Of a stretch of DNA of 64,000 bases, positions 1-64,000 are shown one piece after another. The DNA comes from an uncultured bacterium (GTDB lineage: Bacteria; Krumholzibacteriota; Krumholzibacteriia; Krumholzibacteriales; Krumholzibacteriaceae). The notes beneath the pieces were generated by a model. That model was not told the origin of the DNA. It saw only the letters and a list, made by a program, of their open reading frames with translations, and did not search any database. Made by a program: the position numbers and the translations under genes. Location of the stretch: contig CAWFAD010000012.1 in NCBI GenBank assembly GCA_963813815.1, positions 64,001 to 128,000 on the forward strand, given 5' to 3'. How positions within the stretch are numbered: position 1 is the first letter of the stretch; the number at the start of each line of letters is the position of its first letter.

Positions 1-528
1 GTTGCGGGCCGCGACGAGCTTGTCCGGCTCGCTCGCCGACACGACGAGGATGCCGTACGTTCCCTCGACCTTCTCGAGCGCCTTCCGCACGGCGACCTCG
101 AGATCGCAGCCGGTGTAGTACTTCTCGATGAGGTGCACGAGCGTTTCCGTATCCGTCTCCGTGACGAACCGGTGATTCTCCGCGATGAGGGATTTCTTGA
201 GCGTCGAGTAGTTCTCGATGATGCCGTTGTGAATGAGCGCGATCCGGCCGCTGCAATCGAAATGCGGATGGGCGTTCGTGCGGTTCGGCTCGCCGTGCGT
301 GGCCCAGCGGGTATGCGCTATGCCCACGCTGCCCGAGAGATCCATTCCCCGGAGCTTCTCCTCGAGCTGGCTGATCTTACCCGCCGTTTTCTCGTACACG
401 AGCCCGCCGTCGCGCGCGATCGCGATCCCGGCGGAGTCGTATCCCCGGTACTCGAGCCGCTTGAGCCCCTCGATGAGAATCGCGCCGACGTTCTTGCTCT
501 TTCCGATGTACCCGATAATTCCGCACAT
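1..528 (-). CDS. glmS: Glutamine--fructose-6-phosphate aminotransferase, N-terminal part (runs off the window start)
   Basis: Manual translation from the ATG at 528 gives MCGIIGYIG...EGLKRLEYRGYDSAG...GIAHTRWATHG...NAHPH...HNGIIEN, the class II glutamine amidotransferase motifs. It lies next to glmM and is absent from the ORF track because it is truncated. Confidence 0.95.
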   Translation of the reverse strand, partial: MCGIIGYIGKSKNVGAILIEGLKRLEYRGYDSAGIAIARDGGLVYEKTAGKISQLEEKLRGMDLSGSVGIAHTRWATHGEPNRTNAHPHFDCSGRIALIHNGIIENYSTLKKSLIAENHRFVTETDTETLVHLIEKYYTGCDLEVAVRKALEKVEGTYGILVVSASEPDKLVAARN

Positions 529-601
529 CTCGACACCTCGAATCGAATATCGCCGGCAAGGCCGGCGCCGACCTACCAACGCGATTGCCGCCCGCGCGGC
601 G

Positions 602-1942
602 TCACGACAGAAGCTTTCCCGCTTCCCTCGCGAGCCGCTCCGCCTCCTCGGCGGATGCCGCCTCCGCGATGACCCTCACCACGGGCTCCGTATTCGACCT
701 GCGCAGATGTATCCACCCCATGGGCATATCAATTCTTATACCATCCGACGCGCAGGCCTCTCCCGGGAAACGCTTTTCCGCTTCTTTTTTCACCCGCTCG
801 AAATCGCCGGCGAACGAGAACTTGTCCTTGACGATGTGGTAGCGCGGGTAGGAGGCGACCTTGTCGGCGAGCGAGACTCCCTCCTCCGCCAGCGCCTGCA
901 GCGCGAGGGCGGCTCCGAGCATCGCGTCGCGGCCGTAGTGGAGGGGCGGATAGATGACCCCACCGTTCCCCTCGCCCCCGATCGCCGCGCTCCGCTCCTT
1001 CATGAGGGCGATGACGTTCGCCTCCCCCACTTTCGACCGAAACACGGGAACGCCGTGCCGCTTTCCCAGATCGTCGATGATGCGCGAGGTCGAGAGGTTC
1101 GCGACGAGCGGTCCCTTTTCCCTCGAGAGCACGAAATCCGCCGCCACGGCGAGCGTGAGCTCCTCGCTGCACACAAACCCCGTCCCGTCGACGAGCACGA
1201 GGCGGTCGGCGTCCGGATCGCACGCGAAGCCGATGTCGGCCCGCTCGCGAACGACCGCGCGAGACAGATCGACGAGGTTCGCCGGACGCGGCTCGGGCTC
1301 GTGTGGGAACGGCTCATCGACGCTCGTGAAGAGCTCCACGACCGTGACGCCGAGCTCCCGGAGCAACGCCGGCAGGATGACGCTCCCCGCGCCGTTCACG
1401 CAGTCGACCACGGCCTTGAAACCCCGCTTCGCGACGCGATCGCGGTCCATGCGTCCGAGCGCGAGAATCCGCCCCACGTGGACGGCGTTTCCCGCCTCGT
1501 TCGCCGCATACCCGCCGAAGGACCGCCTCGCCTCGTACACCGGCGACGCCGCGGCGGAGGTCAGGTCGTCCATCTCCGCGGCCGAGAGAAACTCCCCGCG
1601 GCGGTCCAGAAACTTGAGCGCGTTCCACTCGATGCCGTTGTGGCTCGCCGTGATGATGATCCCGCCCTCGGCCTTGAGCTCGTCGACCATGATCTCGACG
1701 GTCGGGGTCGACGCGATGCCCAGATCGACGGCCGAGCATCCCTCGAAGCGCAGCGCCGAAAACACCGCCGAGGCGAGCGCCGGACCGGAGGGACGGGTGT
1801 CCCGCCCCACGACGACGACGCCGCCGCGGAGCCGCGCGGCGAATGCGGCCGCGTAGCGCAGCGCCGTCCCGGGGTTCATTCCGGGCCCCACGATCCCCCG
1901 CACGCCCGAGACGCCGGCCATGAGATTCGGATTCTGAGCCAT
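602..1942 (-). CDS. glmM: Phosphoglucosamine mutase / phosphohexomutase
   Basis: SGVRG, GRDTR, ITASHN (phosphoserine loop), CDPDADR, GGEGNGG and RSNTEP motifs; upstream of glmS. Likely start at MAQNP (1942). Confidence 0.85.
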   Translation of the reverse strand: MAQNPNLMAGVSGVRGIVGPGMNPGTALRYAAAFAARLRGGVVVVGRDTRPSGPALASAVFSALRFEGCSAVDLGIASTPTVEIMVDELKAEGGIIITASHNGIEWNALKFLDRRGEFLSAAEMDDLTSAAASPVYEARRSFGGYAANEAGNAVHVGRILALGRMDRDRVAKRGFKAVVDCVNGAGSVILPALLRELGVTVVELFTSVDEPFPHEPEPRPANLVDLSRAVVRERADIGFACDPDADRLVLVDGTGFVCSEELTLAVAADFVLSREKGPLVANLSTSRIIDDLGKRHGVPVFRSKVGEANVIALMKERSAAIGGEGNGGVIYPPLHYGRDAMLGAALALQALAEEGVSLADKVASYPRYHIVKDKFSFAGDFERVKKEAEKRFPGEACASDGIRIDMPMGWIHLRRSNTEPVVRVIAEAASAEEAERLAREAGKLLS

Positions 1943-2021
1943 CGACACGCTCCGTCCCGCCACCGCGCCCGCGGCGCCGGGCGGTTTGCATTATACGACA
2001 GCCGCCGCCGAGCCGCATAAG

Positions 2022-2049
2022 AAAAATCCCGGCCGCCGGGCGGCCGGGA
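2022..2049 (-). terminator. Rho-independent terminator after the por operon
   Basis: 10-bp stem tcccggccgc/gcggccggga followed by a U-tract on the minus strand (aaaaa at 2022-2026). Confidence 0.7.
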
Positions 2050-2076
2050 CGATTCGCGGACCCTTCGCGGCGGAGC

Positions 2077-2622
2077 CTATTCCCGCACTTCGGCGTACGC
2101 GCGCATGAACGATTTGAGGTTTCGCGGCCCGACGCGCCCAAAACGCTTCGTGAGGGGTTCCTCGATCGATTCGGGCTTGATGACGCCCGTCATCTTGACC
2201 GCCGCGCCGAGCATCGTCGTGTTCGTAATGGGGCGCCCGAGCTCCTCGACCGCGATTTTCGTCGCGTCGACCGTTGCGACCCGGATATCGGCGTAGCCGA
2301 ACTGTTTCTTGATCTCCTCGGGGCTCTTCGCCGTGTTGACGACGAGAACGCCGCCGGATTTCAGGCCCTTTCGGGGATTCGCGATCCGGAGGAGGCTCTG
2401 GTCGAGCACGATGACGACGTCCGGTTCGTTCACGGCGAACCGGGTCCGGAGAGGCGCATCGTCGACGCGGGAGAACGCGACGACCGGCGCGCCGCGCCGC
2501 TCCGGCCCGAAGCTCGGAAAGCTCTGCGCGTATCTGCCCTCGTTGATGACGGCGACGGCGAGCAACTCGGCGCTCGTCACCGCTCCCTGTCCGCCGCGTC
2601 CGTGAAATCTGATCTCCAGCAT
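2077..2622 (-). CDS. porC: Pyruvate/2-oxoacid:ferredoxin oxidoreductase gamma subunit
   Basis: EIRFHGRGGQGAVT, FPSFGPERRGAPV and NTTMLGA motifs. Confidence 0.9.
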   Translation of the reverse strand: MLEIRFHGRGGQGAVTSAELLAVAVINEGRYAQSFPSFGPERRGAPVVAFSRVDDAPLRTRFAVNEPDVVIVLDQSLLRIANPRKGLKSGGVLVVNTAKSPEEIKKQFGYADIRVATVDATKIAVEELGRPITNTTMLGAAVKMTGVIKPESIEEPLTKRFGRVGPRNLKSFMRAYAEVRE

Positions 2623-2629
2623 GTTCGTC

Positions 2630-3355
2630 CTACTTTTTTGTCGAACGGCAATCGACGCACGTGTCGAAATGATCTTCCGGAAGGTTCGCGATCTTCCGGA
2701 AATACTCGAGCTGTTTCACCGGGGCGAAATGCTTTCCGCAGACCTTGCATGCGGCCATCGGAAAATCCGTCTTCCAGATGCGCCGCACACCGTCGCGCTC
2801 CTCCATCGGAATGACGCCCACCGGACAGATATAGTGGCACGAGCCGCACGCGATGCAATCCTCCGGCGCCTCCTCGAACGGCGTCGCGACGGCGCGCGTG
2901 TCGCCGCGGCTCTTGAATCCGATCGCCGATACCCCCACGACCTCCCGGCAGACGCGAACGCACTGGCCGCAGAGGATGCACCCCTTGAAGTCGACCGGGA
3001 ACATGCTCTTCTCGATCCCGAGGCTCGAGGCGAGCTCGCGGAGGCGCGGATGCGTCGAGTTCCGCGAGAGGAGCAGGTGCAGAACGAGCCGCCGCACGTT
3101 CAGAACGCGCTCGGTCGAGGTATTCACCTCGAGCCCCTCGGCCACCTCGTGGATGCACGAAACGACGAGGCGCTGGCGCTTCTTGTGCGTAACCTCGACC
3201 ATGCAGAGCCGGCAGGCGCCGTACGGATGGAGCTCCTCGTTGCTGCAGAGGTTGGGGATGTCGATGTTGGCGTCGCGCGCGGCGTCGAGAATCGTCGTCC
3301 CCGCCGCGGCCGTCACCCGCCGTCCGTCGATCGTCAGTGTCACCTTGTCCGCCAT
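2630..3355 (-). CDS. NuoG/HydA N-terminal-like Fe-S subunit (BfuA-like; 2Fe-2S plus 4Fe-4S, no catalytic H-cluster or molybdopterin domain)
   Basis: Start MADKVTLTIDG; IPNLC...GACRLCMVEV...SC; CILCGQCVRVC; CIACGSCHYICP; C-terminal CKVC...CVDC. Confidence 0.85.
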   Translation of the reverse strand: MADKVTLTIDGRRVTAAAGTTILDAARDANIDIPNLCSNEELHPYGACRLCMVEVTHKKRQRLVVSCIHEVAEGLEVNTSTERVLNVRRLVLHLLLSRNSTHPRLRELASSLGIEKSMFPVDFKGCILCGQCVRVCREVVGVSAIGFKSRGDTRAVATPFEEAPEDCIACGSCHYICPVGVIPMEERDGVRRIWKTDFPMAACKVCGKHFAPVKQLEYFRKIANLPEDHFDTCVDCRSTKK

Positions 3356-3399
3356 GTCGGTTCCTTTGCCGGGGGCGGCGCGTCCCCGCGCCGCCATCG

Positions 3400-5250
3400 C
3401 TACGAAATGAGTATCGCGTCGAACTTGCAGGCCTCGAAACAGGCCCCGCACTTGATACACGTTTTCTGATCGATCGTATGAGCCTTTTTCTTCTCCCCCG
3501 TTGCCGCCTTCGTCGGGCATACTCGCGCGCACGCCGTGCATCCGGTGCAGGCGTCCGCCGCGACCGTGAAGGCGATGAGCTCCTTGCAGACGCCGGCCGG
3601 GCACTTCCGGTCGCGGATATGCGCGAGGTACTCGTCCTTGAAATGCTTGATGGTGCTCAGCACGGGGAACGGCGCCGTGCCCCCGAGGGCGCAGAGCGAG
3701 CCGTCGATGACCCCCTTGCCGATCCATTCGAGCAGATCGATATCGCTCTCCACTCCCTTGCCCGCGCAGATCCGGTCGAGAATGGCGCGCATCTGGTAGA
3801 CGCCCTCGCGGCACGGCGTGCACTTGCCGCAAGACTCCTGCTCGAGAAACTTGAGGAAATACCTGGCGACGTCCACCATGCAGGTGCGATCGTCCATGAC
3901 GATCATGCCGCCCGAGCCCATCATCGAGCCCACCTTCGAGAGCTCGTCGAAATCGACCGGCATGTCGAGATGCTGCTCGGGGATGCAGCCGCCCGAGGGA
4001 CCGCCCGTTTGTATCGCCTTGAACTTCCGGCCCTTCGGGATGCCGCCGCCGATGCCGAACACGATCTCGCGGAGGGTGATTCCCATGGGGACCTCAACGA
4101 GACCGGTGTTGTTGATCTTGCCGACGAGCGAGAAGATCTTCGTTCCCGTGCTCCCCGCGGTGCCGATCGAGGCGTACCAGTCGGCGCCCTTGCTGATGAT
4201 CGGCGGCACGTTCGCCCACGTTTCGACGTTGTTGAGGCAGGTCGGTTTGTCGTAGAGGCCCCGGTCGGTGGCGTGCACGTACTTCTGACGCGGCTCGCCG
4301 GCCCGCCCTTCGATCGAGGCGAAGAGCGCGGAGGATTCGCCGCAGACGAAGGCGCCGCCGCCGCGGTTGATCTTGATATCGAAGCTGAAATCCGTTCCGA
4401 GGATCCTTTCGCCGAGCAGCCCGTACGCGCGGGCGTTCTCGATCGCAGAGGTGATGTTCGTCACGGCGAGCGGATACTCGTTGCGCACGTAGATGTACCC
4501 GTTGCTCGAGCCGATCGCGAAGGCGCCGATGATCATCCCCTCGAGCACGCTGTGCGGATTGCCCTCGAGGAGGCTTCGATCCATGTAGGCGCCCGGATCC
4601 CCCTCGTCGGCGTTGCAGATGACGTACTTCGGCTCGCCCTCCGCCTTGGCGGTCGATTCCCATTTCCAGCCCGTCATGAAGCCGCCGCCGCCCCGTCCGC
4701 GAAGCTTCGCCCTCGTCACCTCGTTGATGATGTCCCCGGGCTTCATCGCGAGCGCCTTGGCGAGCGCCGCGTAGCCTCCGATGGCGACGTAGTCGTCGAT
4801 GCTCCGCGGATCGATCTGCCCGTTCATGCCGAAGATAAGCCGCATCTGCTTCCGGTAGAAGGGAACGTCGTGCTCGTGGAGGATTTTCTCCTTCGTCACC
4901 GGATCGCGGTACACGAGGCGGTCGATGATTTCGTCCTTGAGCACCGATTTCTCGATGATCTCGCCCGCGTCCTCGGTTTTCACGTGCTGGTAGAATATCT
5001 TCTTCGGCTGGATCACGACAAGCGGTCCGCGCTCGCAGAATCCGTGACAGCCGCTCGTGCGAATCTCGACCTTGTTTCCGAGCCCGCGCTTCTCGATCTC
5101 CGCGCGGAAGTTGTCGATGAGCTTCTGCGTACCGTACGCGAGGCATCCCGTGCCGGCGCATATCACGATGGTCGGCTTTCTCGGGTCGCGCGCGGACGCG
5201 AGCTTCTGCTGGAGCGTCGCGAGCTCTTTCGCCGATTTAAGCTTCTTCAT
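3400..5250 (-). CDS. NuoF/HydB-like NAD(H)/FMN subunit with extra Fe-S domains (BfuB-like)
   Basis: N-terminal 2Fe-2S (CAGTGC...GCHGFC), LRGRGGGGF, CNADEGDPGAYMDR, GAFVCGES, GGPSGG, ESCGKCTPCREG, HIRDRKCPAGVC and two C-terminal 4Fe-4S motifs. Confidence 0.93.
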   Translation of the reverse strand: MKKLKSAKELATLQQKLASARDPRKPTIVICAGTGCLAYGTQKLIDNFRAEIEKRGLGNKVEIRTSGCHGFCERGPLVVIQPKKIFYQHVKTEDAGEIIEKSVLKDEIIDRLVYRDPVTKEKILHEHDVPFYRKQMRLIFGMNGQIDPRSIDDYVAIGGYAALAKALAMKPGDIINEVTRAKLRGRGGGGFMTGWKWESTAKAEGEPKYVICNADEGDPGAYMDRSLLEGNPHSVLEGMIIGAFAIGSSNGYIYVRNEYPLAVTNITSAIENARAYGLLGERILGTDFSFDIKINRGGGAFVCGESSALFASIEGRAGEPRQKYVHATDRGLYDKPTCLNNVETWANVPPIISKGADWYASIGTAGSTGTKIFSLVGKINNTGLVEVPMGITLREIVFGIGGGIPKGRKFKAIQTGGPSGGCIPEQHLDMPVDFDELSKVGSMMGSGGMIVMDDRTCMVDVARYFLKFLEQESCGKCTPCREGVYQMRAILDRICAGKGVESDIDLLEWIGKGVIDGSLCALGGTAPFPVLSTIKHFKDEYLAHIRDRKCPAGVCKELIAFTVAADACTGCTACARVCPTKAATGEKKKAHTIDQKTCIKCGACFEACKFDAILIS

Positions 5251-5746
5251 CGGTTTCTACCTTTTTCCCGAGGGCGGCGAGCACCTTGTTCGTCTTGGCG
5301 ATCGTGATTTGGCCGTGATACTCGTCGTTCACGACGAGTATGGGGCCGAGCGCACAGGCGCCGAGGCAGTTCACCGTCTCAAAGCTGAACTCTCGATCGC
5401 TCGTCGTTTCGCCCGAAGCGATGCCGAGCGTGCGTGCGATGTGGTCAGCGATCTGCGGGGCCCCGCGAACGTGGCACGCCGTTCCGAGACAGAGGCTCAG
5501 GCGGTAGCGGCCTTTCGGCGCGAGACTGAACGCGCGGTAGAAGGTCGCGAGGTGGTACACGAGACTCCGCGTCACGCCGAGACTCTCGACGAGAGCGTCG
5601 AGCGCCTCTCTCGGGAGGTAATTGAACTCCCGCTGGATATCCTGCATGATGGGGATCACGAAGCTCTTGTCGCGCCCGTACCGCGCGACGATCTCGTCGA
5701 CCTTCGCTCCCACGGCATCGTTTCGTTTCGATCGGCTCGCTTCCAT
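5237..5746 (-). CDS. NuoE/HydC-like 2Fe-2S subunit (BfuC-like)
   Basis: ATFYRAF, CLGTACHVRG and NCLGACALGP motifs. Confidence 0.92.
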   Translation of the reverse strand: MEASRSKRNDAVGAKVDEIVARYGRDKSFVIPIMQDIQREFNYLPREALDALVESLGVTRSLVYHLATFYRAFSLAPKGRYRLSLCLGTACHVRGAPQIADHIARTLGIASGETTSDREFSFETVNCLGACALGPILVVNDEYHGQITIAKTNKVLAALGKKVETDEEA

Positions 5747-5795
5747 GGCTCGCTCTTTCCTGAGGTCGTCCTCTCTGCATCGACTCCCGCGCGCG

Positions 5796-6719
5796 CTAGA
5801 GCTCGGCTCTCGCGCGGAGCTTCTCCCATTCCCCCGTGACGCGACTCTGTATCTTCTCGATGAGCTCGGGCGTCAGATGGCGGAACCGCCCCTGAGGCTT
5901 GAGGTAGTCCGCGACCGGCCGCAGCGCGGGAACGTCGACCGTGATTCGGTACCGCCCCTTCTCGACTTCGTAGAGCGGGAACACACCCGTCTCGACGGCC
6001 AGCCGCCCGATCCAGATCGCCTTTTCGCTCGGAAGCCCCCATCCCGTCGGACACACGGAGAGTATATGAATGTAGGCGGGGCCGCCGGCCTTCGCCGCCT
6101 TCTCGACCTTCTTCATGAGATCGAAGGGGTAGCTCGAGCACGCCGTCGCGACGTAGGGGATGCCGTGCGCGGCCGCGATCTCCGGCATGTTCTTCTTCCA
6201 CGTGACCTGCCCGGCCTTTATCTTGCCCGCCGGCGAGGTGGTCGTCGAGGCGCCGAACGGCGTTCCCGAGGATCGCTGCACGCCGGTGTTCATGTAGGCC
6301 TCGTTGTCGTAGCAGACATAGATGAAGCGATGCCCTCGCTCGAATGCGCCCGAAAGCGCCTGCAACCCGATGTCGCTCGTTGCGCCGTCGCCGCCCATGC
6401 CGAGGAAGATCGTCCCCTTCTCGGGGATCGCGCCCTTGCGCACGAGCGCGCGGTAGGCGCCCTCGGCCCCCGTCGCGACCGCCGCGGCGTTTTCGAACGC
6501 GACGTGAATCCAGGGCACTCGCCAGTTGGTGAAGGGGAACGGCGAGGAGATGATCTCCATGCACCCCGTGGCCGAAGCGACGACGACGTTCTGCCCGAGC
6601 GCCTTTGCGACGAGCCGGACGGCGAGCGCTTCCGCGCACCCCTGACAGGCGCGATGTCCCGGGGCGAAGTACTCGCGCTTCGTGACGAGCCTCGAGGCGT
6701 ATACGTTGAGCGATTCCAT
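5796..6719 (-). CDS. porB: Pyruvate:ferredoxin oxidoreductase beta subunit (TPP-binding)
   Basis: [22 protein letters not shown]...[13 protein letters not shown] and CPTGW motifs. Confidence 0.92.
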
Positions 6720-7903
6720 TACTCTCTCACCCCGTAGAAGATATAATCTTCCTGCCGGATCGGCGCGCCGGAAGCGACGAGCTCCTCCGTTTTCGCGTAC
6801 ATCTTGATGAAGTCTTCCGGCGTAACGTCGCGGCCGGCGAATCCCGCGAGGAAATTGGTGATCGCCGGCTTCTGCTTCTGCTCATAGAGCGCCGCGCGGA
6901 TCTCGCTCGCCACCGGCCCGCCGGGACCGCCGTACGATATCGCCCGGTCGATAACGATGAGCTTTTTCACGCCCTTCACCGCGTCGCGGAGCTCGTCGAA
7001 CGGAAACGGGCGCCAGAGGCGAAGCCGTATCTGCCCGACCGGCTTTCCCTGCTCGCGAAGGCGGTCGACCGCGATCGACGCGGTCTCCCCGAAGCTTCCC
7101 ATCGTGACGATCGCCGTCTCGGCTCCGTCCATCTTGTAGGTTTCAACCGACTTGTACGCGCGACCGGTGATCTTCGCGATCTCGTCCCACGCCTTCATGA
7201 TGACCGGCCTCGCGGCGAGGAGCGCCGCGTCCTGCGCCTTTTTCGTTTCGGCAAAAATGTTCGGAATGCCGAAGGCGCCCAGCGTGACGGGAGCGTCGGG
7301 AGTGAGCACGTTGACCGGTTTGAAGGGAGGAAGGTAACGCGCGGCCTGCTCCTTGTCCCAGTACTCGATGGCCTCGATGACGTGCGTCACGATGAACCCG
7401 TCGATGTTGATCATGACCGGTATCGAGACCGCCGGATCTTCGGCGACGCGAAAGGCGTAGAGCACGTGGTCGAAGAGCTCCTGCCCGTTGTCGGCGAACA
7501 CCTGTATCCAGCCGCAGTCGCGCACCGACATCACGTCGGTGTGATCGTTCCAGATGCTCAGGGGTCCCGAAAGCGAGCGGTTCGCGAGGATCATCACGAT
7601 CGGGAGCCGCAGGCTCGCCGCGATGAACACGATCTCGTTCATGAGGGCGAGCCCCTGCGCGCTCGTGCAGGTGAAGGTGCGCGCCCCCATCGCGGAGGAG
7701 CCGCAGCACACGCTCATCGCCGAATGTTCCGATTCGACCGGTATGAACTCGGCGTCGAGCTCTCCCTCGGCGACGAGCTCGGCGAGGTGCTCGACGATGT
7801 GCGTCTGCGGGGTGATCGGATACGCCGCGACGACGTCGACGTTCGCCAGGGCGACCGCCTCCGCCGCGGCGATCGAGTTTTCGATTCCGACGCGTTTCGG
7901 CAT
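6719..7903 (-). CDS. porA: Pyruvate:ferredoxin oxidoreductase alpha subunit
   Basis: [26 protein letters not shown] and IWNDH motifs. Confidence 0.92.
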
Positions 7904-8209
7904 TTATTCCTCCGCCTCCTCCGCCATCGAGATGCAGCCCGTGATGCATTCCTGCGCGCAGATGCCGCAACCCTTGCAGTAGTAGAGGTCGGCCTCGAAG
8001 TAGCCTTCCTCATTCTTGCGGACCGCCGCGTCGGGACAGAAGAGGTAACAGACGCCGCACTTGACGCAGCGGGAATGATCCCACAGGGGCCGGATGGAGC
8101 GCCAGTCGCCGGTCCTATACTGCGCGGCGTTGCCGGCGTCGGAGACCGCGCAGCCGATCTCGATGTCTTTCCACCCGAGTTCTTCTTCCGATTTGACCGG
8201 CTTTTTCAT
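7904..8209 (-). CDS. porD: Pyruvate:ferredoxin oxidoreductase delta subunit (2x4Fe-4S)
   Basis: TGDWRSIRP, CVKCGVCYLFCPD and YCKGCGICAQEC motifs. Confidence 0.92.
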   Translation of the reverse strand: MKKPVKSEEELGWKDIEIGCAVSDAGNAAQYRTGDWRSIRPLWDHSRCVKCGVCYLFCPDAAVRKNEEGYFEADLYYCKGCGICAQECITGCISMAEEAEE

Positions 8210-8356
8210 GTCACTCCCCCGCGCTTCAGGGACGAAAAGCCCTCCCGACCCGATTCCCCGCCGTGAACGAAAAAAATTAGGCGAAATATACTCTCTTCGC
8301 CGCGCACCTTCAAGCGGAAACGGCGGGGGCCGCGCCCCCGCCGTCCGCCTGCGAGC

Positions 8357-10315
8357 CTACTGGCGTTCCTCGAGGAGATGCTCGACGACGTGCGGGTCGG
8401 CGAGCGTCGTCGTATCGCCGACCTCGGTGCTGCCGGTCGCGATGACTTTGAGGATGCGACGCATGATCTTGCCGCTGCGCGTCTTCGGGAGCGCGTCGGC
8501 GAACTGTATCTTGTCGGGCTTCGCGATGGGCCCGATCATTTTCGAGACGTGGTTGCGAAGCTCTTCCTTGAGCTTGTCGCTCTTGTCGAACCCGCCGGTG
8601 AGCGTGACGAACGCGTAGAGCCCCTCGCCCTTGATCTCGTGCGGCATCGGCACGACCGCCGCCTCGGCGACCGCCTCGTGGCTCACGAGGGCGCTCTCGA
8701 CTTCCATCGTTCCGATCCGGTGGCCCGAGACGTTGATCACGTCGTCGACGCGGCCCATGAGCCAGAAATAGCCGTCCTCGTCCTTGCGCGCGCCGTCGCC
8801 CGTGAAGTACACGCCCTTGTAGCGGCTGTAGTACTGATCCTGGTACCGCTGGTCGTCGCCCCACACCGTGCGGAGCTGTCCCGGCCACGGCTTCTCGATG
8901 ATGAGATAGCCGCCTTCGTTCGTGTCGCACGGCGAGCCGTCCTCGCGGACGACCTTGGGGAACACGCCCGGGAACGGCAGCGTCGCTGAGCCCGGCTTCA
9001 GCGGGAACGCGCCGGGAAGCGGCGTGATGAGGATGCCGCCCGTTTCCGTCTGCCACCACGTGTCGACGATCGGGCAGCGTTCCTTGCCGATCACCCGGTA
9101 GTACCACATCCAGGCCTCGGGATTGATCGGCTCGCCGACCGAGCCGAGGAGGCGCAGGCTCGAGAGGTCGTTCTTCGCCGGCCATTCGTCGCCGTCGCGC
9201 GCGATCGCGCGGATGGCGGTCGGCGCGGTGTAGAAGACCGACACTTTGTACTTCGAAACAACCTTCCAGAAACGATCCGGCTCGGGATAGCTCGGAACGC
9301 CCTCGAACATGACGGTCGTCGCGCCGTTCGAGAGCGGCCCGTACACGATGTACGAGTGGCCGGTGATCCAGCCGATATCGGCGGTGCACCAGTAGATGTC
9401 TTCCTCGCGCAGATCGAAGATGAGCTTGTTCGTCATGGTCACGTACACGAGATAGCCGCCCGTCGTGTGGACGACGCCCTTCGGCTTGCCCGTCGTGCCG
9501 CTCGTGTAGAGAATGAACGAGAGGTCCTCGGCTTCGACGTGCGTCGGCTCGCAGGTTTCGGAGACCTTCGCCATCTCCTCGTGCCACCAGAAGTCTTTGC
9601 CCTTGTTCATCGTGACATCGAGCCCCGTGCGCTTGACGACGATCACGTGCTCGATCGTCGGGCAGGCGCCGAGAACGGAATCGGCTCCGGTCTTGAGCGG
9701 CACAGCCTTGCCCCGGCGGTAGCTCCCGTCGCTCGTGATGAGCATCTTGGCGCCCGCGTCGATGATGCGGTCCTTGAGCGATTCGGCGCTGAAGCCGCCG
9801 AACACGATCGAGTGGATCGCGCCGATGCGCGTGCAGGCGAGCATCGCGATCGCGAGCTCGGGGATCATCGGAAGGTACAGGTTGACCCGATCGCCCTTCT
9901 TGATCCCGTGCGCCTTGAGGACGTTCGCGAACTTGCTGACCTCGCGATGGAGCTCCTTGTACGTGTACTTTTTCGAATCGGTGAGCGGCTCGCCTTCCCA
10001 GATGAGGGCGATCTTGTCGCCCTTCGTCTTGAGGTGCCGGTCGAGGCAGTTATAAGAGATGTTGGTCGTGCCGCCGGAGAACCATTTCACGAAGGGGGCT
10101 TTGCCGTAGTCGAGCACCTTGTCCCACTTCTTGAACCAGTGAATACAGTTCGCCTGCTCGGCCCAGAAACCCTCGAGATCCTTCTCGGATTTGCCGTAGA
10201 GCTTCTTGTACTCATCCATGCTCTTGATGTGAGCCTTCTCGACGAAGCTCTTCGGGGGATTGAAAACCCGGCGCTCATCGAGCATCGAAGTGATGGTTTT
10301 CCTCTCCGCTGCCAT
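8357..10315 (-). CDS. acs: Acetyl-CoA synthetase (AMP-forming)
   Basis: [45 protein letters not shown] and [12 protein letters not shown] motifs. Confidence 0.95.
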
Positions 10316-10580
10316 CTGCTACCTCCTGTAGGGTTTCCGTTCGCTCGCAGGATTATCGTTTCAGTCGGATACATGGTCGCGCAAAACGCGGCACTAAACG
10401 CTTGAATTTATTGAGATACTCCGCAAATGTCAAGACAAAATCGGTTTGGCGAATGGGGGTTCCGCAAACCTCTGGAAACGAATCCCCAGCCGGTATATAC
10501 TCTCACACTGCGGCGTTCGAGCGGCCCGTACCGGGCATGCAACGCCCTCCGCGAAACGGGACGCCGCGCCGCGAACGACC

Positions 10581-13500
10581 ATGCCGAAAAAGAGCGCATT
10601 ACGCCTTCCGCTCGCGGCCGCGATCCGGCCCTGCGCCGCCGTCGCCGCTCTGGCCATCGCCGCCGCGCCGGGGCCGCTTTTCGCCGTGGGCCACGCGCGG
10701 GATATCCGTTTCACGCAGATCTCCATCGAACAGGGGCTCTCGCAGAGCATCGTCGAGTGCATCATCCAGGACCGGCGCGGATTCATATGGATGGCCACCG
10801 AGGACGGGCTCAACAAGTTCGACGGGTACGATTTCACGATTCTCCGCCACGATCCCGACGATCCGAACAGCCTCGTCTACAACCAGCTCCTCTCCCTCTG
10901 CGAGGACCGCGACGGCCGCATATGGATCGGAACGTTCCAGGGCGGCCTCAACCGCTACGATCCCGCGACGAGGCGCTTTACCCTCTACACGCACGCGATC
11001 GGCGATTCCACGAGCATCAGCCACAATTCGATAAACGCGATCGTCGATACGAAGGCCGGGGACCTCTGGATCGGCACCGATAACGGGCTCAACCGCTACG
11101 AGCGCCGAACGGATTCCTTCACCCGCTTTTACGGCGACTCGACCGGCGAGAACGGACCCGGCCACAGCGGAATCCGCTGCATCCTCGAGGATCGCGGCGG
11201 CGGGGTCTGGATCGGCACGAACGGCGGCGGCCTCAGCCGTTACGACCCGGCGAGCGGCCGATGGAGGCGCTACGCGCACGATCCCGGCGATCCCGGAAGC
11301 CTCAGCCACAACACGGTGCGCGCGATCCGCGAGGACCATGAGGGCGCGCTCTGGGTCGGCACCGTCGGCGGCGGACTCAACCGGCTCGACCGCCGGACGG
11401 ATCGCTTCACCCGCTACCGGCACGACCAGGACGATCCGAAGAGTCTCGCTCACGATCAGGTGTTCGATATCCTCGAGGACCGCACAGGCGCCCTTTGGAT
11501 CGGCACCAACGGCGGAGGGCTCGACCTCTTCGATCGCGAGACCGGCGGTTTCATTCACTATCGGAACGATCCGAACGATCCGAACAGCTTGAGCTTCGAC
11601 GAGATTCACGACATCTTCGAGGATCGATCGGGGATTCTGTGGCTCGGCACCTACGGGGGCGGGGCGAACAAGTTCGACACGAAGCGAAAGAGCTTCGTTC
11701 TCTACCGCCCGAATCCGGCGGATCCGGCGAGCGGGCTCAGCGCCGAGATCGTGTGGTCGATCAGCGAGGACGAGCGGGGAATCCTGTGGATCGGCACGCA
11801 CGGAGGCGGGCTCAACCGCCTCGACCGCGCAACCGGGCGCTACCGGCACTACCGCCACGATCCGGGCGATCCAACGAGCCTGAGCTCCGACATTGTGCGG
11901 ATCGTGTACCGGGACCGTTCCGGAGCCTTCTGGATCGGCACGCACGGAGGCGGCCTCTGCAGGTTCGACCGCTCGAGCGGCCGCTTCACCGCCTATCGTC
12001 ACGACCCATCCGATCCGTCGAGCCTGAGCCATGACGAGATCAGATCGATATACGAGGATCGGCAGGGCGCGCTCTGGCTCGGCACGAACGGCGGCGGTCT
12101 CAACCGCATGGACCGCGCGACCGGCGTTTTCCGCCGCTACCGGTCCGATCCCAATGATTCAACGAGCCTCAGCAACGATTTCGTGCGCGCGATCTACGAG
12201 GACGACTCGGGGGGCTTCTGGATCGGCACGCAGGGGGGAGGGCTCAACCGCCTCGACCGCTCGACGGGCGTATTCACGCCGTTCCGGGCGAACCGGCTCG
12301 ACGCGGGCGGCATCAGCAACGATTACATCTTCTCCATCTTCGAGGATTCGCGGCGAGGTATGTGGATCGCCACCTGGGGCGGCGGGTTCAACAGGTTCGA
12401 CCGGCAGACGGGGACCTTCAGGCACTATACGATGAAGGACGGCCTCCCCAACAACTCCGTCTACGGCATGCTCGAGGACGAGGACGGCAACCTCTGGCTC
12501 AGCACGAACCGCGGGATATCGAGATTCGACCCACGGACGGAAACCTTCAAGAACTACACCGACGAGGACGGGCTCCAGAGCAACGAGTTCAACGGAGGGG
12601 CGTTCTTCAAGAGCCCCGCCGGGGAGATGTTCTTCGGCGGGATCCACGGCTTCAACTCTTTCTTTCCGGGGGACATCAGGGACAATTCCTTCATCCCTCC
12701 CGTCATCATCACCTCGCTCTCGGTGCTGAACCGGCCGGCGGAGCTCGACACGCCGATCACGGATATTCATACGCTCCGGCTCTCGTATCGCGATTACCTT
12801 TTTTCGTTCGAGTTCGCCGCGCTCGATTTCACGGCGCCGGACAAGAATCAATACGCCTACCTGATGGAGGGCCTCGATCGCGATTGGATAGCGACCCCCG
12901 CGGGAAGGCGCCACGCGAGCTACACGACCCTGCCCCCGGCCGCTACGTCTTCAAGGTGAAGGGCTCGAACAACGACGGCGTATGGAACGAGACGCCCGCG
13001 ACGATATCGATCGTCATCACGCCTCCCTACTGGCGAACGCTCTGGTTTCGAAAAATGATATACTTTTTTTGCTGAAAGGCTGGCGCCGTTGTACCTGTAC
13101 CTTCGGTACCATGTCGAATGTGGCATGCTGTTGGCCGGTTACAGTGCTTCAAATTCAATGATGATTCATACCACGATCATCAGACATGACCGCGCTGCAT
13201 AGCCTAGCCACACGTGGTCTGCAGCGGCGTAAGGTCACGCGAATCAAAAGCACAAAAAATGTGCAACTTTTAGCATCCAGAGGTTTGGATATTTCCACAG
13301 TACATAATTGAGGGGATCATCTTCATGCACCACTCTTGGCAGCCGCAAGGTCATCCCGGGTGGTATCACGCTGCAGTGTGGTACTTATATGATATTACTT
13401 TTTTTTGGCTGAAAGGCTGGCGCCGTTGTACCCCTGTACCCTTTCAGGTACCATGTCCGAATGTGGCATGCTGTTGGCCCGGTTAACCAGTGCTTCAAAT

Positions 13501-14535
13501 TCAATGATGATTCATACCACGATCATCAGACATGACCGCGCTGCATAGCCTAGCCACACGTGGTGCTGCAGCGGCGTAAGGTCACGCGAATCAACTGCAC
13601 AAAAAATGTGCAACTTTTGCAGCACCAGAGGTTTGGATATTTGAGTATAATTAATATTAGAATTAGATATTTTATATTTATATTTATAATTATATTTATC
13701 TATTTAATATATTTTTTTTTTTTATACCTCGCCGCCGGCTTCATGGTCGCCGGGGTCGCGACCGTCTTTTACCGTCGCCGGCTCACCGGCGTCCGGCTCG
13801 CCGCCGAGCTCAGGGCGGCGCACAAGGCGCAGATGTCGATCATGCCCCAGTCGGATCCGGCGATCGAGGGGTTCGAAATCTCCGGAACCTGCATCCCCGC
13901 CTACGAGGTCGGAGGCGATTTCTACGATTACTTCTGGCTCGGGAAGGATCGCCGCCGCTTCGGCATCGCCGTCGGCGACGTCGCGGGGAAGGCCATGAAC
14001 GCCGCGATGATATCGGTCATGTCGAGCGGCATGCTCTCCTCGAAGGTCGATAACGCCGTTTCGGTCGCCGGCCTCATGCGCGACCTCAACGGGCCGCTCT
14101 TCAACAAGACCGACGATTACGTGTTCACGGCGCTCTGTCTTCTCTCGCTCGACGCCGGAGCGAAATCTGGCGTCTTACAGCGTCGCCGGATTCAACAACC
14201 CCATTCTCAAATCCCGCGCGGGCGTGCGTTCGCTCCCCGGACGGGGACCGCAGTTCCCCCTCGGGAGCCTCGAGAACATCGCCTACGAGGAGACGGCCCT
14301 GCGGCTCGAACGTGGAGACGTTCTCCTTGTGTTTTCGGACGGACTCATCGAGGAGCGGAACAAGGCGGGCGAATTCTTCGGCCTCGAGCGCCTGCGCGCG
14401 CTTCTCGAGACCCTCGACACGGCGGGCATGACGGCGCGCGGGATCAAGGAGTCGATCGTCTCGGAGGTGCTCGCCTTCGCCGGAAAGCGGCGCCATGACG
14501 ACGACATCACGCTCGTCGTCGTGAAGGCCGCCTAA
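10581..14535 (+). pseudogene. Membrane sensor phosphatase: periplasmic beta-propeller (Reg_prop repeats) + Y_Y_Y + TM + PP2C/SpoIIE; interrupted as assembled
   Basis: About 14 repeats of the form SLSHxxVxxIxEDxxGxLWIGTxGGGLNRxD. The Y_Y_Y domain continues in another frame near 12935 (PGRYVFKVKGSNNDGVWN). The TM segment is split by an insert at about 13051-13725. The PP2C motifs VGGDFYD, GDVAGK, FSDGLIE and HDDDITL follow, with a frameshift near 14165. Confidence 0.8.
13055..13642. repeat. Two imperfect direct copies of about 240-250 bp (13055-13294 and 13389-13642) inside a low-GC insert
   Basis: Both copies run atgata(t)tactttttt..gctgaaaggctggcgccgttgtac ... cagaggtttggatattt and differ mostly by small indels. 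An A/T low-complexity tract follows at 13643-13725. Confidence 0.9.
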
Positions 14536-15299
14536 GACGCTTTCTTGATCGCGCGGACGATGACGCTTTCGGCGGGGCTCCGCGGAGCCCCCTGAAACGG
14601 ATACGGAACCTCTTCGATCACCCGGACATCCTCGAATCCCGCCCCGCGGATGAGCGCGAGATAATCGTTCTTGAGCGACGCGTTCGCGATGCAGCCGACG
14701 AGAAGCTCTTCGGATTCGCGCAGCTCCTCCGGCAGTGGCTCGAGAAGAACGATATCGGAGACGACGAGACGTCCGCCGGGCCGGAGCACCCGCAGCGCTT
14801 CGTCGAAAACCCGCGCCTTGTCCGGCGAAAGATTCACGACGCAGTTCGAGATGACGATATCGACCGAGGCGTCCGCCGCGGGCAGGTTCTCGATCTCCCC
14901 GAGCCTGAACTCGACGTTGTCGAGGCGGCCGTCCGACGCCGCGCGACGGGCCCGGTCGATCATTTCGGGTGTCATATCGACGCCGATGACGCGGCCCGAC
15001 GGACCCACCGCCTTCGCGGCTATGAAGCAGTCGAGCCCCGGCCCCGAGCCGAGGTCGAGGACGGTCTCCCCCTTCCGTGGCTTCGCGTGCGCGATCGGGT
15101 TGCCGCAGGAGAGACCGGCGATGGGGACTCCGGGCGCGCCCGCGAGATCCCCCGCCGCGTACCCCATCCCCTCGAAGAACGACTCCGCCGACTCGTTCCC
15201 TCCGCAGCACGAGCTACCGCCCGGCCTGCACGAGCAGGAGGTGCGGGCTATTTTCGCGTACCCTTCCCGAACCGTCTTTCTCATCCGATCCTTTTCCAT
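14532..15299 (-). CDS. arsM: Arsenite S-adenosylmethyltransferase
   Basis: Cys-rich N-terminus (CSC...SSCC), GLSCGNP, VLDLGSGPGLDCF, ISNCVVNLSPDK and VGCIANA motifs. Confidence 0.85.
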   Translation of the reverse strand: MEKDRMRKTVREGYAKIARTSCSCRPGGSSCCGGNESAESFFEGMGYAAGDLAGAPGVPIAGLSCGNPIAHAKPRKGETVLDLGSGPGLDCFIAAKAVGPSGRVIGVDMTPEMIDRARRAASDGRLDNVEFRLGEIENLPAADASVDIVISNCVVNLSPDKARVFDEALRVLRPGGRLVVSDIVLLEPLPEELRESEELLVGCIANASLKNDYLALIRGAGFEDVRVIEEVPYPFQGAPRSPAESVIVRAIKKAS

Positions 15300-15339
15300 A
15301 GCGCCTCCTTGACGCCCCGCCGTGCGGCGCGCCGCCCGA

Positions 15340-15720
15340 CTATGCGCCGCAACCGTGACCGTGTCCGTGGTGCCCGCACGAGTTGTCCGCGGTGAGCTCC
15401 TCGAGCGCTCCCCTCTTCAACGCCTCGACGTTGTCGCGGACCGTGCCGGGCATCGAGCGGTACACGCGAATCCCCGCGTCGTTCAGCCGCTCGACCGCCC
15501 GCGCGCCGATCCCGCCAACGATGATCGCTTCGACATTCGCGCCTTCGAGCCCCTGCAGCGGCCGGCACGCGCCGTGGGCGTGGTGCTGGTCGCCGTTATC
15601 GACGACGCGCGACTCGCCGGAATCTCCGTCGACGATCAGGAACCGCTCGGCCGAGCCGAAATGCCCGTAGGGCTCCCCTTCCATGCCGCGCACGTCGTTC
15701 ACCGGAATGCAGATCCGCAT
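15340..15720 (-). CDS. NifB/NifX-family (FeMo-cofactor-binding-like) small metal-cluster protein
   Basis: MRICIPV...HFGSAERF...HAHGAC...GGIGARA motifs and a His/Cys tail CGHHGHGHGC. Confidence 0.8.
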   Translation of the reverse strand: MRICIPVNDVRGMEGEPYGHFGSAERFLIVDGDSGESRVVDNGDQHHAHGACRPLQGLEGANVEAIIVGGIGARAVERLNDAGIRVYRSMPGTVRDNVEALKRGALEELTADNSCGHHGHGHGCGA

Positions 15721-15730
15721 CGTGTTTCTC

Positions 15731-16072
15731 CTATTCGTTTTTGCCGAGGTCCAGCATTTCCTTCATCATGGGGCCGAGCATCGCTCGCACGCCGCCGGCG
15801 AGGCTCTCGGCCTTGACGAGCGTGAGGCAGCACGTCTTTCCGCGCCCCCCGCGCCCACCGTGCCCGCCGTGGAAGATGATGGCGAGCTTTTCCCCCGCGC
15901 CGATTCCGGCGCGCTCCCGCACGTCCTTCGGCAGGACGACTTGGCCGCGCTCGTCGACCGACACGACGGCCTCTATCCGGCAGCAGCCCCCGAGGGCTCC
16001 CCGGCCACCCCCGCGCATCCCTCTCTGCCCGCAGCAGCCGTCCCCGCCGATTCCAGATCGCTTTCCGCTCAC
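15731..16072 (-). CDS. AbrB/MazE/SpoVT-type DNA-binding protein with CC pairs (resembles HgcAB-associated HgcC)
   Basis: CCRIEAVVSVDERGQVVLPKDVRERAGIGAGEKL...CCLTLVKA. GTG start at 16072 with GGAGG upstream. Confidence 0.75.
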   Translation of the reverse strand: MSGKRSGIGGDGCCGQRGMRGGGRGALGGCCRIEAVVSVDERGQVVLPKDVRERAGIGAGEKLAIIFHGGHGGRGGRGKTCCLTLVKAESLAGGVRAMLGPMMKEMLDLGKNE

Positions 16073-16116
16073 GTAGCCTCCTTCATGTTCGGCGCACACG
16101 GACGCCATAAACGCAC

Positions 16117-16152
16117 AATATTCAGAATATTATGATTTATCTGATTTGTCAA
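16117..16152 (-). promoter_or_regulatory. Sigma70-type promoter (TTGACA-17-TATTCT) overlapped by the palindrome AATATTC-A-GAATATT
   Basis: tgtcaa at 16147-16152, agaata at 16124-16129, and a perfect inverted repeat at 16117-16131. Confidence 0.6.
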
Positions 16153-16420
16153 TGGTCAATGATTGAGCGTTATCCCTCGCCGCGGGAATCATAACGCGGA
16201 TGCGCGGCTCCGCCGTAGCTCTCTCAAAGGCATGGCATTCGACGCAATTATTCCATCAATAGATATTTATGATGACTTTAACTCTAGCTTATGCTACCCT
16301 AGCTGTGACTGGGGGATTCTTAATTCATTTCTAAATGGGTCTAGCCGTATTGAGGGAACTCTTTCCGAAACCTCAATCCGCCTTCCGCGGGTTGAGTGGT
16401 TATCCAAGGGGGGATCGTTG

Positions 16421-19400
16421 ATGAAAAAGGTGTTAGCCCTCGTGATCGGCGTCGGCCTCATTGCCCTGCTCATCGGCTCGGTCGCAGCCCGCGAAATTGC
16501 GAATCCCGGCAAGCGTCCCGTGAGAGATTGGTCGAGCGATGAGTCGCTCGATCTCGTCGATCCGGGTCTGCGCGGCCTCTACGAGACCGCCGCCGCGGAT
16601 ACGTACTGCATGGTCTGGTACACCTTTGAGACCAACAACTGGATGGGTTGGACCCCGATCGACAACACGGCTCAGGTGGATACGTTTTTCCACGTGGACG
16701 ACTTCGCCGGCCTCGGCACCTCCTGGACTCCGCTCGAGGGCTTGAAGTCGATGTGGTGCGGAGCCGAAGAGGACCTTGATGATCCGTACATGTGCTCGTG
16801 GGAGTACGCCCCTGGCTACGGCAACTACTGGAACCAGATGCTGACGAGCGATCCGTTCGCCTTCCAAGGCACGATCAGCTTCACGTATACGATCAGGTGG
16901 GATTCGGAGCCCGGATACGATTACACTCGGATCGAGTACGACGCTGGCGGCGGCAGCTGGGTGGAGCTTGCTGAGTTCGACGACCTCGGCGACAGCACGG
17001 GAACCGTTCTCGTGTACACGACGCAGGCTCGGACGAAGCTTCGCTTCCACTTCACGGCCGACGGCGCCTGGAGCGATCAGGACGGCCTGTGGAACACGAA
17101 CGGCGCGTGCGTCGTCGACGCTCTGCGCATTCAGGACGCCGCGACGCTCAACCTGTACGAGAACTTCGAGACCGCGGCCGTCGACGCGAAAGACGCGGGG
17201 ATCTGGCACGCGCGTCCGGAGACTCCATACGGCAGCTTCGCCGGCCTGTACACCGGCCTGACCGACAAGGATCCGTGCGGCGACAACTTCGGCACGCAGG
17301 TCGTGTTCTTCGTCGGGTCGAGCGAGATCAGCACGAGCTACCCGGGTCTCTTCGACACTCCGTTCTGCACGGGCCCCGGCGGCACCAGCGCACCGTGCCA
17401 GGATGAGGGCATCGTGTCTCCGATCATCGACATGACGATGTACTCGACGCTCTGCAACAACGTTCAGGACGGCACCATCCCGTCTACCGATCTGAACCTG
17501 CTCGGAGGCGCCATTCTCCGGTTCACCTCGTACCGCGATCTGCCGCTCTCGAACCTCGTGTTCTACACGTGGTCCGTCCGGTCGATCATCGACGGGTGCC
17601 CCGGCCAGTGGGTGGACGATAACTTCGTTTACTACGGCGCCGACATGGATTACATCTATGGAGGAGCCGGCGACGTGAGCAAGTTCATCGGCGGCAACGA
17701 TCCGGTGCAGATCAGAATCGGTTGCACGGACATGTGCGACGCCTGGTACAACACGTACGGCAACTGCGCGGCGCACACTCCGTCGCCCTGGGTCGACAAC
17801 GTGCGCCTGTACCGGTACAAAACCGCCGGTCCGCAGTGGGGATCGCGCGACCTGGATTTCTTCCAGGACAACTTCCCCGAGGCTGAGTACAACATCGAGA
17901 GCTACGTCCGCTGCGACGCGGCGAACGACATCTTCGCGGGCGACAACCCGGTCATCCATCCGGGCGACTCGCTCGTGGTCGATTGCACGTCGATTATCGC
18001 GGACGGGCTCAAAGAGGACAACACCTTCGGCGGCGCCTCCGTGTACATCAACGTGAGAGCCAGCTACATCGGCCCCGCGCCGACGAAACCGGCTCTCAGC
18101 GGCGCCGCGCTCGCCGGATCGGTTCTCGTCAACGACGATCCGGAGACGTACGTGAACTTCAACTACGTGAGCACGAGCGGTGCCTGGACGAAGATTCAGT
18201 GCGACACCGCCCGGACGGGCGCCGGCATCGTCGACGGCAAGTACATGGTCGACCTCAACGACGAGCTCTTCACCCGCGGCTACAAGATCGACTACTACTT
18301 CACGGCCACGGACAAGAAGAACGTCACTTCGGCGTACCCGCGCTACTCGCGCTCGGGCCCGCCGTACTTCGAGTGGACCTGTCTCCCGACGCTCAACACC
18401 GACGTGCTCTTCGTAGATGACGGCTACGTCGAGCTGTACTGGCTGCCGGTCTTCGACGCCGTGCTGGCTCTGCCGGACGCCAAGATCGACATCTACGACG
18501 TGAACGCCCCGAGCTCGGGCGTCTCCAACGGTCCGGGAAGCCGTGCGAAGAACTACCAGCTGAGAAGCACGTACGAGACGATCGTGTGGGATTGCGGCGC
18601 CTACGAGTCCGTGACGATCAGCGAGGGCACGGCCCACAGCGACAAGTCGAACGACTGCCAGATGCTCGTCGACTGGATGAGCCTCTCGGAGCACCAGTGC
18701 GGCCTCTGGGTCTGCGGCGACGACATCGCCTTCGACCTGGACGGCGCGGCCGGCGGCTCCGCGCTTCTCCTCATGAGCTCCTGGTGCGGCGTTGACTACG
18801 TCGCGACGAGCTACTTCGAAGAGACGGGCGGCCGGTTGAGCGGCGGCGTCGTGACGCCGCTTCTCACGGGCAACACCGACTCGGGCATCTTCGTTCACAG
18901 CGGCGTGCCCGACAAGCTGTACGCCTCCGGCGCCTGCTTCATCATCAACCAGTTCGACTGCCTCGAGAAGACGGCCGGCGGCAAGTACGCTCTGAGCTAC
19001 CCTGCGTATCTCGGAACGAACTACTACGGCGCCATCTCGAAGGCGACCACGAACACGAGCGGGTTCCCGGTCCGCACCATGTGGTTCGGATTCAGCTACG
19101 CGTTTGTTCGTGACGACGTCAACACGGCTCCGATGGACAAGTTCGAGATCGCGAACGACGTTCTCGTCTGGATGCAGAACGAGACGAACCTCGTGATTTC
19201 GGGCAACGAGACTCCGTCGGCCTACGCGCTCGCGCAGAACTTCCCGAACCCCTTCAACCCGTCGACGACCATCCGGATCGACATGCGGGAGAAGGGCTTT
19301 GTGACGTTGAAGATCTACAACGTCGCCGGGCAGCTCGTGCGCACGCTCGTTGACGGCGTGAAGGATGCGGGTTCCTACAACATCGCCTGGGACGGCATGA

Positions 19401-19495
19401 ACGACCGTGGCGGCGCTGTGGCGAGCGGCATCTACTTCTACAAGATGGAGACCAAGGACTTCAGCCAGACGAAGAAGATGGTCATGCTGCGGTAG
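16421..19495 (+). CDS. Large secreted protein (1024 aa) with a C-terminal FlgD-Ig / T9SS type-A sorting-like domain
   Basis: Signal peptide MKKVLALVIGVGLIALLIGSVAA. The C-terminus reads LAQNFPNPFNPSTTI...IYNVAGQLVRTL...WDG...ASGIYFYKM...KKMVMLR. Confidence 0.85.
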   Translation: MKKVLALVIGVGLIALLIGSVAAREIANPGKRPVRDWSSDESLDLVDPGLRGLYETAAADTYCMVWYTFETNNWMGWTPIDNTAQVDTFFHVDDFAGLGTSWTPLEGLKSMWCGAEEDLDDPYMCSWEYAPGYGNYWNQMLTSDPFAFQGTISFTYTIRWDSEPGYDYTRIEYDAGGGSWVELAEFDDLGDSTGTVLVYTTQARTKLRFHFTADGAWSDQDGLWNTNGACVVDALRIQDAATLNLYENFETAAVDAKDAGIWHARPETPYGSFAGLYTGLTDKDPCGDNFGTQVVFFVGSSEISTSYPGLFDTPFCTGPGGTSAPCQDEGIVSPIIDMTMYSTLCNNVQDGTIPSTDLNLLGGAILRFTSYRDLPLSNLVFYTWSVRSIIDGCPGQWVDDNFVYYGADMDYIYGGAGDVSKFIGGNDPVQIRIGCTDMCDAWYNTYGNCAAHTPSPWVDNVRLYRYKTAGPQWGSRDLDFFQDNFPEAEYNIESYVRCDAANDIFAGDNPVIHPGDSLVVDCTSIIADGLKEDNTFGGASVYINVRASYIGPAPTKPALSGAALAGSVLVNDDPETYVNFNYVSTSGAWTKIQCDTARTGAGIVDGKYMVDLNDELFTRGYKIDYYFTATDKKNVTSAYPRYSRSGPPYFEWTCLPTLNTDVLFVDDGYVELYWLPVFDAVLALPDAKIDIYDVNAPSSGVSNGPGSRAKNYQLRSTYETIVWDCGAYESVTISEGTAHSDKSNDCQMLVDWMSLSEHQCGLWVCGDDIAFDLDGAAGGSALLLMSSWCGVDYVATSYFEETGGRLSGGVVTPLLTGNTDSGIFVHSGVPDKLYASGACFIINQFDCLEKTAGGKYALSYPAYLGTNYYGAISKATTNTSGFPVRTMWFGFSYAFVRDDVNTAPMDKFEIANDVLVWMQNETNLVISGNETPSAYALAQNFPNPFNPSTTIRIDMREKGFVTLKIYNVAGQLVRTLVDGVKDAGSYNIAWDGMNDRGGAVASGIYFYKMETKDFSQTKKMVMLR

Positions 19496-19521
19496 CGGCA
19501 GACTCCGGCCATCGATACGCA

Positions 19522-19558
19522 TGAAAACGGCAGCCCATTCACTGGGCTGCCGTTTTCA
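19522..19558. terminator. Bidirectional terminator hairpin between convergent genes
   Basis: 16-bp stem tgaaaacggcagccca/tgggctgccgttttca with a 5-nt loop; it overlaps the kinase stop codon. Confidence 0.75.
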
Positions 19559-21914
19559 CATCCGCTTCTGCTCCGGGGAAACCGATGCGGCTCAAAATCT
19601 CCCACCAGCGCGGATCGGAACGCAGGCTGTCGAAGTACGGCTCGCTGTTCATGGACATTATTTGTATTGAGCGCGCCTGCAACGACTTTCTCAGGCAGGC
19701 AAATGCATTATCCCTATCGCCGAGCCCTGCGTACACCATGGCGGCTCCGTAAGGGTCGACGAACGCCTCCGCGGACTCCTTCTCGTACTCACGGAGCTCA
19801 CGGCGCGCGATCTCGCGCTTCCCGGCGACGGCGTACACGAATCCCGTCTGGCCGTCGAAACGGCCGGAGTATTTCGTCTCCAGAGTGTCGCATTGGGCCA
19901 ATGCCTCGTCGAACTTTCCCTGCGCCGCAAGGCTCGTGGCGAGAAATATTCGCGAGACGTCGGCCAGCGTCGCCTTCGGCTCCATGGCGATATGCCGCCG
20001 CAGAGTGGCGTTGGCGTCGTCGTATCGTTTCGCATAAAAATACGTCCATCCGAGAAAGCTGATCGAATAGGCGGAAGATGCGTCGAGCTCGCACTGACGC
20101 TGCGCGAGATCGAGAGCCTCGTCGGTTCTCAACGCGGCCGCGAGATAGAGGATATAGTTTTTGAGCACCGGGATACTGCTTGGATTGAGCTCCAGGGCCC
20201 GTTTGTATTCGGCGTCCGCCGTCGACCAATTCCATTCGAAGAGGAATTTCGCGAGGGCGAGCGCCCCATGCGCTTCCGCGGACCGCCCGTCGAGCTGCAC
20301 CGCTTTCTCCGCCGCGCGCAGGGCGTCGGTCGCGATCTCCCCCGGCGCGGCCTGTCCGTAGACGCATAGCATGCTGAGCGCATCGGCAAGCCCGGCGTTC
20401 GCGGGAGCGAAAGCAGGATCTATCTCGATTGCCCGTTGAAACAGATCCGCGGCGGCGCGGTTCTTGGCACCGAGCAGCTCCGCGATTCCCCTCAAGTAAG
20501 CTTCCATGGCCTCGGGATCGGAGGATCCGACGCCTGCAAGAATTTGCCGCTGCTCCGGCGTGAGCTTCGCCTTGATCTCGCGGGCGATCGATTCGGCTAT
20601 TTCGTTCATCACGATCAGCGCGTCCTGCAGATCCCGGCGATAGCTGTTCTGCCAGATCACCCGGTCCCGTTGAGCGCTGTAGAGCTTCGCCGTTATGACC
20701 ATCCTCCTTCCATCGACGGTCAGCTCCGCCTCGACGAGTCCCTTCGCTTTGCTTTTTCTGCCGATTTCCTTGAGAGACTCGGCGCTTGCTTCGAATCGCC
20801 TCATGGTTCGATTCGAAATGACATTTACGCCGATCGATCCGAGGCTCACCGCGAGGCGATCGGTGAGACTGGCAGCCAGAAACGCCTTGTCGGGATCCTC
20901 CGAGCGATACTCGATGGGCAGCACGCCGATCGAATCTATCCTTTCGACCTTCGGGGCGAGGAGCGCGAGGCTACCCACTATGATCCCCGAGATGACAACC
21001 GCAGCCGCCGCGATGACCGCCGCGCGCTGCCAGGGACGGGCGCGGCGCCAGACTCGCTTGAGCCCTTTCGCGGGCGCAGCCTTCCCGGCGGGAAGCGCCT
21101 CCCGGTCTTTGGCCAGCGCATCGAGGTCGGCAACGAGCTCCTCCGCCTTCTGATACCTCCGCGCCGGGTCCCTCGCCAGCGCCTTGGCGACGATCCCATC
21201 GAGACCGGCGGGGATATCTCCGCCCTCTTTCGCAAGCGACGGCGCATCCTCGTTCAGAATCGAATACAGCAGCGCCGCTTCGTAGTCCGCCCCAAACGGC
21301 ATCCGCCCCGACACCATCTCGTACAGCACCACGCCCAACGCCCAGATGTCGCTTCGATGATCCGCCTCCCTCCCCTGCACCTGCTCCGGCGACATATAGG
21401 CCACCGTCCCCATCGTCGTCCCCGTCCGCGTGAGCTTCGTCGCGCCCGAGACCTTCGCCAAACCAAAGTCCATGAGCATCGGCCTGCCCTCGGCCGTCAG
21501 CATCACGTTCGCGGGCTTGATGTCTCGGTGAACGATGCCTTTGGCGTGGGCAGCGGCGAGGCCATCCCCGATCTGCCGGGCGATCGAGAGCGCCTCATCG
21601 AGGGGGAGCGCGCCTTCACCGATACGATCCTTGAGGCTCCGCCCCTCGATGTGAGCCATAGCAATGAATGTCCGGCCTTCCGCCTCGGCGATCTCGTAGA
21701 CGGGGCAAATGTTGGGGTGAAGGAGCGCCGCGGCCGCCCGGGCCTCGTGCACGAGCCGGGCGCGGTCTTCATCGCGAGCTATAGAGTCAGGAGGAAGAAA
21801 CTTGAGCGCCACGGTCCGGCCGAGGGTGAGATCTTCCGCCCGATAGACCACGCCCATCCCCCCCTCGCCGAGCTTCGAGAGAACGCGATAGTGTCCTATG
21901 GTCCGCCCGATCAT
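19539..21914 (-). CDS. Hanks-type Ser/Thr protein kinase + TM + TolB-N-like + TPR (copy 1)
   Basis: LGEGGMGVVY, VALKFL, HRDIKPAN, DFGLAK, YMSPEQ and SDIWALG motifs; hydrophobic helix; SIGVLP; TPR repeats. Confidence 0.92.
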   Translation of the reverse strand: MIGRTIGHYRVLSKLGEGGMGVVYRAEDLTLGRTVALKFLPPDSIARDEDRARLVHEARAAAALLHPNICPVYEIAEAEGRTFIAMAHIEGRSLKDRIGEGALPLDEALSIARQIGDGLAAAHAKGIVHRDIKPANVMLTAEGRPMLMDFGLAKVSGATKLTRTGTTMGTVAYMSPEQVQGREADHRSDIWALGVVLYEMVSGRMPFGADYEAALLYSILNEDAPSLAKEGGDIPAGLDGIVAKALARDPARRYQKAEELVADLDALAKDREALPAGKAAPAKGLKRVWRRARPWQRAAVIAAAAVVISGIIVGSLALLAPKVERIDSIGVLPIEYRSEDPDKAFLAASLTDRLAVSLGSIGVNVISNRTMRRFEASAESLKEIGRKSKAKGLVEAELTVDGRRMVITAKLYSAQRDRVIWQNSYRRDLQDALIVMNEIAESIAREIKAKLTPEQRQILAGVGSSDPEAMEAYLRGIAELLGAKNRAAADLFQRAIEIDPAFAPANAGLADALSMLCVYGQAAPGEIATDALRAAEKAVQLDGRSAEAHGALALAKFLFEWNWSTADAEYKRALELNPSSIPVLKNYILYLAAALRTDEALDLAQRQCELDASSAYSISFLGWTYFYAKRYDDANATLRRHIAMEPKATLADVSRIFLATSLAAQGKFDEALAQCDTLETKYSGRFDGQTGFVYAVAGKREIARRELREYEKESAEAFVDPYGAAMVYAGLGDRDNAFACLRKSLQARSIQIMSMNSEPYFDSLRSDPRWWEILSRIGFPGAEADVKTAAQ

Positions 21915-21950
21915 TTCGCTTGTCCCGCGGCAGAGTGATCGATCGCCCTT

Positions 21951-24377
21951 CTACTGTTCCATAATGCCGGCTCTCGCCAGCAACCCTTTGTAGCGCGGAT
22001 CTCTTTTGAGGAAGACGAGCCAGGGCGTATTGATTCGCCTCGCAAGATCACGAGGACGATCTGCGTATTCTATCTCGAGAGATGTATACGCTTCAGTGAT
22101 CCTTCCGAGACAGCAATATGCGAATGCCTTTTTGCCGGCAACCTTCTCATGGGCGAGCGCCGATTCTACGTGCGCTCCCTCGCCGAGCCAATAGGAGGCG
22201 GCAGCGAGCGTCGATGGACTCCAGTAGCCTCGCGGCGCCAGAGCGACCACCTCGCGGAAGCATTTCCTCGCCTGGACCGTATCGCCGACATTCACGTACC
22301 AGGCTGCCAGAAGGGCCCTGTGATTTTCGTTTACTGCGGCCGCTATCTCAACATCTCTGAGAGCCTCGCGATACCTGCCTCTTGTCGCGTACACCGAGCT
22401 CCGATAGAGGCGGCTGTACACCTCGGCGCTGTCTTCCGCGATCGCCCGGGTCAGGTAGACGATCGCGCTGTCCATCATGAAGCAATCGAGAAATATGATC
22501 CCGACGCCGCCCGCATACCCGGTGTTCAAGGGATCAAGCATCTGCGCGAGCTTCGCTTCGCTCACCGCCTTGTCGCAATCGCCCTCCATCGAGAGGAAAA
22601 ACGCATAGCTGTTGTGAAACGCCGCCAGGTTCGGATCGAGAGCGAACGTCCGCTGGAAAAGCTCTTCCGCTGCCGCGGAATCGGCCTCGAAGGAATACTT
22701 GTAATCGGCGAGAGCTCCGAGCGCCTCGGGCAGGTTCGGATCGAGCGCGAGCGCGCGGTCGATGTTGAGCTTCGCCTTGGGAACGGCCTCCTCGGCCGGG
22801 AGGATATCAACCCAGGCATAGACGCTGTAGGCGAATGCGAGCCCGGCATATGCCTCGGCGAACGTGGAATCGATCGCGACCGCTCTTTCGAGATACTCTA
22901 TCGCCTTCGATGCACTGTCGACATCCGTCCTGGAACGATAACCCATTCCCAACAGGTAGGCTTGCATGGCTTTGGGATTCACGGGGCGCCTCGCCGCAAG
23001 CGATGCCCGGCTTCCCGCTCGCATCTCGACGCCAAGCGCAGTCGCCACCTCACGCGCCACTTCATCGAGACGCTGGTGCAGATTTTGCATGTCACAGCTG
23101 AGGGTGCGAGCGTAAAGCTGCCTATCCTTCGCTGCTTCGTAAACCTGGATGCTCAGCCGCACGGCGTTCCCCGAAAATATGCACGAGCCCGTGATCAACG
23201 CTCTTGCATCCACCTTCCGGGAAATCTTGTCCATCGGCAGGTCGCTCCCCTTGAATTCCATCATCGTCTGCGGTGATCGAATCTGAACTCCTTCGAGGGA
23301 TCCGAGCGCGCCTGAGAGAACGATTTCGAGCCCATTGATCATTTCATCCTTCGATAAATCTCCCGTGAGGTTCTTGAGGGGCAGGATGCCGATCGAGTCG
23401 ATCGACTCCGCCCCCGGCGATGATATCTTCATAATCCCGAAGGCGAGGGCCCCCGCGACGATGCAGAGCGCGCCGATAACGGCCGCCCTCTGCCATGGCC
23501 GCGACCGGCGCCAGACTCGCTTGAGCCCTTTCGCGGGCGCAGCCTTCCCGGCGGGAAGCGCCTCCCGGTCTTTGGCCAGCGCATCGAGATCCGCAACAAG
23601 CTCCTCCGCCTTCTGATACCTCCGCACCGGGTCCTTCGCGAGCGCCTTGGCGATGATCCCATCGAGGCCGGCAGGAATGTCTCCGCCCTCCACCGCAAGC
23701 GGCTCCGGATCCTCGTTCAATATCGAATACAGCAGCGCCGCCTCGTAGTCCGCCCCGAACGGCATCCGCCCCGACACCATCTCGTACAGCGCCACGCCCA
23801 ACGCCCAGATGTCGCTTCGATGATCCGCCTCCCTCCCCTGTACCTGCTCCGGCGACATATAGGCCACCGTCCCCATCGTCGTCCCCGTCCGCGTGAGCTT
23901 CGTCGCTCCGGAGACCTTCGCCAAACCGAAGTCCATGAGCATCGGCCGGCCATCGGCCGTCAGCATCACGTTCGCAGGCTTGATGTCGCGGTGCACGATC
24001 CCCTTGGCGTGGGCGGCGGCGAGCGCGTCGGCCGTCTGTCGGGCGATCGAGAGTGCTTCGTCGAGCGGCATCGGACCCTCGGCGATGCGATCCTTGAGGC
24101 TCCGCCCCTCGATGTGGGCCATCGAAATGAACGTGCGCCCATCCGCTTCAGCTATCTCGTGAATCGGGCAGATGTTCGGATGAAGAAGCGCCGCGGCGGC
24201 CCTCGCCTCGTGCACGAGGCGGGCGCGGTCTTCCTCTCGGGCCACCGAATCAGGCGGGAGAAACTTGAGCGCCACGGTCCGACCGAGGGTGAGGTCCTCG
24301 GCCCGGTAGACCACGCCCATCCCCCCCTCGCCGAGCTTCGAGAGAATGCGATAGTGGGAGATCTTCTGTCCGATCAT
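21951..24377 (-). CDS. Hanks-type Ser/Thr protein kinase + TM + TolB-N-like + TPR (copy 2)
   Basis: Same kinase motifs; start MIGQKISHY chosen by homology with copies 1 and 3; SIGILPLKN; TPR repeats. Confidence 0.92.
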   Translation of the reverse strand: MIGQKISHYRILSKLGEGGMGVVYRAEDLTLGRTVALKFLPPDSVAREEDRARLVHEARAAAALLHPNICPIHEIAEADGRTFISMAHIEGRSLKDRIAEGPMPLDEALSIARQTADALAAAHAKGIVHRDIKPANVMLTADGRPMLMDFGLAKVSGATKLTRTGTTMGTVAYMSPEQVQGREADHRSDIWALGVALYEMVSGRMPFGADYEAALLYSILNEDPEPLAVEGGDIPAGLDGIIAKALAKDPVRRYQKAEELVADLDALAKDREALPAGKAAPAKGLKRVWRRSRPWQRAAVIGALCIVAGALAFGIMKISSPGAESIDSIGILPLKNLTGDLSKDEMINGLEIVLSGALGSLEGVQIRSPQTMMEFKGSDLPMDKISRKVDARALITGSCIFSGNAVRLSIQVYEAAKDRQLYARTLSCDMQNLHQRLDEVAREVATALGVEMRAGSRASLAARRPVNPKAMQAYLLGMGYRSRTDVDSASKAIEYLERAVAIDSTFAEAYAGLAFAYSVYAWVDILPAEEAVPKAKLNIDRALALDPNLPEALGALADYKYSFEADSAAAEELFQRTFALDPNLAAFHNSYAFFLSMEGDCDKAVSEAKLAQMLDPLNTGYAGGVGIIFLDCFMMDSAIVYLTRAIAEDSAEVYSRLYRSSVYATRGRYREALRDVEIAAAVNENHRALLAAWYVNVGDTVQARKCFREVVALAPRGYWSPSTLAAASYWLGEGAHVESALAHEKVAGKKAFAYCCLGRITEAYTSLEIEYADRPRDLARRINTPWLVFLKRDPRYKGLLARAGIMEQ

Positions 24378-24388
24378 TCCAAGCGCCT

Positions 24389-27262
24389 TTAGAGCTCGGC
24401 CACCCTCTTCTTCGCATCGATGAGCTGCGGCCGGTCCCCATCCGCTTCGGACCACATCTCGAGGAACCTGGCGTATTCCTTTTTCGCCTCCGCCGGACGT
24501 TTCATCTCTTCGTAGAGCTTGCCGAGCTCGTAGTGCGACAGAGCGTGCCCGCCGTAGATCCGCAACAATTCCTTGTGCACTTTCGCGGCCTCATCGAAAC
24601 GTCTCTGCATCGCGTAAACGCGCGCCCGCGCGGTTCGGTAATCGATATCGATGTATCCTCCGAATGGAATGCCTCCCCGCTGAAGCTGGTCGAGGAACTT
24701 TAGGGCTGTTTTAGGATCGTGGTCCGCCAGCGCGGCGTAGGCCTCGATCTCGAGCGCATCGTATTGAGCAATTCCACCTTGTTTGCCGGTTTGGCCGGCG
24801 AGATTTTTCGCCGCCTCTCGCGCTCCCTTCACATCGCCGAGCATGGCCAGAGCCCTGCCGAGTGGCCGAGGGTAATCGTTCATCGTGTCGGACGACGCCC
24901 ATTGCCGATACAGGTCGCAAACCTCCTGAGGCCGCTCCATGGCGATCAGCATGCGAAACTCGGGCATGTCCATATCGGGCAAAACGGTGTATTCCCGAAT
25001 CAAGTCGCGGGCCTTTCGATATTGGCCCTTTTCAACGTAAAGGGACGCGAGACACATATCGAAAGGACTCAGAACGATCAGTTCCCATCGTCTGCGCGGA
25101 CCAATATTGCTCTGGCCGAGGATCTCTTCGAGAATATGGATTGCTTCAGCTACGTCGCCTCGCTGATACGCGCAGTAGCTCAAAACCGCACGGTTCCACT
25201 TGGGATCCAGCTCCAGGGCCTTTTGAAACGCCGCTTCTGCGCTATCCGGCTTCCCGAGGGCGAGATATCTACGCCCCAGCTCATCCCAGTTATTCGGAAC
25301 TTCCGGATGTCGTTCCGCCAGCAATCGCGTCGCCCGTAGCGCTTCCTCCGTTCGCCCCATGCACACAAGCGAAGATACGTACATAGGACCTCCGAAAATC
25401 GGATCATCCGGATACAGGCGCAATCCCGTTTCGCAAACCGCCAGCGCTTCGCCGAATTCCCAAACCATAAACATGTCTGTGAACATATCCCGCATGACTT
25501 GGCGATAATCAGGCCAACGAGCGAGAAGCCTCCGGTACGCTGCAATAATGGCCGTATGCGAGGTCTCGCGCCAGGCTTCCAGCCTCATCCGATCCTTCAC
25601 GCCAAGATTTTCCCTCAGCATCCACGCTTTATCCGAATATTCCTTGGACTTTCCCCTTGTGGTGGGCGAAATACCCCCGAACATTTGGTAGGCGTTTGCG
25701 AGCTCCATATATGCCAGGGCAAACGTCGAATCCTCTGTGACAGCTTTCTCCAACTCAGCGATCGCATCATCTCCACGGTACTCTTCGCACGCGAGCAAAC
25801 CAGATATATAGTGCTGGTAGGCTCTCAGAGAATTAGTCGTGATACTCTCCACCGGCTTCGGCGCGATGGTCGCCTTGACCCCGCAGGCGCTCGCAATCCG
25901 CGGAATCGCCTTCGCGATGATCTCATCCGCTATACCCTGAAGTCCCGATCCCTCCGCATCTCCCGCGCCGACGTTCTGCCCGTTTCGTACATCGACCAGC
26001 CTCCAGCTCACGATTCGATTCGGTCCCGTCCGCCCGATCTTGGCAACGAGGAAGAGCGTCGCCTTGACCTGCCGGGCGAGGTCGAATATCTGGCTGTCAT
26101 CGATCGCGCCCCGGGGGGAGCCGTAGAGACGGCGGCGAAAATCGTGGATCAGCTCGGAGCTTATCACCCGGATGACATCCGCCTCCGTAAGACTGGTGCT
26201 CACGAGCTCGGTGAGGGCCGCCGATGTGATGAGACTGTCGGGAGCATCGATGTCCCGAAAATCCATTACCGCTATCGAAAACGAAGCGGCTTCGGGCTCC
26301 CCGTGCCGCATCTGGACTATCGACAGTGCGGCAATGGCTCCCATGACTATGAGCGATGCGACCGCCGCCGCGCGCTGCCAGGGCCGGGCGCGGCGCCAGA
26401 CCCGCTTGAGCCCCTTCGCGGGGATCGCCTTGCCCGCGGGCAGCGCTTCACTGTCCCGCGCCAGGGCCTCAAGATCCGCAACAAGCTCCTCGGCCTTCTG
26501 GTATCTCCTCGCCGGATCCTTCGCCAATGCCTTCGCGATGATCCCGTCAAGGCCGGCGGGGATGTCGCTCCCCTCTCCCGCAAGGGGCGCGGGATCTTCG
26601 TTCAATATCGAGTACAGCAGCGCCGCCTCGTAGTCCGCCCCGAACGGCAGCTTCCCCGACGTCATCTCGTAGAGCACCACGCCCAACGCCCAGATGTCGC
26701 TCCGGTGATCCGCCTCCCTCCCCTGCACCTGCTCCGGCGACATGTACGCCACCGTCCCCATCGTCGTCCCCGTGCGCGTCAGCTTCGTCGTCCCCGAGAC
26801 CTTCGCCAGCCCGAAGTCCATCAGCATCGGTCGGCCGTCGGTCGTGAGCATGACGTTGGCGGGCTTTATATCCCGGTGGATGATCCCCTTGGCGTGGGCG
26901 GCAGCCAGACCATCTCCTATCTGACGAGCGATCGAGAGCGCCCCATCCAGGGGAAGCGGTCCCTCTGCGACGCGATCCTTGAGGCTCCGCCCCTCGATGT
27001 GGGCCATCGATATGAACGTGCGGCCCTCGGCTTCAGCGATCTCGTAGATGGGGCAAATGTTGGGGTGAAGGAGCGCCGCGGCCGCCCGGGCCTCGTGCAC
27101 GAGCCGGGCGCGGTCTTCCTCGCAAGCCACGGAGTCGGGCGGAAGGAACTTCAGCGCCACCGTCCGGCCGAGGGTGAGATCCTCGGCCCGATAGACCACA
27201 CCCATCCCCCCCTCGCCGAGCTTCGAGAGAATGCGGTAGTGGGAAATCGTATTTCCTATCAT
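24389..27262 (-). CDS. Hanks-type Ser/Thr protein kinase + TM + TolB/FlgO-like + TPR (copy 3)
   Basis: Same kinase motifs; start MIGNTISHY; SIAVMDF; long TPR C-terminus. Confidence 0.92.
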   Translation of the reverse strand: MIGNTISHYRILSKLGEGGMGVVYRAEDLTLGRTVALKFLPPDSVACEEDRARLVHEARAAAALLHPNICPIYEIAEAEGRTFISMAHIEGRSLKDRVAEGPLPLDGALSIARQIGDGLAAAHAKGIIHRDIKPANVMLTTDGRPMLMDFGLAKVSGTTKLTRTGTTMGTVAYMSPEQVQGREADHRSDIWALGVVLYEMTSGKLPFGADYEAALLYSILNEDPAPLAGEGSDIPAGLDGIIAKALAKDPARRYQKAEELVADLEALARDSEALPAGKAIPAKGLKRVWRRARPWQRAAAVASLIVMGAIAALSIVQMRHGEPEAASFSIAVMDFRDIDAPDSLITSAALTELVSTSLTEADVIRVISSELIHDFRRRLYGSPRGAIDDSQIFDLARQVKATLFLVAKIGRTGPNRIVSWRLVDVRNGQNVGAGDAEGSGLQGIADEIIAKAIPRIASACGVKATIAPKPVESITTNSLRAYQHYISGLLACEEYRGDDAIAELEKAVTEDSTFALAYMELANAYQMFGGISPTTRGKSKEYSDKAWMLRENLGVKDRMRLEAWRETSHTAIIAAYRRLLARWPDYRQVMRDMFTDMFMVWEFGEALAVCETGLRLYPDDPIFGGPMYVSSLVCMGRTEEALRATRLLAERHPEVPNNWDELGRRYLALGKPDSAEAAFQKALELDPKWNRAVLSYCAYQRGDVAEAIHILEEILGQSNIGPRRRWELIVLSPFDMCLASLYVEKGQYRKARDLIREYTVLPDMDMPEFRMLIAMERPQEVCDLYRQWASSDTMNDYPRPLGRALAMLGDVKGAREAAKNLAGQTGKQGGIAQYDALEIEAYAALADHDPKTALKFLDQLQRGGIPFGGYIDIDYRTARARVYAMQRRFDEAAKVHKELLRIYGGHALSHYELGKLYEEMKRPAEAKKEYARFLEMWSEADGDRPQLIDAKKRVAEL

Positions 27263-27334
27263 GCGATAAACCCGAAATGAAAGCCGCTTCACATCGAAAA
27301 AAGCGCTGCCGCCGAAATCGGCCCCCGAGCTCCC

Positions 27335-27667
27335 CTAGGTGTCTCTTCGGGCCGCGTACGCAAACTGCGAAAAGTACCGACGCCAGACGGCATCGGTCGA
27401 CTTGAGCTCGTTTTCTCCGTAAAAATAATCGACGAGCGCTTCTCTCATCCGGGCAATTTCTCTTAGATGCGAGGAACGAATCGGGTATTGCAGCGAAAGA
27501 TCGATCAATTCGAGGGCCCGTTCGATCGCCTTTTCGCTGTACGTGGCGTTTCCCCTCTCCCGCCAGGAAATCGCGCGCTCCACCTCGCTCCCGATGTTCG
27601 CCATGCGCTCGAGAAGCGGCATATCCTTCCATCGTCCCGCGGCCAGATTCTTGTGCTGATAGCTCAT
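27335..27667 (-). CDS. Small all-helical hypothetical protein (MANIGSEVERA motif)
   Basis: 110-aa ORF MSYQHKNLAAGRW...MANIGSEVERAISW...RALELIDL...LREIARMRE...YF, with a strong promoter immediately upstream. Confidence 0.75.
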   Translation of the reverse strand: MSYQHKNLAAGRWKDMPLLERMANIGSEVERAISWRERGNATYSEKAIERALELIDLSLQYPIRSSHLREIARMREALVDYFYGENELKSTDAVWRRYFSQFAYAARRDT

Positions 27668-27673
27668 TGCACC

Positions 27674-27701
27674 ATTATAAACGAACCTCCCGCACTGGCA
27701 A
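27674..27701 (-). promoter_or_regulatory. Sigma70-type promoter TTGCCA-16-TATAAT, 6 nt before the ATG (leaderless)
   Basis: tggcaa at 27696-27701, attata at 27674-27679, and cat at 27665-27667. Confidence 0.65.
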
Positions 27702-27741
27702 GACGCATTCTCGTTGGCAGCTCTGGGCCGAGGCAACGAAC

Positions 27742-27773
27742 GAAACGGCAGCCCTGAGGGGAGCTGCCGTTTC
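27742..27773. terminator. Hairpin/terminator after the malic enzyme gene
   Basis: 11-bp stem gaaacggcagc/gctgccgtttc. Confidence 0.6.
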
Positions 27774-27825
27774 CGTGTCGATCACAGGACGCCGCGAGGC
27801 GCTGTCGTCCCGCGGCGAACCGCCG

Positions 27826-29334
27826 CTATTTCATCTTCGGAAGCTTCACGAGCCCCTTCTTCTGCAGGAGCTGGAACTTGCTGCGGGACTCCGTGATCAT
27901 CCTGTCGGCCTTGCTGATGAGCTGGTCCCAGGTGAGGTCGATGCGCGCCACGCCCTGCTCGACCGCCTTGCGGCCCACGGCCGCCGCCTCGCGCGGATAG
28001 ACCTCCACTTCGTCCATCGTCGGGATGAGGTAATCCTCGCGAAGCCCCTTGTCCTCGGCGACGCGCGCGAGCTCGCGGGCGGCCGCGATGCACATCTCGT
28101 CGGTGATCGTGCGGGCCATAACGTCGAGCGTTCCGCGGAAGATGCCCGGGAAACCGAGGGAGTTGTTGACCTGGTTCGGGAAGTCGCTACGGCCGGTGGC
28201 GACGACCCTCGCGCCCGCCTCCTTCGCCTCCCACGGCCAGATCTCGGGGATCGGGTTGGCGCAGACGAACACGATCGCGTCCTTCGCCATCCGCGCGATC
28301 CATTCCTTTTTGATCGTGTCGGGGCCCTGCTTCGAAAGGGCGATGAGCACGTCGGCCCCCTCGATCGCGCGCGGCACGTCTCCCGTTCTCCCCTCGCCGT
28401 TCGTCTTCTGCGCCATCTCCCATTTCTCTTTCCAATCCTGCTTGAGCTCCTCCTCGCGGCCGAGGTGGAGGATCCCCTTGCTGTCGCACATGATGACGTT
28501 CTTCGGCGAAACGCCGGCGAGCATGATCATGCGGGCGATGCAGATGTTCGCGGCCCCCGCGCCCACCATCGTCACCTTGACCTTCGAGATATCCTTGCCG
28601 ACGATCTTCACCGCGTTGATGAGACCCGCTACGGTAACTGCGGCCGTGCCCTGCTGGTCGTCGTGCCACACGGGGATGCGGCATTCGCGCCGGAGCGTAT
28701 CGAGAACGCGGAAGCACTTGGGCTGCGAAATATCCTCGAGGTTGATGCCGCCGAAGGAGGGCTGCAGGAGCTTCACGAACTCGATGAGCTTGTCCGGGTC
28801 CTTCGTATCGACGCAGATCGGGAAGGCGTCGACCCCGCCGAGATACTTGAAGAGCATCCCCTTGCCCTCCATGACCGGCAGGCCCGCCTCGGGACCGATG
28901 TCGCCGAGTCCGAGAACGCGCGTGCCGTCCGAGACCACGGCGACGAAGTTCCCCTTGTTCGTGTGCTCGAAAACCTTTTCGGGGTTATCGCGGATATCGA
29001 GGCACGGCTTCGCGACTCCGGGGGTGTACCAGATCGCGAAATCGTCGAAGCTGCGGATGCAGGCCTTCGGCATGATCTCGATCTTCCCCTTGTAGAAGGG
29101 GTGCATGATCATGGCGTCGATCCCGGGCTGCTTGGCCTTCTCGACGAGCTCTTCCTTCGTGACTGGTTTCATGATCTTCGGAGCGGGCTTTTTCGGCGCC
29201 GCTTTCCGCGGGGCCGGTTTCTTGGCGGGCTTCGCCGCCTTTTTCGCGGCCTTCTTCGGGGACTTCTTCACGGCCTTTTTCGGCGTTTTCTTCGCCGGCT
29301 TTTTCTTCGAGGCCTTCGCCTTCTTCGGGCTCAT
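27826..29334 (-). CDS. NAD(P)-dependent malic enzyme with a Lys/Ala/Pro-rich N-terminal extension
   Basis: YTPGVA, VSDGTRVLGLGDIGP, VMEGK, INLEDI, HDDQQGTA, GAGAA and ATGRSDFPNQVNN motifs; GGAGGT RBS before the ATG at 29334. Confidence 0.92.
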   Translation of the reverse strand: MSPKKAKASKKKPAKKTPKKAVKKSPKKAAKKAAKPAKKPAPRKAAPKKPAPKIMKPVTKEELVEKAKQPGIDAMIMHPFYKGKIEIMPKACIRSFDDFAIWYTPGVAKPCLDIRDNPEKVFEHTNKGNFVAVVSDGTRVLGLGDIGPEAGLPVMEGKGMLFKYLGGVDAFPICVDTKDPDKLIEFVKLLQPSFGGINLEDISQPKCFRVLDTLRRECRIPVWHDDQQGTAAVTVAGLINAVKIVGKDISKVKVTMVGAGAANICIARMIMLAGVSPKNVIMCDSKGILHLGREEELKQDWKEKWEMAQKTNGEGRTGDVPRAIEGADVLIALSKQGPDTIKKEWIARMAKDAIVFVCANPIPEIWPWEAKEAGARVVATGRSDFPNQVNNSLGFPGIFRGTLDVMARTITDEMCIAAARELARVAEDKGLREDYLIPTMDEVEVYPREAAAVGRKAVEQGVARIDLTWDQLISKADRMITESRSKFQLLQKKGLVKLPKMK

Positions 29335-29401
29335 CGATCTACCTCCCGGGGTCAATCCCGACTTCGGAACGCTCGCCGCTCCATATCCGATTCGAACGCT
29401 A

Positions 29402-29950
29402 TTATTTCTCGAGGAGCTCCGCCGCGGCCTTCAGCCCCTCGTCGAACGCCTTCATGTTGAGCTCTTCGGTCCCTTTCGGCACGCGGGCGAGAATGGCCTT
29501 GCGGACCGATTCCTCGGACGCGGCCTGCGAGATTTTCGTGAGAATCCCGAGGGCAACGATGTTCGTCACGACCGCCTTGCCGACCTTCTTCAGCGCGATC
29601 TCGGTGATCGGCGCCTCGTAGAGCCGGTAGTCTCCCTTCGGCAGCTCCTTGACGAGCCCCGAATCGACGATGAGAACGCCGCCGGCCTTGAGGTCCCCGC
29701 TGTACTTCGTGCACGAGACCTGCGTGAGCGCGAGCAGCAGATCGAGGTTCAGCACCTTCGGATAATCGATGTCGCCGTCGCTCGTGACGACCTCGGCCTT
29801 GCTCGCCCCGCCGCGCGCCTCGGGGCCGTAGCTCTGCGTCTGCACGGCGTTGCGCCCGTCGTATATCACGACCGCCTCCGCCAGGATCTTGCCCGCGAGG
29901 ATGAGCCCCTGCCCGCCGGAGCCGCTCAGCCTCATTTCATATCTGTCCAT
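29402..29950 (-). CDS. korC: 2-oxoacid:ferredoxin oxidoreductase gamma subunit (operon 1)
   Basis: GSGGQGLILAG and QSYGPEARGGAS motifs. Confidence 0.88.
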   Translation of the reverse strand: MDRYEMRLSGSGGQGLILAGKILAEAVVIYDGRNAVQTQSYGPEARGGASKAEVVTSDGDIDYPKVLNLDLLLALTQVSCTKYSGDLKAGGVLIVDSGLVKELPKGDYRLYEAPITEIALKKVGKAVVTNIVALGILTKISQAASEESVRKAILARVPKGTEELNMKAFDEGLKAAAELLEK

Positions 29951-29968
29951 GCGAAGCTCCTGTTTCCG

Positions 29969-30793
29969 TCAGTCCTTCGATTTCTCGGTTTTCAGCCTTT
30001 GGATGAGCTTGTCGTACTCGGCGCAGAACTCCGGTTTCTCGACGTCCCACAGGACTCCGGACGCGATCTTGCCCACGCGCTCGTCCTCGGCCATCTTGTC
30101 GAGCTTGTCCTTCGTAACGACGTTGTCCTTGAGCCAGTTCATGAGATCGACGGGGTTGGCGAGCTTGTTCCGCCGCCCGTACGCCGTCGGACACGGCGAG
30201 AGGATCTCGACCACGGAGAATCCCTTCTTCGAGAGCGCCGCCGTGATGAGCTTGTCGAGCTGCTGGACGTGGTACACGTCGCCGAGCGCCACGAACGAGG
30301 CCCCCGCCGCCTGCGCGAGCCCCGCGATGTTGAACGACGGCTCGAGGTTCCCGAACGGCGCCGTCGAAGCGTTCTTGCCGCGCGGGGTCGTCGGGGACAC
30401 CTGCCCTCCCGTCATCCCGTAGATGAAGTTGTTGTAGAGGAGCACCGTGAGATCGATGTTGCGTCTCGCCGCATGGATGTAATGGTTCCCGCCGATGGCG
30501 GTCGCGTCCCCGTCCCCCGTCACGACGATCACGTGGAGCTTCGGGCTGGCGAGCTTTACCCCCGTGGCGAAGGCGATCGCGCGCCCGTGCGTCGTATGCA
30601 GCGTGTTGATATCGATGTATCCGGGAGTGCGGCTCGAGCATCCGATCCCCGACACCATCGCGGTCTCGTCCTTCGGGATCCCGAGCTTCTTGAGGGAGCG
30701 GATGAGCGACTTGAGGACGATCCCGTCCCCGCACCCCGAGCACCAGATATGAGGCAGGTTCCGCTCGCGCACGTATTCGAGGTAGTTGAACAT
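29969..30793 (-). CDS. korB: 2-oxoacid:ferredoxin oxidoreductase beta subunit (operon 1)
   Basis: WCSGCGDG, SGIGCS, HTTHGRA, GDGD...IGGNH and YGMTGGQ motifs; start MFNYLEY. Confidence 0.9.
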   Translation of the reverse strand: MFNYLEYVRERNLPHIWCSGCGDGIVLKSLIRSLKKLGIPKDETAMVSGIGCSSRTPGYIDINTLHTTHGRAIAFATGVKLASPKLHVIVVTGDGDATAIGGNHYIHAARRNIDLTVLLYNNFIYGMTGGQVSPTTPRGKNASTAPFGNLEPSFNIAGLAQAAGASFVALGDVYHVQQLDKLITAALSKKGFSVVEILSPCPTAYGRRNKLANPVDLMNWLKDNVVTKDKLDKMAEDERVGKIASGVLWDVEKPEFCAEYDKLIQRLKTEKSKD

Positions 30794-30795
30794 CG

Positions 30796-31942
30796 TCAGA
30801 ACGCCTCCTTGACGGCGTCGACGATCTGTTTCGGGGTGATCGGGTCTCCATCGACGCGGTTCACCCGCCTGATTTCGGCGCGGCATTTCGCCGCGAGCTC
30901 GACCTCGCGCGCCATCTGCCCGAGGTTCATTTCGGCGCAGATGAACGCCTTGACCTTCCCCGCGATATCGAGTATCTCCTCCGCCGGGAACGGCCAGATC
31001 GTCGTCGGCTCGAAGAGACCGACCTTGATTCCCGCCTCGCGGCACTCCTTGACGGCACGCTTCGCGGACCGGGCGACCCCGCCGTACGCGAAGACGCAGA
31101 TCTTCGCGTCATCGAGCTCGAACGTCTTCCAGCGCATGATCTTCGCGCGGTGCCGCTCGATCTTGTCGGTGAGGTGCAGGATGTTCGCCTCGATCTTCTT
31201 CGCGTCGTTCGTCGGGAAGCCCGTTTCGTCATGGCAGAGACCGGTCACGTTGTACCGGTATCCCGTGCCGAAATTCGCGAGAACCGGGATGCCGTCCTCG
31301 TTCTTCGCGTACGGGAGATACTTGCCGGGGAGGAACGGACGGCTGCTTGCGATTGACGATCCGGACGCTCGAGTGGTCAGGGAGGTACATCCGCTCCGTC
31401 ATGTGGCCGACGATCTCGTCGAAGAGCAGTATGACGGGGGTCATGTACGTCTCGGCGAGGTTGAACGCCTCGATCGTCTGCTCGAACATCTCTTGCGCCG
31501 AGGATGCGGTGAGGGCGATGACGCCGTGGTCCCCGTGGCTTCCCCACCGGGCCTGCTGCATGTCCATCTGGGCGGGAAGGGTCGGCGTGCCGGTGTCGGG
31601 CCGCCCCGCTGCACGTCGACGACGACGCACGGCACCTCCGCCATGACCGGCGTGCCCGAGATTCTCCTGCTTGAGGCTGAAGCCGGGACCCGAGGTCGCC
31701 GTGAGCGCCTTGGCCCCGGTGAGCGAGGCTCCGATGACGGCGCCCATCGCCGCGATCTCGTCCTCCATCTGGATGAATTTCCCCCCGACCCGCGGAAGCT
31801 TCCTCACGAGGTACTCCGCGATCTCGGAGCTCGGGGTGATCGGATACCCGGCGAAGAAGCGGCAGCCGGCCCAGATCGCCCCTTCGGCGCAGGCGTCGTT
31901 CCCCTGCATCATGACCACCGTGCCGGTCGGACTCTTTGACAA
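30796..31942 (-). CDS. korA: 2-oxoacid:ferredoxin oxidoreductase alpha subunit (operon 1); frameshifted as assembled
   Basis: QGNDACAEGA, AGYPITPSSEI, QMEDEIA and ATSGPGFSL, then MAEVPCVVVDVQRGGP, QARWGSHGD and TGLCHDE...AEMNLGQ in different frames (shifts near 31650, 31600 and 31320). TTG start with an AAGGAG RBS. Confidence 0.85.
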
Positions 31943-32054
31943 CGCCGTCGTCTCCTTTTTCGGGTCGCCCCGCCGCGGGGACGCCCCCATACCCGTCTCG
32001 ACTCCCCGGGGACGGCGAGGGGCAAAAAAATAAGGACCCCCTCGCGGAGAGTCC

Positions 32055-32273
32055 TCATTCAACCGTTATAGCGAAATCAGGACACCTGAGCTCGCACAGG
32101 TTGCACTTGATGCAGTCATCGGGTCGTGCAACCTTGACCTTGCCGCCCTCCATCTCGAGGACGGCCTTGGGGCAAAAGGCCACGCAGATCTCGCACCCCT
32201 TGCACCACTTCAGGTTGACCTTTATTATCGCTTTCTTTTTTTCTGCAGCCTGGCTCTCGGCCACCCCGACCAC
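32055..32273 (-). CDS. korD: 2x4Fe-4S ferredoxin / oxidoreductase delta subunit (operon 1)
   Basis: WCKGCEICVAFCP and CIKCNLCELRCPDFAI motifs. Confidence 0.88.
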   Translation of the reverse strand: MVGVAESQAAEKKKAIIKVNLKWCKGCEICVAFCPKAVLEMEGGKVKVARPDDCIKCNLCELRCPDFAITVE

Positions 32274-32447
32274 TTCCGATCAGGTTCTATGCAAGCGCTT
32301 GAAAAGCGATTTATCCCGTGAAAGGTACGGTCTGAAATTGGAACGAATATATACCACCCCTCGTTTCAATGGCAAGCCTTTTTGGGCCTATAGCAGACTT
32401 TTTTCAGGATACTGGAAGGGATTCGGGCGTCTTTTTCGGCCATTTCC

Positions 32448-32476
32448 TTGACGTAAGAGGCGTTCTTTCATATTAT
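32448..32476 (+). promoter_or_regulatory. Sigma70-type promoter TTGACG-17-TATTAT, 6 nt before the ATG at 32483 (leaderless)
   Basis: Read directly from 32448-32485; there is no Shine-Dalgarno between the -10 and the ATG. Confidence 0.6.
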
Positions 32477-32482
32477 TCACGC

Positions 32483-32701
32483 ATGCATTCGATCAAGTTG
32501 CGCACGGAATGGTGCAAGGCGTGCAAGATCTGCATCCAGATCTGCCCGCGCCAGGTCTACGTACAGGGGAAGGACCTCAACGCAAAAGGATACAAGGTCA
32601 CGAAGGTCGAGAAGCTCGAGGAGTGCACGGGATGCAAGCTCTGCGAGCTCATGTGCCCCGATCTCGTGATCACCGTCGAAGATGCCGAAAAAAACGGATA
32701 A
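32483..32701 (+). CDS. korD: 2x4Fe-4S ferredoxin / oxidoreductase delta subunit (operon 2)
   Basis: WCKACKICIQICP and CTGCKLCELMCPDLVI motifs. Confidence 0.88.
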   Translation: MHSIKLRTEWCKACKICIQICPRQVYVQGKDLNAKGYKVTKVEKLEECTGCKLCELMCPDLVITVEDAEKNG

Positions 32702-33815
32702 GGCGCTCATGGCGCCCAAGAAATACTTCATGCAGGGAAACCTCGCCTGCGCCGAGGGAGCGCTCGCGGCTGGGTGCCGATTCTACGCGGGATACCCCAT
32801 CACTCCCTCTTCCGAGATCATGGAGCACCTCGCGCGGCGGATGACCGAGGTCGGGGGAACGTTCGCGCAGATGGAGGACGAGATCGCCTCGATTTGCGCC
32901 GTCATCGGCTCCTCGTGGGGGGGCGTGAAATCGATGACCGCCACCTCGGGCCCCGGCCTTTCCCTCATGATCGAGGGGCTCGGGTACGCCTTCATGACGG
33001 AGACGCCATGCGTCATCATCAACGTGCAGCGGCAGGGCCCCGCCACGGGGAAGGCGACGAGGCCCGGCCAGGGAGACATCATGCAGGCGCGCTGGGGAGC
33101 TCACGGCGACCATCGCGTCATCGCCCTTTCTCCGTGGTCGTGCCAGGAGATGTACGATCTCACGATCGAGTCCTTCAATCTCTCCGAGCGCTACCGGGTC
33201 CCGGTCATACTCCTCGCCGACGAGATCGTCGGACACATCAAGGAGAGCTTCACCGTCCGCCCCGAGGTCGAGACGTTCGATCGCAACCGCGAGGGGGGCA
33301 AGGCGCCGTTCGGAGCCGAGCTCGTCCCCCCGATGCCGGCGTTCGGCGACGGACAGGCGCTCCTCGTGACCGGCTCGACGCATAACGATTGGGGAGTCCG
33401 CAAGGTGTCCGATCCCGACGTGCAGGAGAAACTCACGAAGCGCATCTGCGACAAGATAGACCTCAACCGGCACGAGATCGTGAAGGTCGACCGGCATTTC
33501 ACCGAGGATTGCGACACGCTGCTCATCGCCTTCGGCATCACGGCGCGCAGCGCCTACTACGCGGCGCGCGCGCTCCGGAGCGAGGGGCGCCGGGTCGGCC
33601 TGCTGCGCCCGATCAGCATCTGGCCGCTCCCCGAGGACGAGATCAGGGCCGCCGCCGAAACGGCCTCCCGGGTGATCGTCTGCGAGATGAACCAGGGACA
33701 GCTCGTTCACGAGGTCGAACGGCTCCTCTGCGGAAAGGAGATCGCGGGGCTTTTCAAGAGCCGCGGCGAACCGATCTACCCTCAGGAGATCATCGCAAAG
33801 GTGGTGGCGCAGTGA
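32682..33815 (+). CDS. korA: 2-oxoacid:ferredoxin oxidoreductase alpha subunit (operon 2)
   Basis: QGNLACAEGA, AGYPITPSSEI, QMEDEIAS, ATSGPGLSL, QARWGAHGD and CEMNQGQ motifs. Confidence 0.9.
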   Translation: MPKKTDKALMAPKKYFMQGNLACAEGALAAGCRFYAGYPITPSSEIMEHLARRMTEVGGTFAQMEDEIASICAVIGSSWGGVKSMTATSGPGLSLMIEGLGYAFMTETPCVIINVQRQGPATGKATRPGQGDIMQARWGAHGDHRVIALSPWSCQEMYDLTIESFNLSERYRVPVILLADEIVGHIKESFTVRPEVETFDRNREGGKAPFGAELVPPMPAFGDGQALLVTGSTHNDWGVRKVSDPDVQEKLTKRICDKIDLNRHEIVKVDRHFTEDCDTLLIAFGITARSAYYAARALRSEGRRVGLLRPISIWPLPEDEIRAAAETASRVIVCEMNQGQLVHEVERLLCGKEIAGLFKSRGEPIYPQEIIAKVVAQ

Positions 33816-34570
33816 GCTCGCATCTCTACCGGTATCTGCGCGAAGAGGTCTTTCCGACGCCGTTCTGCCCCGGGTGCGGGCACGGCATTCTGCTCGGCGC
33901 CGTGACGCGCGCCATCGACGAGCTCGGGCTCGACATGAAGAGAATAGTGTTCGTCTCGGGCATCGGGTGCGCGGCATGGATCCCCTCTCCCCATTTCAAG
34001 GCGGACACGCTCCACACCCTCCACGGACGGGCGGTCGCCTTCGCGAACGGGCTCAAGCGCTCCCGCCCCGATCTCAAGGTCATCGTGATCTCCGGCGACG
34101 GGGATCTCGCCGCGATCGGCGGAAATCATCTGATTCACGCGGCGCGCCGGAACGTTCCGCTCACCGTCATCTGCGCCAACAACAGCATCTACGGAATGAC
34201 CGGCGGGCAGCAGTCTCCGACCACGCCGTACGGCGCCTTCAGCGAGACGACCCCCAAGGGAAATCCCGAGAAACCGTTCGATCTGTGCCGTCTCATGAAG
34301 GCCTGCGATGCGCCGTTCGTGGCCCGTCAGACGGTGTATCACGTACGGCCGCTCATCAAGATCATCAAGAAGGCGCTCACGACGGAGGGATTCGCGTTCG
34401 TCGACGTCGTGTCCCCGTGCCCGACGCAGTTCGGGCGCAAGAACAAGCTCGCGGGCGGCTACGAGATGCTCATGGATCTCAAGGAGCGCGCGATTCAATA
34501 CGAGAAGGCGAAGGCGCTTCCCAAAGAGGAGCTTCAACAGAGGATCGTAACCGGTGAATTCAACGATTGA
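33812..34570 (+). CDS. korB: 2-oxoacid:ferredoxin oxidoreductase beta subunit (operon 2)
   Basis: FCPGCGHG, SGIGC, HTLHGRA, GDGD...IGGNH and YGMTGGQ motifs; GTGA overlap with the alpha gene. Confidence 0.9.
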   Translation: MSSHLYRYLREEVFPTPFCPGCGHGILLGAVTRAIDELGLDMKRIVFVSGIGCAAWIPSPHFKADTLHTLHGRAVAFANGLKRSRPDLKVIVISGDGDLAAIGGNHLIHAARRNVPLTVICANNSIYGMTGGQQSPTTPYGAFSETTPKGNPEKPFDLCRLMKACDAPFVARQTVYHVRPLIKIIKKALTTEGFAFVDVVSPCPTQFGRKNKLAGGYEMLMDLKERAIQYEKAKALPKEELQQRIVTGEFND

Positions 34571-35111
34571 AATCAAGCTGACCGGCAAGGGCGGCCAGGG
34601 AGTCGTCTCCGCCGGCGAGATTCTCGCGTACGCGGCCGTTCTCGACGGCAAGGAAGCGAGCGCGGTGGCGGCCTACGGCTCCGAGGCCCGCGGCGGCGCC
34701 GTGAGCTCGGACGTCGTCATCGGCGATACCGAGGTCCCCGCCCCCTTCGTCATCAAACCGACGTACGTGCTGGCGATGTCGAAGGAAGGATACGCCGCGG
34801 CAGCCAAAATCCTCGCCGCCGATACGAAGGTCATCTACGACGCGACGACCATCAAGGACGCCCCGCGCGACGCGAACCACTTCCCCGTTCCCGCCGCCGA
34901 AATCGCCGCGAAGGTCGGCAACCCCGTCACGATCAACATGGTGCTCCTCGGCGCCTTCGCGGCGATCACCGCCGTGGTGAAGCGCGAAAGCATCGAAACG
35001 GTCGTGAAGGAGAAAATGAAGCCCGAAGCGGCCGCGCTCAACGTCAAGGCGCTCGCGGAGGGGTATGAAACGGGAAAGGGGCTTCTCGAGAAGCCCCCCG
35101 CCTCGAATTGA
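34554..35111 (+). CDS. korC: 2-oxoacid:ferredoxin oxidoreductase gamma subunit (operon 2)
   Basis: GKGGQGVVSAG, YGSEARGG and NMVLLGA motifs. Confidence 0.88.
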   Translation: MNSTIEIKLTGKGGQGVVSAGEILAYAAVLDGKEASAVAAYGSEARGGAVSSDVVIGDTEVPAPFVIKPTYVLAMSKEGYAAAAKILAADTKVIYDATTIKDAPRDANHFPVPAAEIAAKVGNPVTINMVLLGAFAAITAVVKRESIETVVKEKMKPEAAALNVKALAEGYETGKGLLEKPPASN

Positions 35112-35147
35112 TCTATCGAATCCGCGCCCGGAATCAATGCAAATTTC

Positions 35148-35223
35148 TGGAGCTGGCGATCGGAATTGAACCGATGACCTGCGCATTACGAGTGCGCTGC
35201 TCTACCAGCTGAGCTACGCCAGC
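35148..35223 (-). tRNA. tRNA-Thr (CGT)
   Basis: The reverse complement GCTGGCGTAGCTCAGCTGGTAGAGCAGCGCACTCGTAATGCGCAGGTCATCGGTTCAATTCCGATCGCCAGCTCCA folds as a cloverleaf with anticodon CGT and an encoded CCA. Confidence 0.95.
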
Positions 35224-35261
35224 TCCGTAACGTATCAATATAGAGGGCAATCCGAACGTTT

Positions 35262-36677
35262 TCAAGCACTATTTCTCGCGAACCGCCCCTTCAGCGGAAA
35301 AGAGGGGAGCGAGCGCTCGACGTCGTCGGCGGCGTAGAGGAGAGCGGTTCCCTTGACGATGAGATCGTATTTCGAACGAACGACCGAATACGAGCTCTGA
35401 ACGTAGACGGCCCGGGCCTGCAGAAGCTCGAGCAGCGTCGAGAGACCGAGCCGGTATCGCTCCTCGTAGTTCAGAAGCGCCTGTTCCGCATAGACGAGCT
35501 GGGCCTTGGACACATCGGTCGTTTTCCGCGCCGTCTCGTAGTCGGCGAGCGCCTGCGCCGCCTCGATGCGGGCGCGCAGCTCCAGCGCTTCGAGGCCGAT
35601 CTCTGAGCGCCGCAGACCGATCTTCGCCTGCGATACGCTGTTCCTCGTCTGAAAGCGATCGAAGAGGGGGAAACTCGCCGAGATCCCGATCGAGGCGTTG
35701 AGGTTCCGGTCGAGCTGATCGGCGTAATCCCCAGGCGTACCAGAAGGATCGCGGTAGCTCGTTCCGACGCTCGCCGAGAGGCTCAAGCTCGGCCAGTACC
35801 CGGCGCGGCTCACGGCGATCTGCCGCTCGCTCGACTCCTTCACCTTGCGCTGGGCGGCGATATCGGGACGCTTCGAGAGCCCCCCCTCGACGGCGACGCC
35901 GGCGAGGAGGCTGTCGAGACCGGTCATGAGCGCTTCCGCGTCGGGTTCCACGACGGTGCATCCGCCCGCCGGATTGCTCCCCATCGCTTGGAGCAGCTGC
36001 AGCTTGCTGATCTCGAGGCTTCGCCGGGCCTCGAGGAGAGCGGCCTCGGCGTCGGCCACGGCCGCCTGCTGCTGGTAGAGATCAGCCGCCGGGCGCTTGC
36101 CCGCGGCGACGAAGGCGTCGATATGCTCGAGCGAGCGGCGCTGGGAGGTCAGGTTCGCCTCGTTCACGGCGAGTATCTCCTTGTCGAGCACGGCCTGCAT
36201 GAAGCGGACGACGGCGTCGTACAGCACCGATTGCCGCGTCCGGACGTAGCCGAGCTCCTCGGCCTCGAGATCGAGCTTCGCCTGTCTGCGAGAGTTGACC
36301 CTGCTCATGCCGGTGAAGAGGTCGAGGCTCGATGACACCCCGAGGCTCATCGAACGCGACGTCGCGCCCTCGTACCCTTCGAGGAGCGAATCGTACTCCT
36401 TCGCCCAGGATTGGGACGCGTGGGCGGAAAAACCGGCCGACGGGAGAAAGTCATACGCGCTTCTCCGGAGCGCTATTCGGCTCGCCTCCGGGAGCGTGGC
36501 GGCCTGCCGGAGATCGAGATTCGCCCGGAGGGCTTCCGCCACGGCGTCGCCGAGCGTGACGGCGCGCTCCCCGGCGGCGGCTCCCGCGAACCCGAAGCAG
36601 AGAACCGCGGCCGCGGCCGAAACGCGCCGGGCCGCCCCGTGCCTGAACGATGTCGAGAAAAGACGAGCCATACACAC
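35262..36677 (-). CDS. TolC-family outer membrane efflux protein
   Basis: Signal peptide, two OEP repeats (LPSAGFSA; YWPSLSLSAS...SFPLFDRF) and ERYRLGLSTLLELLQA. Confidence 0.85.
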   Translation of the reverse strand: MCMARLFSTSFRHGAARRVSAAAAVLCFGFAGAAAGERAVTLGDAVAEALRANLDLRQAATLPEASRIALRRSAYDFLPSAGFSAHASQSWAKEYDSLLEGYEGATSRSMSLGVSSSLDLFTGMSRVNSRRQAKLDLEAEELGYVRTRQSVLYDAVVRFMQAVLDKEILAVNEANLTSQRRSLEHIDAFVAAGKRPAADLYQQQAAVADAEAALLEARRSLEISKLQLLQAMGSNPAGGCTVVEPDAEALMTGLDSLLAGVAVEGGLSKRPDIAAQRKVKESSERQIAVSRAGYWPSLSLSASVGTSYRDPSGTPGDYADQLDRNLNASIGISASFPLFDRFQTRNSVSQAKIGLRRSEIGLEALELRARIEAAQALADYETARKTTDVSKAQLVYAEQALLNYEERYRLGLSTLLELLQARAVYVQSSYSVVRSKYDLIVKGTALLYAADDVERSLPSFPLKGRFARNSA

Positions 36678-36722
36678 TCCCGTTCCTTCGAAAATCCCCG
36701 CGAGTCGCCCGGATCGTTCCGG

Positions 36723-37130
36723 TCAGTTTTTCCGCTTCCGCCGCTCGAACCGCTCCCGCATCTCAACGATGTTTTCGTCGTAGCGCTCGCGCTGCTCCGG
36801 CGTGAGTATCGTTCTGATGCGCGCCTCCATTTCATCGGCCATCGACCGCACTTCGTCCCGGGAGACGCGGTCGAACTGCTCGAAGCGCGGCCCGAACTCC
36901 TTCACGATTGCGTCGAGCTGCGTGCGCTGGTCCGCGTCGAGGTCCAGATTGCCCGTGAGCCGCCCGGCGACCATTTCATGGATGGGCGGGCGATCGTGTC
37001 TCATGATGTGAATCACGTGATTGCGGATCAGCACCGCCGTCACGAGCCCCCCGACGATGATGCCGGCGGCGAAAACGGCGACCACCGCGGTCCAGGCCTT
37101 TCTGCCGCCCTTCGTAATGCCATCGCTCAT
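36723..37130 (-). CDS. Membrane-anchored Spy/CpxP-like helical periplasmic protein
   Basis: N-terminal TM (VVAVFAAGIIVGGLV), LDLDADQ and ILTPEQ (LTxxQ) motifs. Confidence 0.6.
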   Translation of the reverse strand: MSDGITKGGRKAWTAVVAVFAAGIIVGGLVTAVLIRNHVIHIMRHDRPPIHEMVAGRLTGNLDLDADQRTQLDAIVKEFGPRFEQFDRVSRDEVRSMADEMEARIRTILTPEQRERYDENIVEMRERFERRKRKN

Positions 37131-37153
37131 ACCAATCCCTCCCGGTGACGGGC

Positions 37154-37459
37154 TCACATCAGAAAGCCGACCGGATCCTCGAGAAACCGCATCGCGAGAT
37201 CCCCGTAGTCGACGAACCCTTGGTTCAAAGCGTAGATTAGAAGCGCGATCGCCGCGCACGCCGCGATCGCCGACAAGCGCCACGCGAACCGCGCCACGAA
37301 CGCTTCCTGCGTCGCGCCGCTCATGGCGAGCGAGCGCCCGCGAACGTCCGTCATGACGGCGGCGCGCCATTGCCCGCCGGGCGTGATCCGTCCGCGCCCT
37401 CGCCGCTCGGCGAAGAGCGTTCTCTCGAGCGCCTCGAGCGATTCCTTCCTCGGTTTCAT
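37154..37459 (-). CDS. Small single-TM protein, probable anti-sigma factor
   Basis: Overlaps the sigma stop codon (ATGA); one TM segment (LSAIAACAAIALLIYAL). Confidence 0.55.
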   Translation of the reverse strand: MKPRKESLEALERTLFAERRGRGRITPGGQWRAAVMTDVRGRSLAMSGATQEAFVARFAWRLSAIAACAAIALLIYALNQGFVDYGDLAMRFLEDPVGFLM

Positions 37460-38085
37460 GGGCGTCCTTTCCGGTCCTCGAGCATTTCCTCGAGAATTCC
37501 GCGAAGCTTTCGCCGCGCGCGCAACGCGCGCACCTTGACGTTCCCCGCGCTCCATCCGAGCACGGCGGCGGCCTCCTTCACAGGCCGCTCCTCTATATGA
37601 ACGATTTCAATCACCATTCGGTCCTCCGGAGAGAGCCGGGAAAGCGCCCGATCGAGCAGCTCCCGCGCGTGCCGCGCGGATTCCGCCCGGTCGAGGAGCG
37701 CCATCGAGCGCTCGGAGGCGGCCACGTCCATCCAGCGGCGCTCCTCGTCGCCGAGCGCGCTCTCTTCCCGGTCGCGCCGCCGGTAACGCTCCCGCCAGTA
37801 GTCGTAGCATGCCCTCGTGGCGATCCGTGACAGCCATCCGGCGAAATTCCCCCTCCCCCGATACGACGAGAGAGATAGATAAGCTCGGACGAACGCCTCG
37901 TGGGCGACCTCCTCGACGTCCTCCCGCGGGACGTGCCGCGCCGCGATGGCGAACACCGCGTCCTCGTGCCGCTCGACGAGCAGCTCGAATGCGTCGACGT
38001 CGCCGCCCGCGACGAGCTCGATGATCTCGGCGTCGCTCCGGACGAGGGACTCCTTTTTCATGCGCAGAACGTTACTCGCTGCCAT
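37456..38085 (-). CDS. ECF-family RNA polymerase sigma factor
   Basis: GDVDAFELLVERH, VEEVAHEAFVRAY, FAGWLSRIA and EAAAVLGWSAGNVKVRALRAR motifs. Confidence 0.9.
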   Translation of the reverse strand: MAASNVLRMKKESLVRSDAEIIELVAGGDVDAFELLVERHEDAVFAIAARHVPREDVEEVAHEAFVRAYLSLSSYRGRGNFAGWLSRIATRACYDYWRERYRRRDREESALGDEERRWMDVAASERSMALLDRAESARHARELLDRALSRLSPEDRMVIEIVHIEERPVKEAAAVLGWSAGNVKVRALRARRKLRGILEEMLEDRKGRP

Positions 38086-38261
38086 CGCACCATGTCCACT
38101 CGTTACTGGCCTTCCACCGAACTCGTCGCTCCCGGGCGGACTTTGGTTACAGCGTACCGGCCTTCCGAAGCCCGCGCGCGGCCGGGGAGTGTAACCGGGC
38201 CGCGGCTTCGGCCGACGATATGGCCGTACCCCGGCTTTTCCCCCGAAGGAGGAATACGGAC

Positions 38262-39161
38262 ATGAGAATGCACCGTGCGCTGGCGCTCCTCGCGGCCGCC
38301 GGCGCGCTCGCGGCGCTCGCCCCCTCGAGCGGAAGCGCGGACCCCACCTATGAGAGCAATCGATGCGATCGCGCCATCACGATCGACGGAGAGGCGACCG
38401 AGTGGGCGGGCCGGGAAGCGCGCTACGACGAGGAGGACGGCTACAAGCTCGGCTTCTTCAACGACGAGGAATACCTCTACGTGTACTTCGCCACTTGGAA
38501 TCTCTCGACGCAGCAGCGCGTGCTCACGAGCGGCCTCACCGTCTGGCTCGACGGCGGCGGCAAGAAGAAGAAAACCTTCGGAATCAACTATCCGCGCGGC
38601 CGCGACCGGGGTCCCGGGAGCGGATTCCCGGCGGCCGACGGCGCCGCTCCCGGCGAAATACCTCGCGAGGCGCGCGGCGAGGCGCCGCGCTCGATGCAAC
38701 GCCCCGGAGCGAATCCGGATCCGGCGAAGCTCGCGGCCCTTCTCAACGAAACGCAGGCCGAGGCGCTGCTCAAGAGCCCGGCCGGCGATTCGGTCCTGCT
38801 CCTCTCTCCTGCCGACAGCTCCGCCGCGGGGCTTCGGGCGATGCTCCGGGCGAGAAGCAGGCTCCTCGTCATAGAGCTTCGCGTGCCCCTCGATCCGGGC
38901 GCGGCTTCGCCCTACGCGCTTCATGCGGTTCCGGGACGAACCATCAGCGTCGGATTCGAAACGGGCACGATGGAGAGACCGAAATTGACGCGCCCGCAGG
39001 GCATGCCGGAGGACGATCAAACGGGCGGAGGAATGCCTCCCGGCGGAGGCGGCAATGCCCCCGGGGGCGGCATGTTTCCCGGCGGAGGCGCGGGGGGTCC
39101 CGGGGGAATGGGCGCGCCCGAAGGGCTCAAGCTCTGGGTCAAGGTCAAGCTCGCTCCGTAG
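38262..39161 (+). CDS. Secreted hypothetical protein (CBM9/DOMON-like start IDGxxxEW; Gly/Pro/Met-rich C-terminal tract)
   Basis: AGGAGG RBS, signal peptide, ITIDGEATEW...NDEEYLYV...GLTVWLD and a GGMPPGGGG tract. Confidence 0.7.
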   Translation: MRMHRALALLAAAGALAALAPSSGSADPTYESNRCDRAITIDGEATEWAGREARYDEEDGYKLGFFNDEEYLYVYFATWNLSTQQRVLTSGLTVWLDGGGKKKKTFGINYPRGRDRGPGSGFPAADGAAPGEIPREARGEAPRSMQRPGANPDPAKLAALLNETQAEALLKSPAGDSVLLLSPADSSAAGLRAMLRARSRLLVIELRVPLDPGAASPYALHAVPGRTISVGFETGTMERPKLTRPQGMPEDDQTGGGMPPGGGGNAPGGGMFPGGGAGGPGGMGAPEGLKLWVKVKLAP

Positions 39162-39633
39162 AGCTCCCGCCCACGAGCTTCTCGGGCACCTGCACGGCGA
39201 CGAGCTCGCCGCGCGCACAGGGCTTGCCGCCGGCCCTCAGCGTGGCCGTGACGACGATCTTTCGCCCCTTGATCTCCTTGACCTTCGCGCGCACCTCGAG
39301 GAGCGTGTCGATCGGAGTGGGCTGAAGGTAGTCCACGTGAAGCGACGCGGTGACGAATCGCCGCGGGGGATCGGACCCCATCTCCCGCCCCTCGGCCCGA
39401 TACGCCGCGGCCGACGCCGTTCCGGTGCAGTGGCAATCGATGAGGGAAGCGATGAGCCCCCCGTACACGTAACCGGGGATCGACGTGTGGTACGGCTTCG
39501 GCTCGAAGACGCACACCGCCTCGTCCCCGTCCCAGTAGCTCTTGATGTGGAGGCCGTGCTCGTTCAGCCGTCCGCAGCCGTAACACTGCGCGAAATTGTC
39601 CGGATAATATTCCTGGAACGCCTTCGGCGTCAT
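39145..39633 (-). CDS. PaaI/hotdog-fold thioesterase
   Basis: CYGCG...NEHGL, YGGLIASLIDCH and VTASLHVDYLQPTP motifs. Confidence 0.85.
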   Translation of the reverse strand: MTPKAFQEYYPDNFAQCYGCGRLNEHGLHIKSYWDGDEAVCVFEPKPYHTSIPGYVYGGLIASLIDCHCTGTASAAAYRAEGREMGSDPPRRFVTASLHVDYLQPTPIDTLLEVRAKVKEIKGRKIVVTATLRAGGKPCARGELVAVQVPEKLVGGSSTERA

Positions 39634-40797
39634 TTCAAGGCCTCCTTGCGTCCCGCGTAGAAGTCGCGGTAAAAGGATATCGAGCTCCAGACCTCTCGCG
39701 GGATAAGGGGCTCGCCGCGCAGAATGAAGTTCGCCATGTTGCGGCCGACGCCGGGGCCGAGCATGAAACCCTGCCCGCACATCCCGACCGCGAGATAGAG
39801 CCCATCCACTTCGCGCACCTTGTCGAGGATGATGATACCGTCGGGAGTCATGGGATAGAGGCCGCGCCAGGTGCGCCGGATGAGCATGTTCCGCAGCCGG
39901 GGTATGAGCTCGATCATGCGCCGCGCGAGCACGGGCATGAACTCGGACGTGTTCTCCTTGTTCGTGCCCCAGATTGGAACGATCGGCGTATAGCAGAAGA
40001 TGACCTGTCCCCGGTCGTTCTGGCCGAAGTAGAAGTTCTTGGTCTTGCCCTCGGGCCCCGGCCGGATATCGACGATGAGCGGGTCGAAGAACCGCTCCAT
40101 CGGGGCCGAAATGCCCGCCTCGTGGCAGTCGGGCGTGACGGGGATCTCGACGCCCGCCATCGCGCCGACCTCCTTCGCGAACGATCCCGCCGCGTTCACG
40201 ACGATGTTCGAGTGGTAGATCCCCGCGCGCGTTTTGACCGAGGCGATCCGGCCCCGCTTCACCGCGAGCCCCGTCACGGGCTCGTTGAAGCGGTACTCGC
40301 ATCCGCCGCCCGCGCTCACCTTCCAGAGAGCGGCCGCGTATTTCAGCGGCGATACCTGCCCGTCCCCGGGGAGAACGTGCCGCCGCGAAGATCCTTCTCG
40401 TTGATGCCCGGAACGAGCTTCTTGATGTCGTCGGGGCCGAGCCAGTCGATGTCGAGGCCGTGGCTCTTCTGGATGGAAAGGAGGCCCTTGAGGATGTTCT
40501 CTTCCGCCTCGCGGTACACCGGAAAACAGTATCCCCCCGGCACCCATCCGAGATCGATCCCCGTGCGCTCCTGGAAGGTCGAGTAGAACTCGAGGCTCTG
40601 GAGACAGAGCGTTATCTTCGCCGGATCGGAATGGGTCGCCCGGACGCCGCCGATCGCCGCCTTGTTCTCCCCCTGTCCCACCGACGCGTTCGACTCGAGA
40701 ACGAGAACCCGGAGCCGCTCGAGGGTGAGAAAGTGCGCGATGGCGAGCCCCACGCTCCCGCGCCGATGACGATGGCGTCGTAGCTCGCGCCTTTCAT
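39630..40797 (-). CDS. DAO-family FAD oxidoreductase (sarcosine oxidase beta / L-proline dehydrogenase beta-like); frameshifted as assembled
   Basis: YDAIVIGAG(S)VGL, AAIGGVRA, VVNAAG, RTWRGLYPMTPDG and GQGFMLGPGVG motifs; frame changes near 40762 and 40345. Confidence 0.85.
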
Positions 40798-42941
40798 GCG
40801 CCATCCCCTTCCCCATCGGAGCCGGCGAACACCCCGAGCGGCACCTCCGCCGTGAACGGCCTGTTCGTCGGCAGCGTGATCTCGCCCGCCGGAATCCCGG
40901 CCTCGCGGTAGAGCCTCAGTATGAGATCGGTGCACGTCTTTCCGCCGCACGCTCCCATGCCGGTGCGGATCGTGGCCTTGAGGATGTTCATGTCCCGCAC
41001 GCCGTCGCGAATCTCTTTTCGCACCTCGCCCGCCGTGATGCGCTCGCAGCGGCAGATGATCGTGTCGTCCGTCAGGGGCTCTCCGGCGGCCGGCGCCTTC
41101 GCGCCCTTCTCCGGCTCGAGCACGGTGAATCCCGCGACCGCGAAGGCGTCTCCCCGCGGCACCTCGATCGAAACGATCTTCCGCTTGGCGTCGATGTTGG
41201 AGGTGCGGAACGCGACGACGCGTCCCCGGCCGACCGCTCCACCTTCCATGTCGACCGTCTTGACTTCCTTCCCCTCCGCGAGATCCGTCGTTTCCAGCTC
41301 GTAGGGCAGCATGAGGAGCGACGTCTTCCGGGCGGGGTCGTACTCCGGCATGACGAGACTGATCGCGAGCCCCGGACAAACCGCGACGCAGTTCGTGCAG
41401 CCGATGCAATCCCCGCCGAACACGGGATTGCACATGATCGAGTCGCCGCTCAGGATGATGCTGTTTCGGGGGCAGCTGTCGGCGCACGGATTGCAGGGGA
41501 TCTCCTGAACGCAACGGATGATGGGGTAGACCCGCTTTTCGAATCTCGCGGGTTCGTCCGGGATCGTCCGTCCGGGCTTGCTGCGGAGCACCTTCGCCGT
41601 CGACTCCCACTCGTCCGGAACGTCGATGTCGCGGGCGAGCGACCTCGCTATCCGGCGCCCCGTGATTTTTCCGCTGAATATGGCGGCGGACGCCTCGGCG
41701 ATCTCCTCCGCGTCGCCGGCCTTGTAGCACTCGATTCCGTACCCGGCGAGCTTCTCGTAGAGCTCGTTCACCGGCGAGAGGCCGACGGCGATGAGGAGCG
41801 TGTCGACGTCGTACGACCGTTCCGTTCCGGCGATCGGCTTCCAGTCCCGGTCGAGGCCAGCGATCGTGATCCGCTCGAGCGCTTCCTTGCCTTCCGCCCG
41901 GAGCACCGTGTGGGAGGTGTGAACCGGCACGCCGAGACGGCGGAGCTTGTCGAGGTGCACCTTGTATCCCCCGCATTGCGGAAGGGCCTCGACGAGCCCC
42001 ACGACGGTGATCCCCGCCTGGATCGCGTGGTAGCCGGTGATGAGACCGACGTTCCCGCCGCCGACGACGAAAAGGCGCCTCGTCGGAAGAACGAGATCGC
42101 GGTTCAGGATCGTCTGGAAGGCGCCCGCGCCGTAGACTCCCGGGAGATCGCAGCCGGGAAAGGCGAGGCTCTTTTCGCGCGCCCCGCACGCCACGAGAAC
42201 GACGCGCGGTCTCGCGAGATAATACCGGCGGCCCTGTTGGAGACCGATCTGCTTGTCCCAGAAGGCGCCGACGGCGGTCGTGTCGAGCATCACCGATACG
42301 CTCGGGTACCGATCGAGCCTTCCGGTCAGGATATGCGCGATCTCGATGCCCCGCGTGCCCGCGTAGCAATCGTCGCGCGAGCCGAAAAAGGTGTGCGTCT
42401 GCAGGGTGAGCTTTCCGCCGAGCTCGTTCTTGTCGTCCACGACGAGCGTTTTGATCCCGAGCTCCCCAAGCTCGGCCGCCGCGTTGATGCCCGCGGGGCC
42501 GCCTCCGATGACGAGAACCTCGGTCTCGATCGTTTCGATCTCCCTGAACGCGGGGAGCGCATCGGCCGCGGGGAGAGCGGGCGAGCCGTCGCAGCTTTCG
42601 ACGCGCATCCCCTCGCTCACGACTTGCATGCATCCCTTCACGGGGACGCCCCCGACGAGGACCATGCACTGGCTGCACTGGCCGTTCGCGCAGAAGATGC
42701 CCTGCGGCCCTCCGTCGCGTTCGTGGTGGCCGAAGACCTGAATGCCGTTCGCGAAGAGCGCCGTCGTGACGACCTCTCCCTCGTACGCCTTCATCGGCGC
42801 GCCGTTCCAGGTGAAGGACACGCTCGCCCGTTCGCGTATCGGCAGGATCGGGTGGCTCCTGACGCGGAATTCCCCCATCGCGCGAAGCGTCGCGCTCGAA
42901 ACCGGCGTGGAGCGGGAGGTTTTCTTCATCTCGATCGACAC
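40794..42941 (-). CDS. Sarcosine oxidase alpha / proline dehydrogenase alpha-like multidomain flavoprotein (2Fe-2S + FAD + 2x4Fe-4S + BFD-like 2Fe-2S)
   Basis: FCANGQCSQC, VIGGGPAG, GGKLTLQTH, VVGGGNVG, EIPCNPCADSCP, CIGCTNCVAVCPG and ICRCER...GMGACGGKTC motifs. Confidence 0.85.
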   Translation of the reverse strand: MSIEMKKTSRSTPVSSATLRAMGEFRVRSHPILPIRERASVSFTWNGAPMKAYEGEVVTTALFANGIQVFGHHERDGGPQGIFCANGQCSQCMVLVGGVPVKGCMQVVSEGMRVESCDGSPALPAADALPAFREIETIETEVLVIGGGPAGINAAAELGELGIKTLVVDDKNELGGKLTLQTHTFFGSRDDCYAGTRGIEIAHILTGRLDRYPSVSVMLDTTAVGAFWDKQIGLQQGRRYYLARPRVVLVACGAREKSLAFPGCDLPGVYGAGAFQTILNRDLVLPTRRLFVVGGGNVGLITGYHAIQAGITVVGLVEALPQCGGYKVHLDKLRRLGVPVHTSHTVLRAEGKEALERITIAGLDRDWKPIAGTERSYDVDTLLIAVGLSPVNELYEKLAGYGIECYKAGDAEEIAEASAAIFSGKITGRRIARSLARDIDVPDEWESTAKVLRSKPGRTIPDEPARFEKRVYPIIRCVQEIPCNPCADSCPRNSIILSGDSIMCNPVFGGDCIGCTNCVAVCPGLAISLVMPEYDPARKTSLLMLPYELETTDLAEGKEVKTVDMEGGAVGRGRVVAFRTSNIDAKRKIVSIEVPRGDAFAVAGFTVLEPEKGAKAPAAGEPLTDDTIICRCERITAGEVRKEIRDGVRDMNILKATIRTGMGACGGKTCTDLILRLYREAGIPAGEITLPTNRPFTAEVPLGVFAGSDGEGDGA

Positions 42942-44090
42942 CTATTTCGCGAGCCTCGCCGCGGCGAGGGTCAGGAGATCCTTCACGTCGACGGGCGCCT
43001 TGCGCCACGACGTGCCGCCGAGCACTTCGGCGTAGAGGAGCGTGCATTTCGGACAGGCGGTGACGAGCGTGCCGGCGCCGGCGCGGTGCGCCTCGACGAG
43101 GCGCTCGTCGACGGCCGTCCTCGTGTGCGGCCCGTGATCGACGAGCGATCCGGCCCCGCAGCACGGGGCCTTCGCGCCCCGCCGCTCGAGCTCGACGAGC
43201 CCCGCCGAAGAAAGGGAGCTCAGCAGCTTTCTCGGAGCGTCCTCGACCCCGAGGGATCGGCACAGATAGCAGGGATCGTGAAACGCGAATTTCTCCTCGC
43301 CGGCGCGAAAGACGAGCCCGCCGAGACGCTCGGCGATGTACTCGGTGACGTGCCGGATCTCGATCGGCGCTCCGCCGAGCTCTCCGGCGTAATTGAATTT
43401 CAGCGTGAAGGCGCATTCGGGACACACGGTGAGAACGGTCTTCGCCTTCGCCTTCTTCAGCAGGGCCGCGTTGTGGCGCGCGAGAGCGGCGAACGCCTCG
43501 CGATCGCCCGTGTCGTACAGATCCCTGCCGCAGCAGCGCTCGTCCTCGAGAATCGCCGGGGCGACGCCGAGGCCGTTGAGGAGTCTCACCGCGGCCCTCG
43601 CCATGCCGCCGAAGGCTCCCGGCTCGACACCAATGCCGAGGGAATCGAAGAGCGCGAGGCATCCGGCGAACAGCACGACGGCGCTCTCCGGATCGAGCTC
43701 GAGCGACTTGTCGACCCACGAGTGGCGGGCCTTCGCCGCTCCCTGCCGGACCCCGGTCTCGAGCCTTTTCTGATACTGGCGGACGAGGCCACCGTGAATC
43801 GGCCGGCAATCGGATCTGCCGACGCGGAGCTCCCGGACGAAATCGGCGAATTCGACCTTGAAGGGACACGCCTCGGTGCACGCCCGGCACGTGACGCACG
43901 TCCAAATCAGCCGGTGCTCGCGAGCGGCCGCCTCCCCGCCCCGGAGAAAGAGTTGAGCGAGATCGCGGGGATGGTGCTTGCCGTAGTGCCGGTAAACGGG
44001 ACAGACCTCTGCGCACTCGTTCGCGCAGCGCGTGCAATCCTCGATGCGGAAGCTTTCCTTGATTTCCTGTTCGTTCATTTCGATTTCCAT
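42942..44090 (-). CDS. HdrD/GlpC-like Fe-S protein with two CCG domains
   Basis: CTRC...CAEVCP, CVTCRACTEACP, ERCCG, VCPEC, FHDPCYL, PCCGAG and TACPKC motifs. Confidence 0.85.
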   Translation of the reverse strand: MEIEMNEQEIKESFRIEDCTRCANECAEVCPVYRHYGKHHPRDLAQLFLRGGEAAAREHRLIWTCVTCRACTEACPFKVEFADFVRELRVGRSDCRPIHGGLVRQYQKRLETGVRQGAAKARHSWVDKSLELDPESAVVLFAGCLALFDSLGIGVEPGAFGGMARAAVRLLNGLGVAPAILEDERCCGRDLYDTGDREAFAALARHNAALLKKAKAKTVLTVCPECAFTLKFNYAGELGGAPIEIRHVTEYIAERLGGLVFRAGEEKFAFHDPCYLCRSLGVEDAPRKLLSSLSSAGLVELERRGAKAPCCGAGSLVDHGPHTRTAVDERLVEAHRAGAGTLVTACPKCTLLYAEVLGGTSWRKAPVDVKDLLTLAAARLAK

Positions 44091-46336
44091 GCCCACCGGT
44101 CGACGGCGAGCGCGAACTCGCCGGGACTCGTCGAAATTTCCGTCACGACGTTCGGGTTGCAGCCGAACACGCGGAGCAGATCCCGCGCCCGCTCCGCGAC
44201 GAGACGCGAGCGCGAGCGCCCGAATCCGTAATGGCAGACCTCCTCACGGCAGCCGCAGACGAGAATCCTCTGGCTGCCGCGAAGCGCCGCCTCGACGATG
44301 AGGGACGGCGCGATGCGTCCCGTGCACATCGTCTCGATCACGAGCACGCCGCCCGGCAGCTCGAGCCGCGCGGGGCGCGCCCAGCGGCAGACGAAGAGGA
44401 CCTTCGTTCTCGTCGAAACCGAGGCGAGCGCTCGCATGATCGCCCCGTGCTCGAAATTGTCTTGATCGGCGGCGCCCGTCGGGCACGCGCCGGCGCAGAT
44501 TCCGCAACCCTTGCAGGCGAGCTCGTCGACGCGGGCGACGAGACGGTTCCCCGGACGCGATTCGACCTGGATCGCCCGGTACCCGCACACCTCGGCGCAG
44601 CGTCCGCAGCCGATGCAGAGCCCCTCGTCGACCCGCGCGATCGTGCGGACGACGGCGGCCTCCGTCTCTTCCTCCCCCGCCCGCACGCGGACCGTCCGCG
44701 GCAGGGCAGACCAGAACTCGCGCCCCGCATGCGCGCCGAGGGTGAAATCCCCTCCGAACTTCAGGAGCAGGTCCTTCTTCTCGCAGATATCCACGCAAAC
44801 CGAGCACTCCGCGCAGGGGCCGCAGCGGAGGCACCGCCTCGCCTCGCGGCGCGCCTCCCGATCGGAGAGCCCCTTCTCGACCTCCCGGAAATCGTTCCGC
44901 CTCGCCCGCGCCCCCTCGACCGGCATGGTCGCGCGTCGCGGGTGATCTTCCGGAACGATCTCGAGCGTGTACTCCTCGTGCGCTATCGAATCGTCGATCG
45001 TGAGATCGAGCGGAGAGGAAAGAGTCTCGCCGCTCAGATGGTGATGGATGCCGAGGGCCGCCCGCTGCCCCGACGCGATCGCCTCCACGACGGTTCTCGG
45101 ACCGGTGACGAGGTCGCCCGCGGCGAACACGCCACCCGCGGCGGCGGCGGATGTCGCCGGATCGATCGCAAGCGTTCCGGCGGGGGTCGTTTCGAGACCG
45201 AGAGAGGCGGCGAACCCCCTGACGTCGATCCCCCGCGTATGCGCGTCGACGAAGACGTCCGCCTCGACGGCGAACTCGCCGTCGGGACGCTCGCTCAGCT
45301 CGCGCCGGCCCGTTGCGTCCTTCGATCCCTCGACGAGCGGCGAACAGACGACCGCCTCGAGCGTCCGGCCTCTCCTCGCGAGGCGCAGCGGCCGGACGAG
45401 AAACTTGAAAACGAGGCCTTCCCCTTCGGCGAGCTCGATATCGCCGCGGTGAAGCGCGGCGAGCTCGCGGCTCGAGCCCACGAGATAGGTGACGCGCCGC
45501 GCTCCGAGCCGGAGCGCCGTACGGGCGCAGTCGAGCGCCATCATGCCCTCGCCGGCGACGACGACGCTCTTTCCCTCGACGATCGCCCGCGCCTTCGCGC
45601 GCTCGCCCTCCGCCGGAGCGGCCGCCGCCTCGAGGAGCTCGATCGCGTGCAGCGCCCCTCCTCTCCCCGCCGGTCCCCATTTCCAAGAGGGTTTCCACGC
45701 GCCGTTCGCGAGGAGCAGCACCCGGTATCCCCGCCGCTTGAGCCGGCTCCACGTGACGTCCCGGCCGAACTGCACGCCCGTTTCGAGCTCGATCCCCATC
45801 TCGAGAATCATGCTCGATTCCCTCCGGACGACCTCCGCGGGAAGTCTGAATCCCGGTATGAGATTCATCATGCCGCCCGGAATCTCCCTCGCTTCGAAGA
45901 TCGTGACGGCGTACCCGAGGCTCGCGAGCGCCGCCGCCGCGGAAAGCCCGGCCGGACCGGCGCCGATGACGGCGACTTTCTCCGGGCGGCTCCTCGCGGC
46001 CCTCGCGGACGGACGGATTCCGCGCTTCATCTCGAGATCGGACACGAAGCGTTTCAGCGCGCACACGGCCACCGCCTCGTCGTGCCTGCCCCGCGTGCAC
46101 GCCGCCTCGCACGGCCGCGGGCAGACGCGCCCGCAGACCCCGGGGAACGGATTCCGCTCGCGGATGAGCTCGAGAGCTTCGGCGTAGCGCCCGTCGGCGA
46201 TGAGCGACACGTAGCCGCGCGCGTTGATGCGCGTCGGGCACGCCAGCGTGCAGGGGGAGGTCTCGAGGGGAACGAGCTCCCACGTTCTCTCGCCCTGCGG
46301 CATGCGAACCCGTATCGTTTCCGCCGCGCGTTTCAT
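44075..46336 (-). CDS. GltD/NfnB-like flavoprotein fused to 2x4Fe-4S and an MvhD/FlpD-like 2Fe-2S domain (HdrA/HdrL-like architecture)
   Basis: SPCTLACP, CGRVCPRPCEAAC, VIGAGPAGL, FAAGDLVTGP, EARRCLRCG, CIGCGRCAEVC and CKGCGICAGACP; C-terminal FVCRW...MCTGRI...CGC...CHYG. Confidence 0.85.
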   Translation of the reverse strand: MKRAAETIRVRMPQGERTWELVPLETSPCTLACPTRINARGYVSLIADGRYAEALELIRERNPFPGVCGRVCPRPCEAACTRGRHDEAVAVCALKRFVSDLEMKRGIRPSARAARSRPEKVAVIGAGPAGLSAAAALASLGYAVTIFEAREIPGGMMNLIPGFRLPAEVVRRESSMILEMGIELETGVQFGRDVTWSRLKRRGYRVLLLANGAWKPSWKWGPAGRGGALHAIELLEAAAAPAEGERAKARAIVEGKSVVVAGEGMMALDCARTALRLGARRVTYLVGSSRELAALHRGDIELAEGEGLVFKFLVRPLRLARRGRTLEAVVCSPLVEGSKDATGRRELSERPDGEFAVEADVFVDAHTRGIDVRGFAASLGLETTPAGTLAIDPATSAAAAGGVFAAGDLVTGPRTVVEAIASGQRAALGIHHHLSGETLSSPLDLTIDDSIAHEEYTLEIVPEDHPRRATMPVEGARARRNDFREVEKGLSDREARREARRCLRCGPCAECSVCVDICEKKDLLLKFGGDFTLGAHAGREFWSALPRTVRVRAGEEETEAAVVRTIARVDEGLCIGCGRCAEVCGYRAIQVESRPGNRLVARVDELACKGCGICAGACPTGAADQDNFEHGAIMRALASVSTRTKVLFVCRWARPARLELPGGVLVIETMCTGRIAPSLIVEAALRGSQRILVCGCREEVCHYGFGRSRSRLVAERARDLLRVFGCNPNVVTEISTSPGEFALAVDRWAWKSK

Positions 46337-47158
46337 GCCGTGCGCGCCCCCTTCTTCCGCCCTCCGCGCCCCGTAGTCCGGCCCGCGGGCTTTCCCGCCG
46401 CCGGCTTGCGCGGCGATCGCCCGCCCCGCCGCGCGAGGGCGACCGCCACGAGGGGATGCGTCCCCGCCTCGCCGCGCTGCTTCTGGTCGATCTCGCAGCG
46501 CGCGCATTCGTAGTTCAGCGAGCAGACCGCGTCCGGCAAAAAGCCCATGAGGGTATAGCGGCAGAGGTGCTCCCCCCCCCTGCTTGCGGAGCTCGAGGAC
46601 GCGCGTGTATTCCATCTGAACGGCCCCCGTGGGGCATACGAAGGTGCACGCCCCGCAGGCGATGCACTTCGAATGATCGATGCCGTAGGGGGAGTCGACT
46701 TTCCTGTCGATCCCCCGTTCGGCGAAGCCTATCGCGTTCGCCCCGACGATCTCGGCGCACGTGCGGACGCACAGCCCGCAGAGGATGCAGTTGTCGTCGA
46801 GGGGGACAAAACGCGATTTGACGACGCCGTATCGCGCGGCGAGCTTCTTCACGTACGGAGCGTTCGGCGAGCGCGCGAGCAGCAGCTCGAGCAGAAACTT
46901 TCTCAGAGCGCGTATCCTCTCCGTCTCCGAACGCACCTCGAGCCCGTCGGCGACCGGATAGAGGCACGAGGTCACGATCCGCCAGCGTTTCTTGCCCCTC
47001 TCTCTGACCTCCACGACGCAGAGCCGGCAGGCTCCATAGGGTTCGAGAGCGTCGTGAGCGCAGACGGCGGGAATGTCGACGCCCGCGGCGCGCGCCGCGT
47101 CGAGCACGCTCTCCCCTTCCCGCGCCGGCCTCGCCCTGCCGTTCAGGATAAACCTCAT
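46333..47158 (-). CDS. NuoG/HydA N-terminal-like Fe-S subunit (BfuA-like) with a Cys-rich C-terminal extension; frameshift in a poly-C run near 46575
   Basis: IPAVC...GACRLCVVEV...TSC, CILCGLCVRTC and CIACGACTFVCP; it continues in another frame as HLCRYTLMGFLPDAVCSLNYECARCEIDQ. Confidence 0.8.
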
Positions 47159-47694
47159 GTATAGCTCTCCAGCGCCTTGTCGACCGTGAGGTGGTCGAGC
47201 TTGCCGTGTATGTTTCCGTCGATCGTCATGACCGGAGCCTGACCGCAGCATCCGAGACACCGGACCGTCTCGAACGAAAAACGTCCGTCGGCGGTCGTCC
47301 CGCCCTCCGCGATTCCGAGCGTCCGCTCGATCGCATCCTTTACCCGCTCCCCGCCCCGCACGTGGCAGGCCGTCCCCATGCAGAGGCATACCTCGTGGCG
47401 GCCGCGGGGCTCGAGCCGGAAGGCCTTGTAGAAGGTCGCGATCGCGTAGAGGCGCGTCATCGGCACGTCGAGCTCCCGCGCGATGTACCGCAGATCCGCC
47501 TCGCCGAGGTAGCGGCGCTTCTCCTGAAGATCCTGGAGAATGGCGATGATCTGGACGCTCGCGCGTCCGTGCCGCTCGAGGACCTCCTCGATGGCCGATG
47601 CCTCTGGCGCCGCCGGAGACGGCACGGCCGTCGAGGGGCCGCGCCGCGCGGCGAGCGCGCGTTCGATGGCTCGTATGCTCTCGCTTCCGCTCAT
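47155..47694 (-). CDS. NuoE/HydC-like 2Fe-2S subunit (BfuC-like), copy 2
   Basis: ATFYKAF, CMGTACHVRG and RCLGCCGQAP motifs. Confidence 0.9.
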   Translation of the reverse strand: MSGSESIRAIERALAARRGPSTAVPSPAAPEASAIEEVLERHGRASVQIIAILQDLQEKRRYLGEADLRYIARELDVPMTRLYAIATFYKAFRLEPRGRHEVCLCMGTACHVRGGERVKDAIERTLGIAEGGTTADGRFSFETVRCLGCCGQAPVMTIDGNIHGKLDHLTVDKALESYT

Positions 47695-47741
47695 GGCTTG
47701 TGTCCCGGGCGGCCCCGGAGGGGGGCCTCCTTCGCGCGGCG

Positions 47742-49619
47742 TCACCTCTCTATCGCGTCGAATTTGCAGACGTCCCAGCAGGCGCCGCACTTGATGCAAC
47801 GCGCCTCGTCGATCACGTGGACCTCTTTCGGCTTTCCGCTGATACAGCCCGACGGGCACGGCTTGAAGCAGGCGTGGCACCCCGTGCACCGCCCGGTCTC
47901 GATCCGGTACCGCAGGAGCGGCTTGCACACTCCGGCGGGGCACCGTTTGTCGCGGATGTGAGCCTCGATCTCGTCCCTGAAATAGCGGATCACGGTCAGC
48001 ACCGGATTCGGGGCGGAGCCGCCGAGCGCGCAGAGCGAGGTCGCGGCCACGTTCCCCGCGATCTCCTCGAGGAGCGCCACGTCACCCCGCTTCCCCTTCC
48101 CCCCGGCTATCCGGTTCAATATCTCGAGAAGCGCGCGGAGCCCCTCGCGGCACGGAAGGCACTTCCCGCACGATTCATCCTTCAGAAAGTCTATGAAATA
48201 CCGGGCGACGTCCACCATGCAGGTGTTCTCGTCCATGACGATCATGCCGCCGGATCCCATCATCGATCCCGCCTCCGCGAGGCGGTCGAAATCGACCGGC
48301 AGGTCGAGCATCGACTCGGGGAGCACCCCTCCCGACGGCCCGCCCGTCTGCACCGCCTTGAACTTCTTTCCGTTCGGCACGCCCCCGCCGATGTCGAAGA
48401 TAATTTCGCGGAGCGTCGTTCCCATCGGCACCTCGACGAGACCGGTGTTCACGACCTTGCCCACGAGCGAGAATATCTTGGTCCCCTTGCTCCCGCCCCA
48501 GGGGCTCTCGCTCACGTCGCCGACCCCTATCGAGGTGTACCAGTCGACGCCCCCGAGAACGATCTTCGGCACGTTGGCCCACGTCTCGACGTTGTTGAGC
48601 ACGGTCGGCATCTCAAAGAGCCCCTTCTCGACCGTGTGAACGTACTTCGCGCGCGGCTCCCCGGGTTTCCCCTCGAGGGACGCCATGAGCGCGGTCGATT
48701 CGCCGCAGACGAACGCCCCACCCCCGCGCGATATGCCGATATCGAAGGAGAAATCGCTCCCGAGGATGCGCCGGCCGAGGAGACCGCATTCGCGTGCCTG
48801 CGCGAGCGCGATCGTGAGCGACTCGAGGGCCAGCGGATATTCATGGCGAACGTAGATGTATCCCTCGCTCGCCCCGACGGCGTACGCGCCGATGATCATC
48901 CCCTCGATGACGCTGTGCGGATTTCCCTCGCAGACGCTGCGGTCCATGAACGCGCCCGGATCGCCCTCGTCGGCGTTGCAGATGACGTATTTCCGCTCGC
49001 CCCGCGCCCGCCGCGCGGTGCTCCACTTGACGCCGGCCGGAAACCCCCCACCTCCCCGCCCGCGGAGCCCCGAGCGCGTTATCGTCTCGATGACCTTCCG
49101 CGGGTTCGCTCCCTCGAGCGCGCGCCGGAGCGCCTGATACCCGTCGAGCGCGATGTAGTCCCGAATGTCCGTCGGATCGATCCTCGAGTTGTCGCCGAGC
49201 ACGAGGCGAAGCTGCTTGCGGTAGTAAGGCACCTCGTCCTCGATCTCGACGCGCCGTTTGCTTCGCGGGTCGAGATAGAGGAGGCGCTCGACGACCTCGC
49301 CGCGCGCGAGCGTCTTCTCGACGATCTCGGGCACGTCGGAGGGCCGCACCTGCGTATAGAGGATCCGCCGGGGATGAATGACGACGAGGGCGCCCTTCTC
49401 GCAGAAGCCGTGGCAACCGGTGGCCTTGACCTCGACGTGGCGCAGCCGCGCTTTGGCGACCTCGCGTCTCATGGCTTCGTGGACGTGGACCGAGTCGCAG
49501 GCGCGGCAGCCCGTGTCCGTGCAGATGCCGACGGTGACGGCCCCCGCTGGGCGCTGCTCGATGATCTGCTTCTTGAACCTATCGAGGCTGCCGTATGAAC
49601 GAAGCTTCGAGAGTTTCAG
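47742..49619 (-). CDS. NuoF/HydB-like NAD(H)/FMN subunit (BfuB-like), copy 2; probable CTG start
   Basis: CTDTGC...GCHGFC, SGLRGRGGGGF, CNADEGDPGAFMDR, GAFVCGES, GGPSGG, ESCGKCLPCREG, HIRDKRCPAGVC and 2x4Fe-4S; GGAGGT lies 5 nt before the CTG at 49619. Confidence 0.9.
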   Translation of the reverse strand: MKLSKLRSYGSLDRFKKQIIEQRPAGAVTVGICTDTGCRACDSVHVHEAMRREVAKARLRHVEVKATGCHGFCEKGALVVIHPRRILYTQVRPSDVPEIVEKTLARGEVVERLLYLDPRSKRRVEIEDEVPYYRKQLRLVLGDNSRIDPTDIRDYIALDGYQALRRALEGANPRKVIETITRSGLRGRGGGGFPAGVKWSTARRARGERKYVICNADEGDPGAFMDRSVCEGNPHSVIEGMIIGAYAVGASEGYIYVRHEYPLALESLTIALAQARECGLLGRRILGSDFSFDIGISRGGGAFVCGESTALMASLEGKPGEPRAKYVHTVEKGLFEMPTVLNNVETWANVPKIVLGGVDWYTSIGVGDVSESPWGGSKGTKIFSLVGKVVNTGLVEVPMGTTLREIIFDIGGGVPNGKKFKAVQTGGPSGGVLPESMLDLPVDFDRLAEAGSMMGSGGMIVMDENTCMVDVARYFIDFLKDESCGKCLPCREGLRALLEILNRIAGGKGKRGDVALLEEIAGNVAATSLCALGGSAPNPVLTVIRYFRDEIEAHIRDKRCPAGVCKPLLRYRIETGRCTGCHACFKPCPSGCISGKPKEVHVIDEARCIKCGACWDVCKFDAIER

Positions 49620-49690
49620 AGACGACCTCCGGCCGATATGAGCAATAAAGATAAACTGAATAAATAAGAAATCCCTGACGGTGTCAAGGG

Positions 49691-51670
49691 CTAGGGAGCG
49701 ATGGTGAGAAGCACCTGATCCTTCTCGACCGAGGTGCCGGGGGCGACCTTGAGCGCCTTGACGGTGCCGTTCATGCCGGACGTGAGGTTGTTCTGCATCT
49801 TCATGGCCTCGAGGATGACGAGAACGTCCCCCTCCTTGACCTTGTCGCCGACCTTCACCTCGAACTGCACCACCATTCCCGGCATAGGGGCTATGACCGA
49901 ATATTCGCCGTTCGAGGACGCCGGGGCGTCGTTCTTCGCGCCCTTCGGCTTCGCCTCGTCCTTCTGCGGTTTCGGTTCCTCTTTCTTCTCGTTTTCCTTC
50001 TTCTCCGTCTCGGCCGGAGTCGACGGCTCCTTGCGAACGAGAGGCTGCGTCTCGCCGACCGCGACGACGCGCGGCTTGCCGCCTATCTCCTCGACGTCGA
50101 CGCTGTATCGCTCCCCGCTGACCGAGACGCTGAAGGTGCGGATGGCCGAGCCGCCCGATCCGCTCGCCGCCGGGGCCTTCTCGACAAGCTGGCCCTTGAG
50201 CGCCTTCTCGATCGTCTCGTTCTCGCGTTTGACGTCCTCGATCGTTTTCGCTTTCGTCTCCGGGGGCGCCTGCTCCTTGCCGTACTTCCAGCGCAGGAAA
50301 CGCAGCCCCGTCGTCGGATACATCGCGTAGACGAGGATGTCCCGCTCGTTTTTCGCGATATCTTTCGTCGCCTCGCGCGCCTTGTCCATCTCGGGCTCGA
50401 GGGTATCGGCCGCGCGGCACGTGATGGGCTTCTCGCCGCGCGGATAGCCATGGAGCACGATCCGCTGGATGCGCGGATCGATGGGGGCCGGCGGTTTGCC
50501 GTAGAGGCCGTAGACGTAGTCCTTCACCTGGCTCGAGATCATCTTGTACCGGCCGAAAAGGACGTTCTGGACGGCCTGCGTCCCGACGATCTGGCTCGTC
50601 GGGGTCACGAGCGGCGGGTACCCGAGCTCCTTGCGCGTGCGCGGCAGCTCCTCGTACACCTCGCCTATGCGGTCGAGGGCGTCCGCCTCCTTGAGCTGGC
50701 TCATGAGGTTCGTGAGCATGCCGCCGGGTATCTGGTGATCGAGCACCCCGGTATCGATGATCGACATCTTCGTCGAATCGAGGAACTGCCGGTACTTGGG
50801 AGCGATCGACTCGAGGTACTGCGCCACCTCGTAGAGCTTCTCGAGATCGAGCCCGGGGTCGCGCATCTTTCCCTTGAGAGCCGCGACGATCGGCTCCACG
50901 GCCGGCTCGCTCGTGCGGAGACCGAACGGCGACACGGCGCAATCGACAATGTCGACCCCCGCCTCGATCGCCTTGAGATAGGTCATCGACGCCATGCCGC
51001 TCGTGTAATGGCAGTGAAGCTGGAGCGGGATCTTCACGACCCGTTTGAGGGCCTGAATGAGCTCGTAGGCGTCATACGGGTTGAGAAGGCCGGCCATGTC
51101 CTTGATGCAGATCGAATCCGCCCCCATCTCCTTGAGTGCCTTGGCCTTCTCGACGTAATAGCGGAGATTGTATACCTTGCCGCCGATCTTCGACCCTGTG
51201 AGCGAGAAGGAGATGGTGCCCTGAATGTGCTTTTTCGCCTTCTTGATCGCCTTGAACGAGGCCACGAAGTTGCGCTCGTCGTTCAGCGCGTCGAACACGC
51301 GGAAGATGTCGACGCCGGCCTCGGCCGATTCGGCCACGAACGCATCGACCACGTCGTCGGCGTAGTTGCGGTAACCGACGAGATTCTGGCCTCGAAGCAG
51401 CATCTGAAGCGGCGTTTTCTTCACGCGCTTCTTGAGCTCGACGAGCCGGTCCCATGGATCCTCGTTGAGAAAGCGCGTCGCGACGTCGAACGTCGCCCCG
51501 CCCCATACCTCGAGGGCATGAAATCCGATCCGGTCCAGCCGCTCGGCGATGGGAAGCATGTCCTCCGTCCGCATCCTCGTCGCGAGCGTGGACTGGTGCC
51601 CGTCCCTGAGCGTGGTATCGGTGATCTTTACGGATGTGAAGGCCTTGAGAATTCTGGCCCGATTCGGCAT
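49691..51670 (-). CDS. Pyruvate carboxylase subunit B / oxaloacetate decarboxylase alpha (carboxyltransferase + biotinyl domain)
   Basis: DTTLRDGHQS, EVWGGATFD, LLRGQNLVGY, IKDMAG, LHCHYT, PPLVTPTSQIVG and the EAMKM biotin site. Confidence 0.92.
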   Translation of the reverse strand: MPNRARILKAFTSVKITDTTLRDGHQSTLATRMRTEDMLPIAERLDRIGFHALEVWGGATFDVATRFLNEDPWDRLVELKKRVKKTPLQMLLRGQNLVGYRNYADDVVDAFVAESAEAGVDIFRVFDALNDERNFVASFKAIKKAKKHIQGTISFSLTGSKIGGKVYNLRYYVEKAKALKEMGADSICIKDMAGLLNPYDAYELIQALKRVVKIPLQLHCHYTSGMASMTYLKAIEAGVDIVDCAVSPFGLRTSEPAVEPIVAALKGKMRDPGLDLEKLYEVAQYLESIAPKYRQFLDSTKMSIIDTGVLDHQIPGGMLTNLMSQLKEADALDRIGEVYEELPRTRKELGYPPLVTPTSQIVGTQAVQNVLFGRYKMISSQVKDYVYGLYGKPPAPIDPRIQRIVLHGYPRGEKPITCRAADTLEPEMDKAREATKDIAKNERDILVYAMYPTTGLRFLRWKYGKEQAPPETKAKTIEDVKRENETIEKALKGQLVEKAPAASGSGGSAIRTFSVSVSGERYSVDVEEIGGKPRVVAVGETQPLVRKEPSTPAETEKKENEKKEEPKPQKDEAKPKGAKNDAPASSNGEYSVIAPMPGMVVQFEVKVGDKVKEGDVLVILEAMKMQNNLTSGMNGTVKALKVAPGTSVEKDQVLLTIAP

Positions 51671-51709
51671 ACAGCAAACCCTTCAAAAAGGTTTCGGCGG
51701 AGCCCCTGA

Positions 51710-51910
51710 TTATATGATCGAGAATCTCCTCGGGCTCATCCGTGCCGGATTCGCCCGCACGGCCAGCGCCATCTTCGACATCGTTTCCCGGCGCCCGGCC
51801 ATTTTCCAGGGGCTCAGCTTCTGCCCGAACCTTCTCTCGTCGTTATTTTCCAGTTCTATGTATGCATCCACGGCCGCCGTGATGACGGCGAGCGTCCTCG
51901 TGTCGAGCAT
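51710..51910 (-). CDS. Small OadG / carboxylase accessory (epsilon-like) subunit
   Basis: LAVITAAVDAY...SPWKMAGRRE pattern typical of biotin-(de)carboxylase accessory peptides; GGAGG RBS; directly upstream of the carboxyltransferase. Confidence 0.65.
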   Translation of the reverse strand: MLDTRTLAVITAAVDAYIELENNDERRFGQKLSPWKMAGRRETMSKMALAVRANPARMSPRRFSII

Positions 51911-52054
51911 CCTCGTTCCTCCCGGTTACGGGAAAAGATAACCCCGCCGTTTTGCGGGTGTCAATCCAAAAAATGCCCGCCCGCCCGACGGCGCCAAACA
52001 CATAATAATTTATCAAATAATCAATTAGCTCGGTGCGAGCCCGGCAGGCTGGTT

Positions 52055-52077
52055 AAAAAGCCCGCCGCGGGGGCTTT
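52055..52077 (-). terminator. Terminator after tRNA-Phe
   Basis: aaagccc...gggcttt stem with an A-run that gives a U-tract on the minus strand. Confidence 0.55.
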
Positions 52078-52081
52078 GAAA

Positions 52082-52157
<76 letters not shown>

Positions 52158-52199
52158 ACGGGCGTTAATCTTATTGGAAAAACACCAATTGTCAATGAA

Positions 52200-52919
52200 T
52201 TATTGCTTTGAAGGCCCTCGGCGGGGGCGTCTCGCGGCGTGCTCGGAGGCCTCGATATCGAGCATCCGCTTGCCGCCGACGTACTCCCGGGATGCCGGGC
52301 GCGTGATACCCGGCAGGCGCTCGGCGATGCGCTGAATGCGGGAAATTTCGCGCTCGATGCTGCGAAGCTTCCTCACGGCTCCCGCGTCCAGGCGGTCGCT
52401 CTCCATGAGAAGAAGCTGCGTGTTGCCGAGAATGGCGCAGAGCGGGTTATTGATGGCGTGGCTCAGCCCGACCGCTATCTCGGAGAGGGCGGCGAGACGC
52501 TCCGCCTCGAGGAGCTTGCCCTGAAACCGCTTCACGTCCCGGAGATCGGAGATGACGCAGAGAACCCCCGCGAGACCGCCGCGGCCCCTGCGGAGAGGAG
52601 AAACGACGAGTCGAACCGGGATATCGCCGCCCCTCTTCGAACGTATCTTCGTTATGAAGCCGTCCGCCTCGTACCGTCCCCGCTCCCGCAGGATGCGCGT
52701 GATGTAGCGCAGCTGGGAAACGCTCATGAGGGCGTTCGCCCGGCGCCGCTCCACTTCCGAACGGCCGTAGCCGGTGAGCTCCTCCGCCGCGCCGTTCATC
52801 ATGATGACGCGGAGCCCCGTGTCGAGCGACAGGAGGGCCGCGGGAAAGCTCTCGAACACCCCGGCGAGGTAGTCCCTCGTCTCGCGTCTGCCCGGCTTAT
52901 GCTTCGTTGCCGTCTCCAT
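52200..52919 (-). CDS. PAS + HisKA protein lacking the ATPase domain
   Basis: PAS (MNGAAEELTGY), ERLAALSEIAVGLSHAINNPL H-box; the ORF ends shortly after with no N/G1/G2 boxes. Confidence 0.8.
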   Translation of the reverse strand: METATKHKPGRRETRDYLAGVFESFPAALLSLDTGLRVIMMNGAAEELTGYGRSEVERRRANALMSVSQLRYITRILRERGRYEADGFITKIRSKRGGDIPVRLVVSPLRRGRGGLAGVLCVISDLRDVKRFQGKLLEAERLAALSEIAVGLSHAINNPLCAILGNTQLLLMESDRLDAGAVRKLRSIEREISRIQRIAERLPGITRPASREYVGGKRMLDIEASEHAARRPRRGPSKQ

Positions 52920-52967
52920 GCGGTACGACCCGTTCCGGCCGCCGCGGCCCGTCGCCGCGGCGCTCCC

Positions 52968-53378
52968 TCAGCGCGCCTCGGCGACGCCGCGGCGCTCCAT
53001 GTGGATGGCGATGCGCTCAATCAGACGCTTCATGTCGAAGGGCTTGTACATGAACTCGTCGGCCTTCGACCACGTCTTGAGAAAATCCTCGCGCTCGGGG
53101 CTCGCGACCTTGCGCGCGGTGAGGACGAGGATCGGGAATGGATCGACCTTCCCCTGCTCCATCTCCTCCTTGAGAATGCGCGAAACCTCGTAGCCGTTCT
53201 TGCCCGGAAGCATGATGTCGAGCAGCATGAGGTCGATCTGCTCTTTTCGGGCCTTCCGCAGCGCGTGCAGACCGTCGTGCGCGACGTCCACCGTGAATCC
53301 CTTGACCTCGAGGCTGTACTTCACGGTCTCGATGATGTCCACGTCGTCCTCGACGATGAGGACCCGGTACCCTTTCAT
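52968..53378 (-). CDS. Single-domain response regulator
   Basis: VLIVEDD, LLDIMLPGKNG, VLTA and MYKPFD motifs. Confidence 0.9.
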   Translation of the reverse strand: MKGYRVLIVEDDVDIIETVKYSLEVKGFTVDVAHDGLHALRKARKEQIDLMLLDIMLPGKNGYEVSRILKEEMEQGKVDPFPILVLTARKVASPEREDFLKTWSKADEFMYKPFDMKRLIERIAIHMERRGVAEAR

Positions 53379-55336
53379 TCGACTTCTCCTTTCAGTGCAA
53401 CGACCGTCGCTTCGGGCTCGAGCGCGGCGAGCGCCGCGGCGACGAGATCCCGCAGATCTATTCCATCCCTGCGGGCGACCGAGCGTCCGGCCCGGATGCC
53501 CGAGGGAAGCGCGAGCGTGCCGCGTTCCCGCGCGCTGACGCCGAGGGCGAGAGACTCGCCCAGCGGCCAGACGAGGAGCTCCTCATCGTGCGGCTCGCTG
53601 CGATGGGGATTGACCGCCGCCCCGCCCCTCGCGGGCGCCAGTGCCTTCTCCCAGGGCTCCTTCCCCGGCTTCTCGAAACAGTACACGACGGGCATGAGCC
53701 CGAGGCTCATCATCTCCTCGAAACGCATCTCGGCCGTCCGGTACTGCTGGATGACCCGGAACGTCGCTCCGTCGGCGGGCAGATACAGGTGCACGGCGCT
53801 GCCGCCGACGACTCCCTCCTCGATGACGAGCGACCCCCCCTGAAGCCGGATGAGCCGCTGCGCCACGCGGAGCCCGAGCCCCTGCGAGGCGCGAATGGGC
53901 CGGTACGCCGTCTGAGCGGACCGGTTCGCGCGGCGCGCCACCTCTTCCGGTATGCCTCCGCCCGTGTCGCGAACGCAGAGATCAGCGAACGTCAGCGTTC
54001 CCACGCGTCCGAGGAGCGGCCCGGGGAGAAAGAGAGCCGGACAACCGGCGCAGGGGATGACGGTGATCGAGACGGTCCCTCCCGAGGGGACGTGCTTGAT
54101 GCTGTTCGCGAGCAGGTTCTGGATGACCTGCTCGAGCCGGTCGCGATCGAAGGCGAGCCGGTCTGCGTCGCCGTCGACGAACACCATAAAATCGATCCCC
54201 TTCCTCTTCAGCGGCTCGACGAAGAGGGAGGACGCGTCCTCGATGAACGGCCGTATGTCGTGGAGCTCGATCCGCAGCGCCCGCTCGTCGATGCGCGCGC
54301 CGGAGGAATCGATGAGGCCGTCGACGAGCATGCCGAGCCGCTCGACCGTCCGGAGCGAGTTGGCGAGAAAACGCCCCGCGACCGGCTCGCCGCCGCCGCG
54401 GCCCGGGTCTTCCTCCGACTCGGCCACGATCGTGAGCGAGTTCTTGAGCGCCGTGAGCGGCGTGCGCAGCTCGTGCGCGACCATGGCGATCATTTCCTCG
54501 CGCATTTCGGCCTGCTCGCGCGCGGGGGTCGCGTCCCGGACGAGCATGAGCGCGCCGACGCCCTCGGCCAGCCCTTCGACGCGGGCGCAGGAAACGGACA
54601 GATAGCGTTCGGGCGCGATCGATCCCTTGAGCTCGCGATCGACGACCTCGCGCTGGAGTATGTTGAACTCATCCCAGATGCCCTGAAGGCTGAAGAGCGA
54701 CCGGGAGCCGATTCCTCCGACGGTGTCGGGCATCTCGTCACGGATTCCCAGGATCTCCGCGAAGGCCCGGTTCGATCCGACGATGGCCCCCTCCGGCGAC
54801 ACGAGAGCGGCTCCGAGGGGAATGGCGGCGAGAAAACGCTCCAGTATGTCCCGCTCCCCCCCCACGCGATAAACGAGCGGCGAGCGCTCCCCTTCCTCCT
54901 CGGCGAGCCCGCGAAGCGAGGCGATGTCGTCCCTTCCGAACGCCTCCTTGCGAACGCTCCCGAGGTAGAGCACGCCTCGCACCTTCGAGCCGAAAGCGAG
55001 CGGCACGAGGAAATAGCTCTCGATCCTCGGATTGCCGAGAAGATAGAGGACGGCCGGCTCGCTTCGCCGGTACATGATCCACTCGAGATGCTCGCGCTCC
55101 GGTTCGAGGCCGTTCGTGAACATGCGGTAGCTCGAGCGGACCTTCTCTCGAATCTCCTGGACCCGCGAGGCGAGCTCGCGGTTCTCGCACAGTATGTAGA
55201 CGAGCTCGCGCTCCCGCGCCGTGCAGAAGGCGCAGTACTCCGCCTGCATGCGCTCCATGATCTCGAGGAGAACCGCGCGCATTCCCTCGTCGTTTCCGAC
55301 CGCCTTGAGGAGCCGTATTTTGAGCGTCTCGTCCAT
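53375..55336 (-). CDS. Sensor histidine kinase (GAF + PAS + HisKA + HATPase)
   Basis: VAHELRTPLT, QVIQNLLANSIKH, VRDTGGGIP and GLGL motifs. Confidence 0.88.
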   Translation of the reverse strand: MDETLKIRLLKAVGNDEGMRAVLLEIMERMQAEYCAFCTARERELVYILCENRELASRVQEIREKVRSSYRMFTNGLEPEREHLEWIMYRRSEPAVLYLLGNPRIESYFLVPLAFGSKVRGVLYLGSVRKEAFGRDDIASLRGLAEEEGERSPLVYRVGGERDILERFLAAIPLGAALVSPEGAIVGSNRAFAEILGIRDEMPDTVGGIGSRSLFSLQGIWDEFNILQREVVDRELKGSIAPERYLSVSCARVEGLAEGVGALMLVRDATPAREQAEMREEMIAMVAHELRTPLTALKNSLTIVAESEEDPGRGGGEPVAGRFLANSLRTVERLGMLVDGLIDSSGARIDERALRIELHDIRPFIEDASSLFVEPLKRKGIDFMVFVDGDADRLAFDRDRLEQVIQNLLANSIKHVPSGGTVSITVIPCAGCPALFLPGPLLGRVGTLTFADLCVRDTGGGIPEEVARRANRSAQTAYRPIRASQGLGLRVAQRLIRLQGGSLVIEEGVVGGSAVHLYLPADGATFRVIQQYRTAEMRFEEMMSLGLMPVVYCFEKPGKEPWEKALAPARGGAAVNPHRSEPHDEELLVWPLGESLALGVSARERGTLALPSGIRAGRSVARRDGIDLRDLVAAALAALEPEATVVALKGEVE

Positions 55337-55645
55337 AATTCGATGATGGCCGCGTGGGGCGCTCCCGCGCCCTCGGCCCCTCTTTTCCCATTCACAGTGG
55401 CCCGGGGAGGTCCCCCGGCGAACATCTTACGCGATGCCAAAACGCAACTTACATGCCACGGACCTTGCCGCCGCGCACCCCGGCGCTTCTCCCGCGAACC
55501 GCCGGGATGCAACCTTTTAATCGATTGATATTATTGCGGATAAATAGAAAGCGAAGCCGCGGGGGACGGCATTGCGCCTTCACGGGTGCGCCCGGTCTGG
55601 GTCACAGCCGCTTCGGAACGCTGGCAAGAAAGTTTCCAGGAGAAA

Positions 55646-56620
55646 TCAGGACTCGTAGCCGTCGGGAAAGCGTTCCTTCCACGCGAACGCGTCCCGGATG
55701 ATCTCCTCGATCCCGGGATGGAAGCGCTTCCAGCCGAGCAGGCGCTCGGCCTTCTCGGAAGAGGCGACGAGCGCGGCCGGATCGCCGGGCCGGCGCTCGC
55801 CGACCCGGTACGGCACCTTGAGCTTCGTCACGCGCTCGGCGGCGCGCACGACCTCGAGCACGCTGAATCCCCTGCCGTTCCCGAGGTTGAGAACGCCGGC
55901 GTGTCCGGCGACGAGCTTTTCGAGACCGAGAAGGTGCGCCGTCGCGAGATCCTTTACGTGGATATAATCCCTGACGCAGGTTCCGTCGCACGTCGGGTAA
56001 TCGCCGCCGTAGACGACGAGCGCGTCGCGCCTGCCGAGAGCGACGTCGAGCACGAGCGGGATGAGGTGCGTCTCGGGGCGGTGATCCTCGCCGTGGCTCC
56101 GCCCGGCTCCCGCGGCGTTGAAGTAGCGGAGCGAAAGAGATCGGAGCCCCCACGCCACCCCGCAGTCGGCGAGCATCCGCTCGATGCCGAGCTTCGTGTT
56201 GCCGTAGGCGTTCAGCGGACGAAGCGAAGCCTCCTCGGGGATGGGAACCGCGTCCGGCTCGCCGTACACGGCCGCGGAGGACGAGAACAGAAAGTATTTC
56301 ACGCTGCGCGCCCGCATGGCGTCGAGAAGCGAAATCGCGCCGGAAATGTTGTTGCGGTAGTACTTGATCGGATCGGCGACCGATTCGGCCACCTGCGAGA
56401 AGGCCGCGAAGTGGCACACCGCGTCGACGCCGTCGAGAGCCGAGGCGAGAAACCCGCCGTCGAGGAGATCCCCCTCGCGGAAGGAAACGCGCTCGTCCAC
56501 GGCGCCCCGGTGCCCCGTCGAAAGGTTGTCGACGACGATCACCTCGTGCTTCGCCTCGAGCAGATGCTCGGTGACGACGCTCCCGATATAACCCGCTCCG
56601 CCGGTCACGAGGATTCGCAT
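55646..56620 (-). CDS. galE: UDP-glucose 4-epimerase
   Basis: [40 protein letters not shown] and DGTCVRDYIHV motifs. Confidence 0.93.
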   Translation of the reverse strand: MRILVTGGAGYIGSVVTEHLLEAKHEVIVVDNLSTGHRGAVDERVSFREGDLLDGGFLASALDGVDAVCHFAAFSQVAESVADPIKYYRNNISGAISLLDAMRARSVKYFLFSSSAAVYGEPDAVPIPEEASLRPLNAYGNTKLGIERMLADCGVAWGLRSLSLRYFNAAGAGRSHGEDHRPETHLIPLVLDVALGRRDALVVYGGDYPTCDGTCVRDYIHVKDLATAHLLGLEKLVAGHAGVLNLGNGRGFSVLEVVRAAERVTKLKVPYRVGERRPGDPAALVASSEKAERLLGWKRFHPGIEEIIRDAFAWKERFPDGYES

Positions 56621-59394
56621 CTCGGGGAACCTCCGTACCTCTCCAGATACGCGGCCAAGTGCTTGCCCGTCAGGGACTGATTCGATTGTACGATGCTCTC
56701 GGGCGGGCCACAAGCGATAACCGCGCCTCCCTCATCGCCGCCGCCGGGCCCGAGGTCGATGACCTGATCCGCCCACCGGATCACTTCCATGTTGTGTTCG
56801 ATGAGGACGATCGTATGCCCCGCGGCGGCGAGATCGTCGAGGACGCCGAGGAGCCTCTCGACGTCGCTCATATGAAGCCCCGTCGTTGGCTCGTCCATGA
56901 TGTAGAGGTTGCGTTCGCCGGGGGCGTCGGCGAGCTCGCGGGCGATCTTGATCCGCTGCGCCTCTCCTCCGGAGAGGGTGTTCGAAGGCTGGCCGAGGGT
57001 GAGGTATCCGAGCCCCACCTTCGAGAGGATCCAGAGACGCTCCCCGAGCTGCGGCGACGCGTCGAAAAAGAGAAGCGCGTCGTCGACCGTCATGTCGAGC
57101 GTCTCCGCGATCGTTTTTCCCTTGTGGCGGACGTCGAGGGTCTCGGCGTTGAAGCGGCGACCCTCGCACTCCTCGCACGGCACGAACACGTCCGCCATGA
57201 AATGCATCTCCACCCTGCGGAATCCGACCCCTTGGCAGCGCGGACAGCGTCCGCCGGCCCTGTTGAAGCTGAACCTGCCCGGGTCGTATCCGCGCCTGCG
57301 GGCGAGCGGCTCGGCGGCGAATATCTCGCGAATGAAGCTGAACGCCTTGATATAGGTTATGGGATTGGAGCGGGGAGAGACGCCGATCGGACTCTGATCG
57401 ACGAGCATCACCCGGTCGAGCCGCCCCGTGACCTTCCAGCCCCGGAGCCGCAGATGAGCCGCCGACAGCGGGTCCTTCGATACGACGCGGTGCAGCACGT
57501 CGACGACGAGCGTGCTCTTGCCGGAACCGGAGACGCCGGTGACGCACGTGACGGCGCCGAGCGGAAACCGCGCGTCGATGTGCTTCAGGTTGTGCTCGGC
57601 GACTCCCGAGAGCTCGATCGCGCCGTGGGAGACACGCTTCTTTCTCGGGCGCCGCTCGATCGCGCTTCCCCCGGAGAGCCACGCGATCGTTTTCGATAGG
57701 GGCGCCGGGGCGCTCCGCGCCCGCTCGAGCGTCCCGTTGTAGAGCACTTCGCCGCCGCGGCTTCCCGGCCCCGGCCCGAGATCGACGAGCCAGTCGCACG
57801 AGGCGATGATATCGGGATCGTGCTCCACGACGATGACCGTGTTGCCGAGGTCCCGCAGGCGTCTCAACACCGAAACGAGCCTTTCGTTGTCGGCGGCGTG
57901 GAGGCCGATCGACGGCTCGTCGAGGATATAGAGGGTGTCGACGAGATTCGCGCCGAGCGAGTTGGCGAGATTGATCCGCTGAGCCTCGCCTCCGGAGAGC
58001 GTCCGCGTGAGGCGGTCGAGCGTGAGGTATCCGAGACCCACCTCGACGAGGAAGCGCAGCCGCGCCGTGAGCTCGGCGAGAACGTCGCGCGCGACGACGG
58101 CCTCTTCTTCCGTGAACCGGACGCTCGCGAGCTCGTCGAGAATCCGCGCGGGAATCATGCGGCAGAGATCCCGGATCGTGCTCTCTCCGATACGAATGTC
58201 GTACGCCTCGCTCCTGAGCCTTCCTCCTTGGCAGGACCGGCACGTGGTGAAGGCCATGTACTTCCGCGTGAAGAAGCGATGCCCCTTCTTGTAGCTCTTT
58301 TCCCTCAGCTTCTCGAGGAAACGTATGACGCCGAGGTAGCGCCCCTCTCCCTCGAGGATGACGGCGCGGGAGCGCTCCGGCAGGTCGGCCCAGGGAACGT
58401 CCACCGGGATGCCCTTTTTGCGGCAAAAATCGAGCATCTTGTGGTGAAAGTACATGAACCGCTCCCGCGACCACGGATCGACGGCCCGCTCTTCGAGGGT
58501 GCGGCGCTTGTCGGGGACGATGAGGTCCTCGGAAAACTCCATGCGATCGCCGAAGCCGTGGCAATCGGGACAGGCTCCGGAGGGGCTGTTGAAGGAAAAG
58601 AGCAGCGGCGTCGGCGCCTCGAACGCGGCCCCGCATTTCGAGCAAACGGGGGTCTGCGTGAAGCGGCGCCGGTCGGCTCCGTCCGCGTCCGTCGTCTCGA
58701 CAACGCCCGATTCGCGATAGGCGAGCTCGACGACCTCGGCGAACCGGGAGCGGTTCGTCTCCGCCGCCTCGAGCCGGTCGAGCAGAACCGCGAGCTCCGG
58801 TCTCTCCCTGCCCGCCACGGAGAACTCGTCGACGCGAACGACCTCGCCCCCCGCCACAAGTCTCGTGAATCCTCGCGACGCGTAGTAGCTCCGCCGGGTC
58901 TTCCACTCGGCCGCGCTCACGGCTCCGAGCGGCACCGTGCAATGGACGCGACGGCCGCCGTACATCCGGATGATCTCGACGGCCGCTTCGCTCGGCGTGT
59001 ACGCGCGCGCCGCGATCCCGCACCGCGGGCAGACGATTCTGCCGATCCGCGCGAAGAGGAGCCGCAGATAATCGTGAATCTCCGTCGCCGTCCCCACGGT
59101 CGAGCGCGCGCTCGTCACCGTGTTCTTCTGCCGGATCGCGATCGTGGGGCTGATATTGGCGATGTCGTCGACGTCGGGCCGCTCGAGCTTCTCGATGAAC
59201 TGCCGCGCGTAGGTCGAGAGCGATTCGATGTAGCGGCGCTGTCCCTCCGCGTAGATCGTATCGAAGGCCAGCGACGATTTTCCGGAGCCCGAGACCCCGG
59301 TCACCACGATGAGGCGCCGCCTCGGCACCTCGAGATCGATGTTCTTGAGATTGTGCTGCCGCGCGCCGCGTATGATGATGCCGTCCATGCCCAT
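56605..59394 (-). CDS. uvrA: Excinuclease ABC subunit A (UvrA family)
   Basis: GARQHNLKN, two Walker [22 protein letters not shown], two LSGGEAQRI and DEP motifs. Confidence 0.93.
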
Positions 59395-59546
59395 CACTCT
59401 GCTCCCCCGCAAACGGTCAAACGCCCAGTGTATCATCTCTCCGCGGCCGTGGCAACGGGCGATTCGGGGCCCGGGCCCGATGGCCCTTGTAATCCGCGCG
59501 TCATTTCCGTACGATGGTCGCCGGCGTTCCACCGGCAAGGACGGGT

Positions 59547-60416
59547 ATGAATCGCGGCGCGGACGGCACCCTCGGCAGAGAAATCGCCTCCCTCAGGCGC
59601 ACCCTCCGCGCGCTCCGCGGAGAGAACGGCTGCCCCTGGGATCGCGAGCAGAGCCTCGACGACGTCATCTCCTATCTCATCGAGGAGGCGTACGAGCTTC
59701 TCCGCGCCGAAAAGAGGGGGATCTGGCGCGACGTCGAGGAGGAGCTCGGAGACGTGCTCTTTCTCGTCGTCTTCGTTCACGAGCTGCTCCTCGAGAAACG
59801 GAAGACCGGCCTCGCCTCGATCGTCGCCGGCGTTCACCGGAAGATCGTTCGGCGCCATCCCCACGTTTTCGGTCCGACGAAGGCCCGAACCTGCGCGGAG
59901 AGCCTCGCCGAGTGGGAACGGATAAAGCGCGCCGAACGCAAGGGCCGCCCCCCGGCCACCCTTCTCGAATCGGTCCCGGAAAGCCTTCCCCCCCTCCGCC
60001 GGGCGGCGGCGATCCAGAAGAAGGCCGCCGGAGCCGGCTTCGACTGGCTCGGCAGCGCGGGAATCCTCGACAAGCTCGAGGAGGAGATCGGAGAGCTCCG
60101 GCGGGAGCTCCGCCGCGGCAAACGGGAAGCGACCAAGGACGAAATAGGCGACCTCTTCTTCACCGTCGTGAATCTCGCCCGCTGGCTGCGGATCGACTCC
60201 GAGAGCGCACTCGAGCGAACGACGGCGAAATTCATCCGGCGTTTCAACGATATGGAGCGGCGGGCCCGCCGCGCGGGAGTCGAGCTCCCGGCTCTGTCCC
60301 TCGACGAGATGGAGGCTCTCTGGCAGGCGAGCAAGAAGCGCGGCGGGGCCGCCGCGTCGCGGGAAAGGCGTCCGCGCCCCCGGCGCGAAAAAAGCGAAAC
60401 GAGCCGCGAGCGCTGA
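59547..60416 (+). CDS. mazG: Nucleoside triphosphate pyrophosphohydrolase
   Basis: [37 protein letters not shown] and DEIGDLFF motifs. Confidence 0.93.
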
Positions 60417-60446
60417 GGCTCCGGCGGCGGAGACGGCACATCATGA

Positions 60447-60474
60447 ACGAGGGGGCGATCGCTCGCCCCCTCGT
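60447..60474. terminator. Hairpin between convergent mazG and OmpA genes
   Basis: 12-bp stem acgagggggcga/tcgccccctcgt. Confidence 0.65.
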
Positions 60475-60506
60475 CGCGTTTTCTCCGTATTGGTCCGGGC
60501 GTCCCG

Positions 60507-62384
60507 CTAGTTCAGCCGCTTGAACTCGATGCGCCGGTTCTCGGCCCGTCCCGCCGCCGACTTGTTCGAGGCGATCGGATTCGTCTCGCCGTAGCCTCGC
60601 GCCTCGACACGCTCGGTCGCGATGCCGGCGTTCACGAGGTACTGTTTGACCGAGTCGGCGCGTTTCTGCGAGAGGCTCATGTTGTACTCGTCCTTGCCCA
60701 CGTCATCCGTATACCCCGCGACCTCGACCCGCACGTCGGGATACGCCTTGAGCGAGCGCACGACCTGGTCGAGTATCGTGTAGGAATCGGGCGTGATCGA
60801 CGCCGAGGCGGTCTCGAAGTTCACGCCGCGGAGGATGAAGCGCTCCTCGATGGGACGCTCGTCCGGGCAGCCGTCCTCGTCCTCGTGCCCGTTGAAGGTT
60901 TCCATCTCGTTCGGACAGCGGTCGCCGGTATCGGGAATGCCGTCGAGGTCGTTGTCCGGATCGGGGCAGCCGTCCTCGTCCTGGAATCCGTCGGCGTCCT
61001 CGCTCTTCTGCGGGCACTTGTCGACGTCGTCCGGAACCCCGTCGCCGTCGCTGTCCATGACGATATCGGGGCAGCCGTCAGTGTCCTGCACGCCGTCGAA
61101 GTCCTCCGGCTCGTTCGGACACTTGTCGTTCACGTCCTGGATGCCGTCGGCGTCGTTGTCGAGATCCGGGCAGCCGTCGGCGTCCTCGTACCCGTCGAAA
61201 TCCTCCGCGAGATCGGGGCACTTGTCGATGTTGTCCTTGATCGAATCCTTGTCGTTATCGAGATCGGGGCAGCCGTCGACGTCCTCGTACCCGTCGAAAT
61301 CCTCGGGCTCCGCCGGACACTTGTCGACCTTGTCTTCTATGCCGTCGTCGTCGCTGTCCTGCGGAAGCACGCTCCCGCCGAACGAAAGAATCAGGTAGAG
61401 GGCCCAGTCGGGCGCGCCGACGAAAGCCTTGTCGTCTTCGGGATTGAGGTTGATGTCGGCCGCGAAGGTCGCGCCGCCCCCCTTCTCGGAGAGCAGCTTG
61501 ATGCCGGGAGTGATCGTGTAGATGCTCTTGTTTCCCGGCAGGTAATAGGCGTCCCCTTCGCTGAAGTCGGCGTTCAGGTAGCTGTCCCAGGTGAACTCGG
61601 CGAAGAGGCTCGATCCCATCGCGAGGAACTCGATCCCCGCCCCGAACTGGAAGAGATCGTTGAAGCCGTCGCTCTCCCCCTCGGGAGAGAGCGGATAGGC
61701 GGGCGGATAAAAGCCGGTCGAGTCGGGGTTGTTCGCGTAGAGGATGCCGTACCCCTCGTCCTCGTTCCGGTTGAATCGGTACCCGACGTTGAAATGAAGC
61801 CTCACCGGAACGAACTTCGCGTTCCCGGGAAAGTCGAACGAGAGGAGCCCCTTGACCCCGAACTCGGTCTCCCCGGTGGTGAACCCGGCTTCCTCGCGAC
61901 CCGTCGGGAAGCTCGCCTGTCCGAGGATGCCGATGCCGACGTACTTCGTTGGGAGCGGCGGGCAGAGCTTGAGGAGGAGCTCCGTGTCCCCCAGACCTCC
62001 GCGCGTGCGGGTCTCGAAGACGTCGGTGACCTCGAACTCGTCGGGCACCTGCATGATCCAGTTGCGGACGCCGAGCGCCGCCGAGAACTCCACGTAGTCG
62101 CTCAGCCCGAAGGTGAGCGCCGCGCGCGACAGGAAGAAATGGTAATCGACCTCCGCCTCGCTGAGGCCCGTCGGATTGAGCATGCTGAGCGGACCCGGCG
62201 TGAGCACCGCGTCGGTCCGGTAGTAGGACGTGCCGAGCGAGAAAACGAGCATTCCTCTCCCGACCGTCCCCGCGCGCTCGAGATGAAGCATGCCGGAGGT
62301 GCCGTTCCATCCGTCCTGGCACCATGCCGCGCCGGCCGGCGCGAGCACCGCGACGGCGGCGAGCAGGCAAAGCATCCGTTTCAT
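60507..62384 (-). CDS. OmpA-family outer membrane protein with thrombospondin type-3-like Ca-binding repeats
   Basis: Signal peptide, beta-barrel-like N-terminus, five DxDxDGIxDxxDKCPxxxEDxDGxxDxDGCP repeats, and an OmpA domain (GYTD...LSQKRA...GYGE...[10 protein letters not shown]). Confidence 0.9.
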
Positions 62385-62414
62385 TTCGCTGCCTCCTTGC
62401 TGATCCCCGTGTCT

Positions 62415-62789
62415 CTATTCATTTCGAGGTGCGGAACCATCATGTTTCGTGCCACTTCGATCGCTCCGGCCCTCCCGCTCCCCGTCGTTGCCGGCCGCTT
62501 CCGATTCGGCCTCCCCGCGAGCCGACTCGTCGACGTAGTTCATCCGCAGCTCCATGAGAACCTTGTCGAGATGGCGCCGCTCCTCCCCGGAGAGATTGCC
62601 GGCCGTTTTGTCGCTGATCATCTCCAGCATGTCGATCGTGATGCGCGCCTGTGCCAGATCGCGGTCGACCGCGCCGCTCAGCGGATTCACGAGCTTACCG
62701 AGCTGCTGGAGCGCGAGCGTCGCGAACATTGCGATGAGATTATGAAAGAGGAATTCCGTCCGCTCGTTTTCGCCGTTTTCGTACGTCAT
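62415..62789 (-). CDS. DUF1844-like protein
   Basis: ALQQLGKLVNP...DLAQARITIDML...KTAGNLSGEE...L.ELRMNYV pattern. Confidence 0.75.
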   Translation of the reverse strand: MTYENGENERTEFLFHNLIAMFATLALQQLGKLVNPLSGAVDRDLAQARITIDMLEMISDKTAGNLSGEERRHLDKVLMELRMNYVDESARGEAESEAAGNDGEREGRSDRSGTKHDGSAPRNE

Positions 62790-62857
62790 GGCTGGCCGCT
62801 CCTCGTCGCTTGCGTTCCACTATAGAAACGCGCGATTTGAGCCGTCAATGAAAAACG

Positions 62858-62887
62858 AAAAAAAAGAGCCGCCCCGCGGGGCGGCTC
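62858..62887 (-). terminator. Rho-independent terminator after the XRE genes
   Basis: gagccgcccc/ggggcggctc stem followed by an 8-nt U-tract on the minus strand. Confidence 0.75.
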
Positions 62888-62913
62888 GATCGCCGGAGAG
62901 CCGTGCGGCGGAC

Positions 62914-63477
62914 TCAATCCGCCTTTCGCTCGGAGGCGAACCAGATCATCTTGGCCTGATCGCTCGCCGAGCTATTCGCGAAACCGTGCTGTTGGCTCGC
63001 GAGAAAATAGATGCTGTCCCCCTCGCCGAGATCGTGCGTGGCCCCGTCGACCGAGAAACGCACGGCGCCCTGAAGCACGAGCGCGGCCTCGTCCCCTTCG
63101 TGCGCGTGGAGCTCCACTTCCGGGCTCTTCACCGGCGAGATCGTGATGAGCTGCGCGTTGATCTTGCCGCTCGGAATCGACTTCGTGAGCATCTCGCGCG
63201 TTCCGGCGCACCGCTCGAGCCGGCAGGGTTTGCGATCCTCGAGCGAGACGCACGAGACGTCATCGAGCTCCGCGTCCTCTATGAAATACGCGGGATCGCG
63301 GCTCAGGGCGTCGGCGATCCTCACGAGGGCTCCGATCGTGGGAGAGGTCTTGCCGCGCTCGATCTCGGAGATGTGCGTCGCCGAAATGCCGGCCTTTGCC
63401 TCCACGTTCTTGAGCGTGAGGTGCTGCTCCTCGCGCACCTTCTTGATCCGTTTGCCGATCTCTTCCTTCGATATCAT
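62914..63477 (-). CDS. XRE-family HTH regulator with a cupin domain
   Basis: IGKRIKKVR...ISATHISEIERGKTSPT HTH; HAHEGDE...GDSIYF...QHGFAN cupin. Confidence 0.9.
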   Translation of the reverse strand: MISKEEIGKRIKKVREEQHLTLKNVEAKAGISATHISEIERGKTSPTIGALVRIADALSRDPAYFIEDAELDDVSCVSLEDRKPCRLERCAGTREMLTKSIPSGKINAQLITISPVKSPEVELHAHEGDEAALVLQGAVRFSVDGATHDLGEGDSIYFLASQQHGFANSSASDQAKMIWFASERKAD

Positions 63478-63511
63478 TCCCTCATGCTCCTCCTCGCGGC
63501 GCCGTCGCGGC

Positions 63512-64000
63512 TCACAGGCTGTACGGCGGAAGGGTGATCCATATCGCGCGGCATTTCGCGTCGCCGATGTTGCGCATCGCGTGCGGCTTCGCCGCCTTGT
63601 AATGGATGCTGTCCCCTTCCTTGAGAATGTATTTCTGATCGCCGATGATGATCTCCATGACCCCCTTCGTCACCATGGCGAACTCCTCGCCTCCGTGCGT
63701 GCTCGTCTCCTCGGGCCGCTTGATGCCGGGCTCGAGCTCGACCTCGAGGAACGAGAACCGGGGATTCGGGATGTCCTTGGCGAGCGAGTAGTAGGTGGCG
63801 CCCCAATCCTTGAACTGCATCTTCTTGCGCTTCGTCTTGGTGACCACCGATATCTTGGAAACGTTCTGCTTTTCGACGAAATAGGCCACTTCCGTGCCCA
63901 TCGCCTCCGCTATCTTGGCGAGCGCCCCCACGGTCGGCGAAGTCATGCCGCGCTCGATCTCGGACACGTGCGTCGCCGAAACTTGTGCTTTGATCTCGAT
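63512..64000 (-). CDS. XRE-family HTH regulator with a cupin domain (5' end outside the window)
   Basis: VSATHVSEIERGMTSPT HTH; THGGEE...GDSIHYKAAKPHAMRN cupin. Confidence 0.88.
   Translation of the reverse strand: MEIKAQVSATHVSEIERGMTSPTVGALAKIAEAMGTEVAYFVEKQNVSKISVVTKTKRKKMQFKDWGATYYSLAKDIPNPRFSFLEVELEPGIKRPEETSTHGGEEFAMVTKGVMEIIIGDQKYILKEGDSIHYKAAKPHAMRNIGDAKCRAIWITLPPYSL

What the first reader, a model, noticed from the sequence alone, without database searches (positions are those of the whole stretch)
2077..10315. Pyruvate:ferredoxin oxidoreductase operon with a HydABC/NuoEFG-type module inserted inside it, next to acs: candidate electron-bifurcating pyruvate synthase/oxidase
Seen: the gene order on the minus strand is acs, porD-porA-porB-[nuoE-like, nuoF-like, short nuoG-like]-porC, then a terminator. 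The gamma subunit is pushed behind the three diaphorase genes with only short gaps or overlaps. The A subunit has only Fe-S motifs and no H-cluster or molybdopterin domain, so the catalytic partner must be another protein. The B subunit carries an N-terminal 2Fe-2S, GAYM, GAFVCGE, GGPSG, TCMVD...HIRDRKCPAGVC and two C-terminal 4Fe-4S. Established: these features characterise bifurcating HydB/BfuB subunits, and Bfu modules are known to pair with varied catalytic partners. Inference: a 7-subunit complex couples pyruvate and acetyl-CoA + CO2 interconversion to both NAD(H) and ferredoxin. With the adjacent acs it could be an acetate-assimilation route.
Basis: partly seen in the sequence, partly recalled or inferred. 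Interest (0 to 1): 0.75.

Follow-up and report, generated by a model that had tools for sequence, protein, structure and literature searches.

The report
Bifurcating pyruvate enzyme replaced standard one
Seven tightly packed genes encode a pyruvate:ferredoxin oxidoreductase plus an NADH/ferredoxin "electron-splitting" module, matching an enzyme type predicted in 2022 but apparently never purified; in this lineage the cluster was likely imported from sulfate-reducer relatives and likely replaced the ordinary one-piece pyruvate enzyme that all 35 other searched genomes of the order carry.

Summary
The cluster matches "Por-Bfu", predicted by Schut et al. 2022 (PMC9304861); I found no purification. 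The scan noted Por-Bfu before on other genomes. All testable BfuB/BfuC bifurcation signatures are present. BfuA is Type 2, with a zinc finger and no C-terminal helix, as published for Por-Bfu.

New here: (1) the operon occurs in at least 69 of 401 sampled genomes of a deltaproteobacterial phylum, with porC first. (2) In this Krumholzibacteriota order it is confined to two genera (17 of 17 genomes), which lack the one-piece PFOR found in the other 35 of 35; trees indicate transfer of the whole cassette. (3) It sits in an ancestral acs–glmM slot, but likely has its own promoter. (4) In 3 loci BfuA stays with POR without BfuBC, pointing to BfuA as the adaptor.

porC-last is lineage-specific and known from ordinary PFORs. 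Complex formation and bifurcation are untested. Direction is open; energetics favour pyruvate oxidation over acetate assimilation.

The parts
10405..10433 (-). sigma-70-like promoter candidate upstream of acs (TTGACA-17-TAAATT)
   Evidence: consensus scan, 10 of 12 matches; function not tested
8357..10315 (-). acs, AMP-forming acetyl-CoA synthetase, 652 aa; native to the order, neighbour rather than subunit
   Evidence: TIGR02188 1030 bits, over cut-off; 70-93% identical orthologues across the order
8314..8348 (-). G+C-rich hairpin after acs (possible weak terminator)
   Evidence: predicted fold, similar hairpin in all 6 loci examined; the terminator scan did not list it
8285..8313 (-). promoter candidate for the por-bfu operon (TTGAAG-17-TATATT)
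   Evidence: TTGA..-17-TATATT kept in 5 of 5 genus loci while the spacer varies, and a similar site in the sister genus
7904..8209 (-). porD, delta subunit, 2x[4Fe-4S], 101 aa
   Evidence: TIGR02179 over cut-off; 8 Cys invariant in 27 of 27
6719..7903 (-). porA, alpha subunit, 394 aa; Thr in YPITP and Arg in NRS as in PFORs, unlike oxalate oxidoreductase
   Evidence: best NCBIfam model PorA_Arch 468 bits, under its 550 cut-off; best PDB hit 9BT4 PFOR
5796..6719 (-). porB, beta subunit (TPP, proximal [4Fe-4S]), 307 aa
   Evidence: NF008819 pyruvate synthase PorB 414 bits, over cut-off 405; best PDB hit 9BT4
5237..5746 (-). bfuC (NuoE/HydC-like), C1 [2Fe-2S]: C86, C91, C127, C131
   Evidence: PF01257; ligands 27 of 27
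3400..5250 (-). bfuB (NuoF/HydB-like), FMN/NAD, sites B1-B5, bifurcation signatures A221, M223, F301, GGPSG
   Evidence: best PDB hit WorB of bifurcating WorABCSL (9MQX)
2630..3355 (-). bfuA, Type 2, 241 aa: A1 [2Fe-2S], A2 and A4 [4Fe-4S], C-terminal four-Cys zinc-finger motif, no A3, no catalytic domain, no C-terminal adaptor helix
   Evidence: best sequence and fold hit WorA 9MQX_A; compare
2077..2622 (-). porC, gamma (CoA-binding) subunit, 181 aa, last in the operon
   Evidence: TIGR02175 over cut-off; 7 bases after bfuA
2026..2050 (-). intrinsic-terminator-like hairpin with T run closing the operon
   Evidence: 11-pair stem

Best explanation
[quoted passage not shown] Shown: the genes, their cofactor ligands and signatures, their conserved linkage, and their distribution complementary to the one-piece PFOR. 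Inferred from the WorABCSL structure: electrons pass from TPP through the PorB and PorD clusters to BfuA A4-A2-A1, then B1/FMN, where pairs are split to NAD+ and, through C1 and B3/B4, to ferredoxin (2 pyruvate + 2 CoA + NAD+ + 2 Fd-ox <-> 2 acetyl-CoA + 2 CO2 + NADH + 2 Fd-red). BfuA, probably through its zinc-finger end, is the inferred docking piece. The reaction should be reversible. I judge net oxidation somewhat more likely here (about 55:45), since it is downhill by about 20 kJ/mol and would keep running when ferredoxin is highly reduced.
For: All testable Bfu signatures met, at a constant +20 offset from T. sibiricus NfnB (A201/M203/F281/GGPSG396-400). Best structural relatives are proven bifurcating enzymes. 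BfuA matches the published Por-Bfu description, zinc finger without helix. Operon kept in 67 of 80 fetched loci. POR and BfuB trees agree and nest the genus among deltaproteobacterial copies (AU p 0.002 and 0.0006), so both halves travelled together. bfuCBA is enclosed by por genes in 13 of 13 genus genomes with sequence there. BfuA stays with POR in 3 loci lacking BfuBC. One-piece PFOR in 35 of 35 other genomes of the order and 0 of 17 carriers. A free 57-aa 2x[4Fe-4S] ferredoxin is encoded.
Against: I found no biochemistry for any Por-Bfu. Sequence signatures predict bifurcation but do not prove it. PorA falls under the NCBIfam PorA cut-off, so pyruvate specificity is inferred. The genome has a second four-gene POR-type operon with a GltD-PorD fusion, and a PorA of that similarity class occurs across the order; it could carry pyruvate oxidation instead. 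In Dehalococcoides, where Por-Bfu was predicted, POR is modelled as synthetic only, and a PFOR lies near acs across this order; both favour synthesis.
Confidence: 0.5

Rival explanations
1. Same bifurcating complex, but used mainly as a confurcating pyruvate synthase for acetate assimilation (Acs makes acetyl-CoA; NADH plus reduced ferredoxin add CO2; PPDK pulls pyruvate on).'s physiological reading.
For: PFOR lies within 7 kb of acs in 21 of 23 same-contig cases in sister genera, and two unrelated PFOR types occupy the same acs-glmM slot. No isocitrate lyase, CO dehydrogenase/acetyl-CoA synthase or E1 dehydrogenase found in this 91%-complete genome; PPDK/PEP-synthase family, Rnf and an Mbh-like complex present. 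Dehalococcoides model; Schut et al..
Against: Confurcating synthesis costs +17 to +29 kJ/mol against 0 to +15 with ferredoxin alone. acs and por-bfu likely have separate promoters. No canonical acetate kinase in 52 of 52 genomes of the order, only weak partial matches, and a membrane pyrophosphatase is present, so Acs may make acetate and ATP as in Syntrophus aciditrophicus (abstract).
Confidence: 0.25
2. POR and BfuABC are co-expressed but separate or loosely joined: an ordinary four-subunit POR reduces free ferredoxin, and BfuABC balances the ferredoxin and NAD pools, or acts as a plain diaphorase giving an NAD-linked pyruvate dehydrogenase.
For: BfuA lacks the C-terminal helix that anchors WorA to its catalytic partner. 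PorD looks like an ordinary delta subunit. No binding was shown.
Against: Non-bifurcating homologues lack B2-B5 and the A/M, F and GGPSG signatures that are all present here. BfuA has no substrate site of its own. Linkage survives transfer between phyla and gene rearrangement.
Confidence: 0.13
3. Inverted wiring: POR docks on the low-potential B3/B4 branch and a mid-potential donor feeds BfuA, so that bifurcation to NAD+ drives acetyl-CoA carboxylation.
For: It would make synthesis thermodynamically sensible and explain why a -500 mV reaction is joined to a bifurcating module, which Schut et al. call unclear. PorD is ferredoxin-like and acidic.
Against: BfuA, not BfuB, stays with POR when BfuBC is lost or replaced (3 loci). 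The BfuB B3/B4 domain closely matches those of enzymes that bind free ferredoxin. The free PorD of 9BT4 is also rich in acidic residues in the aligned stretch.
Confidence: 0.07
4. The oxoacid is not pyruvate (2-oxoisovalerate, phenylglyoxylate or similar).
For: Four-subunit POR/VOR families are close, and PorA is under its cut-off.
Against: PorB passes the pyruvate synthase cut-off; PorA and PorD score best on pyruvate models; oxalate-type residues are absent. The cassette is mutually exclusive with the one-piece PFOR.
Confidence: 0.05

Closest known systems
Por-Bfu (Por-BfuABCDEFG), predicted Type 2 member of the BfuABC family; Schut et al. 2022, PMC9304861
   Same: Four POR subunits plus BfuABC; Type 2 BfuA without A3; zinc finger without C-terminal helix (PMC12318220); all BfuB signatures.
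   Different: Reported from 12 sequences in Chloroflexi and Proteobacteria; here in Krumholzibacteriota, with porC last, next to acs, and complementary to a one-piece PFOR. I could not see the paper's gene-order figure.
WorABCSL of Acetomicrobium mobile (PDB 9MQX; PMC12318220), shown to bifurcate
   Same: Best PDB match for BfuA and BfuB; same A1/A2/A4 plus zinc-finger layout; low-potential third substrate.
   Different: Tungsten aldehyde oxidoreductase partner joined by a WorA C-terminal helix and a WorS nanowire; both are absent here.
Four-subunit PFOR of PDB 9BT4 (the Methanosarcina acetivorans enzyme; organism recalled, consistent)
   Same: Best PDB match for PorA, PorB and PorD; same Thr/Arg substrate-site residues.
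   Different: Works with free ferredoxin and has no Bfu module.
Non-bifurcating NAD-linked modules (NuoEFG/Nqo1-3, HoxFU, S. wolfei Hyd1ABC)
   Same: Homologous FMN/NADH core and B1 cluster.
   Different: They lack the extra clusters and carry T/S, K/A and Y in place of A221, M223 and F301.

Membership tests
BfuABC family | BfuB with FMN domain, SLBB, B1 [4Fe-4S] and C-terminal B3/B4 [4Fe-4S] | tested here: met
   Pfam PF01512, PF10531 (weak, under cut-off), PF10589, Fer4; 12 Cys ligands 27 of 27
BfuABC family | B2/Zn site: three Cys and one His | tested here: met
   C457, H544, C550, C555 in 27 of 27; the variable fifth position is C495 here, Cys in 4 of 27
BfuABC family | N-terminal B5 [2Fe-2S] in BfuB and C1 [2Fe-2S] in BfuC | tested here: met
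   C31, C36 (25 of 27), C68, C72 (27 of 27); BfuC four Cys 27 of 27
BfuABC family | Bifurcation signatures A/E-x-M, F near FMN, GGPSG | tested here: met
   A221 and M223 27 of 27, F301 27 of 27, GGPSG 25 of 27 including this one (definitions)
BfuABC family | Strictly coupled reduction of NAD+ and ferredoxin | not testable with these tools
   needs purified enzyme
Type 2 Bfu | BfuA with A1, A2, A4, lacking A3, A5 cluster and any catalytic domain | tested here: met
Por-Bfu | Four POR subunit genes clustered with bfuABC | tested here: met
Por-Bfu | BfuA zinc finger present, C-terminal helix absent | tested here: met
   C203, C206, C233, C236 in 27 of 27; here the protein ends 5 residues after C236 (definition)
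Por-Bfu | BfuB in published clades 35, 44 or 45 | tested here: inconclusive
Por-Bfu | One seven-subunit complex | not testable with these tools
Four-subunit pyruvate:ferredoxin oxidoreductase | TPP and proximal cluster motifs, PFOR-type Thr/Arg, pyruvate-specific model scores | tested here: inconclusive
   motifs met and PorB over cut-off; PorA, PorC and PorD best on pyruvate models but under equivalog cut-offs
Non-bifurcating NuoEFG/HoxEFU diaphorase | Lacks B2-B5; T/S, K/S/A and Y at the signature positions | tested here: not met

The most novel reading that the evidence does not exclude
The cassette is a bifurcation-powered pyruvate synthase with inverted wiring: a mid-potential donor enters at BfuA, NAD+ takes the high-potential pair, and the low-potential pair goes through B3/B4 straight into POR to fix CO2 on acetyl-CoA from the neighbouring Acs. 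A lineage would have swapped its ordinary PFOR for an enzyme that makes its own low-potential electrons.
Probability: 0.07. Interest if true: 0.8.

Novelty: new member of a known kind. Interest (0 to 1): 0.38.

Why it matters
Por-Bfu is a predicted enzyme for which I found no purification. This locus adds genetic support that it is a real, portable unit: POR and Bfu genes moved between phyla together, stayed together through rearrangement, and are mutually exclusive with the ordinary one-piece PFOR across an order. The type is much more common than the 12 sequences first reported (at least 69 of 401 sampled genomes of one phylum). If bifurcation is confirmed, one of the most central anaerobic reactions would be wired to both NAD and ferredoxin, which changes energy budgets for these bacteria. 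The compact seven-gene operon is a convenient expression target.

Tried and rejected
Complex prediction of PorD with BfuA was not available, so binding was not modelled. Inter-subunit covariation on 67 paired loci (effective number 29) was underpowered: top z-scores for BfuA-POR pairs (5.0-6.4) did not stand out from other pairs (4.9-7.6), no verdict. Charge complementarity (BfuA zinc-finger region +5, PorD -6) was dropped because the free PorD of 9BT4 is also acidic in the aligned stretch. No RNA holder was listed, so expression and co-transcription were not examined. Neighbours of the deltaproteobacterial operons were housekeeping-type genes (identified by eye as dnaX/ybaB/recR, no family scan) and said nothing on direction. 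Two Dehalococcoides papers (Tang 2009, Johnson 2008) were not held and a locus-tag search found nothing, so gene order there is unverified. The first BfuB tree was only the quick version; I relied on smaller careful trees. Searches used a truncated bfuA; one search repeated Pfam with the right coordinates. 'Module inserted inside the operon' was rejected in favour of porC relocation.
Full report
OBSERVATION. The eight genes are on the minus strand in the order given: acs 8357-10315, porD 7904-8209, porA 6719-7903, porB 5796-6719, bfuC 5237-5746, bfuB 3400-5250, bfuA 2630-3355, porC 2077-2622. From porD to porC the gaps are 0, -1, 49, -14, 44 and 7 bases, and an 11-pair hairpin with a T run follows at 2026-2050. 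Between acs and porD lie 147 bases holding a G+C-rich hairpin and a TTGA..-17-TATATT site that is kept in 5 of 5 genus loci while the spacer changes. The por-bfu genes therefore likely have their own promoter (inference). Close relatives are titled Krumholzibacteriota.

ANATOMY. PorB passes the NCBIfam pyruvate synthase cut-off; PorA, PorC and PorD score best on pyruvate-type models but under the equivalog cut-offs. The best solved relative of PorA, PorB and PorD is the four-subunit PFOR 9BT4, and PorA keeps the PFOR-type Thr and Arg where oxalate oxidoreductase differs. BfuB has all ligands for B1, B2/Zn, B3, B4 and B5, and BfuC for C1 (27 complete loci). The signatures A221, M223, F301 and GGPSG 416-420 sit at a constant +20 offset from those named for T. 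sibiricus NfnB and match the bifurcating side of published comparisons. BfuA has A1, A2, A4 and a four-Cys zinc-finger motif, no A3 and no catalytic domain, and ends just after the last Cys. Its best sequence and fold match is WorA of the bifurcating WorABCSL (model pLDDT 84), and BfuB's best match is WorB.

WHAT IS KNOWN. Schut et al. 2022 (PMC9304861; I read the abstract, section 4 part 1, section 5 parts 1-2, section 6 part 1, passages and the supplement's text; figures were not visible) predicted Por-Bfu from 12 sequences in Chloroflexi and Proteobacteria, called it uncharacterised, and suggested gluconeogenic pyruvate synthesis. The WorABCSL paper (PMC12318220; passages and section 7) says Por-Bfu A subunits have the zinc finger but lack the C-terminal helix, exactly as here. 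The term Por-Bfu occurs in only these 2 papers of the library. Searches (listings) showed no purification and no report from Krumholzibacteriota; subscription journals are not covered. A 2026 PFOR review (PMC13768988, passages) has no 'Bfu' in its text and notes that porD-A-B-C order occurs in an ordinary PFOR. Passages of PMC11406978 and PMC13689815 added nothing on Por-Bfu. PMC7311640 (passages, section 17) and PMC12018979 (passages) gave the signatures. The scan has noted Por-Bfu on other genomes; I had reached this reading before seeing those notes.

DISTRIBUTION. In a sample of 401 genomes from the phylum of G210 (record title Thermodesulfobacteriota; Desulfobacterota in GTDB, recalled), 153 had a BfuA-like match. 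I fetched 80 of the 150 listed matches, chosen for score and upstream contig length. 67 show porC-D-A-B-bfuC-B-A, 4 are cut by contig ends but show por genes, 3 are variants, 4 are too short to tell and 2 have no por genes; none has porC last. With G208 and G210 that is at least 69 of 401. None of the 80 has a close acs beside it; 6 have a distant AMP ligase (28-42%). In the 3 variants POR keeps BfuA while BfuBC is missing (L170) or replaced by a GltD-like flavoprotein with a B1-type cluster domain (L157, L172). This is the best genetic hint that BfuA is the piece that contacts POR.

HISTORY IN THIS LINEAGE. Among 208 genomes of the window's phylum, full-length BfuA orthologues (58-91% identity, one partial at 73%) occur only in its own genus. 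Among 52 genomes of the order, PorA at 74% or more is in 14 of the 17 genomes of two genera, and the other 3 have the BfuA orthologue. The one-piece nifJ-type PFOR (TIGR02176, whole or in contig-cut pieces) is in 35 of 35 other genomes and 0 of these 17; several of the 17 are only 61-84% complete, and kin are not independent, so this is one evolutionary event. acs is native. In 14 fetched sister-genus loci, acs is followed by glmM in 9 and by the one-piece PFOR in 5, in either orientation; overall that PFOR is within 7 kb of acs in 21 of 23 same-contig cases. Trees of PorA+PorB (19 rows) and BfuB (20 rows), using 18 of the 27 complete loci and own-genome paralogues as roots, both place the genus with three deltaproteobacterial loci (100/100 and 100/99), and AU tests reject keeping the deltaproteobacterial copies together (p 0.002 and 0.0006; LG+G4, long outgroup branches). 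Inference: the whole cassette was imported, settled in the acs-glmM slot, porC moved to the end, and the one-piece PFOR was lost. Chloroflexota copies were not in the trees.

HOW IT LIKELY WORKS. By analogy with WorABCSL, electrons from TPP leave through PorB and PorD, enter BfuA at A4, run A2-A1-B1 to FMN, and split to NAD+ and to ferredoxin through C1 and B3/B4. All of this is inferred. With the potentials of Schut's Table 1, confurcating synthesis costs +17 to +29 kJ per pyruvate against 0 to +15 with ferredoxin alone; oxidation gains the same amount and could reduce ferredoxin far below -500 mV. The 91%-complete genome has Rnf, an Mbh-like complex, Mvh-Hdr-like genes, PPDK-family genes, pyruvate kinase, malic enzyme, ADP-forming acyl-CoA synthetase homologues and a membrane pyrophosphatase. 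No E1 dehydrogenase, CO dehydrogenase/acetyl-CoA synthase, [FeFe] hydrogenase, isocitrate lyase or canonical acetate kinase was found (Mbh and Mvh-Hdr names read from ORF starts by eye). AMP-forming Acs makes acetate and ATP in Syntrophus aciditrophicus (PMC4992975, abstract), and the phylum's type genome is described as a likely fermenter (bioRxiv 2020.09.22.307553, passages). These points favour oxidation. Against that, POR is the only route to pyruvate in the Dehalococcoides model (PMC2930330, passages and section 11; that these are the Por-Bfu genes is my assumption), the acs-PFOR neighbourhood is old, and a second POR-type operon with a GltD-PorD fusion could handle oxidation. Direction stays open, about 55:45 for oxidation.

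VERDICT. Real, well conserved and correctly recognised, but a new member of an already predicted kind. The added value is the evidence that Por-Bfu is common, moves as one unit, appears to have replaced the standard PFOR in a lineage, and keeps BfuA as its constant partner. Binding, bifurcation, substrate and direction need the bench. Interest 0.38.

Noticed in passing
G000:C7:338744-343060 (L051:5745-10100): Second four-gene POR/VOR-type operon in which PorD is fused to a GltD/NfnL-like FAD protein (PRK12771 over cut-off): a candidate NAD(P)-linked 2-oxoacid oxidoreductase. PorA hits of the same 40-44% class occur across the order.
   Followed up: partly
L157:7103-9031, L172:7084-9006: por operons where BfuBC is replaced by a single 640-aa protein (NuoF-type 4Fe-4S domain + Fer4_20 + GltD-like FAD domain) while BfuA is kept: swappable output module.
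   Followed up: partly
L170 (G240:C75:1400-13600): porC-D-A-B followed directly by bfuA, with no bfuC or bfuB in the fetched stretch.
   Followed up: partly
window about 46600-49600 (G000:C12:110610-113613) and G000:C16:478289-484333: Two further Bfu-type trios in the genome; the first has order B-C-A, the second has a 1234-aa A subunit.
   Followed up: partly
L001:1144-2829, L103, L123-L130: A CitF-like gene (citrate lyase alpha family) lies divergently upstream of acs in 10 related loci, often between acs and the one-piece PFOR; in the window a beta-propeller sensor-like gene (10446-12959) stands there instead.
   Followed up: partly
window 27826-35111: Malic enzyme gene followed by two further 2-oxoacid:ferredoxin oxidoreductase clusters (Kor/Vor-like) on opposite strands.
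   Followed up: no
L173:1145-3600 (G000:C16): The only acetate-kinase-family hit is a butyrate-kinase-like domain joined to a phosphate-acyltransferase-like domain (names by eye), split over two overlapping frames in this assembly; about 800-aa open frames in most relatives. No canonical AckA in 52 genomes of the order.
   Followed up: partly
G000:C5:41443-47834: Hdr-Mvh-like cluster whose [NiFe] large subunit has one in-frame TGA, possibly selenocysteine.
   Followed up: no
window bfuB residue C495: Cys at the variable fifth B2 position (4 of 27 loci), as in the NiFe-Bfu enzyme that holds a [2Fe-2S] there instead of zinc.
   Followed up: no

What the first reader, a model, noticed from the sequence alone, without database searches (positions are those of the whole stretch)
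39145..49619. Eight-gene coupled operon: Bfu-type NuoF/E/G module + GltD-4Fe4S-MvhD fusion + CCG protein + proline/sarcosine-dehydrogenase-like pair + thioesterase; candidate undescribed bifurcating amino-acid oxidation complex
Seen: after the first gene, every junction overlaps or abuts (47158/47155, 46336/46333, 44090/44075, 42942/42941, 40797/40794, 39633/39630), which implies translational coupling. The NuoF-like subunit has GAFM, GAFVCGE, GGPSG, the H...CPAGVC site and two extra 4Fe-4S. No hydrogenase or formate dehydrogenase catalytic subunit is present. Established: DAO-beta plus alpha pairs oxidise proline/sarcosine-type amines, and HdrA/MvhD/CCG modules relay electrons to disulfides or other acceptors. 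Inference: a soluble multi-flavin complex links a relatively high-potential amine oxidation (or imine reduction) to NAD(H), ferredoxin and a thiol/disulfide. I do not recognise this combination as characterised.
Basis: partly seen in the sequence, partly recalled or inferred. Interest (0 to 1): 0.78.

Follow-up and report, generated by a model that had tools for sequence, protein, structure and literature searches.

The report
Proline dehydrogenase wired to bifurcating module
Seven tightly packed genes of an uncultured bacterium join an NADH/ferredoxin electron-mixing module through an iron-sulfur wire to a likely proline dehydrogenase, which would let anaerobes push the uphill first step of proline breakdown without the usual respiratory enzyme; no such complex has been tested.

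Summary
The operon is real; three frameshifts in G-runs are assembly errors. It encodes type-2 BfuBCA, a GltD-ferredoxin-MvhD fusion whose NADPH motif is lost (0 of 55 close, 62 of 64 distant homologues keep it), an intact CCG protein and a fused PdhAFX plus PdhB, closest to archaeal L-proline dehydrogenase. There is no HdrA flavin domain; the thioesterase is a genus-level passenger. In the order, the five-gene block stands before pdh in 21 genomes and is missing in 25. Elsewhere BfuA-MvhD is fused to PdhAFX. Block genomes carry NAD(P)-linked P5C dehydrogenase (18 of 21, against 2 of 25); block-less genomes instead carry a split aldehyde oxidoreductase fused to a kindred Bfu (23 of 25, against 0 of 21), though these reflect few independent losses. 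Best model (0.45, inferred): Bfu merges NADH and ferredoxin electrons to pull uphill proline oxidation to NAD+; the reverse direction is the main rival. Five paper searches found no such enzyme. This scan noted related Pdh-MvhD layouts on other DNA before.

The parts
49660..49687 (-). Promoter-like element (TTGAC ... TATT(A/T)AT) between oadA and bfuB
   Evidence: TTGAC/TTGCA-TTGAC plus an AT-rich box recurs upstream of bfuB in 11 of 11 block loci; not listed by the sigma-70 scan; function untested
47742..49619 (-). bfuB (NuoF/HydB-type, FMN, NAD(H), B1, B3, B4, B5 clusters, Zn/B2 site); CTG start
   Evidence: Pfam; best PDB match WorB 9mqx_B E 1.3e-225; motifs; CTG and GGAGG in 11 of 11 loci
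47155..47694 (-). bfuC (NuoE/HydC-type, C1 [2Fe-2S])
   Evidence: PF01257 E 6.9e-47
46333..47158 (-). bfuA, short type-2 form ([2Fe-2S] + 2x[4Fe-4S], no A3 motif, C-terminal four-Cys motif); assembly frameshift near 46572
   Evidence: Pfam; intact orthologue's best PDB match WorA 9mqx_A E 8.9e-42 over residues 6-181; frameshift absent in other contigs
44075..46336 (-). GltD/NfnL-type FAD domain with lost NADPH motif, fused to 2x[4Fe-4S] (HdrA C-terminal type) and MvhD
   Evidence: Pfam; PDB matches NfnA/StnC, HdrA C-terminus, MvhD; motif counts
42942..44090 (-). CCG-domain protein (HdrD/BamD/GlpC-like): 2x[4Fe-4S] plus two intact CCG motif sets, C-terminal conserved Trp motif
   Evidence: PF02754 twice; alignments
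40794..42941 (-). pdhAFX: fused [2Fe-2S]-FAD/NAD(H)-2x[4Fe-4S]-BFD [2Fe-2S] subunit of an L-proline-dehydrogenase-type complex
   Evidence: Pfam; best PDB match 1y56_A by sequence and by fold
39630..40797 (-). pdhB: DAO-family catalytic subunit; two assembly frameshifts near 40756 and 40363
   Evidence: PF01266; intact orthologue's best PDB match 1y56_B E 4.7e-45, next 6e-20; single-copy in 50 of 52 genomes
39145..39633 (-). Hot-dog thioesterase; passenger limited to this genus
   Evidence: PF03061; present in 6 of 7 same-genus loci, no others
49691..51670 (-). oadA/pycB-like biotin carboxyltransferase; fixed upstream neighbour, abuts pdhAFX where the block is missing (context, not a subunit)
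   Evidence: NCBIfam; synteny

Best explanation
The seven conserved genes likely encode one soluble complex that is predicted to oxidise L-proline to pyrroline-5-carboxylate (P5C) with NAD+, an uphill reaction that it would pay for with electrons from reduced ferredoxin. Shown: the domain content, the lost NADPH motif, co-conservation, fusions in relatives and the gene complements. Inferred steps: (1) BfuBCA merges NADH and reduced-ferredoxin electrons to about -390 mV, as BamGHI is proposed to do; (2) they pass through the 2x[4Fe-4S] arm and MvhD, with the NADPH-less GltD domain and the CCG protein as relay and scaffold, to PdhAFX; (3) PdhB oxidises proline and the FAD/NAD site of PdhA combines both electron streams to reduce NAD+; (4) P5C dehydrogenase removes P5C and keeps the reaction near equilibrium. 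Net: 2 Pro + Fd(2e-) + 3 NAD+ -> 2 P5C + Fd + 3 NADH, half the ferredoxin cost of direct ferredoxin drive. The ancestor of the block likely used NADPH through an intact GltD domain (about -380 mV); Bfu replaced that input and the NADPH site decayed. Block-less relatives would get ferredoxin from a Bfu-fused aldehyde oxidoreductase that oxidises the P5C-derived semialdehyde.
For: Link: block directly upstream of pdhAFX in 20 of 21 block genomes (the 21st contig ends) and its CCG orthologue was found nowhere else. Outside the order 13 of 18 same-clade Pdh loci have MvhD/CCG/GltD/Bfu genes directly upstream, 0 of 58 loci of the sister clade do. Single-chain BfuA-ferredoxin-MvhD-CCG-relic-PdhAFX fusions: L155, L185, P0241; an intact GltD domain inserted inside PdhAFX: P0247; flavodoxin fused to PdhAFX: P0246. 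Substrate: closest solved relatives are both subunits of L-proline dehydrogenase 1y56; neighbours of relatives include P5C dehydrogenase (2 loci), ornithine aminotransferase (1), ProC family (4), a HypD-like fragment (1). Own genome has P5C dehydrogenase, HypD and RnfC, and no PutA-type domain was found. Direction: P5C dehydrogenase in 18 of 21 block genomes and 2 of 25 block-less ones; split AOR-Bfu in 0 of 21 and 23 of 25. Input swap: NADPH motif in 0 of 55 close and 62 of 64 distant homologues. Energetics: Pro + NAD+ about +19 to +30 kJ; with -390 mV co-donor +9 to -8 kJ depending on P5C/Pro. Precedent: Bfu -> ferredoxin arm -> MvhD wiring in BCRII (10.64898/2026.04.10.717634).
Against: No activity, structure or expression data. 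No bifurcating/confurcating site is identified in PdhA; the model needs one. The reaction is near equilibrium, so the same wiring can run backwards; ProC and ProA were found in 0 of 52 genomes while HypD is in 39 of 52, which leaves room for a reductive role. The gene-complement contrasts rest on few events: block-less genomes form one supported clade plus G021 and G022 (G019 was not in the tree). G021 and G019 lack the block yet keep P5C dehydrogenase, and AOR-Bfu was not found in G019 (61% complete) or G042 (80%). Three same-clade loci with 2.8-5.5 kb upstream have no module (L154, L200, L221). The fusions may be one event (L155, L185 group with unfused L165). That the AOR acts on glutamate semialdehyde rests only on neighbourhood (8 loci). 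The P5C/proline potential (-123 mV) is recalled, not found in the papers searched.
Confidence: 0.45

Rival explanations
1. Same complex, opposite physiological direction: an electron-bifurcating P5C reductase. NADH reduces P5C (made from hydroxyproline by HypD or from ornithine) to proline, and the freed energy sends low-potential electrons through MvhD to Bfu, giving reduced ferredoxin for Rnf.
For: HypD in 39 of 52 genomes, ProC in 0 of 52, PdhB in 50 of 52; RnfC present; reaction near equilibrium at low P5C and favourable at P5C/Pro = 1.
Against: P5C dehydrogenase tracks the block, which fits removal of P5C; characterised relatives are dehydrogenases (PMC4364671, PMC4575208 passages); no proline-consuming reductase was found, though that search had no positive control.
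Confidence: 0.18
2. BCRII-like wiring with the CCG protein as a high-potential exit: proline electrons, or part of the Bfu electrons, leave through the non-cubane clusters to ETF, a quinone or a disulfide, with the GltD-type FAD as branching flavin.
For: All CCG and cubane cysteines are conserved in the order; BamD passes electrons to ETF; the genome has two EtfA genes and a MenA-like prenyltransferase; a homologous GltD/MvhD/CCG set stands with a split HdrA in family f7.
Against: No HdrA flavin domain here; CCG cysteines are lost in L155, L165, L184, L185 and P0241 while the domain stays next to or fused to PdhAFX; MqnA and isochorismate synthase were not found in the 91% complete genome.
Confidence: 0.13
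3. Two separate enzymes share a transcript: a stand-alone Pdh and a Bfu-GltD-MvhD-CCG oxidoreductase with another, unknown partner.
For: 25 genomes have Pdh without the block; 58 sister-clade loci have none; few PdhAFX positions differ between block and block-less genomes.
Against: The block's CCG orthologue was found only beside pdhAFX among 201 genomes of the phylum; the block has no catalytic subunit of its own and no NADPH motif; fusions join these domains to PdhAFX.
Confidence: 0.12
4. One complex, but the amine is not L-proline (sarcosine, a D-amino acid, hydroxyproline, pipecolate or an opine).
For: The DAO/PdhB family includes opine, D-hydroxyproline and cyanide-forming enzymes (PMC4575208 passage); identity to 1y56_B is modest; the cyclodeaminase-family neighbour scores best as alanine dehydrogenase, below cut-off.
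Against: Sarcosine oxidase models score far below cut-off; 1y56_B outscores other solved relatives by 25 orders of magnitude; P5C-related neighbours and gene complements.
Confidence: 0.09

Closest known systems
Class II benzoyl-CoA reductase Bam[(BC)2DEFGHI]2 of Geobacter metallireducens (10.64898/2026.04.10.717634; abstract, results and part of the conclusion read)
   Same: Bfu module (BamGHI) joined through a C-terminal ferredoxin arm and an MvhD adaptor (BamF) to a flavin subunit, with an HdrD-like CCG subunit (BamD); Bfu proposed as confurcating input.
   Different: No HdrA-type bifurcating FAD and no tungsten BamBC here; a GltD-type domain without NADPH motif carries the arm; the catalytic unit is a DAO-family amine dehydrogenase; the proposed use is to oxidise a high-potential substrate, not reduce a low-potential one.
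Type-2 Bfu enzymes, WorABCSL of Acetomicrobium mobile (PMC9304861 parts 2-6 of 9 read; PMC12318220 passages; PDB 9mqx)
   Same: BfuB and BfuA are closest to WorB and WorA; short BfuA without A3; extra subunits feed the core.
   Different: Third module is MvhD/CCG/Pdh; amine dehydrogenases are not among the third reactions listed in Table 1; proline electrons cannot reduce NAD+ and ferredoxin through Bfu alone.
Archaeal dye-linked L-proline dehydrogenases: alpha-beta-gamma-delta PdhAFXB of Thermococcus profundus and alpha4beta4 PDH1 of Pyrococcus horikoshii (PDB 1y56; named in passages of PMC4364671; original papers not seen)
   Same: Same gene order and domain set (pdhA, F, X, B); best solved relatives of both subunits.
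   Different: A, F and X are one chain; extra Bfu-GltD-MvhD-CCG input; the natural acceptor of the archaeal enzymes is, as I recall, unknown.
NfnABC/StnABC transhydrogenase (PMC11829005 passages; PDB 9bov, 8oh5)
   Same: Bfu core plus a GltD/NfnL-type FAD domain with two [4Fe-4S].
   Different: There the domain lies inside BfuA and binds NADPH; here it is a separate chain, has lost the motif and ends in ferredoxin-MvhD.
Lactate dehydrogenase-Etf of Acetobacterium woodii (recalled, no call)
   Same: Works-like analogue: reduced ferredoxin pays for oxidation of a high-potential substrate with NAD+.
   Different: Unrelated proteins; Etf-type flavin; single-stage confurcation.

Membership tests
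BfuABC family | BfuB with FMN-binding, SLBB, NADH-4Fe-4S and C-terminal 2x[4Fe-4S] domains | tested here: met
   PF01512, PF10589, Fer4 above cut-off; PF10531 E 8.6e-6, just under cut-off. InterPro-to-Pfam mapping recalled.
BfuABC family | Conserved His and Cys of the B2/Zn site; N-terminal B5 cysteines | tested here: met
   Aligned to 7t2r_B and across orthologues; the variable C476 position is Ala, Val or Thr, as in Zn-site members
BfuABC family | BfuC [2Fe-2S] and BfuA with [2Fe-2S] + [4Fe-4S] domains; type 2 lacks A3 and A5 | tested here: met
BfuABC family | Coupled NAD(H) and ferredoxin turnover with a third substrate | not testable with these tools
   Needs enzyme assay
Class II benzoyl-CoA reductase (BamB-I) | HdrA-type subunit with bifurcating FAD (BamE) | tested here: not met
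   HdrA models match only the C-terminal ferredoxin/MvhD part
Class II benzoyl-CoA reductase (BamB-I) | Tungstopterin catalytic subunit BamB | tested here: not met
   No AOR domain in the operon
Class II benzoyl-CoA reductase (BamB-I) | MvhD adaptor and HdrD-like CCG subunit beside a Bfu module | tested here: met
   supports 'works like', not membership
NfnABC (type-1 Bfu) | NADPH-binding NfnL-like domain within BfuA | tested here: not met
   Separate chain; second dinucleotide motif and YRR lost in 55 of 55 close homologues (54 cover the first motif). Role of the motif recalled.
PdhAFXB-type L-proline dehydrogenase | [2Fe-2S]-FAD/NAD subunit, ferredoxin, BFD [2Fe-2S] and DAO-family beta subunit in order A-F-X-B | tested here: met
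   the T. profundus sequences themselves were not available for comparison
PdhAFXB-type L-proline dehydrogenase | L-proline -> P5C activity | not testable with these tools
   Indirect support only
Heterotetrameric sarcosine oxidase | SoxA with folate-binding half and SoxB above NCBIfam cut-off | tested here: not met
   TIGR01372 141 of 1164 bits; TIGR01373 69 of 529 bits on the C-terminal piece
Heterodisulfide reductase HdrABC/HdrD | Two complete non-cubane (CCG) motif sets | tested here: met
   but the HdrA partner is not in the operon, so not filed here

The most novel reading that the evidence does not exclude
PdhAFX-B enzymes are a widespread, unrecognised class of confurcating proline dehydrogenases with a new kind of flavin branching site, giving anaerobes a quinone-free route from proline to glutamate. 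This operon is a two-stage version in which Bfu halves the ferredoxin cost, and the order moves one Bfu lineage between the first step (this block) and the second (a split tungsten aldehyde oxidoreductase), the two solutions excluding each other.
Probability: 0.3. Interest if true: 0.9.

Novelty: new variant of a known kind. Interest (0 to 1): 0.74.

Why it matters
It would give the Bfu family its first amino-acid (high-potential amine) partner, a second case of stacked confurcation beside class II benzoyl-CoA reductase, and a testable answer to what the natural electron partners of 'dye-linked' proline dehydrogenases are. Proline and hydroxyproline are abundant in detrital protein, and the Pdh pair is near-universal in this order of uncultured sediment bacteria (50 of 52 genomes) and present in many other anaerobes and two anaerobic protists. 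Natural variants (NADPH-fed, Bfu-fed, fused, stand-alone) form a ready comparison series.

Tried and rejected
Pseudogene reading of bfuA and pdhB: rejected. Thioesterase as subunit: rejected. NfnABC and Hdr membership: rejected. Bfu as direct acceptor of proline electrons: rejected on energetics. Scan of genome contigs with the GltD-MvhD alignment was swamped by ordinary GltD proteins (1 of 64 parts read), so the context of the distant GltD-Fd-MvhD family with intact NADPH motif is known only from G049/G054 and from Pdh-linked loci. AlphaFold model of PdhAFX was mediocre (pLDDT 68.9, pTM 0.51) and gave only fold identity; no branching-flavin residue could be assigned. No RNA holder listed. Proline/glycine reductase search had no positive control and shows nothing. 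Comparing PdhAFX of block and block-less genomes gave six fixed differences, none interpretable. Paper searches found no paper on such a complex or on the P5C potential; the one supplementary text file of PMC9304861 held had no hit, and its Supplementary Table 1 was not seen. Notebook entry 1 miscounts as 9 and 11 loci; the correct split is 8 with and 12 without the block.

Full report
1. Observation. The eight genes and the junctions are as described. Three G-run frameshifts break bfuA (near 46572) and pdhB (near 40756 and 40363). Contigs from other runs carry the compensating base at each place (46572 in 2 of 4 runs, 40756 in 3 of 4, 40363 in 1 of 4; each is a single low-depth contig per run), and orthologues are in one frame, so the genes are taken as intact. 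Close homologues are named Candidatus Krumholzibacteriota by their sources. A TTGAC-plus-AT-rich element, a GGAGG site and a CTG start precede bfuB in 11 of 11 block loci examined, which suggests a transcript of its own from bfuB on; this is inference.

2. Anatomy. BfuB has every domain and ligand set that PMC9304861 uses to define the family; BfuB and BfuA are closest to WorB and WorA, so this is a type-2 Bfu module. The 753-residue fusion is a GltD/NfnL-type FAD domain with its cluster motifs, then a 2x[4Fe-4S] domain most like the HdrA C-terminus, then MvhD with its cysteines. Its second dinucleotide motif is changed and the YRR motif is gone: among the 119 listed homologues other than the query, 0 of 55 close ones and 62 of 64 distant ones keep both. 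That these motifs bind NADPH is recalled; that NADPH binds beside this FAD in NfnA is from passages of PMC11829005. The CCG protein keeps two cubane and two CCG motif sets across the order. The 715-residue protein joins [2Fe-2S], FAD/NAD, 2x[4Fe-4S] and BFD domains, the order pdhA-pdhF-pdhX given for Thermococcus in PMC4364671 (passage); it and PdhB match both subunits of L-proline dehydrogenase 1y56 best. Its own second dinucleotide motif (GGGNVG ... VEA) is intact in all groups.

3. Co-conservation in the order. PdhB was found, single-copy, in 50 of 52 genomes. In 21 genomes (the window's included) block genes are present, and in 20 of them the CCG gene directly precedes pdhAFX; in 25 genomes oadA abuts pdhAFX; 6 are uninformative or were not examined. 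The CCG orthologue (49% identity or more) was found only in block genomes among 201 of the phylum. So the Pdh pair does not need the block, but the block was never seen without it. On the PdhAFX tree the block-less genomes form one supported clade plus G021 and G022, and outgroups carry related modules, so the block is more likely ancestral and lost a few times than inserted once.

4. Outside the order. Of the 80 best of 571 metagenome loci (ranked by likeness, not a random sample), 22 fall in the window's clade and 58 in a sister clade. Four of the 22 belong with the order. Of the other 18, 13 have MvhD, CCG, GltD-ferredoxin or Bfu genes directly upstream, 2 have under 350 bases upstream and 3 have none; one of the 13 (L159) was seen only by clustering. 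None of the 58 sister loci has such genes, 35 of them with at least 1.5 kb upstream. L155, L185 and P0241 are single chains BfuA-2x[4Fe-4S]-MvhD-CCG relic-PdhAFX; they may stem from one fusion. P0247 has an intact GltD domain inserted within PdhAFX, and P0246 a flavodoxin in front. The CCG relatives keep a C-terminal Trp motif even when all cysteines are lost, which points to a docking role. Thus three inputs recur: GltD with NADPH motif, Bfu, or, here, both with the NADPH motif dead.

5. Substrate and direction. Neighbours among the 80 loci: P5C dehydrogenase (2 loci), ornithine aminotransferase (1), ProC family (4), cyclodeaminase family (7, best model below cut-off), an AOR family (8), GntR regulators (13), Liv-type binding proteins (6) (one or two representatives of each typed). 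L158 holds a HypD-like fragment, GntR, P5C dehydrogenase, GltD-MvhD, CCG and Pdh in a row. The window's genome (91% complete) has P5C dehydrogenase, HypD, RnfC, two EtfA and a MenA-like gene; PutA-type domain, MqnA, isochorismate synthase and FeFe-hydrogenase were not found. Across the order P5C dehydrogenase is in 18 of 21 block genomes (one partial; the three misses are 62-84% complete) and 2 of 25 block-less ones. The AOR family that neighbours sister-clade Pdh is in 0 of 21 and 23 of 25; in the five genomes opened it is split and fused to a Bfu module. Kin are not independent: this is about three events, and G019 and G021 do not fit cleanly.

6. Mechanism. With potentials from Table 1 of PMC9304861 (NADH -280, NADPH -380, ferredoxin -500, aldehyde -560 mV) and a recalled -123 mV for P5C/proline, proline cannot reduce NAD+ alone (+13 to +30 kJ) nor feed Bfu (+34 to +52 kJ); with a co-donor at -380 to -390 mV the four-electron reaction is +11 to -8 kJ as P5C/proline falls from 1 to 0.001, and with ferredoxin -12 to -29 kJ. 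The reading that fits all three inputs is that PdhA combines proline electrons with lower-potential electrons to reduce NAD+. Where the semialdehyde is oxidised by a Bfu-fused AOR, ferredoxin is at hand and no block is needed; where it is oxidised by NAD(P)-linked P5C dehydrogenase, a module that supplies about -390 mV is kept: NADPH through GltD in the likely ancestor, NADH plus ferredoxin through Bfu here. The wiring Bfu -> ferredoxin arm -> MvhD is the one described for BCRII. Every step of this paragraph is inferred; no branching site in PdhA was identified, and the near-zero free energy leaves the reductive direction open, all the more as ProC and ProA were found in 0 of 52 genomes and HypD in 39. 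PMC6219649 (passages) says the fate of HypD-made P5C is unclear in most anaerobes.

7. Known systems and novelty. [quoted passage not shown] Searches found no paper on a Bfu-, MvhD- or confurcation-linked proline dehydrogenase; the library lacks most subscription papers, the original archaeal PDH papers were seen only as references, and Supplementary Table 1 of PMC9304861 and the supplements of the BCRII preprint were not seen and may list such clusters. Papers in searches 87 and 88 other than those cited were seen as listings only. Earlier notes of this scan describe related Pdh-MvhD/Bfu layouts and the split AOR on other DNA (one is marked as partly fallen, without detail); they are not counted as support. 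New here are the dead NADPH motif, the presence/absence series in one order, and its complementarity with P5C dehydrogenase and AOR-Bfu.

8. Verdict. Real, conserved, apparently undescribed seven-gene redox module; link to Pdh about 0.85, proline about 0.8, the full oxidative confurcation model 0.45. New variant of a known kind; interest 0.74. Physical binding between the subunits remains untested.

Noticed in passing
window about 2000-7903 (-): A second Bfu operon flanked by 2-oxoacid:ferredoxin oxidoreductase subunits (porA, porB, bfuC, bfuB, bfuA, porG): the Por-Bfu arrangement predicted, but not characterised, in PMC9304861.
   Followed up: partly
L230:4085-9279 (G040:C42); also L231-L234: Aldehyde oxidoreductase split into AOR_N-BfuC-BfuB and BfuA-AOR_C, followed by a ThiF/MoeB gene. 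Its BfuB shares an 8-residue insertion with the block's BfuB (12 of 12 and 5 of 5 rows; none of the other rows), though the tree leaves the two as unresolved neighbours. Excludes the block across the order. The scan noted the split layout before.
   Followed up: partly
P0254, P0259: One-chain PdhAFX-PdhB fusions in the anaerobic protists Carpediemonas membranifera and Chilomastix cuspidata, by the sources' names.
   Followed up: no
P0246; P0247/P0391: Flavodoxin fused in front of PdhAFX; a whole GltD domain with intact NADPH motif inserted inside PdhAFX.
   Followed up: partly
L051:5746-14530 (G049:C12): korDABG followed by GltD-ferredoxin (NADPH motif largely intact), MvhD, CCG protein and a split HdrA-MvhD: a candidate NADPH-linked Hdr complex and possible ancestral setting of the block.
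   Followed up: partly
window 49617-49619; L035, L038 and other block-less loci at the pdhA start: Non-ATG starts look conserved: CTG for bfuB in 11 of 11 loci; in some block-less loci pdhA seems to begin at ATA or another rare codon behind an AGGAG/GAGG site.
   Followed up: no
52 genomes of the order: HypD in 39, but ProA and ProC in none and ornithine aminotransferase over cut-off in 4: P5C metabolism without the textbook reductase.
   Followed up: partly
window 19539-27292 (-) and 32682-35111 (+): Three tandem Ser/Thr kinase genes, one with TPR repeats; a korABG-type oxidoreductase operon.
   Followed up: no
G000:C5 about 41500-45800: NiFe hydrogenase large-subunit match with an in-frame TGA near an HdrA gene, possibly a selenocysteine Mvh-Hdr cluster.
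   Followed up: no
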